Source: Defluviitaleaceae bacterium
GTDB lineage: Bacteria; Bacillota; Clostridia; Lachnospirales; WQUN01
Direction: 5' to 3'
Assembly: GCA_009779755.1 (NCBI GenBank)
Contig: WRDO01000029.1
Location: forward strand, 1 to 32,000
DNA length: 32,000 nucleotides
Part shown: in pieces, positions 1 through 32,000 of the stretch
Layout of the letters: every line of letters begins with the position of its first letter
How positions within the stretch are numbered: the stretch's first letter is position 1
Translations under genes and position numbers: made by a program
The notes under the pieces: generated by a model
Told to the model about the DNA's origin: nothing
Database searches by the model: none
What the model saw: the letters and a program-made list of their open reading frames with translations, nothing else

Positions 1-98
1 ACTGGCCCCGTCCGGTTTAGAATTTATGATCCATCACCGGATGTTCATCCTTTGTAATCAGTCAATTCCTATTCAGGTTCTAGTGATCCTATGATTGT

Positions 99-123
99 GC
101 AGGTTCAAGTCCTGTCAGCCGCA
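99..123 (+). ncRNA. tRNA-like T-arm plus 3' acceptor strand. It is either a fragment or the 3' end of a structured RNA whose 5' part is not recognisable in the window.
   Basis: gcagg-TTCAAGT-cctgt (99-115) forms a 5-bp stem with a canonical 7-nt T-loop. It is followed by cagccgc+a (116-123) and then directly by an intrinsic terminator. No complementary 5' acceptor strand is present in nt 1-98, and no anticodon arm can be folded. Confidence 0.2.
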
Positions 124-130
124 TTTTTAA

Positions 131-166
131 ACCCCTCGATTTTATCGTGATTCGAGGGGTTTTTTT
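131..166 (+). terminator. Rho-independent terminator
   Basis: Perfect 9-bp stem acccctcga (131-139) / tcgaggggt (152-160) with a 12-nt loop, followed by a T-run to 166. Confidence 0.8.
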
Positions 167-247
167 GTTGACCATGCGATTTTATGATAATATGGCTTTG
201 AATAATTATTTAATCAAATCATATTTTCCGGATGAGGGGTAAGCGTT

Positions 248-3200
248 ATGGGCAAACGTTCAGCAAACAAAACAACGGACGGCGGGCGCATTAAACGTAT
301 GGTGGATAAACTCGGCATCGGTATATGGCCCAAGCTCATCCTTTCCTTTTTGATCAGCAGTATCATCCCCATCGTCGTATTGATCGTAATCCAACTGGTT
401 CAATTCAACACCATCGGCCATAAACTTGAGACCATTGCGATTACGGACTCCACTTCCGCATTGACCGAAATCGCCATCCAAAACATCGAACGGCTGACGA
501 CCGATACGGCGAGGAACGTCGCCGAGTTCCTGTATGCCCGCGACGCCGACATATTGTTCCTCGCCGCTATGGAGCCATCGGAGGAACTGTACAGGCAATT
601 TATCCAAAACAAGTTGGGAAGGGTTGTCGATAGGGGCAATTGGGTGTTGGCTCCCGACGGTATATCATGGGTGCCGGAAAACGCGGATTCCCCGATTATG
701 ACCGGCGGCATTTCCACCAACAGCGAAAACAGCGATGACGGCGGCTTTAATGCCCGTCCGCCCGATATATTTTTGTTCGAATACATACCGCTGTACGACG
801 AAATTACCTTCGTCGATTTGGACGGCAATGAATTGATCAAGGTGGTTGCGCCCGAATCCCCCAAAACCCATTATCCGCTAAACCCCGCGAAGGGGAACGT
901 TTCCCGAAGGGAAAATACATATATAAGGGCCGAAACGTATTTCGCCGCGCTGGCTTATCTCCGGCCCGGCGATATTTTTGTTTCCGACGTTATCGGCGCG
1001 TATGTGGGTACAAATTACATCGGCATGTATGTACCCGAAACGTTGCAAAGGGCCGCGCAGACACGCGGATATGACATCCTTTTCGACCCGGAGCAACAAG
1101 CGTACGCCGGAATGGAAAACCCCAACGGACAACGCTTCGAAGGGATTATACGCTGGGCCACGCCCGTGACGGACGCAAGCGGTAACCGCATCGGGTATGT
1201 GACGTTTGCTTTAAACCACGACCATATCATGGCGTTCGTCGATCACATAACCCCGATGGAGGAACGTTATACCGCCCTGCCCAACGCATATGAAGGCAAC
1301 TACGCCTTCATATGGGATTACCAATCGCGCAGTATTTGTCACCCCAGACACCATTCCATCGTCGGCTTCGACCCCGAAACGGGCAACCCGCAAGTCCCTT
1401 GGCTTGAGTCCTCGATCTACGAAGCGTGGCAGGCAAGCGGTACACCTCTTTGGACCGATTTTATCCAAGGTTGGCCGATATTCGATAACCAGTCCAGAAG
1501 TAAAACCCCCGCCCCTTCGTTGACCCGAGCGGGTTTGGTCGGGTTGGACGGACGGTACCTCAACAACGCCCCCCAATGCACCGGGTGGATGGATTTGACG
1601 CAGGACGGAGGCTCCGGTTCCTTTTATATATTATGGAGCGGGCTCCAAAAATTAACGACGGCGGCGGCTATCCCCTATTATACGGGGCAATACGCGCCGT
1701 CGGCGTCAAACGGTTATTCCCGCCGAGGTTTCGGTTTTGTCACCATTGGGGCAGGGTTGGAAGACTTTACGAGGCCGGTTGAGGAAATCAGGACCAAGCT
1801 GGACGAAACCATAAACAGCAGTATGAACAACATGATCCGCCAAGTGTTTGCAAGCAGCTTGTTAATTCTTATCTTGGCGGCGTTGATGGGTATATTGGTT
1901 GCCTCTGCGTTTACGGGGAGTATAAAAAAGCTCATCGTCGGCGTATCCCGCTTCAGGGCGGGGGAACGTCAATTCCGCTTCAACTCCGTCGTTAAGGACG
2001 AATTCGGCACATTGGCGGACGCCTTCGACGATATGGCCAAGAATATCGTCGGCAGCGTAAACGGCCCCCTCACCATCATCGGGCTGGACGGGAATATCAT
2101 ATACATGAACGATCACGGCTTGGAACTCACAAACACAACCTTGGAAGAGGTCGTCGGTTCCCCCTACAACGAAAAGAGCATTTACCCCTCCGGTACAAAG
2201 CATGACCCCGTATTGGCGTTAAAGGAAGGCTACGAAGCCGAAGTGTACCACATGGCGGATCAAGGTCTGTATATAAAAGGGACAGCCAGCCATTTCCTTA
2301 ATAACAAGGGGGATAGGATCGGTTATATCATCTCAGGCACAAACGTTACGGAAATCCAAAACGCGCGGGAAAAAGCCGAACAGGCCAGCCGATCAAAGAG
2401 CGAGTTCCTTTCCAGAATGAGCCACGAGATGAGGACACCTATGCTGGTCATCAACGACAAAGCAAAGGTCGAATATATCAGCAACTCCCTGATGGAATGG
2501 CTGGATCTAAGCGATCATCAGAATATTATAGGCCGATCCTTCAGCGACCTGCCCATATCGGAGGACACGAAGGCATTATTCACCCACTCGTTCGGGCGGG
2601 AGGAATTTATACAAAAGAATATCATGATCGAAAAGGAAAACGGGCATAACTGGTTTATGCTGCGGTCCTCGCTGCTGGACGAAGGTTATCGGTCGCGTGT
2701 ATATGAGCTGGTGGATATTACCGAACTTATTGAAGCAAAAAACGAAGCGGAGCTGGCTACCCGCGCGAAGAACGATTTCTTGGCGAAGATGAGCCACGAA
2801 ATACGTACACCCATGAACGCCATCATCGGCATGTCCGAACTGATGCTGAACGAAACCCTCAATGACCGCCAAAACGGTTATATACGGGACATCAATATTT
2901 CTTCCCATTCCCTTCTGGGCATCATCAACGACATATTGGATTTCTCCAAGATCGAGTCGGGTAAGATGGAACTGATCCCGGTGGATTACGACTTCACGTC
3001 GCTCGTCGATAACCTCCATTCCATGTTCACGTATATCACGCAAAAGAAGGGCCTCGATTTCCTGTTGGTGAAGGAGGGCGTATTGCCGGATTACCTGTAC
3101 GGTGACGATGTAAGGCTCCGACAGATATTAACGAACCTGTGCTCAAATGCCGCCAAGTTCACAACCGAAGGTTATCTGCGCATGAAAATCACGACTACGG

Positions 3201-4420
3201 AGGATTCCATTATCTTTGAAATCAAGGACACAGGTTTGGGTATACGTGAAGAGGATTTGCAAAAGCTGTTTAAACCCTTCTCACAAGCCGACACGTTTAA
3301 AAACCGCAATACCGCGGGCACGGGGTTGGGGCTTGCCATCAGCCAAAACTTCGCGCAGATGATGGGCGGCGGCATAACCGTCACCAGCGTATACGGCGAA
3401 GGTTCCGTATTTACGGTTACGATACCCAAGGTATTGGGCAACAAGAACGCGGTTGACGACGACGCAATAAGCGGGGCTTATCACTTCCGCGCCCCGACAG
3501 CCGTTATACTGGTGGTGGACGACAACGAGCTTAACCTTACGGTGGCGAAGGGGCTGTTGGGCTTACTCGACATCGTCATTGATACGGCAGCCTCCGGTGA
3601 GGAGGCTCTTAAACGGGTAAGCGAAAGAGATTATGACATCGTGTTTATGGACCATATGATGCCCGAAATGGACGGGATTGAAACCACGCACGCAATCAGG
3701 AAGATGGGCGGTAAATACGAACAGCTTACCATCGTTGCGCTGACGGCGAACGCCATCGCGGGCGTAAAAAAGATGTTCCTGAGCAACGGCTTTAATGACT
3801 TTATCTCAAAGCCGATTGAAGTAAACGATTTGCGTAAAATCGTTAAGACGTACCTGCCCCCGGATAAAATCATTACGGAAACCGCAGGCGAAAGCGGCCC
3901 GTCGCAATCAAGCAAGGACGAACAACTGCGTCACAAGGTCATCGTCACGTTCGTGAAGGATAACAAGGATACGTATAACCGTTTCCACCACGCGCTGAGC
4001 ACCGGCGATATCAAAACCGCGCACAGGATCGTGCATACGCTTAAAAGCGGCGCGGGTTACCTCGGTAAAAAAAGGTTGCAAGAAACGGCATCCTCGCTGG
4101 AATATTCCTTACAACTTGACCCACCTTCCTATACCCCCGACCAACTCCATGCGCTTGAAACGGAATTAAAAGCCGCCCTGCATGAATTGGAACCCATTAC
4201 GCGCGATATCGAGCCGCAAAAGCATGAAACCGTAAAAATGGATCGTGAGGAACGGGTTGCCATGCTGACGGAATTGGAAGCACTGCTCCAAGCGGGCGAT
4301 TACGGCGCATCGAACTACGCGGAGCGTTTAAAGGGTATTTCGGGCATGGAGGAATTGGCGGAATTGGTTGACGATTACGACTACGAAGGCGCGTTAGAGG
4401 TACTAAAGCAACTTAAATAA
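248..4420 (+). CDS. Hybrid sensor histidine kinase: N-terminal TM, large Cache-like ectodomain, TM, HAMP, PAS, orphan H-box, second PAS, HisKA, HATPase, REC, Hpt.
   Basis: 1390-aa ORF with SD gagggg 10 nt upstream. H-box [21 protein letters not shown] (His850, nt 2795). G-boxes DTGLGI / GTGLGLAIS. Receiver [12 protein letters not shown] (Asp at nt 3650). Hpt motif [11 protein letters not shown] (His at nt 4034). Confidence 0.93.
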
Positions 4421-4446
4421 AGCCCCGCGGCACGGGGATAACAATG

Positions 4447-4484
4447 TCGCCTCCGCGAAATACTAATGAGCGGAGGCGATTTTT
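4447..4484 (+). terminator. Rho-independent terminator whose 3' arm contains the selO Shine-Dalgarno sequence
   Basis: Perfect 10-bp stem tcgcctccgc (4447-4456) / gcggaggcga (4470-4479), followed by TTTTT (4480-4484) and then the ATG at 4485. GGAGG lies at 4472-4476. Confidence 0.8.
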
Positions 4485-5801
4485 ATGTCAAACAAAAGTT
4501 GGAACATGGAATACAGCTACACACAGCTCCCCGAATTTTACTACCGCCATCAATACCCTGAACCCGCACCCGCGCCTAAAATGGTGATTTTCAACCAACT
4601 CTTAGCCGCGGAGTTGGGGCTGAATGCGGATGCGATGCAGGATAACGCCGAGGTCTTTGCTGGTTCTCGCTTGCCTGTACCCAATTGTACCCCCATATCG
4701 CAAGCCTACGCGGGTTACCAGTTCGGTCATTTTACCATGCTGGGGGACGGGCGGGCGGTGCTGCTGGGCGAACAACGGACACCCCCTTCGTCGGAGGCAC
4801 CGCGTGGCCGTCTGTTCGACATCCAATTAAAGGGTTCCGGTCCTACGGCGTTTTCCCGTGGAGGGGACGGCTACGCGGCACTCGGGCCCATGCTGCGGGA
4901 ATATATCATCAGCGAGGCGTTACACGCGCTGGGTATTCCCACCACACGATCCTTGGCGGTCGTATTGACGGGGCGCGATGTGATACGTGAAAGGATATTG
5001 CCGGGTGCGGTACTCACGCGGGTCGCGTCGAGCCACATCCGGGTGGGTACGTTTAATTACGCGGCGGCGTTCGGCACGTTTGATGACGTCCGCGCATTGG
5101 CGGATTATACGATTCGCCGTCACTTCCCCGACCTTGAGCACGCGGATGAAAAATATGCGAAATTCTTCCGCGCGGTATGCGAACGCCAAGCCTCCCTCAT
5201 CGCCAAATGGCAACTCACGGGGTTTATCCACGGCGTGATGAACACCGATAATATGGCGGTTTCCGGCGAAACGATCGACTTCGGCCCGTGCGCTTTTATG
5301 GATGCATATGACCCGTCTACCGTTTTCAGCTCCATCGATACGCAGGGGCGTTACGCGTATAAGAATCAACCCGCCATCGGCGCGTGGAACCTGAGCCGCT
5401 TGGCGGAATCGTTAACCCCGCTGATATCGATGGCACAGGCTAAGGAAGCGATCACGCATTATTGGGCGTGCTTCGACGAACATTGGCTTGCGGGGATGCG
5501 GATAAAATTAAACATGACCCGCAAAGGCGCGGACGATAAAATAATCATTGAGGAATACCTTAACGAAATGCGGGAAAACGGGAAAGATTTTACGAATACG
5601 TTCCGCGCGATAAATAAAAGTAATCCCGCCGTCATCCCGCGCAACCACCGCGTGGAGGAAACGCTGACCGCGGCAAACGAAGGAAATTATTCCGTAATGT
5701 TTGATTTATTGGATGCGCTGCGCAAACCATATGAGGAAAATACGTATTATTCTCAACCGCCGGAATGCGGTTGCGGGTACAGGACGTTCTGCGGGACGTA
5801 G
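4485..5801 (+). CDS. selO: Protein adenylyltransferase SelO (YdiU/UPF0061 pseudokinase-fold AMPylase)
   Basis: 438 aa with family-typical motifs: [50 protein letters not shown]...[12 protein letters not shown], and a C-terminal ...TFCGT. Confidence 0.9.
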
Positions 5802-5812
5802 CCACCTATTTA

Positions 5813-5821
5813 TGCTATACT
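5813..5821 (+). promoter_or_regulatory. Candidate extended -10 promoter element (TGcTATACT) for metG
   Basis: TG at 5813-5814 and TATACT at 5816-5821, about 68 nt upstream of the metG ATG. No convincing -35 element. Confidence 0.25.
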
Positions 5822-5888
5822 TCGGAAAATTATAAATACCTAACCTTGAATGCGATCCGCGTACAAGTCAAAAGGAGTATTCCATCCC

Positions 5889-7427
5889 ATGAAACCCTTC
5901 TACGTCACCACCCCCATCTACTTCCTCAACGGCGAGCCGCACATCGGCCACACGTATACCACCGTCGCGGCAGATTCCTTGGCGCGTTATAAGAAGGCGC
6001 GCGGTTATGACGTTAAGTTCCTCACCGGCGCGGACGAACACGGCCAAAAAGTGGAGCGCGCAGCCGCGGCCGCGGGCGTTACCCCGCAAAGGTTCTGCGA
6101 CGATTTGGTCGCCAAGTACAAGGAAATATGGGAGCTAATGAACATCGACTACGATTACTTCCAACGCACGACCAACCCCGACCATATGGACCGCGTGAAG
6201 GGGATATTTAAGAAGTTATACGACCAAGGGGACATATATAAAGGAAGCTACGAAGGGCTGTACTGCACCCCCTGCGAAACGTTCTTCACGGAACACCAAG
6301 CAAAGGACGGCGTATGTACCGACTGCGGCCGCCCGGTGGAGCGCATCAGCGAGGAATGCTACTTCTTTAAAATGGGTAAGTATCAGAAAACGCTTGAAGC
6401 GCACATCGCCGCCAACCCGGAATTTATCATGCCCGCTTCGCGCCGTAATGAAATGGTTAATAATTTCCTTAAGCCGGGGCTTTCCGACCTATGCGTGTCG
6501 CGTACGACGTTTACGTGGGGCGTACCCGTGGACTTTGACCCGGGGCATATCATGTATGTGTGGGTGGACGCGCTGCCCAATTACGTGACGGCGTTGGGTT
6601 TCCTATCGGACGACGATTCGGACTATAAAAGATATTGGCCCGCCGACGTGCATTTGATGGCGAAGGAAATCACACGCTTCCATACGATTATATGGCCGTG
6701 CATCCTGCTTGCGCTGGGCGAGCCGCTACCCAAGCAAGTGTTCGCGCACGGCTGGTTGCAAATCGAGGGACAAAAGCTGGGCAAGTCGTTGGGCAACGCC
6801 ATCGATCCACGCCCGCTGTCGGCGGAATTCGGCGTGGACGCGCTGCGTTATTTCTTGCTGCGCGAATTTTCTTTCGGTCCGGACGGCAATTTTACCCGCG
6901 CCAATTTTATCGGTCGGTACAACGCGGATTTGGCGAACGATTTGGGCAATTTGCTTTCCCGCACGGTGGGTATGGTGGATAAATATTTCGGCGGCGTGTT
7001 GCCCGTGTGCGAACCCGCGCCCTCCCCCTACGATATCGACCTTGCCGCTCTTGCCACGGCTATGGTCACCAAGGTTGAGGACCATATGGATAACCTGCGC
7101 TTTTCCGATGCGTTGGCGGAGACGTGGCAAGTCGTGCGCCGCGCCAACAAATACATTGACGAAAACGCGCCGTGGGTGCTGGCGAAGGATGAAACGAAGC
7201 GCGCCGAACTTGCTAACGTATTGTATTGTTTAGCCGAAACGCTGCGTATCGTCGCAGTGGCGATCGCACCGGTCATGCCTTCGACGCCGGGGATCATCCG
7301 CGCGCAGTTAAACATTGTCGATTCGGCTTTCGCCGCATGGGAAAGCGCGAAGCATTTCGGGCTCCTCCCGCGCGAGGTGCGCGTGGAAAAAGGAGCGGCA
7401 GCCTTCCCGCGTATGGAAAAAGAATGA
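5889..7427 (+). CDS. metG: Methionyl-tRNA synthetase, short form without the C-terminal tRNA-binding domain
   Basis: ATG at 5889 is preceded by AAAGGAG (5871-5877). HIGH motif PHIGHTYT, zinc knuckle CTPCETFF...CTDCGRPV, and KMSKS-like QKLGKSLGN. Confidence 0.95.
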   Translation: MKPFYVTTPIYFLNGEPHIGHTYTTVAADSLARYKKARGYDVKFLTGADEHGQKVERAAAAAGVTPQRFCDDLVAKYKEIWELMNIDYDYFQRTTNPDHMDRVKGIFKKLYDQGDIYKGSYEGLYCTPCETFFTEHQAKDGVCTDCGRPVERISEECYFFKMGKYQKTLEAHIAANPEFIMPASRRNEMVNNFLKPGLSDLCVSRTTFTWGVPVDFDPGHIMYVWVDALPNYVTALGFLSDDDSDYKRYWPADVHLMAKEITRFHTIIWPCILLALGEPLPKQVFAHGWLQIEGQKLGKSLGNAIDPRPLSAEFGVDALRYFLLREFSFGPDGNFTRANFIGRYNADLANDLGNLLSRTVGMVDKYFGGVLPVCEPAPSPYDIDLAALATAMVTKVEDHMDNLRFSDALAETWQVVRRANKYIDENAPWVLAKDETKRAELANVLYCLAETLRIVAVAIAPVMPSTPGIIRAQLNIVDSAFAAWESAKHFGLLPREVRVEKGAAAFPRMEKE

Positions 7428-8344
7428 ACGCACCGGATTTGATTTTCGACACCCACACGCATTACGATTTCAGCCAATTCGATGGGGACAGGGATACCGT
7501 GATAAACGCCTTGGCTTCCAATGGCGTCGGCATGGTTTTGAATGTGGGCAGCGACATGCGTTCGTCCGCGGCGAGTGTGGCGTTGGCCCGAAAATATCCT
7601 TTCATATACGCGACGGTGGGCGTCCATCCGCATGATGCCAAGACCCTCACGGAACGAAGCATGGATGAATTGAAAACCTTGGCGGCGGACCGGAAGGTTG
7701 TCGCCTTTGGTGAAATCGGGCTGGATTTTTTCAGGAACCTTTCGCCGCCTGATGTACAGCGGAAGTGGTTTAAGCGGCAGCTGGAGATTGCTTGGGGGTT
7801 GCGATTGCCTGTGATTATTCATTCGCGGGATGCGGATGAGGAAGTTTACGGGATAATGGCGGGGTCTCCGTACGGGGACGGGGGACGGTGGTTGAAGGGG
7901 GGTAGTCCCGTGGACGGGGGAGGAGCCGAGGGGTTGCGTTCCCTTGAAGGCGAAGTCGGTCGCTGCAACCCCTCGGCCCCTCCCCCTTGCGGCGTTACCC
8001 GCAACTGCCCGACCCTTCCCCCCGGCGGCGTTATCCATGCATTTCCCGGCGACGTTGCGCTTGCGCAAAGATATGTTGACATGGGGTTTTATCTCGGCAT
8101 TGGGGGTGTACTTACGTACGATAAGACGGGGCGGTTGAAGGCTGTGGTGGAAGCGATGCCGTTAGACAGGCTGTTGTTGGAGACCGATTGCCCTTATCTT
8201 ACACCTGCGCCGCATCGCGGTAAGCGTAATGAGTCGGGGTATTTGAGGTATGTGGTGGATGCTGTTTCTCAAATAAAAAACGTATCGCCCGATGTTGTGC
8301 GGGGGCAAACATATGAAAATGCGCGAACTTTGTTTGGAGTTTAA
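7424..8344 (+). CDS. tatD: TatD-family metal-dependent hydrolase/DNase (YabD-like) carrying an in-frame insertion of about 53 aa
   Basis: The start overlaps the metG stop (ATGA, 7424-7427). N-terminus MNAPDLIFDTHTHYDF, plus GEIGLDF, LPVIIHSRDA, GGVIHAFPGD and ETDCPYLTP. metG-tatD synteny is typical of Firmicutes. Confidence 0.9.
   Translation: MNAPDLIFDTHTHYDFSQFDGDRDTVINALASNGVGMVLNVGSDMRSSAASVALARKYPFIYATVGVHPHDAKTLTERSMDELKTLAADRKVVAFGEIGLDFFRNLSPPDVQRKWFKRQLEIAWGLRLPVIIHSRDADEEVYGIMAGSPYGDGGRWLKGGSPVDGGGAEGLRSLEGEVGRCNPSAPPPCGVTRNCPTLPPGGVIHAFPGDVALAQRYVDMGFYLGIGGVLTYDKTGRLKAVVEAMPLDRLLLETDCPYLTPAPHRGKRNESGYLRYVVDAVSQIKNVSPDVVRGQTYENARTLFGV
7916..7986. repeat. GC-rich imperfect palindrome (22-nt arms, 21/22 complementary, 27-nt loop) inside the tatD coding sequence
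   Basis: Left arm gggggaggagccgaggggttgc (7916-7937). Right arm gcaacccctcggcccctccccc (7965-7986). It lies in the middle of the extra 159 nt (about 7865-8023) that have no counterpart in the canonical TatD sequence. Confidence 0.85.
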
Positions 8345-8362
8345 TAAAAGGATGGTGTTTTG

Positions 8363-8853
8363 TTGAAAAAATTAAGAGTTTACCTTGATACAAGCGCAAT
8401 CGGGTATTTGGACGAAAGTGAAGAAAATATTCAAAAGACAAAGAAGCTATGCTTGCGCTTTGGGATAGGTTAAAAAATGATGAATTTGATGTTGTTATTT
8501 CCGAACTTACCTTCTACGAATTAAACGCCATTCAAAATAAATAAAAGCTCAATTTATTAATGGATTATTTAACTCAAATTAATTACCATACGGTAGAAAC
8601 GGGCGCTGCTGCCGAACGTATTGCGGAGTTGGTTAAAGTTAACGGACTGTTGGTTGCCGACAAACATATAAATGACAGATTGCATATCGGTACTGAGATT
8701 GATAATTATTGTGATGTTATTGTTTCAATGAATTTTAAACATTTAGTAAATGTGGCAACCATTCGCGGTGTTCGCGCTATTTCAAATTTAGAGGGCTACG
8801 GGAACATAGACATCATCCAACCGATTGCTATGGTTGCGGAGGAGGTTGATTAA
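8363..8853 (+). pseudogene. Disrupted PIN-domain (VapC-like) toxin gene
   Basis: The frame starting at TTG 8363 reads LKKLRVYLDTSAIGYLDE... and stops at 8471-8473. The homologous reading continues in another frame from about 8422 (..EAMLALWDRLKNDEFDVVISELTFYEL..), hits an in-frame TAA at 8542-8544, then continues as ORF 8560-8853 (..DRLHIG...VSMNFKHLVN..). That makes one frameshift plus one premature stop. Confidence 0.6.
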
Positions 8854-8854
8854 A

Positions 8855-9025
8855 ATGATTATACAAGAAATCAGAAAAATCAGGGAAGAAAAATCCGTTG
8901 AATGGGCTTACATGTCGTTGGAACAACGCAACAACGAAATTAAAAACGGCGCGAAACAAATATTATCTAAAATTGAAGAAATTAAATTTAATAAGCCCGC
9001 CGCAGAAAAGCTGAAGGCGCATTAA
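8855..9025 (+). CDS. Small hypothetical protein (56 aa), possibly the partner of the decayed PIN gene
   Basis: ATG at 8855 lies one nt after the PIN-frame stop, with GGAGGAGG at 8839-8846. The protein is charged and helical and has no recognisable family. Confidence 0.4.
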   Translation: MIIQEIRKIREEKSVEWAYMSLEQRNNEIKNGAKQILSKIEEIKFNKPAAEKLKAH

Positions 9026-9106
9026 CGTACGAGTTGTTATAAATATCGATTTAGGTTTTACTTCGAAAATGAAACACGCCGACGTACAAAAAGATAATCT
9101 TTTCCT

Positions 9107-9140
9107 AAAACCGTCATTTATCTTGCGATGACGGTTTTTT
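9107..9140 (+). terminator. Rho-independent terminator
   Basis: Stem aaaaccgtcat (9107-9117) / atgacggtttt (9128-9138), then a T-run. Confidence 0.7.
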
Positions 9141-9179
9141 ATTTTACAATGAATCCATCAAATAAAACGGAGGGATTAC

Positions 9180-9986
9180 ATGTCAAATGAAACCAAAATC
9201 AAGAACTTGGGCGCATTTTTATACGAACAGCACGAAACGCAGGACGATGATGTAAAGTTCATCTTGCAAACCATCGGCGCTCCTGCGAAGAAGGTACTGG
9301 AGGTTGCTTGCGGCGGCGGACGCATCCTTGTGCCGTTGGCGAAGGCGGGGCATGACGCTTGGGGCTTTGATATGGACGATGACATGCTTGCCAATATACC
9401 CGCCAAGGCGTTGGGTTTATCCAACATCCATTGGCGCAACGCCGACGCGCTGCTTGACGATTGGGGCGCGGGCTTCGATGTAGTGGTTTTGGCGGGTAAT
9501 TTGCTGTTTAACATCGAAATCGAAACCGGTATCGAATACAAAAAAGCGCAGGAGCTTTTTATCCAAAAAGCCGCAAGCGCGCTTGTGACCGGTGGGTATC
9601 TTTACATCGGGTACAGCCCGTGGGCGCCCAACGGGCGCACGCTGACACGCCCCGCGGGGTATAACGTTGAAGATGACGGCAACGTCGTGTGGGAGTGGGA
9701 AGGCACGGACGAGTACGGTAACTATCAAAGGGAATGGGGTGCGTCGGGTGCGTTTAATGAAGAAACCGGTATCTTATCCGGCGAACGCCATTGTGAACAA
9801 CGCCTCGCTGACGGCACGGAAGCGAAGGCAACAGTCACCCGAATCAAACACTACGCCACCCTCGAACACATCCACGGCTGGCTTACCGCCGCGGGCTTCG
9901 AAATCGAGCAACAATACGAGAACTTCGACAAGAAACCCATCGACGACGACTCCACAACCCTCATCATCTACGCGCGGAAGAAATAG
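9180..9986 (+). CDS. Class I SAM-dependent methyltransferase
   Basis: 268 aa with SD GGAGGG upstream. Motif I VLEVACGGGRILVPLA followed by an acidic post-I motif GFDMD. Confidence 0.85.
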   Translation: MSNETKIKNLGAFLYEQHETQDDDVKFILQTIGAPAKKVLEVACGGGRILVPLAKAGHDAWGFDMDDDMLANIPAKALGLSNIHWRNADALLDDWGAGFDVVVLAGNLLFNIEIETGIEYKKAQELFIQKAASALVTGGYLYIGYSPWAPNGRTLTRPAGYNVEDDGNVVWEWEGTDEYGNYQREWGASGAFNEETGILSGERHCEQRLADGTEAKATVTRIKHYATLEHIHGWLTAAGFEIEQQYENFDKKPIDDDSTTLIIYARKK

Positions 9987-10011
9987 AATTTTTTAATTTA
10001 ACATCAGATTA

Positions 10012-10224
10012 TTAACAAAGATACCGTGTATTTTTGCTCACGATCGCTAAATAATCCACATCATTCAAATCATTAACCCCCCGAACCAAGTTGCGCAGCC
10101 ATACTTCGTCCCTTTCGCGGCGCAACGGCAGGGGCGGTATATCCCCGAAGATACGGTCGCGTACTTTTTGCCCGTACTTGTTTTCTACTTGTGCCGCGAG
10201 TTTTTCCGGCCATTTTTTGTTCAT
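10012..10224 (-). CDS. Hypothetical 70-aa protein, possibly a truncated remnant
   Basis: The ORF starts 6 nt after the MerR-like stop. The SD is weak and no family is recognised. Confidence 0.3.
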   Translation of the reverse strand: MNKKWPEKLAAQVENKYGQKVRDRIFGDIPPLPLRRERDEVWLRNLVRGVNDLNDVDYLAIVSKNTRYLC

Positions 10225-10229
10225 GGGGT

Positions 10230-11987
10230 TTAGCCTTTTTGCATCACGCTCAACAACAGAGCGTTGTCGATCATCAGTTCCGCTTCGCCCGTAAGTTCAA
10301 ACCCTGCGCCCCACATCAGCCAAGAGGGCAGGTGTTTTTCGTATACCTCCGCGATGAAGGCGTTGATATCTGTGTAGCCTTGCGGCAGGGCGACGCACAT
10401 GTACCTGCCCGTGGGGGCTTTGATGGTTGCGTCGATCGGCGGCGTTTCGCCGTGTACCCGCGCGTAAAATGTCCCGTCGCAGGTTACTTCAAACGCTTCC
10501 AAATGCCGGATTTCGCACTTGGGGCGGTCAATTTCCGTATAGTTCGGGCTTGCGGAAAAAGACTTTACCATTATTTCGATATGTTCAATAAAAAACGGCA
10601 CCTCCCGCGCGAGGTGGTTCGACGTAACCCGCAAGGTGGGTAGTGCCCGATCCCTCATAACGGGGAAGGTAAACGCCAGCGTAAACGCTTCGCCATCGTT
10701 TATAACGTGGTGCGCCATCGAATCGTACCCGGGTAGGGTAGTCATATCAATCCGACCGCCCGGTAAAGCTGATGTTTTGCTTGTTACGCGCCCGCGCACC
10801 TCTATTGTGCAATAATGGTTGGGTTGGATTCCCAACGTGTCCAATAGGATGAAGATTCCGTCCCAATCGTTGGCGCGGTTAGTGATATGGATACCGTTAC
10901 GGCCTTCCACTTCACGGAAGGTATAATCCGGGTTGCCCGTGGAGCCGATGGTGCGGCGGGGAATCCCTTTCCACACGGCGCCGCGTTCCATGCTTTGGAT
11001 AAACGCGTCCGTCGCCAGAGAATACACAATCCGCCAACCTTTTGTGTCAAATTTTATGGGTATATACCGTTGCATTTGGTGATACCCCAAGCCGCGTTTT
11101 ATATCACTATGCGGGAACAATAATTGCGCCAAACAATCCCGCGAATCGTCATGGGTAAAGTTCGTGCCTTCCAGCCATTCCATGATTTTCGTATGGGTGC
11201 TTGTTTGGCTTTCGCCGTCCATTTCGGCGTATACCGCCGCGGCGTACATACCGCCTTCCACCGTTATCAGCTCGAAGGGCGCGGCATCGGCTTCGGTCAC
11301 CCGGTCGCGGACGGCGTACATTAACATGCTGTCCATGCCCAAACATTCTTTGTTTAGGTAGAATTCGCAACCGCCCCACAAATCCTCCCTGCACAAATGG
11401 CCGTGGGTTTCCGGCCAACCCCAAAGGGTATTGTAGTCACACCCGCTTACCGCGCGGAAGCCCGGCAGCATGACCACCGTAACGTTCGGTATGCGCCTGT
11501 CGGTTTGCTCCATCACTTCCAACACGCGGTTAACGTCGGGAACGGTATTTTCGGGTGAAGCATTTTCGGGTGCGGCGGTAATGCGGCCTTCGATTTCTTT
11601 TGCTTTTTCGTAAAGCATCTTAACGTCATCGCCCTTGGTAAAGTCCGCTTGCCTGATTTGGCGTATAAATTCGAGGATAAACCCCTTAAGTTGATGCAGT
11701 AGCGCAACCTCGCCGTCAATATCACGCACCTTTTTGTCCAGCACCGCCAGTACCGCTTCCGTCCCCGACGCGTTAAAAATCATTTGTATATCCTTGATGG
11801 ATATGTTCAGCTTTCGCAGGATGAGAACCTGCTCGAGTTTCCGTACCGCCGCTTCGTCGTACAAGCGGTAGGCGTAATCGTCGGTGCGGATGCTTTCGAT
11901 CAGCCCCATATCCTCGTAATACCGCAGGGTGCGCGCGGATACATCATACCTATGCGACACGTCGCGGATTTTAATCAGCTTGTCCAT
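10230..11987 (-). CDS. MerR-family transcriptional regulator with a long effector region: GyrI-like, CBM4/9/22-like beta-sandwich, then a second GyrI-like segment
   Basis: N-terminal HTH MDKLIKIRDVSHRYDVSARTLRYYEDMGLI plus a coiled coil. Central segment ...IHITNRANDWDGIFILLD...YCTIEVRGRV resembles the CBM_4_9 core motif. The start was moved to ATG 11987 (alternative 12002) because nt 12050-12080 of the longer ORF form a promoter. Confidence 0.85.
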   Translation of the reverse strand: MDKLIKIRDVSHRYDVSARTLRYYEDMGLIESIRTDDYAYRLYDEAAVRKLEQVLILRKLNISIKDIQMIFNASGTEAVLAVLDKKVRDIDGEVALLHQLKGFILEFIRQIRQADFTKGDDVKMLYEKAKEIEGRITAAPENASPENTVPDVNRVLEVMEQTDRRIPNVTVVMLPGFRAVSGCDYNTLWGWPETHGHLCREDLWGGCEFYLNKECLGMDSMLMYAVRDRVTEADAAPFELITVEGGMYAAAVYAEMDGESQTSTHTKIMEWLEGTNFTHDDSRDCLAQLLFPHSDIKRGLGYHQMQRYIPIKFDTKGWRIVYSLATDAFIQSMERGAVWKGIPRRTIGSTGNPDYTFREVEGRNGIHITNRANDWDGIFILLDTLGIQPNHYCTIEVRGRVTSKTSALPGGRIDMTTLPGYDSMAHHVINDGEAFTLAFTFPVMRDRALPTLRVTSNHLAREVPFFIEHIEIMVKSFSASPNYTEIDRPKCEIRHLEAFEVTCDGTFYARVHGETPPIDATIKAPTGRYMCVALPQGYTDINAFIAEVYEKHLPSWLMWGAGFELTGEAELMIDNALLLSVMQKG

Positions 11988-12049
11988 ATAAAAATCCCCC
12001 ATGAGTCCCCCGCGTACAGCGGCGCGGGTAAGCGTTATGCGTCGGAAGG

Positions 12050-12080
12050 AACATAACCGCTTCCCCTGGGGAAGAGTCAA
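12050..12080 (-). promoter_or_regulatory. MerR-type promoter with a 19-bp spacer and a dyad operator
   Basis: Read on the minus strand: TTGACT (12080-12075), 19-nt spacer, TATGTT (12055-12050). The spacer contains the perfect palindrome CTTCCCC-n-GGGGAAG (12060-12074). Confidence 0.65.
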
Positions 12081-12094
12081 GGGGGAATTGAATT

Positions 12095-13489
12095 TTATAT
12101 ATGTTTTATGATTCCGTTTTCGACCAAAAACATCTCCAAAATCGTTTTTACATCGTCAAGGGACAAATCTTGGAAAAAGAAATGATTCAACCCGCACCGC
12201 ATATACGTAACCCCGTCGAAGGTAAAAAGCATACGGAACGCGCACCGTTTTTCGCCGCTTTCGGCGCCGCTCGCTTTGAATAAATGCGGGCTGCCGCCCT
12301 TACAGCAGGTACCGGGGTCGTCGAGTTTAAATACGTCGGGGAAGCGTCCGGCAAGTGCCCGCATTTTTTCGGGCGCTTTTTCAAAGGCGTGAATAAAGGA
12401 CACTTTGGTACCTATCTTTGCTTCGTGATGGTCGAAATGGCCCGCGTCCGGTTTGCGTTCGCCCTGCCGTACGAGCATAAACCGCTTCGAGCCTTTTTTA
12501 TAGAGGATGCAACCTTTTTCCATCGGTTCCTTGGGGTCGATGGCGAAGCCGTATTTTTTTGCCTCGGCATGGAGCCATTCCTGTACTTCCCTTAATTTGC
12601 TCGAAGCGTAATCCATCTCCGCGCGGAACACACGTTCATATTTCTGCCCGGCGGGGTCTTCGATATAACGATAGGAAAAACTGTGCAACGGCTTCCCCCA
12701 ACTCCAATCGGGCTTTGAAGTATCAATTTCGCTTACATAAGCGTGTAAAACCGTCATAACATACGGGTTGTCGGGATAAGTAACCCTAAATGCTTCGGAT
12801 TTTTTACCGTAACCGTCAAATAGGAACCCCATGCTTTCAAACCCGGCAATCATTAATTCCACTTTTTTATGCCTTTTTACACCCTTGTCGTTGAAAAACG
12901 CCTTTGCGTCAACCGTTACGGCGCCGTCATGATGGGAGCCGTTGAAAATTAAAGCGAACAGGATATCCACAACACGGTTGTAATAACCCTCCGTCGTTTC
13001 AAAGTCCGGATATCCCCACGCAAAGGGGTCTTTTTCAATGTCTTCATATATGGCGATTACGATTTGCTGCAATTCCCGAAACGCGGCGATAAATTCCTCA
13101 TTGGAAAGAACCGTCAGGTGCCTCGGGTCAGCTTGTACGTTATCGGGCATGGGGAGGATATCCTGCTTGCGCCGCGCCGCCGCGTCTTTCCCCGCTTGTT
13201 CGTACCCGCTGTGAAAATAGCCGTTAATAACGGAAGCCGCACTTTGTAACCCCGGTTCTTCCTTCTCAATATATTTCGCGTAATCAATCAGAAAACGCGT
13301 TGCGTTGCGGTAATGGCCGATAACCCCGCTAACGTTCCAAGTTTGCAAAAACGCGGTCAGCACATCGGCGGTTATGTCCGTTGTGATACATTTTTTCAAT
13401 TCGTTAAAAAACCAAAGCCTTTCCCCTATCAGTTTTTCGTTGCATTTCTTTTTTATTAAATAGTCATGGTACCTTTGCTTGTCCAACAT
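12095..13489 (-). CDS. Hypothetical protein, paralog family A (long form, about 465 aa)
   Basis: The ORF is open to 13555. ATG 13489 is preferred because of an AAAGGAA SD. It shares segments with ORF 16272-17567: YEDIEKDPFAWGYPDFETTEGYY vs YEDVYYHPAVYGLDPIDTEGYL, and a Cys-containing C-terminus ...RCAFRMLFTFDGVTYMRCG..F.FQDL vs ...MFNKIFYSCGGGTSFGVEYL. Confidence 0.7.
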   Translation of the reverse strand: MLDKQRYHDYLIKKKCNEKLIGERLWFFNELKKCITTDITADVLTAFLQTWNVSGVIGHYRNATRFLIDYAKYIEKEEPGLQSAASVINGYFHSGYEQAGKDAAARRKQDILPMPDNVQADPRHLTVLSNEEFIAAFRELQQIVIAIYEDIEKDPFAWGYPDFETTEGYYNRVVDILFALIFNGSHHDGAVTVDAKAFFNDKGVKRHKKVELMIAGFESMGFLFDGYGKKSEAFRVTYPDNPYVMTVLHAYVSEIDTSKPDWSWGKPLHSFSYRYIEDPAGQKYERVFRAEMDYASSKLREVQEWLHAEAKKYGFAIDPKEPMEKGCILYKKGSKRFMLVRQGERKPDAGHFDHHEAKIGTKVSFIHAFEKAPEKMRALAGRFPDVFKLDDPGTCCKGGSPHLFKASGAESGEKRCAFRMLFTFDGVTYMRCGLNHFFFQDLSLDDVKTILEMFLVENGIIKHI

Positions 13490-13544
13490 GTAACCATTCC
13501 TTTGCTCCAAAATATCCGTACGGGCAGCACCCATTGATAATCGG

Positions 13545-13555
13545 TATAATAGCAC
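13545..13555. promoter_or_regulatory. Candidate overlapping divergent -10 elements: TATAAT on the plus strand, TGcTATTAT on the minus strand
   Basis: TATAAT at 13545-13550 faces the sigma gene. Its complement region 13547-13555 reads TGCTATTAT toward ORF 12095-13489. Neither has a good -35 element. Confidence 0.25.
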
Positions 13556-13635
13556 ATGAATCCGCCACTCCCTAACCCGATCCCTTTTCCGCCGACTATA
13601 TAAGCGTTAAGGCTTAACGAAACGGAGCGAAGCCC

Positions 13636-15255
13636 GTGAACGAAATCTACGGTCTGCTCGGAAGCAAGGCGTTCCTGAAAAGTTTGTACGCCTTTGCGTA
13701 CAAACGCACCGCCAATTCCTATGAAGCGGAGGATTTATGCTCGGACATCGTTGCCGCCGTGCTTTCCGCGGCGCGCAGGAATTCCGACGTTACCCACCCC
13801 TACGCCTTCGTGTGGACAATCGCGCGGCGCGTCTACGCCGATTTTTCCGTAAAGCGTAAGCGCGGAGCAGACCATACCGCCCTTTATTCGGACGATACCG
13901 CAACCGGCTGTACCCAACCCATCGACGAATATATCGAAAACGAGGACGATAAGCTCCGCTTGCGGCGCATCCTGCGGGAATTCGCCTTCCTGTCGAAGAT
14001 ATACCGCGACGTGTGCGTCATGTACTACCTCGACGAATTGAAGGTGCCGCACATCGCAAAAAGGCTGGGCATCAGCCAAAACACCGTCAAACAGCGGCTC
14101 TGGTCGGCACGCGTTACTATTAAAAAAGGAGTGGGAAAAATGGACAACCCCGTATTAAAGCCCATCGAAATCGCCTTCATCGGCACGGGAAGCCCCGTGG
14201 GCAACGACCCGCGGGAACACGCCCGCCGCAGCTTTTCAAAGGCCCTCATCTACCTGTGCAAGGACACCGAACGCAGCGTAAAGGAACTCTCCGAAATGCT
14301 GGGCGTCCCTATGCCCTATGTGGAGGAGGAAGTATGGATACAAACCCACGGAACAAACGGTTACTACGGATTCCTGCGGAAAACGGAAAGCGGTAAGTAC
14401 ATTACCAACTTTATCCTCACGGACTATGATGATTATATGAAAGTAAGCGAAATGTACGGACGCCACGCCTACGTCATCGCGGGAAAATTCGACGCCTTCG
14501 TTAAAAAGCACGAGCAGACCATTCTGGGCCTGCCCTTCCTCAACCCGCAAACCGACACACGCCTGATAGCGTGGAAGCTCATACACGACTTGAATTGGGC
14601 ATTAATCGAACACGTGGGGAAAAGGGCGGAAGAAAAATACTTTGCACACATCACCCCCACCCAACGCGATTTTTATACCTTCGGCATCGCCATCAAGGAA
14701 GGGCAAACCTTCGACGCTCCTTTCTACGGCTGCGACGGCAACATCGCCCACGACATCGACGGATACAAGCGGGTTTTCATTTCCAACATCTACGGCAGGC
14801 GGTTGGAAAAACATTTCGGCTGCGGGGACGACATTTCCCAAGACAAACCCCTCCGCCTCACCATACGCGCCATCGGCGGGCTTCCCTTATCGTCCCTGAC
14901 CGAAGGCGAAAGGGAAACAGCGGCAAAGGCCATCGAAGCCGGATACCTTAAAAAGAAAAACGACACGTTCCACCCCCGTATCCTCGTCAGCGAAGCCGAC
15001 GTGTACTGGTGCGTCACCGACGCCTTCCTTAAGGAAATCGCTCACTTGATTGAACCCATGGCCGACGACATTCACAAAATGATAAAAAAATACCTGCCCA
15101 AACACATGGCAGGTGAATACAAACTTTTCAACCAGCAAACCTCTTTGGGTCTGCTGGACGGCATGTATGAAGAATGCATCGAACTCGGCACCATCACCGC
15201 TCCCGACAAAACCCCCTCCGCCGAAGGGGTGGTTATGATAGCAGAAAGGAAATAA
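13636..15255 (+). CDS. ECF-type sigma-70 family factor with a soluble C-terminal extension of about 370 aa
   Basis: GTG start with GGAG 8 nt upstream. Region 2 AEDLCSDIVAAVL...PYAFVWTIARRVYADF. Region 4 YRDVCVMYYLDELKVPHIAKRLGISQNTVKQRLWSARVTIKKG. The remaining roughly 370 aa have no TM segment and no recognised domain. Confidence 0.85.
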   Translation: MNEIYGLLGSKAFLKSLYAFAYKRTANSYEAEDLCSDIVAAVLSAARRNSDVTHPYAFVWTIARRVYADFSVKRKRGADHTALYSDDTATGCTQPIDEYIENEDDKLRLRRILREFAFLSKIYRDVCVMYYLDELKVPHIAKRLGISQNTVKQRLWSARVTIKKGVGKMDNPVLKPIEIAFIGTGSPVGNDPREHARRSFSKALIYLCKDTERSVKELSEMLGVPMPYVEEEVWIQTHGTNGYYGFLRKTESGKYITNFILTDYDDYMKVSEMYGRHAYVIAGKFDAFVKKHEQTILGLPFLNPQTDTRLIAWKLIHDLNWALIEHVGKRAEEKYFAHITPTQRDFYTFGIAIKEGQTFDAPFYGCDGNIAHDIDGYKRVFISNIYGRRLEKHFGCGDDISQDKPLRLTIRAIGGLPLSSLTEGERETAAKAIEAGYLKKKNDTFHPRILVSEADVYWCVTDAFLKEIAHLIEPMADDIHKMIKKYLPKHMAGEYKLFNQQTSLGLLDGMYEECIELGTITAPDKTPSAEGVVMIAERK

Positions 15256-15295
15256 ACGTTAGCCCTTTTCGTAAATTTTACAGCGTTATGTTTAT

Positions 15296-16270
15296 TTATC
15301 CGCGTTGGTTTAGCGAAGCGATAAATTCTATAAAATAACTTTCAAACGGTTGTGAACGTTCTTTCTTATTTTCGCAAAGGTATTTGTAAAAATGCGGGGA
15401 TACAACGTGGGAGCCGCCGTCGTGGTTTTTAAAATATTCATAGGGTTCGATATCCGCACCCAATTTGACGGCAAGGTAAATCCCCAAGGCTTCCACGATG
15501 TTTTCCTCGATAAACCCTTCCGCTGTGCCATAACCGGAGTTGGGGGATTGGTTGTCGAACGCTTCCTTGACCCACGGATTGTCAAACAACGCCGTTATAT
15601 GATCACGCACTTGTTCGCGGTTGTACGGCGGATGAAACATTTCGTGCGTGGCATTTGACAAAATAATATCCAACGAATACCTGATGTCGGTAAGAAGGTT
15701 GTTACCGCATAGTTTGATCCCTAACGGGTCCGTAAACGCGCATAAATATATGGTGCAATCGGAATTATCAATATCACCGAAGGGCTGCAGGGCTTCATCT
15801 ATATTAAACGCCGCCAAACGATCGTTAATTTCGGCGCATTTTTCCCGTATCTTCGGCAACCAATTTTGTTCCCAATATTGTCGGAAGCCTTTTTCTTCGA
15901 GTTCGGATATAAGGGGAATAATCGTATGCTTAAACCGTGAAAATTGTTCCTCAAATTCTTCCTTATCAAAAGCGTATGGCGTTTTATTCATAGATTTTTC
16001 AATTTCATCAAAACTGCCTAACATTTCCGCAAGGTTCCTGTTGTTAAAATCATCAAGCGAAGATACGAAAAGCGTAACGGTCGGCGAAAGCATGGAATTC
16101 TCTTGTTTGTCAGCCAACTCTCGCATCTTTGTTTTTATCTCTTCGCTTAATTGGGGATACCAAGCGTCAAAGACTTCTTTATGTCTGTCCGTATAATAAC
16201 TGTCCGCGGTAAGTGTGTTGAGTAAGCAGAGCATGTCCATGTTATAACTTATACCTGTTTTTAATTTCAT
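15296..16270 (-). CDS. Hypothetical protein with an HExxH motif (putative zinc metallopeptidase-like)
   Basis: 324 aa with motif SNATHEMFHPPY. The start lies 1 nt after the stop of the upstream ORF, so they probably form an operon. The DNA is AT-richer than its flanks by eye. Confidence 0.7.
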   Translation of the reverse strand: MKLKTGISYNMDMLCLLNTLTADSYYTDRHKEVFDAWYPQLSEEIKTKMRELADKQENSMLSPTVTLFVSSLDDFNNRNLAEMLGSFDEIEKSMNKTPYAFDKEEFEEQFSRFKHTIIPLISELEEKGFRQYWEQNWLPKIREKCAEINDRLAAFNIDEALQPFGDIDNSDCTIYLCAFTDPLGIKLCGNNLLTDIRYSLDIILSNATHEMFHPPYNREQVRDHITALFDNPWVKEAFDNQSPNSGYGTAEGFIEENIVEALGIYLAVKLGADIEPYEYFKNHDGGSHVVSPHFYKYLCENKKERSQPFESYFIEFIASLNQRG

Positions 16271-16271
16271 C

Positions 16272-17567
16272 TTATCTACCCTCCGAAAAATGACCCAAAC
16301 GAATTTTTATTAAATCGATTATAAAATCAAAATTATCGCGGGTCAAATACTCCACACCAAAGCTCGTCCCGCCGCCGCACGAATAAAATATTTTATTAAA
16401 CATTACTTTGGGGTGGCCGCGCGGGGGAGGCGCATATAAACAACCACATTCGCGGCAACGCTTGAAATGCTTGATGCAAAAGGTCTTCATGCCGTCGGCG
16501 TTGGGCAGGGTGTTAACTGCGCTTTCGAAGGCTTCGCGGTTTTCCGTATTCTTTTCGGGGCCGAAGTTCGGCCGTATGTTGGGCCAATGGAAGCTCCATG
16601 TTTTATCGATACAGACGGTGACTAAGTTGTTCGCATTCCCGGCTTTGTTGATATCCAAATGCTCTTTTCTTCCGTCATATCTGACAACCGTTTTGTCCTT
16701 GGATTTCCATTCCACCCGATTTAGTTTGCATTCCCGTTTTAGATTAAAGCCCGCGAGGAACGCATCCAAACGAATGATTTCCTCTTTATTCGCATCGTCA
16801 AGGGAGTACAGCGTTTCTTCGAAGGTGCATTTATAATCCGGCGCAAGCACGCGGAAATCAAGGTAATGGCACGCCTCGCTTAACGCTTTTGTTTTGTTTG
16901 CCTTTTGGTTCAAATCAACGCCTTTTAACAACTTTAACGCTTGGAACAGGTTGGGGTATTTTGTGTTCGTTATCACACAGCCGTCGTTATCCGGGGTGAT
17001 TACGAAAGACAAGCGCTCCATAAGCTGCGTGAATTTTTCCTTGTCGTAATTGTGGTGCTTTTTCAATAGGCTTAACAGCTTCTTGTATCCGTCCTTTGAA
17101 AAACAGACGCTTTGGTCCATTAAAACGTTATTTTCCGATGAAATTTTACTGCACAAAAAACGGAAAAAATACAGGCGGCTTTCGGTCCGCTTAAAGAACT
17201 CCAATGCCGCCTTATCCTCTTTGTTTATGGCTAATATAATCGCCTTGCTCCACGTCCTGCCGGATAAATACCCCTCGGTATCGATCGGGTCCAAGCCGTA
17301 TACTGCCGGGTGGTAATACACATCTTCGTATCCGTTCAATATAAGGTTATATAAATCCACACAAGCCGCTTTTACCGCTTTGTCATCTATTTTGGAAAGG
17401 CTAATATCGAGCGGAAACAACAACCTCCCCGCGTTCCATATGGCTCGATGGATGATGAACGGAAACACCGTTTCGTTTTTTGAAAAAATCATGAAGGCTC
17501 CCTTTAAAACATCGTTTGGCACTATTTCTTCATTTGTAATTATATCACATGATTTAAATAACGCCAT
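16272..17567 (-). CDS. Hypothetical protein, paralog family A (short form), with a Cys cluster CIKHFKRCRECGC...SCGGG
   Basis: 431-aa ORF. An alternative start at ATG 17492 has a much better SD (AAGGGAG). Homology to ORF 12095-13489 is described under that feature. Confidence 0.7.
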   Translation of the reverse strand: MALFKSCDIITNEEIVPNDVLKGAFMIFSKNETVFPFIIHRAIWNAGRLLFPLDISLSKIDDKAVKAACVDLYNLILNGYEDVYYHPAVYGLDPIDTEGYLSGRTWSKAIILAINKEDKAALEFFKRTESRLYFFRFLCSKISSENNVLMDQSVCFSKDGYKKLLSLLKKHHNYDKEKFTQLMERLSFVITPDNDGCVITNTKYPNLFQALKLLKGVDLNQKANKTKALSEACHYLDFRVLAPDYKCTFEETLYSLDDANKEEIIRLDAFLAGFNLKRECKLNRVEWKSKDKTVVRYDGRKEHLDINKAGNANNLVTVCIDKTWSFHWPNIRPNFGPEKNTENREAFESAVNTLPNADGMKTFCIKHFKRCRECGCLYAPPPRGHPKVMFNKIFYSCGGGTSFGVEYLTRDNFDFIIDLIKIRLGHFSEGR

Positions 17568-17618
17568 CTTATTGCCGACGGCGTTATATTATGTTATCTT
17601 ACATATGAGGTGATGGTT

Positions 17619-17924
17619 ATGACGGTTGTTAAATCAAACGTTAACGTAAAAATTGATAAAACGGTAAAAGAACGCGCCACACAATTGCTTGCCCATATGG
17701 GCATTGACCAAACAACGGCTATCGATATGTTCTTCCGCCAAATCATCGCCGAAAAGCGGCTCCCCTTTCAACCGACGGTTGTAGCGGCAACGGACACGGC
17801 GTTAATCGCATTGCTTGAAAGCAACAAAGCAAATGAATATACATTGGATACGGATAATAACGGAACGCTCCGCATAGATAAAAACCTCCACGCCGACTTG
17901 TACGATTGGGCGGTCAACGGATAA
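17619..17924 (+). CDS. RelB/DinJ-family type II antitoxin with a C-terminal extension
   Basis: GAGG lies 8 nt upstream of ATG 17619. N-terminus NVNVKIDKTVKERATQLLAHMGIDQTTAIDMFFRQIIAEKRLPF matches the DinJ ribbon-helix-helix pattern. Confidence 0.8.
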   Translation: MTVVKSNVNVKIDKTVKERATQLLAHMGIDQTTAIDMFFRQIIAEKRLPFQPTVVAATDTALIALLESNKANEYTLDTDNNGTLRIDKNLHADLYDWAVNG

Positions 17925-18250
17925 TGTCCCCGTTTGATATATTTATCGCATATATTTCATGGGGCGACGGCGGCAAGCACCGCCCGGTATTGGTATATGC
18001 GTTGGACGACGCCTACGTTCGGTTGTACCCCATAACTTCGCGTTATGACAATAAAAGCGAAGCGGTAAGAACGAAATATTTCGCAATTAACGACCTTGCG
18101 TGTGCGGGTCTTTTCAAAACGTCCTACATTGATACGGGGACGCGTTTAAAGCAATCGGCAAACATCCTACATAATATCAAGCCGATCGGTAAACTTTCCG
18201 AGGGCGATAAACAACGGTTGATTCAATTCTTGCAAAACAATAAAAAATAA
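17924..18250 (+). CDS. PemK/MazF-like type II toxin
   Basis: TAATG overlap with the antitoxin stop. FDIFIAYISWGDGGKHRPVLVY resembles the MazF N-terminal beta-strand/RP.LV motif. 108 aa. Confidence 0.7.
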   Translation: MSPFDIFIAYISWGDGGKHRPVLVYALDDAYVRLYPITSRYDNKSEAVRTKYFAINDLACAGLFKTSYIDTGTRLKQSANILHNIKPIGKLSEGDKQRLIQFLQNNKK

Positions 18251-18361
18251 ACAAGGCGTGGCGTTGTACGAATTGCTCGAAGAAAGCAAGACGAAGCGGC
18301 GACACAAAACGCAACCCCCTTCCGACGCCGCCGAGCCGGTGGACTTCCACCCCACCCGCGG

Positions 18362-18390
18362 TACACAAAAAAGGAAATAAACGGTATAAT
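18362..18390 (+). promoter_or_regulatory. Candidate sigma-A promoter for the thioesterase gene
   Basis: TATAAT at 18385-18390, tacaca (4/6 match to the -35 consensus) at 18362-18367, 17-nt spacer. AAGGAGGG SD at 18407-18414. Confidence 0.4.
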
Positions 18391-18423
18391 CAAACGATTT
18401 TGTGACAAGGAGGGTACAACCTA

Positions 18424-19152
18424 TTGGATAAGACAATGATTTCGTATTACGATCTGGATTGCAACGGCACGCTTAAATTCTCCGCGTTTTTGCGGATGGT
18501 GCATATCGCCGCCGACATCAACGCGACGGAGCTGGGCGTGGGCTTCGCGCAGCTTGCCCCGCTGGGCATGAGCTTCGTGCTTCAGCGCTTCAGCGCCCAT
18601 GTATATGAAGCACTCCCCGCTTACGGCGAAGAGGTGCAAATCCGTACATGGCCCGCTTCCGTTGAACGCGGCACCTTCATCCGCAAGGGTAAAATGTTGG
18701 ACAAAAAAGGCCGCAAGCGCTTGGAATGGGCAAGCCTGTGGCTTTTGTTTGATTTAAACGAACGGAAGATTTTACGGCCTTCCGCTTTACCCGTGGATTT
18801 TTCCGCTATGGGGTTGGGCGACGAAGGCGTTTCAACCACGCCGGAGAAAATCGACATACCCGCCGATTGGCCCGAATGGGGGCAACCGCATAACGCGTAC
18901 ACGCACACGGTACGCTACGCCGACGTGGACACCAACATGCATATGAATAACGCCGTCTACGGCGATTTGGTCGGTAATGCGGCCAACGGATCCGAATGGC
19001 GGGCTTTTCATATCAACTACCTCGCCGAAACGCGGTTAAATGAAAAAATCGCCGTTACCTCCCGTAAGGGAAGCAACGGTGAAATCCTGATCGTCGGTGA
19101 AAACGAAAACCGCCGTCCCTTCGCGGCGCGTGTGGTTTATCAAGCGATATAA
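18424..19152 (+). CDS. Acyl-ACP thioesterase (double hot-dog, FatA/B-like bacterial family)
   Basis: TTG start 9 nt after AAGGAGGG. Motifs YYDLD.NG.L, MSFVLQRF, IRTWP, WLLFDLNERKI and HTVRYADVDTNMHMNNAVY. Confidence 0.8.
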   Translation: MDKTMISYYDLDCNGTLKFSAFLRMVHIAADINATELGVGFAQLAPLGMSFVLQRFSAHVYEALPAYGEEVQIRTWPASVERGTFIRKGKMLDKKGRKRLEWASLWLLFDLNERKILRPSALPVDFSAMGLGDEGVSTTPEKIDIPADWPEWGQPHNAYTHTVRYADVDTNMHMNNAVYGDLVGNAANGSEWRAFHINYLAETRLNEKIAVTSRKGSNGEILIVGENENRRPFAARVVYQAI

Positions 19153-19182
19153 AACGATCCGTTTATTATTGCCATAAAACGG

Positions 19183-19211
19183 TTGAATTAAACGTAATAA
19201 TGATATATATT
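19183..19211 (+). promoter_or_regulatory. Candidate sigma-A promoter for the REC / hydrogenase-MCP operon
   Basis: TTGAAT (19183-19188), 17-nt spacer, TATATT (19206-19211). An alternative reading is TGaTATATA as an extended -10. Confidence 0.45.
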
Positions 19212-19247
19212 TCATATAAAATCTATGCATAATAAGAGAGGGAAATT

Positions 19248-19625
19248 ATGGAGAGAAAAACAATTGCCGTGGTTGACGACCAACCGTTTATTTGCGATTT
19301 GGTAAAAAAACTGTTGGGTTCCGATTATGAAGTGCATACCTTTATGAATGGTAAAAGCATGGTTGACTTCGCAGCAAACAAACAGATCGATTTGTTTTTA
19401 TTGGATTACGACATGCCCGAAATGACGGGGTATGAGGTGTTGCTTGCCTTGCGGACCGGTAAGCATAACGCAAAGACACCTGCAATATTCCTTACAGCTG
19501 AAACCAACGAACGCATGAAAAAGGAAATGCTGGGACGCGGTGCCAACGATTACCTGAACAAACCCATCAACTCAACCGAGTTGCGCCAATGCGTAAAAAA
19601 ATATTTATCATCCGTGGGGGGATAA
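19248..19625 (+). CDS. Single-domain CheY-like response regulator receiver
   Basis: 125 aa with motifs VVDDQ, LFLLDYDMPEMTG, FLTA and KP. There is no output domain. Confidence 0.9.
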   Translation: MERKTIAVVDDQPFICDLVKKLLGSDYEVHTFMNGKSMVDFAANKQIDLFLLDYDMPEMTGYEVLLALRTGKHNAKTPAIFLTAETNERMKKEMLGRGANDYLNKPINSTELRQCVKKYLSSVGG

Positions 19626-19628
19626 AAA

Positions 19629-21344
19629 ATGCGCAAACTGATTACCGAAAAGATTGAACTGTGTGTTTCTTGCAACCGTTGTATACGGGCGTGTCCCGCG
19701 GACGGCGCGAATACCGCGGCCATACAAAGCGACGGCAGTATCGTGGTTCATGTCAACTATGAACGTTGTATCTCGTGCGGATCGTGTATTAACGCTTGCC
19801 ACCATGGCGCGAGGGATTATGAAGACGATACGATTACCTTCCTGAGGGATTTGGAACGGGGCGCCTCAATTTCCTTGATTGTGGCCCCTGCCAACCGTAT
19901 CAGCGGAATGGGCGGCCGTTTACTTACTTGGCTTAAGCATAAAGGCGTGCGCAAAATTTATGACGTTTCCCTTGGGGCCGATATCTGCACATGGGCACAT
20001 ATCCGCACGATCGAAAATGAAAAACCCCAATCGGTGATTACGCAACCCTGCCCGGCCGTCGTGAACTACATCCAAATCTTCGAACACGGATTGTTGAAAT
20101 ACCTGTCACCCGTACATAGCCCCATGCTGTGCACGGCGATTTATATGAACCAATACGAAAGGATCAGTGACAGCATCGCGGCTATTTCTCCTTGCATCGC
20201 CAAGACCCATGAGTTTGACGCGACCCGATTGGTCAAATACAACGTAACACTCAAAAAGCTGTACGACTACGTGCGGGAAAACAATATCCATCTTCCTATG
20301 GAGGAGACCCCCTTCGACCATATGGAATCAGCTTACGGGCGCTTGTATTCCATGCCGGGCGGCCTGAAGGAAAACATGCAGAATTATTTCGGTAAAACGC
20401 TGAGGGTGGACCAAGCCGAAGGTCCGGATATCGTATACGACGCGCTCAAAGCGTTCGCCAACGAAAGCACGGACTGCTTACCTACGGTGTTTGACGTATT
20501 AAACTGCGCTGAGGGTTGCAATTTGGGGACAGGCATTGAACATGCGTGCTCCCGTTTTAGGGCAAACCACATCATGGACGGTAATCGGAAGGAAGTGGTG
20601 GAAACTTTTGACGCGGACAAGTATAACGAGATGCTTGAGGATTTTGACAGTCGGCTTAACCTCAGCTCTTTCCTGCGCAGGTACACGCCGATAAATATCA
20701 AGCGCTTCAACATAAACCAAAACGACATCGATAAATGCTTCGAACGTATGCATAAATATAATGAAGTGGACAAGACCTATGATTGCGGCGCGTGCGGCAG
20801 GAACACCTGCTTGGAAATGGTAATGAACATCATCCGAGGATTTGATATACCGGAAAACTGTATCAAGATGCTTCACGACATCGTAACCGAAAAGCAAAAA
20901 ACCGTATTGGATATCGCCACTTCCAACTTAGAGAGTATGGACCTGCTTACCAGCGACATCGGCGAAATCATCAACAAATCCGCTTCTATTTCCGAGCGGG
21001 TCAGCACCCTCAACGAAGCGATCTTAAAATATAAAAAAATCGCGTCGGATATCGTCTCCCTTTCGTCCCATACGAATCTGATATCGTTAAACGCCGCAAT
21101 CGAAGCGGCACGGGCGGGCGTACACGGGCGGGCGTTTGCCGTAGTGGCGGAAGAAATACGCCAACTCGCCGGCAAGACAAAAAATACGTTGTCGGAATCG
21201 GAAGATATTTCCAAGCAAGCGATCAACTCCATCAAATCCATCATGGAAATGACGGGAAGCATATCCTCGGATATCGAAAAGGCGCATATCAGTATCTCCA
21301 TCGTATACCAGAGCCTTAATAATATCCTGGAGGGTGAAAAATAA
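19629..21344 (+). CDS. Soluble [FeFe]-hydrogenase-like sensory protein fused to a methyl-accepting chemotaxis (MCP) signalling domain
   Basis: Two ferredoxin motifs, [12 protein letters not shown] and [13 protein letters not shown]-cluster-like motifs TQPCP (Cys141, nt 20049), SPCIAKTHE and [11 protein letters not shown]386-x2-C-x4-C-x16-C411 motif (nt 20784-20861). C-terminal MCP hairpin [31 protein letters not shown]. No TM segment. Confidence 0.85.
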
Positions 21345-21352
21345 CCCGTCGG

Positions 21353-24130
21353 CTAACCGTTGGCGCGTTTTAACAACCAGAGCTCCACGTTATTTAAAAG
21401 TTCCAACGCGTCGTTGATAAACGGCGCGTTTTTTTCGTACACGCCGTTATAATCACCGTTTTTCGCCATATCCTCGATGATCTGCGCCTGTTTCGCCAAC
21501 ACCTCCGCGCCGATACATGCGCTGTTCCCTTTAATCGCGTGTATGAGCGTCGCGTAGTCCGACAGGGTTTCCGGGGTCAGTCCGCGCATCTTTTCCACAA
21601 CGTCGGGTACGTTTTGCAAATAGGATTGGAACGCGTATTCCAGCATTTCCATGCTGTTATCGTACAGGGCAAGCCCCGCGGTAATATTAACGCCGGGCAA
21701 TTCCCGCCCCGGTTCCTTTTCGTTGATAAACTTGTTGAGCATAATGTCCAGCAAACGCAGGTCTATGGGTTTGCTGAGGAATCCGTCAAAACCTTCGGCC
21801 AAAAGGAGTTTATCCTGCCCCGCTATGGCGTTTGCCGTGAATGCGATGATTTTGCCGCGATATCCCAGCTCGCGAATACGCTTAGCTGCCTCTGTGCCGT
21901 TCATTATGGGCATCATTTGGTCCATAAAAATGATATCGTATGCGTTTCCGCTTTTAACATATTCGATCGCTTCATAACCGCTTATCGCCGTATCGACTTT
22001 TAATTCATACGGCTTAAGCAGCATACTCGTCACGTGCAGGTTCATGGAGGAATCGTCCACGAGTAATATGTGGCCGTTTGGCATGATCGTCCTCGGGGTT
22101 GACCTCCTTTCCCGATATAGTGAGGTAGTTTGACGGAATTGGAAGGTACGCAGCTTGTGCGCAACATCTTCGCCGATTACGGCGGTGTCGGGAACGGTAC
22201 CCTGAGGCAAACGCACGATAAACGACGTGCCCTCGCCAACCTCGCTGTCAACGTCCATCATACCGTTCATCAAACCGATCAAATGGTTGGTAATGGAGAG
22301 TCCGAGACCCGTTCCCTTTATGACGGCATCCTCATGGAAGCGCGTATACATGGTAAACAACATACCGAGCTGTTCCCTTGTCATGCCGTGCCCGGTATCC
22401 TTTATACATAAAATCAATGCCGTATCGCCCGTAATCGAGTCCCGCTCGGTAAAGACGGTGAAGGTCACCTTGCCCGAATCGGTATACTTAAACGCGTTGG
22501 AAAGCAGGTTGTTTAGTATCTGCTTGATGCGGAGCTCGTCGCCGATCAACTTCGACGGAATGTTGGCGTCTACGTCCAATTCGAAGCGGATATCCTTGCC
22601 TTCGATACGGAGCATGTTTAATTGGACGCTGTCGTGGATCATGTTTGCCGTGTCGTACGGTCCGGGGTTGATTTCCATTTTTCCTTCTTCTATTTTCGAC
22701 AAATCCAATATATCGTTAATGATATGCAAAAGCATTTCGCAGGAGATAAACATTTTATCCAGTTCATCCTGTGCGTCCGGGGGGATTTCCTTATTGCGCC
22801 TTAATATTTCGGTAATGCCCATAACGGCGTTCATCGGCGTACGGATTTCATGGCTCATATTAGCGAGGAACCTGCTTTTATGTTGGCTTGCTTCGGTTGC
22901 CTGTATTTTTTCCGCGGTAATTTCGCCGGCGTTGGAAATCATTTGGTTAAACGCTTCCGTCAGTTTATAAACGATGATCACACCCACGACCAATAACAGG
23001 GCACCCGCGATGATCACGAGTATGACCGTCAAACGCATAGCCGTGCTTCCGGCCGAATACGATTTACTTTGGATATATGATTCGATAAACGAAGCCGGCG
23101 CGATGACTTCGTCGACATCCATGATAATAACGACACTCCACGGCAATGCTTGCAGGTGTTCGTGAATAATGATACGTTCCACGCCTCCGATCGAAAGGCG
23201 CTCGATACCGGATGTCCTTTCGATTATCCTTTCGGCGATCTCCGGAGGGTAGAATTCGGTTGCGAATAAATTCTCCCATACGATGCTTCCGTTGATATCG
23301 CGCCTCGGCCTGCCGGAGAATAAGACGTCCGCGTATTCGTTGACCATAAGGACGTGGCCCGTTTCACCGATTTCCGTGGAGATAAGGACGGCGCCCAAAT
23401 TATCCAGCATAATATTCATGCCCACCACGCCGGCTATGTTCCCATTTTCGTCATGATAGGGTTTTGTGCAGGAAATGGCATACATGCCACGGGTAAGATC
23501 CACGAATACGGGCGACCAAACGATATCATCCTGTTCAACCGCGAGTATGTACCACGGACGGGTCCTGGGTTCAAAAACATGGGTTTTCATATGGGAATCC
23601 CTGTCTACGGATATGGATATACCCGTTTCCGAACCTAAATAAACCGTCCTTGCGATATCGCTGTGGGTATAGATCGGGATTAAAATATCCTCGATATTTG
23701 CCATCAACATCAGTTCATCAAGGGTATCCGCTTCCGTCACATCCGCGGGAAGCCTTAGTTGGGAAACGATAACACCTTCGTTTGCCGGATCGGGGAAGTG
23801 TATATGCCTTTTTAAGAATCCTTCGGGCGCGGATTTGATTGTGGTCGCCACTTGGGATGCCATGGACACATACCCCATCACGCTTGACAATTTCTTATCA
23901 ACCAAATTGGCTTTGTTGTGCGCCAAAAGCGAGAGGTGGTATTCAGCTTGGTTTGTGAATTGTTGGTTGCTTTCGTCCGACAGGGTTTCGCTCAAATCAT
24001 GGATGATACCCATCGCGTTGTTGATAACGATCGCCAAACCGACCCCCATAACCGAAATTACGGTCATGACAAGGATGATTACGGTTTTGGTTGTTTGCAT
24101 CCTTAATTTGTGTAAAATCGCATTGTCCAA
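21353..24130 (-). CDS. Hybrid sensor histidine kinase: TM, double-Cache-like ectodomain, TM, HisKA, HATPase, REC, Hpt
   Basis: 925 aa. H-box [19 protein letters not shown]-boxes DTGHGM / GTGLGLSIT. Receiver IIFMDQMMPIMNG. Hpt HAIKGNSACIGA. Confidence 0.93.
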   Translation of the reverse strand: MDNAILHKLRMQTTKTVIILVMTVISVMGVGLAIVINNAMGIIHDLSETLSDESNQQFTNQAEYHLSLLAHNKANLVDKKLSSVMGYVSMASQVATTIKSAPEGFLKRHIHFPDPANEGVIVSQLRLPADVTEADTLDELMLMANIEDILIPIYTHSDIARTVYLGSETGISISVDRDSHMKTHVFEPRTRPWYILAVEQDDIVWSPVFVDLTRGMYAISCTKPYHDENGNIAGVVGMNIMLDNLGAVLISTEIGETGHVLMVNEYADVLFSGRPRRDINGSIVWENLFATEFYPPEIAERIIERTSGIERLSIGGVERIIIHEHLQALPWSVVIIMDVDEVIAPASFIESYIQSKSYSAGSTAMRLTVILVIIAGALLLVVGVIIVYKLTEAFNQMISNAGEITAEKIQATEASQHKSRFLANMSHEIRTPMNAVMGITEILRRNKEIPPDAQDELDKMFISCEMLLHIINDILDLSKIEEGKMEINPGPYDTANMIHDSVQLNMLRIEGKDIRFELDVDANIPSKLIGDELRIKQILNNLLSNAFKYTDSGKVTFTVFTERDSITGDTALILCIKDTGHGMTREQLGMLFTMYTRFHEDAVIKGTGLGLSITNHLIGLMNGMMDVDSEVGEGTSFIVRLPQGTVPDTAVIGEDVAHKLRTFQFRQTTSLYRERRSTPRTIMPNGHILLVDDSSMNLHVTSMLLKPYELKVDTAISGYEAIEYVKSGNAYDIIFMDQMMPIMNGTEAAKRIRELGYRGKIIAFTANAIAGQDKLLLAEGFDGFLSKPIDLRLLDIMLNKFINEKEPGRELPGVNITAGLALYDNSMEMLEYAFQSYLQNVPDVVEKMRGLTPETLSDYATLIHAIKGNSACIGAEVLAKQAQIIEDMAKNGDYNGVYEKNAPFINDALELLNNVELWLLKRANG

Positions 24131-24182
24131 CGCTATCCCTCTCCCCCAAACGAATTACGCGTATCGTTAAACAGCCGTTCCC

Positions 24183-25874
24183 TTACGGCGCGGTTGGTTT
24201 ATACGAACTCTTAAGCCCTACCGTGCGGTTAAATACGGGTTTCCCGTTTTCGGAATCCTTTATATCCAAGCAAAAATACCCTTGCCGCATAAATTGGAAA
24301 CGGTCTTCTTCCTTGGCGTTGGCTAGCGACGGTTCGGCCAAGGCGTTTTCCATAATGACGATTGATTCCGGGTTCATGACAAAACCCGCTTCCGTTCCGG
24401 GTGCGTCCGATACGAGCGTGTCGTATAAACGGGCGGTGATCGGCAACGCCTCCGCCGCGCTTACCCAGTGCAGCACGCCCTTAACCTTGCGGGTTTCCAT
24501 ACCTTCGGTCGCCGCGGTACCGCTCTTCGTGGTTGGGTCGTAGGTGCATCGTACGGCCGTGATATTCCCGTCCCCGTCCTTTTCCACACCCGTACACAGT
24601 ACGATATACGCGCCCTTCAAACGCACTTCCTTGCCCGGCGCCAATCGGAAGAACTTTTTCTCGGGTTCCTCCATAAAATCCGAACGTTCTATATATATGT
24701 CCCTTGAAAAAGGAACATTTCGGCAGCCTTCTTCGGGATTATCCAAGCTGTACGGGATATCAAGTATTTCTGTCTGCTCTTCGGGGTAATTTTCGATGAT
24801 GACCTTCAACGGGTCGAGCACGGCCATCACAACCTTGCAAAGCGGCTTTAAGTGTTCGCGTACATAGTGCTCCATCAGGCCGAAATCCACCGTACTCTGC
24901 GCCTTGGCCACGCCCGTTTGCCCCAAAAATTCCCTGATAGCCGACGCGGGGTAGCCCCTGCGCTTCATGCCGCTGATGGTTACCAGACGGGGGTCGTCCC
25001 AGCCGCTGATCTTCCCTTCGGTCACCAGCTTACGGATGTGCCGCTTACCCATGACCGTATTCGTCACGGATAAGGATGCGAATTCCATTTGCCGCGGCTT
25101 GACGGTAAAGCGGTCCAGATTGTTTACGTACCATTCATATATGGGCCGATGGTCCTCAAATTCCACGTTGCACAACGAATGTGTAATCCCTTCGATGGCG
25201 TCTTCCAACGGGTGCGCGTAGTCATACATGGGGTAAATGCACCATGTATCGCCCGTGTTCGAATGCGTTTTACGGGTGATTCGGTACATTACCGGATCGC
25301 GCAGGTTTAAATTGGGGGAAGCCATGTCGATTTTCGCCCGCAGGGTTTTGGAACCGTCAGGGAATTCGCCGTCCTTCATACGGGCGAACAAATCGAGGTT
25401 TTCCTCCACGGAACGGTTGCGGTACGGGCTTTCCGTCCCCGCCTTGTCGATCCCGCCGAAGGAGGCGCGGATTTCCTCCGCGCTCATATCGCATACGAAG
25501 GCCAAACCTTTCTTAATCAAATCCACCGCGCAATCATAAAACGTATCGAAATAATCGGAGGCAAACAGCACATCGCCGTCCCATTCGTACCCCAGCCAGC
25601 GGATTTCGTCTTGGATGGCCTGCACGAATTCGGCTTCTTCCTTTACGGGGTTGGTGTCGTCCATACGCAGGTTGCATTTGCCGCCGTATATCTTGGCCAA
25701 CTCAAAATTGATATACACCGCCTTGGCATTGCCGATATGAAGAAAGCCCCCCGGCTCGGGCGGGAAGCGTGTACGCAAGTCGCTTGTGCGCCCCGCCAAA
25801 TCCCCCCGGATAGCGGTATGGATAAAAGCGCCCGTATTTAGTAGAATGTGACCGTTATCTTCGTGTGTCATCAT
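24183..25874 (-). CDS. glnS: Glutaminyl-tRNA synthetase
   Basis: TRFPPEPGGFLHIGNAKA (HIGH motif), VMGKR (KMSKS-like), and collinear with GlnRS throughout. The exact start is uncertain (ATG 25874, 25871 or 25883 near GGAGG). Confidence 0.93.
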   Translation of the reverse strand: MMTHEDNGHILLNTGAFIHTAIRGDLAGRTSDLRTRFPPEPGGFLHIGNAKAVYINFELAKIYGGKCNLRMDDTNPVKEEAEFVQAIQDEIRWLGYEWDGDVLFASDYFDTFYDCAVDLIKKGLAFVCDMSAEEIRASFGGIDKAGTESPYRNRSVEENLDLFARMKDGEFPDGSKTLRAKIDMASPNLNLRDPVMYRITRKTHSNTGDTWCIYPMYDYAHPLEDAIEGITHSLCNVEFEDHRPIYEWYVNNLDRFTVKPRQMEFASLSVTNTVMGKRHIRKLVTEGKISGWDDPRLVTISGMKRRGYPASAIREFLGQTGVAKAQSTVDFGLMEHYVREHLKPLCKVVMAVLDPLKVIIENYPEEQTEILDIPYSLDNPEEGCRNVPFSRDIYIERSDFMEEPEKKFFRLAPGKEVRLKGAYIVLCTGVEKDGDGNITAVRCTYDPTTKSGTAATEGMETRKVKGVLHWVSAAEALPITARLYDTLVSDAPGTEAGFVMNPESIVIMENALAEPSLANAKEEDRFQFMRQGYFCLDIKDSENGKPVFNRTVGLKSSYKPTAP

Positions 25875-25949
25875 TACCTCCATGGTATGGGAATGCCACA
25901 TTTATACAGTAAAAGCGCGCCGTATACAAGGTGTGCGGAGGGGACGGGT

Positions 25950-26390
25950 ATGCTGCACCCATACGACGGGAAGGATTTCGAGGATTGCGTGGAGTTGTTT
26001 ATCGCGGCTTTTTCCGCGCCGCCGCTTAATTATCGGTTCACAACCCGCGGGAAAACCCGACGGTACTTAAGCGATATCACCCATATGCCGGGGTTTATCG
26101 GTTTTGTTTATAAAATCGGGGGGAAACCCGCCGCTTTTTGCTTCGGTGTTACCGACGATTATTTCCATGACCCGCAATACGACATAAAAGAATTCGCCGT
26201 CCGCCCCGACCTGCACGGCAAAGGTACGGGTTCCGCTTTCCTGTCCGCAATCGAATCCCATTTATCAAAAAACGGCGTCATCGCCGTTTCCTTGCAAACG
26301 TCCCGTTTAATCCCCGCTTGCGGCTTCTACAAAAAAAACGGCTTCGTCGAAAATGACGAAACCGTTACCCTATCGAAGTCATTAGGCTAG
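25950..26390 (+). CDS. GNAT-family N-acetyltransferase
   Basis: ATG at 25950 follows GGAGGGG. Acetyl-CoA motif VRPDLHGKGTGSAFL and C-terminal FYKKNGF. Confidence 0.8.
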   Translation: MLHPYDGKDFEDCVELFIAAFSAPPLNYRFTTRGKTRRYLSDITHMPGFIGFVYKIGGKPAAFCFGVTDDYFHDPQYDIKEFAVRPDLHGKGTGSAFLSAIESHLSKNGVIAVSLQTSRLIPACGFYKKNGFVENDETVTLSKSLG

Positions 26391-26782
26391 CTCGCGTTCG
26401 CGTTTGGGTTCGACCGCGCCAGCTTCATCGCTTCTTTCCACGTATCGCGGAAGAAACGGAACATACCGAGCACTTCATTTAGTATAACCGCGTCTTTTTT
26501 AAAGTTGGCCTCTACCAGCTTACGGAACATATAATCGTACAGGCTGTTAAATTCCTTTGATATAGGGTACTTGTGGTCGAGCGTAATTTGGAACTCGCGC
26601 ACGATATCCTGTACACGCAGTATCAATTCGTTGGCCTTGCCGATGTCCTTTTTTTCGATAGCCATCAAAGCCTGATTGCAAAACTTGATCCCACCCTCAT
26701 ATAACATAAGGGTCAATTCCTCTTTCGAAGCGGACATGATCGCGTCGTCCTGCATTTTTGTGTACGGATTTATTTTTACCAT
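26387..26782 (-). CDS. fliS: Flagellar export chaperone FliS
   Basis: 131 aa. SKEELTLMLYEGGIKF...A, ...KANELILRVQDIV.E and ...LYDYM match the FliS four-helix-bundle pattern. Confidence 0.9.
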   Translation of the reverse strand: MVKINPYTKMQDDAIMSASKEELTLMLYEGGIKFCNQALMAIEKKDIGKANELILRVQDIVREFQITLDHKYPISKEFNSLYDYMFRKLVEANFKKDAVILNEVLGMFRFFRDTWKEAMKLARSNPNANAS

Positions 26783-26800
26783 GTGTCCGTCGTCCTTTCC

Positions 26801-27154
26801 CTAACCCTTTTTGTCCAAAATGAGTCCCGCCATTTCCATCAGGCTTGCATGGGCGTCCAGGACCCTTTCCGGAGGGATTTCCCTGATGACCTCGCGCGTT
26901 TCGGAATTGTAGACCTTCACCATAACGCGGTTGGTGGCTTCGTGCAGGTTGATGCTCATGTGCCTCGCGTAGGTCGCAAGGGATTTGTTGAGCTCGGCGA
27001 CGGCCCGCTCCAGCTTTACTTCGCTGCGCTCGATCGCACGCGTCAATTCCGCTTCGTCTATCGACGGCACCGATTCCTGTTCCACGGGCACCGTTTCCGT
27101 GGTTACGGATACGGGCGGCGGCGGCGCGGGATATGCTACCCGGTTAACATCCAT
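26801..27154 (-). CDS. flaG: Flagellar protein FlaG
   Basis: The C-terminus INLHEATNRVMVKVYNSETREVIREIPPERVLDAHASLMEMAGLILDKKG is typical of the FlaG family. AGGAGG SD. Confidence 0.8.
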   Translation of the reverse strand: MDVNRVAYPAPPPPVSVTTETVPVEQESVPSIDEAELTRAIERSEVKLERAVAELNKSLATYARHMSINLHEATNRVMVKVYNSETREVIREIPPERVLDAHASLMEMAGLILDKKG

Positions 27155-27180
27155 ATTAATCTTCCTCCTTTTTAATGGGA

Positions 27181-27579
27181 TTATTTTTTGGTGTCAACAT
27201 ACCGGTAATGGTCGTCCGCCGCGCCCGTGTTATAGGCATCGCTTACATGGCGGGCCGTTTTCGCTTCCTTGATGGAGTATCTCATGTTGTCGTGTATACG
27301 TTTTATATGGATTTGATTTCGTTTATCCAATTCGCCGATTTCGGTTATGCGCTTCATGATGTCGGCGAACTCGGGGGTTGCGCGGGCTTCGTCGTTTAAT
27401 TCCCCGCGCAGCTCGGTCATTTCCGAAATCAATATCTCTCGCTCTTCGACCAAATCCGCGAAGGCTTCCGCTTCATCCCGTTCGTTTTCCTTTTTCCCGG
27501 AGAAGCATAATTCATCCGTTAATCGGTATATTTCGTCGAGCAGTTCACGGGCACGTTCCAATACGGGGTAATGGTCCAT
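27181..27579 (-). CDS. Small helical flagellar-locus protein, FliT-like (tentative)
   Basis: 132 aa, acidic coiled coil. TAATG overlap with the fliD stop. Its position in the fliD/fliS/flaG cluster and its helical pattern resemble Firmicutes FliT, but there is no diagnostic motif. Confidence 0.4.
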   Translation of the reverse strand: MDHYPVLERARELLDEIYRLTDELCFSGKKENERDEAEAFADLVEEREILISEMTELRGELNDEARATPEFADIMKRITEIGELDKRNQIHIKRIHDNMRYSIKEAKTARHVSDAYNTGAADDHYRYVDTKK

Positions 27580-30500
27580 TATTGGTTACCGAACATCCAT
27601 AACGAATCCATTTGCTGTTGTGACCGCGCCATCGCAATCTCCACCCGCGAGAACATGGCGTAAAGGTTATTTTCGCGCCGTATCAGCCATTGGGTCATAT
27701 TTTCCATACGCCTGTCATATTCCGCCATTTGTCGGTTGAGGCGGTTTTGATGGGAGGCATCGGCGTTGGCGAACCCGGCTATGGCGGTGATGGAGCCGTT
27801 CGTACGGCTTATGGCATTGTCGATGATATGGTTGAGGCGTTGCGCCAAACCTTCCTGCGGGATGAGGGCGCTGCGGCCCGCAACGGTGGAGGTGATTCCG
27901 CCGGGTACGGAATGGGTGAACAGGTTCATCACGCGATCGGGGTCTTCCTCCAAGGCGCTGCGCAACCTTTCCTCGTCGATGACCAGCCTGCCGTCGCGGT
28001 AAATGCTTTCGGTGGTGATGCCGATCTGGTGCAGGAACAGCGTATCGCCGTTTTCCATCCGCACGCCCGCGGTCATCCATTGCCGCATTTGGTTGTGTAT
28101 GTTGCGCAGGGTAGGGTCGCGGTGCAACAAACCGATACGTGCCTGCTCCTCCCAGCGTTCCACGTCTCTGTCGCTCAGGGCGTTACGCTCCGCGTCCGTT
28201 AAGGGTTCGAAAAAGGCGCGTGTATTGGTGCGCGGGCGCGGGGTGGAATGCATTAGGTTGATGCCGTTGATCAAATCGTTGTACGACTGTACAAAGTCGC
28301 GTATGGCGTTGAGGGTCTGGGTGGTGTCGCGTGAGACCTCGATGATAAAACGTTCGCCCAATGCTTGGGTCCCGTTTATCGTGACGGCTACGTTGTTGTG
28401 CGTAAACGTGTTGCCTTCAAAGTCACGCAGTATCGAAGACGTTCCCCCGTTTTCATAAATACGCACCTGCGCGTTTTTGCCTTGGGCGGACGTATTTTCG
28501 TCCCCTTCCGCGTTGAAGCCCAGCGTCTTCGCCAAGAACCCGCCCGCGTCCCGCGTTATCTTGATTTGGGAGCCCATACCGACGGTCTTGGACGTCAATA
28601 CATAACGGTTGCTTGTGCCGTCGAAGGCCATATTGACGCCGGCCGAAGAGGCATTGATACGGTTCATCACGTCGCGGACGGAATCGTTGGAATAAAGGTT
28701 TATGTTAACGTTATTGATCGTCATGCCCGGTGCTTGCGTATATACCGGCTCGTGTACGGAATTATGGACGGCACTCATGTTGTTGAGGTTCGCCGTGGTT
28801 GGCGTAAACGAATCGCCCACCGTCACTTCGCCATGTTCGTCGCGTTGTACGTAATGCCAAGCCGGCGATCCCGCGGTACCCATGTTAACCACTTCGAAGC
28901 GCGTCCCGACGCTGACGAAGGACATAACGGGTTTGCCGCATTCCGTAAGGGCGGGTACCTGACGGGGTTCCGTCTTTGCGAATACCCATCCGTTTTGGTC
29001 ATACGACGGCCATTCCTCGGGGACCAGCGCCGAAGGCAGTGGGGTAGCATCCCTGCGGACGACGCCCGACGGTTCGGGGTTTGGCGGCGTTAATCCGAGG
29101 AAGGAATCGATTTTAACGTCGTGGTTTACGGCGTTGGTGGTGCCGTTGGCGAAGCCGAGTTGTTCCAGCGCGTTCCTTCTTTCCTGTGCGGTGGGGGTAC
29201 CCGGTGCGGGTGTGCCCGCGTTGAGGCGTACCGTGTCGGTGGGGTTGTTTACGTAAAGGGAGAACGCACCCTCGTTATACATGATTTCCACCCGTTGCGT
29301 AGACGAACCGCCGCCCGTAACGGGTACATTCCCGAAGCGGTCACGCAGTTGCTCGTTTATCGCGGCCGCGACGCTTGTACCGTTGATCAAATGCTCCCCG
29401 GTCAGTGTAATGGTATGCGAATTGCCGTTAAGGGTGATGTTAAAGACATAAGCCGCGTTCGCACCCCCGGTATTAAAATCGAGGGCCGCCGGGTCGCTTT
29501 TGATGGTCATCACGGCGTTGGTTGCGTTATGGTCAAACCCAAGGAGTTCCAGCGCATCCTTGCGGAGGGGTTGGTCGGCGGTCATCGGCGCGTCGGTGCC
29601 TGTGGTCAGGCGTACCGTATCGTTGGGGCTTTGCGTATTCATTTTAAACGATCCCGGTTTGTCGTCCTCACCGGGGGTATAGGTGATAAACGCTTTCGGC
29701 TGCGCCGGGGACCCGTTGGCGGCGGGTACGTAACCGAAGCGTGCCAGCAATTGCTTGTTGATTGCGTATGCTACCATTTTGCCGTCGGTTAAATCCAAGT
29801 TAACCTCTTCGCCGTTGTATGTGATCACGTCCCCGCCGCTGAGCGTGACGTTGTGCATCGCACCGTTGAACGAAACGTTGAAGTTATATTCCACGTAACC
29901 GGGGTCGGATAGGTTGAATTTTTTGATATCCGCGTCCTTGCTTGCCATTTGGTTGGCGGCGTTGACGGTATTGTCGGCGAATCCCAACAGCCCCAGAGCG
30001 TTCCTGTGTTCGGGTTTTGCGTCGGTGGCTTCCGAAAACGCGCCGTTGGTAAGACGTATGACGTCGTTGGGATTTTGCGTATGAAACGCTAATTTGCGTT
30101 CACCGGGAATTTCCCCGGCTTGGAACGTTACGTACACCGGGGCTTGCGCCGGGGTGGTGCCGGTGGCGGGTATCGGGGGGAAGATTTCCGCCAGGCGCAG
30201 GTTGATAGCCGCCATGATACCCATTTCCCTGCCGGAAGGATGGCTAAGATGCGCTTGCGTGATGGCGACGCTGTGTACGTTGCCGTCATTCAGGCTGATA
30301 TTAAAATGGTAAACCGCGGCTTTATCATCATCCCCCGGTTTCGGGAAGAAGTCGTAGTTATTGATACCGGGGTTGGGGCCGGTTATGGGGTTGAAGTGCG
30401 CGTTGAGGACACTGTCCGCGCCAAAACCGAGCAAGGTTAAGGCGTTCCTTCTTTCGGGGATATCGCCGTCGGCGAGGGTAAAATCACCGGCGGTAAGTCG

Positions 30501-32000
30501 GATAAAATCGCCGGGGCTGGCGGAAGCGAAGACAAGGTTCCCGTCTTCGTCGAATTTGGCCGTTATCCCGAGCTCCGACAATTGCGCGTTGATCGCCGCC
30601 GCGATGCCCGCTTGCCTGCCTCCGGTATGATTTAGATGGGTTTGGTTGATGACGACGTTATGCTTGGTGCCGTCGTTAAGGCTCACGTTAAAGTGATAGA
30701 CCGCGGGGGCTTGGGGGGGATTAAATTGACCGATATCCGCGCCGTCGCCGCTGAGTGGGCTGCCCGCATCGTTTGCGTCGCCGTCGTTAAAACCCATGAA
30801 CACAAGCGCGTCCTTTTGTGCGGGGGTGGATGCGTTTGCGTCGGCGGTCGTCCCCGCATTAAAGGTCAATATATCGTTGGGGTTATTGGAATGCAGGGTG
30901 AAATTGCCGTCGTCGAAGGATATCTCAACCCTTCTTATGATATGTTCGGGCAGGTACGGCGGGGTGTTTACGGGGTCCCACATCGTGCCGAATGCCATAA
31001 GCTGCGCGTTGATCGCGGCGACGATGTTGTCCTCATCCAATTGCGTGCCGCTGAGTGTAATCGTTATGGGATTTTGGGTTACTTCGCTCATGTTGTGCGA
31101 TATGTTAAAGCTGTACGTCGCGGGCATGTGTTGTGCGGGGGCAAATCCGCTCACGTTTGTGTTGAAGCCCGTAAGGCTCCCTGTGACGTTGGCGGTATTG
31201 TTCGCGAAGCCGAGCAGATTTAATAAGTCCCTGTGCGCGGGGTCGTTTTCGTTCGCGGGTGAAACCGTACCCGTGGTGAGCCGAACGGCGTCGCCCGGTT
31301 TATGGGTCGAAAGGGCGAACCTTCCCGTCACGGGGTTAAACGCCATGGTTACCAATGCTCGGGGCGGGGTGCCGTCATCCATGAATCCATCTAATTGCCG
31401 TATTTGTTCGTTAATCGCCGTGGCCATGGTGGTTCCGCTTGTCAAGTCGTTCCCGCTGAGGGAGATATTCTCCGTTTTGCCGTTTAACGTGATATTAAAA
31501 TTGTATACCGCTCCCCATACCGCGCCGGGTTGCAAGGCGTTTACATTTACGGGGTTGCCGGATACGGTTTTTATCAAGTTGTTCGGGGTTTCCGTAAAAC
31601 CGAGGAACGCGAGGGCGTTCCTGCGGACCCGCCCGGTTTCGTCATCGGTTGAAGCCGCACCCGCGGTAAGGCGTACGGTATCGCCCGGGGGCAGCGTACG
31701 CAGGGTAAAGTCTCCGTTGTTATATTCCATCCATACCCTTGGGTCGCCGTCTTTTGCGGGAAGGGTGCCGTAATGGGTCAGCAATTGCGCGCTTATCGCC
31801 TTCGCGATCTCTTTCCCGCAGACCTCCCCGTCCGCGTCAAGCATCTGCGATTTGACCAGCACGATATTGCGGACGGGCTGCTCGTTACCGAGCTGTATGT
31901 TGAAGTGGTATTCTTCATTTTCAAAGGTAGGGTTTAAGGCGCTCAGGTCGGCTTTTTTACTTGACGGGATGTTGGTGGTACGTTGCGTTACCGGTCCATT
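27579..32000 (-). CDS. fliD: Giant flagellar filament cap protein FliD (HAP2), 5'-partial; the N-terminus lies beyond the window
   Basis: The reading frame has no stop from 32000 down to TAA 27579-27581, giving 1473 codons in the window. The listed GTG 31862 is internal. The last roughly 385 aa match the FliD core and C-terminal domain (MTINNVNINL..VMNRINAS.AGVNMAF; IRDFVQSYNDLINGIN; ..MAEYDRRMENMTQWLIRRENNLYAMFSRVEIAMARSQQQMDSL). Confidence 0.85.
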   Translation of the reverse strand, partial: NGPVTQRTTNIPSSKKADLSALNPTFENEEYHFNIQLGNEQPVRNIVLVKSQMLDADGEVCGKEIAKAISAQLLTHYGTLPAKDGDPRVWMEYNNGDFTLRTLPPGDTVRLTAGAASTDDETGRVRRNALAFLGFTETPNNLIKTVSGNPVNVNALQPGAVWGAVYNFNITLNGKTENISLSGNDLTSGTTMATAINEQIRQLDGFMDDGTPPRALVTMAFNPVTGRFALSTHKPGDAVRLTTGTVSPANENDPAHRDLLNLLGFANNTANVTGSLTGFNTNVSGFAPAQHMPATYSFNISHNMSEVTQNPITITLSGTQLDEDNIVAAINAQLMAFGTMWDPVNTPPYLPEHIIRRVEISFDDGNFTLHSNNPNDILTFNAGTTADANASTPAQKDALVFMGFNDGDANDAGSPLSGDGADIGQFNPPQAPAVYHFNVSLNDGTKHNVVINQTHLNHTGGRQAGIAAAINAQLSELGITAKFDEDGNLVFASASPGDFIRLTAGDFTLADGDIPERRNALTLLGFGADSVLNAHFNPITGPNPGINNYDFFPKPGDDDKAAVYHFNISLNDGNVHSVAITQAHLSHPSGREMGIMAAINLRLAEIFPPIPATGTTPAQAPVYVTFQAGEIPGERKLAFHTQNPNDVIRLTNGAFSEATDAKPEHRNALGLLGFADNTVNAANQMASKDADIKKFNLSDPGYVEYNFNVSFNGAMHNVTLSGGDVITYNGEEVNLDLTDGKMVAYAINKQLLARFGYVPAANGSPAQPKAFITYTPGEDDKPGSFKMNTQSPNDTVRLTTGTDAPMTADQPLRKDALELLGFDHNATNAVMTIKSDPAALDFNTGGANAAYVFNITLNGNSHTITLTGEHLINGTSVAAAINEQLRDRFGNVPVTGGGSSTQRVEIMYNEGAFSLYVNNPTDTVRLNAGTPAPGTPTAQERRNALEQLGFANGTTNAVNHDVKIDSFLGLTPPNPEPSGVVRRDATPLPSALVPEEWPSYDQNGWVFAKTEPRQVPALTECGKPVMSFVSVGTRFEVVNMGTAGSPAWHYVQRDEHGEVTVGDSFTPTTANLNNMSAVHNSVHEPVYTQAPGMTINNVNINLYSNDSVRDVMNRINASSAGVNMAFDGTSNRYVLTSKTVGMGSQIKITRDAGGFLAKTLGFNAEGDENTSAQGKNAQVRIYENGGTSSILRDFEGNTFTHNNVAVTINGTQALGERFIIEVSRDTTQTLNAIRDFVQSYNDLINGINLMHSTPRPRTNTRAFFEPLTDAERNALSDRDVERWEEQARIGLLHRDPTLRNIHNQMRQWMTAGVRMENGDTLFLHQIGITTESIYRDGRLVIDEERLRSALEEDPDRVMNLFTHSVPGGITSTVAGRSALIPQEGLAQRLNHIIDNAISRTNGSITAIAGFANADASHQNRLNRQMAEYDRRMENMTQWLIRRENNLYAMFSRVEIAMARSQQQMDSLWMFGNQ
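29127..32000 (-). repeat. Tandem array of diverged coding modules (324-438 nt each) inside fliD
   Basis: Module starts are defined by Y-x-F-N-[IV]. Units are 31910-31506, 31505-31116, 31115-30699, 30698-30312, 30311-29889, 29888-29451 and 29450-~29127, plus a partial unit at 32000-31911. Shared motifs: YxFN[IV][ST]LNG, I[TS]L[ST]G, AAINxQL, PxDx[IV]RLTxG and R[NKD]ALxLLGF. Confidence 0.85.

What the first reader, a model, noticed from the sequence alone, without database searches (positions are those of the whole stretch)
19248..21344. CheY-like receiver co-transcribed with a soluble sensory-type [FeFe]-hydrogenase fused to an MCP signalling domain
Seen in sequence:
- ORF 19629-21344 has two 4Fe-4S ferredoxin motifs.
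- It has the three H-cluster motifs, but L1 reads TQPCP where catalytic enzymes have TSCCP. The Cys usually assigned to proton relay is therefore Pro, while the cluster-ligating Cys is kept.
- L2 is SPCIAKTHE and L3 is NCAEGCNLG.
- An exact C-x2-C-x4-C-x16-C motif (Cys386-Cys411) follows.
- The protein ends in a short MCP hairpin domain ([28 protein letters not shown]) and has no TM segment.
- Its ATG lies 3 nt after the stop of a stand-alone CheY-like receiver.
- No cheA or cheW is in the window. Two HK-REC-Hpt hybrid kinases lie in the window (one adjacent, one near the left end), and late flagellar genes lie about 5 kb away.

Established knowledge (from memory): putative sensory Group C / HydS-type [FeFe]-hydrogenases have an altered L1 motif and an extra four-Cys motif after the H-domain. 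MCP-linked members are, as far as I know, known only from genome surveys and have not been characterised.

Inference: this is a cytoplasmic H2 or redox chemoreceptor that feeds motility or a phosphorelay through the co-encoded receiver.
Basis: partly seen in the sequence, partly recalled or inferred. Interest (0 to 1): 0.65.

Follow-up and report, generated by a model that had tools for sequence, protein, structure and literature searches.

The report
Hydrogenase-type sensor fused to chemoreceptor hairpin
A termite-gut Clostridia bacterium encodes a soluble chemotaxis-receptor hairpin whose sensor is a slowed-down [FeFe]-hydrogenase; this type is already catalogued as a putative hydrogen sensor but has never been tested, and in this lineage it always sits beside its own small receiver protein and a hybrid sensor kinase.

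Summary
ORF 19629-21344 (571 aa) has four parts:
- two ferredoxin-type 4Fe-4S motifs;
- an [FeFe]-hydrogenase H-domain that keeps all four cluster-ligating cysteines but reads TQPCP at L1, so the proton-relay Cys is Pro;
- an exact Cx2Cx4Cx16C motif;
- a minimal MCP hairpin of about 23 heptads, with no methylation sites and no TM segment.

It is a real and widespread family, not a frameshift artefact. More than 580 loci in species-representative genomes encode relatives. Many of the best matches appear, from their isolate names, to come from termite-gut MAGs, and at least ten phyla are represented. It corresponds to HydDB [FeFe] group C2, "Chemotactic (putative)", which is catalogued but uncharacterised. 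In relatives the gene is often followed directly by hydG/hydE/hydF, so the family very probably carries a true H-cluster.

New here: in the window's own clade, 11 of 12 loci keep a triad of an orthologous stand-alone receiver, the Hyd-MCP, and a hybrid histidine kinase.

Verdict: a new member of a known but untested class, most likely a cytoplasmic H2 (or H-cluster redox) chemoreceptor. Interest is moderate.

The parts
19183..19211 (+). sigma-70-like promoter candidate (TTGAAT-17-TATATT) upstream of the REC gene
   Evidence: It is the only consensus match in 18900-21700 and is weak evidence by itself.
19248..19625 (+). Stand-alone receiver (REC, 125 aa) with an intact Asp pocket (DD10-11, D53, T83, K105). 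It is orthologous to the RECs next to Hyd-MCP genes in the same clade.
   Evidence: PF00072 E 4e-26. It is 46-59% identical to the neighbouring RECs in 9 related loci. It is not CheY-specific.
19629..21344 (+). Hyd-MCP gene (571 aa): a soluble sensory-type [FeFe]-hydrogenase fused to an MCP signalling hairpin
19656..19811 (+). F-domain (residues 10-61) with two CxxCxxCxxxC(P) 4Fe-4S motifs
   Evidence: Fer4_10/Fer4_7 hits. The second motif's four Cys are invariant in all 120 closest homologues. The first motif's four Cys are conserved wherever that region is present (107-111 of 120; the rest are N-terminally truncated).
19911..20528 (+). H-domain core (residues 95-300). L1 TQPCP is at 20040-20054, L2 SPCIAKTHE at 20187-20213, L3 NCAEGCNLG at 20502-20528.
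   Evidence: PF02906 E 8e-24. Foldseek top hits are all [FeFe]-hydrogenases, e.g. 8a6t_A E 2e-15 over 445 columns.
20784..20861 (+). C-terminal Cx2Cx4Cx16C motif (Cys386, 389, 394, 411), the putative fourth [4Fe-4S] site. Cys411 is the residue immediately before the receptor N-arm helix.
   Evidence: PF04060 E 1.6e-5. Invariant in 120 homologues. The helix starts at residue 412 in the AF2 model.
20862..21341 (+). MCP signalling hairpin (residues 412-571). The N-arm is 412-495, the tip is [10 protein letters not shown], and the C-arm is 497-570.
   Evidence: PF00015 E 4e-17. The profile aligns residues 415-570 to the T. maritima soluble receptor 3g6b and 390-567 to Tsr 273-460. AF2 predicts a helical hairpin. 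There is no methylation consensus.
21405..21430 (+). Terminator-like hairpin plus T-run, 61 nt after the Hyd-MCP stop and inside the 3' end of the convergent kinase gene
   Evidence: 11-bp stem, 6 GC pairs, TTTTTTC tail; a consensus match only.
21353..24130 (-). Convergent hybrid histidine kinase (925 aa): dCache_1, HisKA, HATPase_c, REC, Hpt
   Evidence: It is conserved next to the 76%-identical homologue. A hybrid HK is adjacent in 11 of 12 loci of the clade.

Best explanation
The two-gene unit 19248-21344 encodes a stand-alone receiver and a cytoplasmic chemoreceptor whose sensor is a non-catalytic (sensory-type) [FeFe]-hydrogenase. It is a member of the class that HydDB lists as [FeFe] group C2, 'Chemotactic (putative)'.

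Shown:
- All ligands for two N-terminal [4Fe-4S] clusters, for the H-cluster and for a C-terminal [4Fe-4S] cluster are present.
- The catalytic proton-transfer residues are replaced.
- The C-terminus is a canonical but minimal MCP hairpin whose tip is conserved.

Inferred:
- H2 reacts slowly at the H-cluster.
- The resulting redox or conformational change is passed through the C-terminal cluster domain, whose last Cys directly caps the hairpin's N-arm helix. This shifts the four-helix bundle of a receptor dimer.
- The hairpin tip modulates CheA/CheW, and so flagellar rotation. The cell can then position itself in the steep H2 gradients of the termite gut.
- The hairpin has no methylation helices, so adaptation must work another way.
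- In this lineage the co-transcribed receiver and the adjacent hybrid kinase (HK-REC-Hpt) probably form a phosphorelay. It either converges on the same output or feeds back on the receptor.
For: - Domain architecture and motifs.
- [FeFe]-hydrogenase fold over about 445 columns, with a modelled helical hairpin 412-570.
- Proton path lost: CpI C299 becomes Pro140, E279 becomes Ala, E282 becomes Arg ([12 protein letters not shown] against GADLTIMEEA.E).
- Pro at the C299 position occurs in about 10% of sensory hydrogenases (PMC10055695).
- Full-length family: the top 120 hits share the architecture, and 584 loci were found in species-representative genomes.
- hydG is directly downstream of Hyd-MCP in seven relatives, followed by hydF (confirmed in L034, L035) or hydE (L031). 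The seven loci are L027, L031, L032, L034, L035, L037 and L038. TIGR03955 scored up to 880 bits in six of them; L038 was read from gene size and the Pfam tally only. Among 148 neighbours, 10 have Radical_SAM, 7 have BATS and 2 have HydF.
- The hairpin tip matches Tsr at N381, E385, R388, G390, F396 and E402 (sequence read against established Tsr numbering).
- The window comes from a termite-gut metagenome, and flagellar genes lie 5 kb away.
- The H2-orientation idea for such proteins is in the literature (PMC4704652 citing Warnecke 2007; PMC5037454).
- The triad of REC, Hyd-MCP and hybrid HK occurs in 11 of 12 clade loci despite changed order and orientation.
- REC and Hyd-MCP are co-inherited: Mantel r 0.81, p 0.0004.
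Against: - No member of the class has been tested biochemically or behaviourally.
They are absent from the 32-kb window and from about 20 kb of flanks.
- No che gene is among the commonest neighbours of 148 family-neighbour proteins.
- For the group D enzyme TamHydS, the C-terminal cluster is not reduced by H2 (PMC13104023). The step 'redox change of the C-terminal cluster' is therefore doubtful, and a conformational signal is the more likely route.
- A hairpin of about 23 heptads is much shorter than typical Firmicute 44H receptors (from memory). How it would pack into an array is unclear.
Confidence: 0.6

Rival explanations
1. The protein is a chemoreceptor, but its physiological signal is not H2. 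It would report cellular redox state (the ferredoxin pool, through the F-domain clusters), or O2 or CO damaging or binding the H-cluster. That would make it an energy-taxis or aerotaxis receptor.
For: - Three accessory clusters could exchange electrons with ferredoxin.
- The termite-gut periphery is microoxic (established knowledge), and H-clusters react with O2 and CO (PMC8163306).
- Nothing computed here separates H2 from redox input.
Against: - The complete H-cluster site is strictly conserved across more than 120 homologues in at least 10 phyla, and the family is linked to hydGEF. This argues that the [2Fe] subsite, and hence H2 chemistry, is what is selected.
- Simpler Fe-S or PAS/FAD sensors would suffice for redox sensing.
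Confidence: 0.2
2. In this clade the Hyd-MCP does not work through a CheA/CheW array, or not only through one. It would be part of a dedicated phosphorelay with the co-encoded REC and the neighbouring hybrid HK. For example, REC~P could bind the methylation-less hairpin as an adaptation or output element, or the hairpin could regulate the hybrid kinase. The output could be something other than motility.
For: - The triad is conserved in 11 of 12 clade loci, with rearrangements.
- The RECs are orthologous and co-inherited.
- The same TQPCP-type H-domain is directly fused to hybrid kinases in at least 13 other loci, and the output type switched at least 4 times on the H-domain tree.
- The window's neighbouring kinase core is 39-54% identical to those fused kinase parts, against 34% to the other hybrid HK in the window.
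- The hairpin has no methylation sites.
Against: - The hairpin tip is canonical for CheA/CheW binding.
- No CheW-like domain is present in the REC or the kinases.
- No precedent known to me exists for an MCP hairpin controlling a non-CheA kinase.
- The association has a single evolutionary origin, so it could be inherited neighbourhood.
- 62 more distant Hyd-MCP loci have no two-component neighbours.
Confidence: 0.13
3. It is a metabolically active H2-evolving or H2-consuming hydrogenase that merely carries a coiled-coil tail.
For: Characterised sensory-type enzymes (TmHydS, TamHydS) still turn over H2 slowly (PMC10055695, PMC8163306).
Against: - C299, E279 and E282 are all replaced.
- The MCP tip is conserved at receptor-specific residues.
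- No partner subunits are encoded nearby.
Confidence: 0.03
4. The fusion is an assembly or frameshift artefact, or a decaying pseudogene.
For: None found.
Against: - The 571-codon frame is uninterrupted.
- The same architecture occurs in 120 of the 120 best homologues from many samples and assemblers.
- All sampled words of the locus are present in the source run.
- All functional residues are conserved.
Confidence: 0.01

Closest known systems
HydDB [FeFe]-hydrogenase group C2, 'Chemotactic (putative)' (Sondergaard, Pedersen & Greening 2016, PMC5037454)
   Same: A sensory-type H-domain linked to a methyl-accepting chemotaxis signalling module, proposed to sense H2 and never characterised.
   Different: - I could not run HydDB's classifier.
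- In my H-domain tree, MCP-linked and HK-linked forms are interleaved rather than forming separate clusters.
- The conserved REC plus hybrid-HK neighbourhood of this clade is not, to my knowledge, part of the class description.
TamHydS, group D (M2e) putative sensory [FeFe]-hydrogenase of Thermoanaerobacter mathranii (PMC8163306, PMC13104023)
   Same: - Two N-terminal [4Fe-4S] motifs and a C-terminal Cx2Cx4Cx16C.
- No PAS domain and no C299 or proton-pathway residues.
- The same pocket substitutions: M353 to Ser (Ser187 here) and M497 to Leu (Leu291 here).
   Different: - TamHydS ends shortly after the C-terminal cluster and has no MCP hairpin.
- No sequence was available here for direct comparison or phylogeny.
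TmHydS, group C (M2f) sensory [FeFe]-hydrogenase of Thermotoga maritima (PMC10055695)
   Same: F-domain, H-domain and C-terminal 4-Cys cluster, with the proton-relay Cys replaced and low-activity 'sensor' chemistry expected.
   Different: - TmHydS carries a PAS domain after the cluster, and has Ala at position 299, Gly at 353 and Ser at 497.
- This protein has no PAS, and has Pro, Ser and Leu at those positions.
Short soluble chemoreceptors, e.g. T. maritima Tm14 (PDB 3g67/3g6b), and the 24H heptad class discussed for V. cholerae and P. aeruginosa McpA-like receptors (PMC7534058)
   Same: - Membrane-free and of minimal hairpin length.
- The family profile aligns residues 415-570 to nearly the whole of Tm14.
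   Different: - The sensor is a four-cluster metalloenzyme module joined directly to the N-arm.
- The C-arm is about 1.5 heptads shorter than the N-arm.
- The formal heptad class was not assigned, because the Alexander-Zhulin models were not available.
Hyd-HK fusions (HydDB C1-like, histidine-kinase-linked sensory hydrogenases) found here in L054, L066-L068, L072-L076, L080-L085
   Same: The same H-domain signature (ITQPCP, GADIC.W, FDVLNCxEGCN.GT, DCGACG...NC), with 45-52% identity over residues 1-420.
   Different: The output is HisKA-HATPase-REC(-Hpt) instead of an MCP hairpin.

Membership tests
[FeFe]-hydrogenase H-domain (PF02906) | Four Cys ligating the H-cluster (CpI C300, C355, C499, C503) | tested here: met
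   Cys141, 189, 293 and 297 align to those positions. They are invariant in 120 homologues.
[FeFe]-hydrogenase H-domain (PF02906) | Pfam model above the gathering score, and a hydrogenase fold | tested here: met
   85 bits against a cutoff of 22.1. Foldseek's top 50 hits are all [FeFe]-hydrogenases, probability 1.00.
Catalytic (group A) [FeFe]-hydrogenase | TSCCP with the proton-relay Cys299, plus E279 and E282 of the proton pathway | tested here: not met
   TQPCP puts Pro140 at position 299. [12 protein letters not shown] puts Ala and Arg at the E279 and E282 positions. The TIGR02512 and TIGR04105 scores are far below their cutoffs.
Sensory [FeFe]-hydrogenases (groups C/D; M2f/M2e) | Two N-terminal [4Fe-4S] motifs plus a C-terminal Cx2Cx4Cx16C motif | tested here: met
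   The motif is as defined in PMC8163306.
Sensory [FeFe]-hydrogenases, group C sensu M2f (TmHydS type) | PAS domain after the C-terminal cluster | tested here: not met
   There is no PAS hit at E<=0.01. A continuous helix starts at residue 412, directly after Cys411.
HydDB [FeFe] group C2 (chemotactic, putative) | Sensory H-domain linked to an MCP signalling module | tested here: met
   A single ORF holds PF02906 and PF00015, and the same holds in 120 of 120 best homologues.
HydDB [FeFe] group C2 (chemotactic, putative) | Assignment by HydDB's k-NN classifier or placement among HydDB reference sequences | not testable with these tools
   No HydDB reference set or classifier is available here. 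The local tree contains only MCP- and HK-linked relatives.
Methyl-accepting chemotaxis proteins (PF00015) | Conserved signalling hairpin tip (CheA/CheW and trimer contact residues) | tested here: met
   63 bits against a cutoff of 34.6. The sequence [25 protein letters not shown] matches Tsr N381, E385, R388, G390, F396 and E402. Tsr E391 is Val here. One search gives the alignment.
Methyl-accepting chemotaxis proteins (PF00015) | Methylation (adaptation) helices with the [ASTG][ASTG]xx[EQ][EQ]xx[ASTG][ASTG] consensus | tested here: not met
   No strict or loose match was found. The only EE pair is in the tip (E508-E509). The C-arm ends at about the position of Tsr residue 464.
Methyl-accepting chemotaxis proteins (PF00015) | CheA and CheW encoded in the same genome | not testable with these tools
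None were found in the window or in about 20 kb of flanks.
H-cluster-containing enzymes | HydE/HydF/HydG maturases available | tested here: inconclusive
At family level, hydG (with hydE or hydF) lies directly downstream of Hyd-MCP in seven relatives.
CheY | Single-domain receiver with specific similarity to CheY | tested here: not met
   The Asp pocket is intact, but the best matches are AdeR, PleD and DrrD-type receivers. CheY and Spo0F score no better.

The most novel reading that the evidence does not exclude
In this termite-gut Lachnospirales/Defluviitaleaceae clade the hydrogenase-MCP is one leg of a fixed three-gene device: a dedicated receiver, the Hyd-MCP, and a hybrid HK(-Hpt). Phosphorylation of the small receiver, by the neighbouring hybrid kinase and/or by CheA, would replace methylation as the adaptation or output step of a methylation-less cytoplasmic H2 receptor. 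Alternatively, the MCP hairpin would gate a non-CheA phosphorelay. Either way this would be a chemoreceptor-to-two-component wiring that has not been described.
Probability: 0.13. Interest if true: 0.7.

Novelty: new member of a known kind. Interest (0 to 1): 0.4.

Why it matters
H2 is the central free intermediate of lignocellulose digestion in termite guts, and it forms steep radial gradients there. A direct cytoplasmic H2 chemoreceptor would explain how motile fermenters, acetogens and sulfate reducers position themselves. No H2-taxis receptor has been demonstrated in any organism. This locus adds nothing categorically new to the catalogued class, but it gives three usable leads:
- Family members are operonic with hydG/E/F, which supports a real H-cluster.
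- The same H-domain swaps between MCP and hybrid-kinase outputs.
- One clade keeps a dedicated receiver and hybrid kinase beside the receptor, which gives concrete partners to test.

Tried and rejected
- **Contig walking instead.** I walked the 159,665-bp source contig with the look-up of encoding contigs. About 9.8 kb to the left holds an inovirus-like block. About 14.4 kb to the right holds the FliD N-terminus, MutS2, PadR and an ABC transporter. Neither side has che or hyd maturase genes, so I stopped.
- **Earlier notes on this genome.** They hold nothing on che or hyd genes.
- **RNA evidence for co-transcription.** No RNA run holds the locus.
- **Placement against classified hydrogenase groups.** Reference sequences for TmHydS, TamHydS and HydDB were not obtainable. 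The PDB holds no match closer than group A enzymes such as CbA5H. Only a local tree of MCP- and HK-linked relatives could be built.
- **Formal heptad-class assignment.** No class models were available, so only helix lengths from the AF2 model and the Tsr/Tm14 alignment were used.
- **The idea that che genes flank family members.** Rejected: none appear among the top neighbour families.
- **The 'CheY-like' reading of the REC.** Rejected as too specific.
- **Frameshift artefact.** Rejected.
Full report
**Observation**

- REC is at 19248-19625 (125 aa) and the Hyd-MCP gene at 19629-21344 (571 aa). The ATG lies three bases after the REC stop.
- Independent gene calls on the source contig give the same products.
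- Pfam finds a 4Fe-4S dicluster domain (10-61), Fe_hyd_lg_C (95-300, E 8e-24), the small 'FeS' family PF04060 over the four-Cys motif (384-412), and MCPsignal (456-565, E 4e-17). The upstream ORF is a Response_reg domain (E 4e-26).
- HMMER alignments to solved hydrogenases fix the residue equivalences. T138-Q-P-C-P142 lies on TSCCP, so Pro140 replaces the proton-relay Cys299 and Cys141 is the ligand Cys300. S187-P-C189 lies on M353-P-C355, with K192 and E195 kept. D289-V-L291-N-C293-x-x-G-C297 lies on E-x-M497-x-C499-x-x-G-C503.
- The segment [12 protein letters not shown] replaces GADLTIMEEA.E, so E279 and E282 of the proton pathway are also gone.
- Cys386/389/394/411 form an exact Cx2Cx4Cx16C, the motif described for sensory M2e/M2f enzymes (PMC8163306).
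- There is no hydrophobic segment (maximum Kyte-Doolittle 19-mer mean 0.94), no methylation consensus and no C-terminal pentapeptide.

**Is it real, and how common is it?**

- A search of about 5.8 billion proteins returned 4,735 hits at E<=1e-5. The best 120 (51-76% identity, 93-100% coverage) all have the same architecture.
- In those 120, the four H-cluster cysteines, the four C-terminal cysteines and the second ferredoxin motif's four cysteines are invariant. The first ferredoxin motif's cysteines are conserved wherever that region is present (107-111 of 120). Q139-P140, K192 and E195 are also invariant, as are two further family-specific cysteines, C120 and C168.
- A scan of one genome per GTDB species found 584 loci encoding relatives. 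The best 80 come from MAGs of Bacillota, Fibrobacterota, Cloacimonadota, Thermodesulfobacteriota, Synergistota, Deferribacterota, Spirochaetota, Bdellovibrionota, Pseudomonadota and Acidobacteriota.
- From my recognition of the isolate names, many of these belong to termite-gut MAG projects. Others come from other animal guts.
- The window itself is held completely by a run labelled 'termite gut metagenome'. It lies at 33,011-65,010 of a 159,665-bp contig.
- The closest named relatives are 'Defluviitaleaceae bacterium' MAG proteins.
- A frameshift artefact is excluded.

**Structure**

- AlphaFold2 with a 32-sequence alignment gives mean pLDDT 79.9 and pTM 0.71.
- Foldseek's best PDB matches are all [FeFe]-hydrogenases, for example the T. 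kivui HydA subunit (8a6t_A, E 2e-15, 445 aligned columns), CbA5H, TmHydA, DdH and CpI.
- After Cys411 the model has one helix, 412-495. It turns at A496-G497 and returns as helix 497-570. That is about 12 plus 10.5 heptads.
- The family profile aligns 415-570 to nearly the whole T. maritima soluble receptor Tm14 (3g6b) and 390-567 to Tsr 273-460.
- The module is therefore the minimal signalling hairpin, 24H-like or shorter, without the methylation helices.
- The tip ([25 protein letters not shown]) keeps the Tsr positions N381, E385, R388, G390, F396 and E402. This is consistent with ordinary CheA/CheW and trimer contacts. It is an inference from established Tsr genetics and was not tested here.

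**Family-level context**

- I called genes in 85 related loci and classified the neighbours. Among 148 otherwise unclassified proteins within two genes of a Hyd-MCP gene, the commonest Pfam families were Radical_SAM (10), BATS (7) and HydF domains (2).
- NCBIfam confirmed HydG (up to 880 bits), HydF and HydE directly downstream, on the same strand, in six Fibrobacterota and Deferribacteraceae loci. A seventh locus (L038) is inferred from gene size and the Pfam tally.
- This is good contextual evidence that the family receives a genuine H-cluster.
- No che genes appeared among the frequent neighbours. That is uninformative, because receptor genes are usually scattered.
- The same H-domain signature (I[TS]QPCP, GADIC.W, FDVLNCxEGCN.GT, DCGACG...NC) is also found fused to HisKA-HATPase-REC(-Hpt) hybrid kinases of 952-1579 aa.
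- On an H-domain tree, MCP- and HK-linked forms interleave, and at least four output switches are required.

**What is specific to this locus**

- The window's protein falls in a well-supported clade (SH-aLRT 98) of Lachnospirales-type sequences.
- In that clade, 11 of 12 loci carry a stand-alone REC immediately upstream, either co-directional or divergent, and a hybrid histidine kinase immediately adjacent. These are the window, L001, L003, L004, L006-L010, L089 and L090. The exception is a Cloacimonadota locus.
- The kinase is usually REC-(PAS)-HisKA-HATPase-REC(-Hpt) downstream. In the window and its 76% relative it is a convergent dCache-HK-REC-Hpt.
- The flanks otherwise differ.
- The RECs are orthologous (46-59% identity to the window's). 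Their pairwise identities track those of the Hyd-MCPs (Mantel r 0.81, p 0.0004).
- None of 62 more distant Hyd-MCP loci has such neighbours.
- The window's kinase core is 39-54% identical to the kinase parts of Hyd-HK fusions, against 34% to the other hybrid kinase in the window. This comparison is suggestive only.
- The association has a single origin, so it may be inherited neighbourhood. Its survival through rearrangements and kinase-type changes nonetheless suggests a functional link.
- The REC is not specifically CheY-like. AdeR, PleD, OmpR-family receivers, Spo0F and CheY all match at similar E-values.
- A promoter-like site (19183-19211) and a terminator-like hairpin (21405-21430) bracket the REC/Hyd-MCP pair. 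Both are weak consensus matches.

**Comparison with what is known**

- Sensory hydrogenases in termite-gut Fibrobacteres were already proposed to orient cells in H2 gradients (PMC4704652, citing Warnecke 2007).
- Pro at the C299 position occurs in about 10% of sensory sequences (PMC10055695).
- The pocket substitutions here (M353 to Ser, M497 to Leu) and the lack of a PAS domain match what is reported for the group D enzyme TamHydS rather than for TmHydS (Gly/Ser, PAS present) (PMC8163306).
- For TamHydS the C-terminal cluster is not reduced by H2 (PMC13104023). I therefore treat a conformational signal as more likely than a redox signal through that cluster. The last ligand, Cys411, abuts the receptor helix.
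- Earlier notes of this scan on other genomes reached the same classification. They are not independent evidence.

**Limits**

The two genome-level refutation tests, hydEFG and cheA/cheW, remain open.
- About 20 kb of additional contig showed neither.
- No RNA data hold the locus.

**Verdict**

This is a well-preserved new member of a catalogued but experimentally untouched class, most likely a cytoplasmic H2-responsive chemoreceptor. It adds a clade-specific receiver and hybrid-kinase partnership as a testable lead.

Noticed in passing
L086:257-8649 (source contig just left of the window, record ~66-74.5 kb): A block of about 13 small same-strand genes including a Zot-family ATPase (PF05707). 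It looks like an integrated filamentous (inovirus-like) prophage next to the PAS hybrid kinase.
   Followed up: no
window 27579-32000 (continues to a 1597-aa product on the contig): A giant FliD filament-cap gene, about three times the usual length. It was already treated by another report of this scan. The gene call on the contig confirms 1597 aa.
   Followed up: partly
L027, L031, L032, L034, L035, L037, L038 (downstream of the Hyd-MCP match): hydG, followed by hydF or hydE, lies directly after the Hyd-MCP gene on the same strand in Fibrobacterota and Deferribacteraceae MAGs. A sensor would be operonic with the H-cluster maturases. L038 is inferred from gene size and the Pfam tally only.
   Followed up: yes
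L057:2653-12684 and L070:54-10059: A Hyd-MCP gene is followed by two small genes (about 105 and 173 aa). Next comes a 429-aa PAS-less HydS-like gene (L1 ISSACPS, L2 ISPCPAK; group D-like), then two catalytic-type hydrogenase genes (ITSCSPG).
   Followed up: no
L044:436-3866: Tandem Hyd-MCP paralogues in a Defluviitaleaceae MAG. The first is divergent (ILNPCPS, GGDIFLW, FNVMNC..SIG) and sits on a long branch.
   Followed up: no
L054, L066-L068, L072-L076, L080-L085: The same TQPCP-type H-domain is fused to hybrid histidine kinases of 952-1579 aa. MCP and HK outputs interleave on the H-domain tree, with at least 4 switches.
   Followed up: partly
window 19986-19988 (Cys120) and 20130-20132 (Cys168): Two extra cysteines in the H-domain (GADIC, SPMLC) are invariant in all 120 closest homologues and are absent from catalytic enzymes. 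Their role is unknown. An alternative proton path or a redox switch are untested possibilities.
   Followed up: no
window 17610-18250: A RelB-family antitoxin gene overlaps a 114-aa ORF with no family hit. This is probably a toxin-antitoxin pair just upstream of the thioesterase/REC/Hyd-MCP region.
   Followed up: no
window 13636-15255: A sigma-70 region 2/4 protein carries a C-terminal extension of about 370 aa with no family hit. Several ORFs around it also have no Pfam match (12095-13555, 15296-17567).
   Followed up: no
window 21344-21353: The stops of the Hyd-MCP gene and of the convergent hybrid kinase are only 8 nt apart. Any terminator for either gene must therefore lie inside the other's coding sequence.
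   Followed up: partly

Follow-up and report, generated by a model that had tools for sequence, protein, structure and literature searches.

The window analysed here, i.e., a stretch of 32,000 nucleotides from a Defluviitaleaceae bacterium, ends inside a gene that resembles an ordinary fliD only at its 3' end and is far longer, and the locus raises the questions of whether this is a genuine flagellar cap gene, what its excess sequence consists of and what that sequence might do. Canonical FliD proteins are roughly 450 to 700 residues long (468 in Escherichia coli, 474 in P. aeruginosa and about 685 in H. pylori). In the window, the fliD frame occupies positions 27582 to 32000 of the minus strand; its translation gives 1473 codons, none of them an internal stop, and at base 32000 the frame has not yet closed. 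The full-length protein, of 1597 residues (P0001), is NCBI MCL2500684.1 from a Defluviitaleaceae metagenome-assembled genome, and the part encoded in the window matches it at 100%. The first 124 codons, corresponding to the FliD_N region, lie beyond base 32000, outside the window.

27579..32000, minus strand: C-terminal part of fliD, 1473 codons plus the stop codon (27579-27581), from a 1597-codon gene
27618..28478, minus strand: FliD_C region, assigned from Pfam and Foldseek to the C-terminal portion of D2, the helices of D1 and the coiled coil of D0 at the end

Profile searches identified both ends of the protein. FliD_N (PF02465), which covers the D0/D1 helix and the first D2 strands, matched residues 13 to 121 of the full-length protein with 53.2 bits against a cut-off of 24.8, and FliD_C (PF07195) matched window residues 1175 to 1461 (E = 9.5e-41, 140.2 bits against a cut-off of 25.4). 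The NCBIfam FliD profile PRK07737 matched window residues 1089 to 1465 (E = 3.6e-59); its 201 bits fall under the whole-protein equivalog cut-off of 444 because the match is restricted to profile positions 130 to 490. As FliD_C and PRK07737 both match there, the last 385 or so residues form an ordinary FliD core, as proposed in an earlier, sequence-only reading. An AlphaFold model of the C-terminal 626 residues, a multi-domain model of low pTM (0.45), matched E. coli 5h5v in Foldseek searches with an E value of 1.8e-10 and a probability of 1.0, and the structures 9gnz (Salmonella), 6sih (Campylobacter), 5h5w and 5fhy were matched with the same probability. Pfam matches of the protein to DUF3383, DUF6303 and T2SSN were all under cut-off and were disregarded. 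The gene is a bona fide, intact filament-cap fliD of an uncultured Defluviitaleaceae bacterium with ordinary terminal regions, FliD_N and FliD_C forming the D0/D1 "legs" and the D2 plate.

The operon order is fliD-orf132-flaG-fliS, with the following genes downstream of fliD:

27181..27579, minus strand: orf132, a small gene with a TAATG stop/start overlap with fliD; candidate FliT-like FliD chaperone
26801..27154, minus strand: flaG (Pfam FlaG, E = 1.5e-23; NCBIfam PRK07738, E = 9e-22)
26387..26782, minus strand: fliS, flagellin export chaperone (Pfam FliS, E = 2.8e-36; TIGR00208, 106 bits against a cut-off of 53.75)

The orf132 product matched FliT weakly (E = 0.005, under cut-off), and its search against NCBIfam returned sub-threshold noise only. 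The gene is kept directly after fliD in 17 related loci. A related contig, L083, has the same MutS2, fliD, FliT-like gene and flaG order, and its orf132 counterpart is also a weak FliT match. Upstream of the fliD ATG in L001, inspection by eye revealed a sigma-28-like TAAA-N16-GCCGATAA sequence and a GGAGGG ribosome-binding site; the spacing of the sigma-28 consensus is 15.

Between the two ordinary ends lies a tandem array followed by two single domains. The features between FliD_N and FliD_C are as follows, residue numbers being those of the full-length protein unless stated otherwise:

31920..32000, minus strand: linker from FliD_N and the N-terminal strands of D2 to module 1 (window residues 1-27), without module motifs; the module profile starts at residue 152
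31590..31919, minus strand: module 1, residues 152-261, leave-one-out score 78.8 bits
31200..31514, minus strand: module 2, residues 287-391, leave-one-out score 90.9 bits
30783..31124, minus strand: module 3, residues 417-530, leave-one-out score 64.6 bits
30417..30707, minus strand: module 4, residues 556-652, the shortest; passes Pfam Flagellin_IN
29973..30320, minus strand: module 5, residues 685-800, leave-one-out score 101.7 bits
29529..29897, minus strand: module 6, residues 826-948, leave-one-out score 96.5 bits
29145..29459, minus strand: module 7, residues 972-1076, leave-one-out score 97.6 bits
28725..29144, minus strand: "W-domain", residues 1077-1216 (140 residues), preceding the canonical IN domain; detected in relatives by jackhmmer
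28509..28724, minus strand: canonical IN-motif domain, residues 1217-1288, equivalent to D3 or "Head 2" of solved FliDs

The motifs YxFN[IV], AINxQL, vRLT and LGF locate exactly seven modules, with cores of 97 to 123 residues, start-to-start spacings of 135, 130, 139, 129, 141 and 146 residues, and linkers of 24 to 33 residues. Pairwise protein identity among them is 30 to 52%, the closest pair being modules 4 and 5 (52%), which are the neighbours singled out by the sequence-only reading as the most similar and short of full identity. Eleven positions (Y, F, N, A, I, P, D, G, L, G, F) are invariant across the seven copies. In a non-circular leave-one-out design, profiles built from six modules recovered the seventh at 65 to 102 bits (E = 6e-16 to 2e-27 with Z = 1e6). 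Motifs, alignment and profiles thus bear out the seven complete modules that had been proposed. In contrast, the partial eighth module of that reading is absent, since window residues 1 to 27 form a linker behind FliD_N, and recovery of the N terminus, where further modules had been thought possible, revealed none in the full 1597-residue protein.

At the DNA level the copies are 61 to 85% identical, over short stretches only, and Tandem Repeats Finder (TRF) reported no array in the gene. The duplications are therefore old and not copies created by assembly, in line with the earlier view that the modules are diverged and do not reflect a recent assembly duplication. At 30 to 52% protein identity, synonymous sites between modules are saturated.

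A single-domain AlphaFold2 model of module 1 has a pLDDT of 86 and a pTM of 0.80. According to the modelling, the modules are predicted to be independently folding IN-motif domains of about 110 residues with the order beta-beta-alpha-beta-beta-beta(-beta)-alpha. The array starts 30 residues past the end of FliD_N and ends ahead of the domain that can be aligned with the 5h5v and 5fhy heads, and it occupies the site where the single D3 of solved FliDs is inserted into a loop of D2. Head 2 of the P. aeruginosa FliD is similarly inserted, as one contiguous segment, into a loop of Head 1 (PMC5072837). Amplification within this lineage gave rise to the seven copies, which then diverged to their present levels of identity with the fold-determining residues kept. 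We hold the identity and the architecture of this giant FliD to be highly probable: it is a FliD, its size is far above that of characterized FliDs, and the excess consists of diverged tandem modules with an IN motif, all as first proposed.

In sequence, the canonical IN domain can be aligned with the heads of 5h5v (E. coli) and 5fhy (P. aeruginosa), and its AlphaFold model shows the order beta-beta-alpha-beta-beta-beta-alpha with a pLDDT of 76 to 89. The W-domain has no match in Pfam, and its AlphaFold confidence is low. The stretch of about 130 residues to which it corresponds had been described as unique; it does separate the array from the core, but jackhmmer found it conserved in related FliDs, with one copy here and in P0007, P0009 and P0011, two in P0006 and three in L003. 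The W-domain is clade-specific and, in sister lineages, has been amplified two to three times together with its IN domain.

We placed the protein among its relatives. The 73 complete FliDs from related genomes are 502 to 1297 residues long (median, 739), so that the giant FliD, at about three times the usual size, exceeds the next largest examined by 300 residues. It has eight IN-type domains (seven modules plus the canonical one) against one to five detectable ones per protein in 133 other FliDs; for hook-associated proteins (HAPs) and flagellins, numbers of IN motifs between one and five are on record (PMC9751261). The length survey shows none of comparable size among the related genomes, but the protein is less isolated than the earlier reading supposed, since multi-IN FliDs of 900 to 1300 residues are common in the clade. 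A module-profile search of 1.84 billion representatives gave eight matches at E < 1e-3, four of them other FliDs, from a library that shows cluster representatives only, given that the source protein itself is unlisted, and that may conceal further arrays. The remaining matches (P0003, P0005, P0008 and P0010) are repetitive, non-flagellar proteins and were set aside as spurious. The same module subtype is present in P0004, P0006, P0009 and L003, and in clustering the window modules form a group of their own, separate from the three modules of P0004 and from the one module each of L003, P0006 and P0009. The C-terminal half of module 7 is also conserved in P0007, a 72%-identical fragment that is cut off inside its last module. 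Metagenome scans with the module region and with an alignment of modules 4 and 5 found no second organism with a comparable array, and a scan of genome contigs with the single protein found no relatives. The sister lineages, including the closest relatives, amplified another cassette, the W-domain plus IN, and one relative has two tandem fliD genes at the corresponding locus. At one syntenic locus, the relatives thus form a series with one to seven modules, one to three W-domain plus IN cassettes, or duplicated whole genes.

What might such an array do? We propose, with a probability of about 0.6 for the explanation as a whole, that this fliD encodes a cap protein with a seven-domain array that assembles normally and carries adhesive arms. 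As with any FliD, the protein would pass unfolded through the flagellar type III channel, and its normal D0/D1 regions would assemble it into the usual pentameric cap. From the flagellar tip, each subunit would then project a nine-domain, beads-on-a-string arm tens of nanometres in length; the arm would point outward, given the position of D3 on the distal, outer face of the cap. Multivalent adhesion of the tip to particles, a gut surface or other cells would be the likeliest use of the five arms. Most likely, then, the protein functions as a cap, and its dispensable head has been extended into five long multi-domain arms that, by analogy, are plausibly adhesive. Taken separately, an adhesive function of the array is a tentative proposal, at well under even odds. 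We infer a gut setting for the bacterium; its relatives come from the guts of higher termites. A more specific version, which we find doubtful, is that the five nine-domain arms act as a long-reach, multivalent "grappling" adhesin for plant-fibre particles, gut cuticle or partner cells, with cassette amplification in sister lineages tuning reach and specificity.

The array might instead be merely tolerated, head domains having been added by unequal recombination in a near-neutral, runaway expansion at almost no cost. Such expansion would be cheap because capping does not require the head and each filament has only some five copies of FliD, and head domains have indeed been found dispensable or replaceable (PMC8533109). 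The continuous lengths of the relatives' FliDs, from 502 to 1297 residues, the different cassettes in each lineage and the whole-gene duplication in another also resemble unconstrained tinkering. However, all seven copies retain an open frame and the 11 invariant positions despite their low identity, and every copy is recognized by the other six at 65 to 102 bits. This points to long purifying selection on every copy, which may be for foldability only, and we consider neutral expansion a rather unlikely account of the array.

The rapid turnover of head architecture between close relatives, together with the extreme narrowness of the module family (four other FliDs at E below 1e-3 among the 1.84 billion representatives), would also fit a variable surface shield, i.e., an exposed tip array under diversifying selection that alters or masks the cap against flagellotropic phages, grazers or competitors without binding any substrate. 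Nevertheless, FliD is not known as a target of any phage or host receptor in this group, and the three assemblies contain one sequence variant only, making a shield improbable.

That the modules were amplified from the IN-motif (D3) domain of the head, as the sequence-only reading proposed, has moderate, not strong, support. Pfam Flagellin_IN (PF07196; gathering score, 22.7) matched module 4 with 29.5 bits and the core domain with 24.8 bits. When the modules were compared with 53 core IN domains by hhalign, the alignment was collinear over the whole domain (P = 3e-5, probability 47 to 64%), and the module and core AlphaFold models have the order beta-beta-alpha-beta-beta-beta-alpha in common. 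A central Ile-Asn pair in the helix is an index of the IN motif (PMC9751261); it is kept as A-I-N in six of the seven modules (2 to 7) and as RIN in the core, module 1 having A-I-S. Furthermore, the genuine matches of the module profile are all FliDs. These observations argue against recruitment of an unrelated domain into the FliD head with a convergent IN-like motif, which we consider improbable as well. Such recruitment would nonetheless account for the failure of the module profile to match the core IN domain significantly, for the Flagellin_IN results on the other modules (12.9 bits for module 2 and no reportable match for modules 1, 3, 5, 6 and 7) and for the weak Foldseek match of the module to the solved D2-D3 region of FliD (5h5w; TM 0.40, E = 1.7). 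Foldseek searches of the module against PDB and BFVD gave nothing at E < 0.1, the top weak fold matches being the mavirus penton and phage tail or baseplate proteins. Without a significant match to solved or viral predicted structures, no ligand can be suggested and no function transferred.

Lastly, although repeats in a short-read metagenome assembly are a classic source of misassembly and the three assemblies with identical sequence may share one read set, it is very unlikely that a collapsed or expanded repeat, a chimera or gene decay conceals a shorter or broken true gene: the copies are at most 85% identical over 27 nt, without a TRF array, so that no assembler k-mer could bridge them, the gene runs for 4.8 kb without a stop or frameshift, its GC content is even throughout, and the identical protein is found on a 159.7-kb ENA contig, an 8-kb Logan contig (DNA 100% identical) and a 41-kb JGI/IMG contig.

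The giant FliD shares with canonical FliD/HAP2 proteins (5H5V, 5FHY, 9GNZ, 6SIH) the FliD_N and FliD_C termini, the D2 plate, a D3-type IN domain, a core structural match at E = 1e-10 and the linked flaG, fliS and FliT-like genes. Canonical FliDs hold one D3, whereas here seven IN-type domains and the W-domain are added before it. Enlargement of the head by repeated IN-type domains is also seen in the multi-IN FliDs of Clostridia, such as L003 (1297 residues, from a Defluviitaleaceae metagenome-assembled genome of a Labiotermes gut), P0004 (1088 residues, three modules) and the Caproicibacterium amylolyticum FliD (P0052, 1030 residues), but these are smaller and have fewer such domains (1 to 5 versus 8). 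Extra FliD domains have been described as "not unusual," and D4 of C. jejuni was proposed to relate to heparin binding (PMC7316729). The D4 (D4/D5) domains of Campylobacter and Helicobacter FliD are likewise lineage-specific globular additions with a proposed role in adhesion (PMC7316729); unlike the modules, they do not form a tandem array at the D3 position.

Export and assembly have been shown for giant flagellins whose domains were duplicated in tandem (PMC6248924). Those of Oceanospirillales (Bermanella, Oleibacter), with tandem "DE" domains, are axial proteins of the same out-and-back topology (PMC6248924), and like the giant FliD they exceed 1000 residues because an outer domain at the tip of the hairpin was duplicated in tandem. 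They differ in being flagellins, with thousands of copies per filament, and in having two copies, not seven, of a domain of another family. A flagellin of Sphingomonas sp. also contains an IN-motif domain and was reported to bind the polysaccharide alginate (PMC9751261). It matches the FliD core model weakly (E = 0.028), and its beta-domain resembles the finger domain of phage T4 gp11, in keeping with the weak matches of the module to phage tail and baseplate proteins; however, it is no cap protein, its domain is present in a single copy, and it has no significant match to the module itself.

The giant FliD is thus an extreme case of a known tendency and not a new class of system, and no long-standing open question is touched by it. 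None of the FliDs in the sets examined is larger; it has eight IN-type domains, and its extended IN module is a compact, confidently predicted domain of about 110 residues that has no solved close relative. The natural series formed by the relatives could be used to study the amplification and the binding of exposed flagellar domains. Variation among FliD heads, their dispensability for capping and their role as adhesins in some pathogens are already known, and the giant FliD shows how far such freedom can reach.

The gene at 27582-32000 on the minus strand of the window reads as 1473 uninterrupted codons, and its frame remains open where the window ends, in agreement with the sequence-only reading. 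A database search recovered the complete protein, P0001 (MCL2500684.1, recorded as [quoted passage not shown]), which has 1597 aa and is 100% identical to the window part. Its 124 residues outside the window correspond to the FliD_N region (PF02465, aa 13-121, 53 bits), and with this N-terminus in place the total was seven modules. An ordinary FliD core had been assigned to only the last ~385 aa, and this held, since Pfam FliD_C (E 9.5e-41) maps to window residues 1175-1461 and PRK07737, a FliD model of the Bacillus type, to residues 1089-1465. An AlphaFold model of the last 626 aa matched solved FliD structures at probability 1.0 (5h5v, E 1.8e-10; 9gnz, 6sih, 5h5w, and 5fhy). The analyses show that the FliD is intact and its assembly regions are normal, with nine domains inserted at the D3 site. 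The GC content of fliD is 55-57%, versus 47-54% in neighbouring genes, with positive GC skew along the gene; an Ala/Gly/Pro/Thr-rich composition probably accounts for the high GC content rather than foreign origin.

Features of the insertion (gene on the minus strand; full-protein residues unless stated; modules located by motif searches and alignment)
152-261: module 1
287-391: module 2
417-530: module 3
556-652: module 4
685-800: module 5
826-948: module 6
972-1076: module 7
1077-1216 (window 28725-29144): W-domain, located by iterated profile
Window aa 266-275, 677-683, 823-831, 951-958, for example: N-x-T-N-A-V-like linker motif, after each module

The modules follow each other with a start-to-start period of 129-146 aa and linkers of 24-33 aa. 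They share 30-52% pairwise identity (highest for modules 4 and 5) and 11 invariant columns. In leave-one-out searches, six-module profiles recovered the remaining module at 65-102 bits in all seven cases, showing that the repeat is far beyond chance; motif searches and alignment gave exactly the seven complete modules first proposed. The additional partial module was ruled out, as the first 27 window residues form the linker behind FliD_N. A short N-x-T-N-A-V-like motif recurs in the segments following LGF (ANNTANV, DNTVNAA, HNATNAV, NGTTNAV), with DRATNAV as its form in the related fragment P0007; it may mark a site of modification, or else a conserved strand between the domains.

Tandem Repeats Finder detected no arrays in the fliD DNA, and the best short inter-module DNA stretches are 61-85% identical. 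Thus, the duplications are old and unable to confuse an assembler, as had been argued against a recent assembly duplication. The same protein was called in an ENA 159.7-kb contig, a Logan contig with identical DNA across 7988 bp, and a JGI/IMG 41-kb contig with the start called four codons earlier, although these assemblies may have reads in common.

The array starts 30 residues past FliD_N and ends before the core IN domain (aa 1217-1288), which aligns with the head domains of Escherichia coli 5h5v and Pseudomonas aeruginosa 5fhy. This places it where D3 is inserted, which is on the outer, distal face of the cap. In P. aeruginosa FliD, head domain 2 (residues 104-230) is inserted into head domain 1 as one contiguous loop (PMC5072837). 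The W-domain between array and core had no Pfam match and was modelled at low confidence by AlphaFold. It had been described as a unique stretch of ~130 aa; an iterated profile found one copy in each of the related FliDs P0007, P0009, and P0011, two in P0006, and three in the FliD of L003, a Defluviitaleaceae MAG contig.

That the modules were amplified from the head IN/D3 domain is moderately supported, not proven. AlphaFold2 with a seven-row alignment modelled module 1 confidently as one domain (pLDDT 86, pTM 0.80), ordered beta-beta-alpha-beta-beta-beta-beta-alpha; the core IN domain reads beta-beta-alpha-beta-beta-beta-alpha in the 626-aa model, an order that we count as shared. Pfam Flagellin_IN (cut-off 22.7 bits) matched the core domain (24.8 bits) and, among the modules, only module 4 (29.5 bits), with a weak match in module 2 and none reportable in modules 1, 3, 5, 6, and 7. 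The central Ile-Asn pair, which defines the IN motif (PMC9751261), is kept in 6/7 modules, and profile-profile comparison with 53 canonical core IN domains of relatives was collinear end to end (P = 3e-5). In contrast, the match between the module profile and the core domain fell short of significance, and Foldseek found no significant match of the module model in PDB or BFVD (E. coli FliD D2-D3, E 1.7, TM 0.40).

In the sequence TAATG, the stop codon of fliD overlaps with the start codon of an ORF of 132 aa (27181-27579, minus strand), followed downstream by flaG and fliS. The ORF matched FliT weakly (E 0.005, below cut-off) and is kept immediately 3' of fliD at 17 related loci, as well as in L083, a relative's contig; it probably represents a divergent FliT-type chaperone family serving these large FliDs. 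Upstream, contig L001, which carries the same gene, has a divergent mutS2 and a GGAGGG ribosome-binding site. TAAA-N16-GCCGATAA (L001 9927-9954, beyond the window), spotted by eye only ~45 nt 5' of the ATG, resembles a sigma-28/SigD promoter, with N16 against a consensus spacing of 15. No gene for flagellin occurs within 10 kb.

Elsewhere in the window, a CheY-like receiver gene (19248-19625, plus strand) precedes a gene for a 571-aa protein (19629-21344, plus strand) that carries 4Fe-4S ferredoxin motifs and a methyl-accepting chemotaxis signalling domain as well as Fe_hyd_lg_C (E 8e-24), the H-cluster domain of the [FeFe]-hydrogenase large subunit. From its domains it looks like a hydrogenase-type chemoreceptor, possibly H2-sensing; such fusions are classed as sensory [FeFe] hydrogenases. 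Adjoining it is a 925-aa hybrid histidine kinase gene (21353-24130, minus strand; dCache-HisKA-HATPase-REC-Hpt); another encodes 1390 aa (248-4420, plus strand; HAMP-PAS-HisKA-HATPase-REC-Hpt). A 539-aa protein (13636-15255, plus strand) combines ECF-type sigma regions 2 and 4, both in the N-terminal 160 aa, with an extension of 380 aa that matches no family, and a 616-aa protein (10230-12080, minus strand) joins a MerR N-terminus to a long C-terminal part of no known family. Two minus-strand ORFs, of 486 aa (12095-13555) and 431 aa (16272-17567), had no Pfam matches.

The window FliD would be exported and assembled as a pentamer like other FliDs, each subunit projecting a beads-on-a-string arm from the flagellar tip. 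In Gram-negative bacteria, FliD requires only its D1, and its head can be replaced by a larger one (PMC8533109). Giant flagellins likewise grew by tandem duplication, and for these, export and assembly are known (PMC6248924). FliD is an adhesin in several species. A heparin-binding role was proposed for D4, an extra domain of Campylobacter jejuni FliD (PMC7316729). By analogy, we tentatively favour an adhesive role for the array, at a probability of roughly one in three. The main competing reading is that a dispensable region expanded almost neutrally; the retention of fold-determining residues in 7/7 copies despite deep divergence argues for selection on foldability at least. As a third option, the array might form a variable shield.

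A scan with a FliD_C alignment against one genome per species (GTDB) yielded 80 loci, the closest in Defluviitaleaceae MAGs from higher-termite guts (sample codes Lab288, Emb289, Co191, Nt197, and Th196; PMC7024585). Its 73 complete FliD ORFs span 502-1297 aa (median 739), and metagenomic relatives 540-1088 aa. Counted by two profiles, all counts being lower bounds, IN-type domains among 134 FliDs numbered one in 92, two in 24, three in 10, four in 5, five in 1, and none in 1, with eight in the window FliD only. Across 1.84 billion representative proteins, searched exhaustively by profile, the module subtype occurred in only four other FliDs (three copies in P0004, one each in P0006, P0009, and the fragment P0007). 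In a neighbour-joining tree without support values and an identity matrix, the window's seven modules cluster together, distinct from the three of P0004 and from those that occur singly in relatives, which fits independent amplification in each lineage. The closest relative, L003 (WQZS01000002.1; FliD of 1297 aa, ORF end near 6849), carries one module and then three cassettes of W-domain plus IN domain, and P0006 (1042 aa) two such cassettes; sister lineages amplified different head cassettes. L083, from the same ENA series, has two tandem fliD paralogues (3867-5624 and 5697-7910, plus strand; 585 and 737 aa) at the syntenic mutS2/fliD/FliT-like/flaG locus, making whole-gene duplication a third route of FliD diversification here. 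HAPs and flagellins are reported to have one to five IN motifs (PMC9751261), and domain insertions in FliD have been called "not unusual" (PMC7316729). At 1597 aa, the protein is indeed a giant above the surveyed range; however, the length and domain surveys show that head enlargement by repeated IN-type domains, already acknowledged in the literature, is common in the clade. The window FliD is the extreme member of a known series of FliD heads enlarged by IN repeats.
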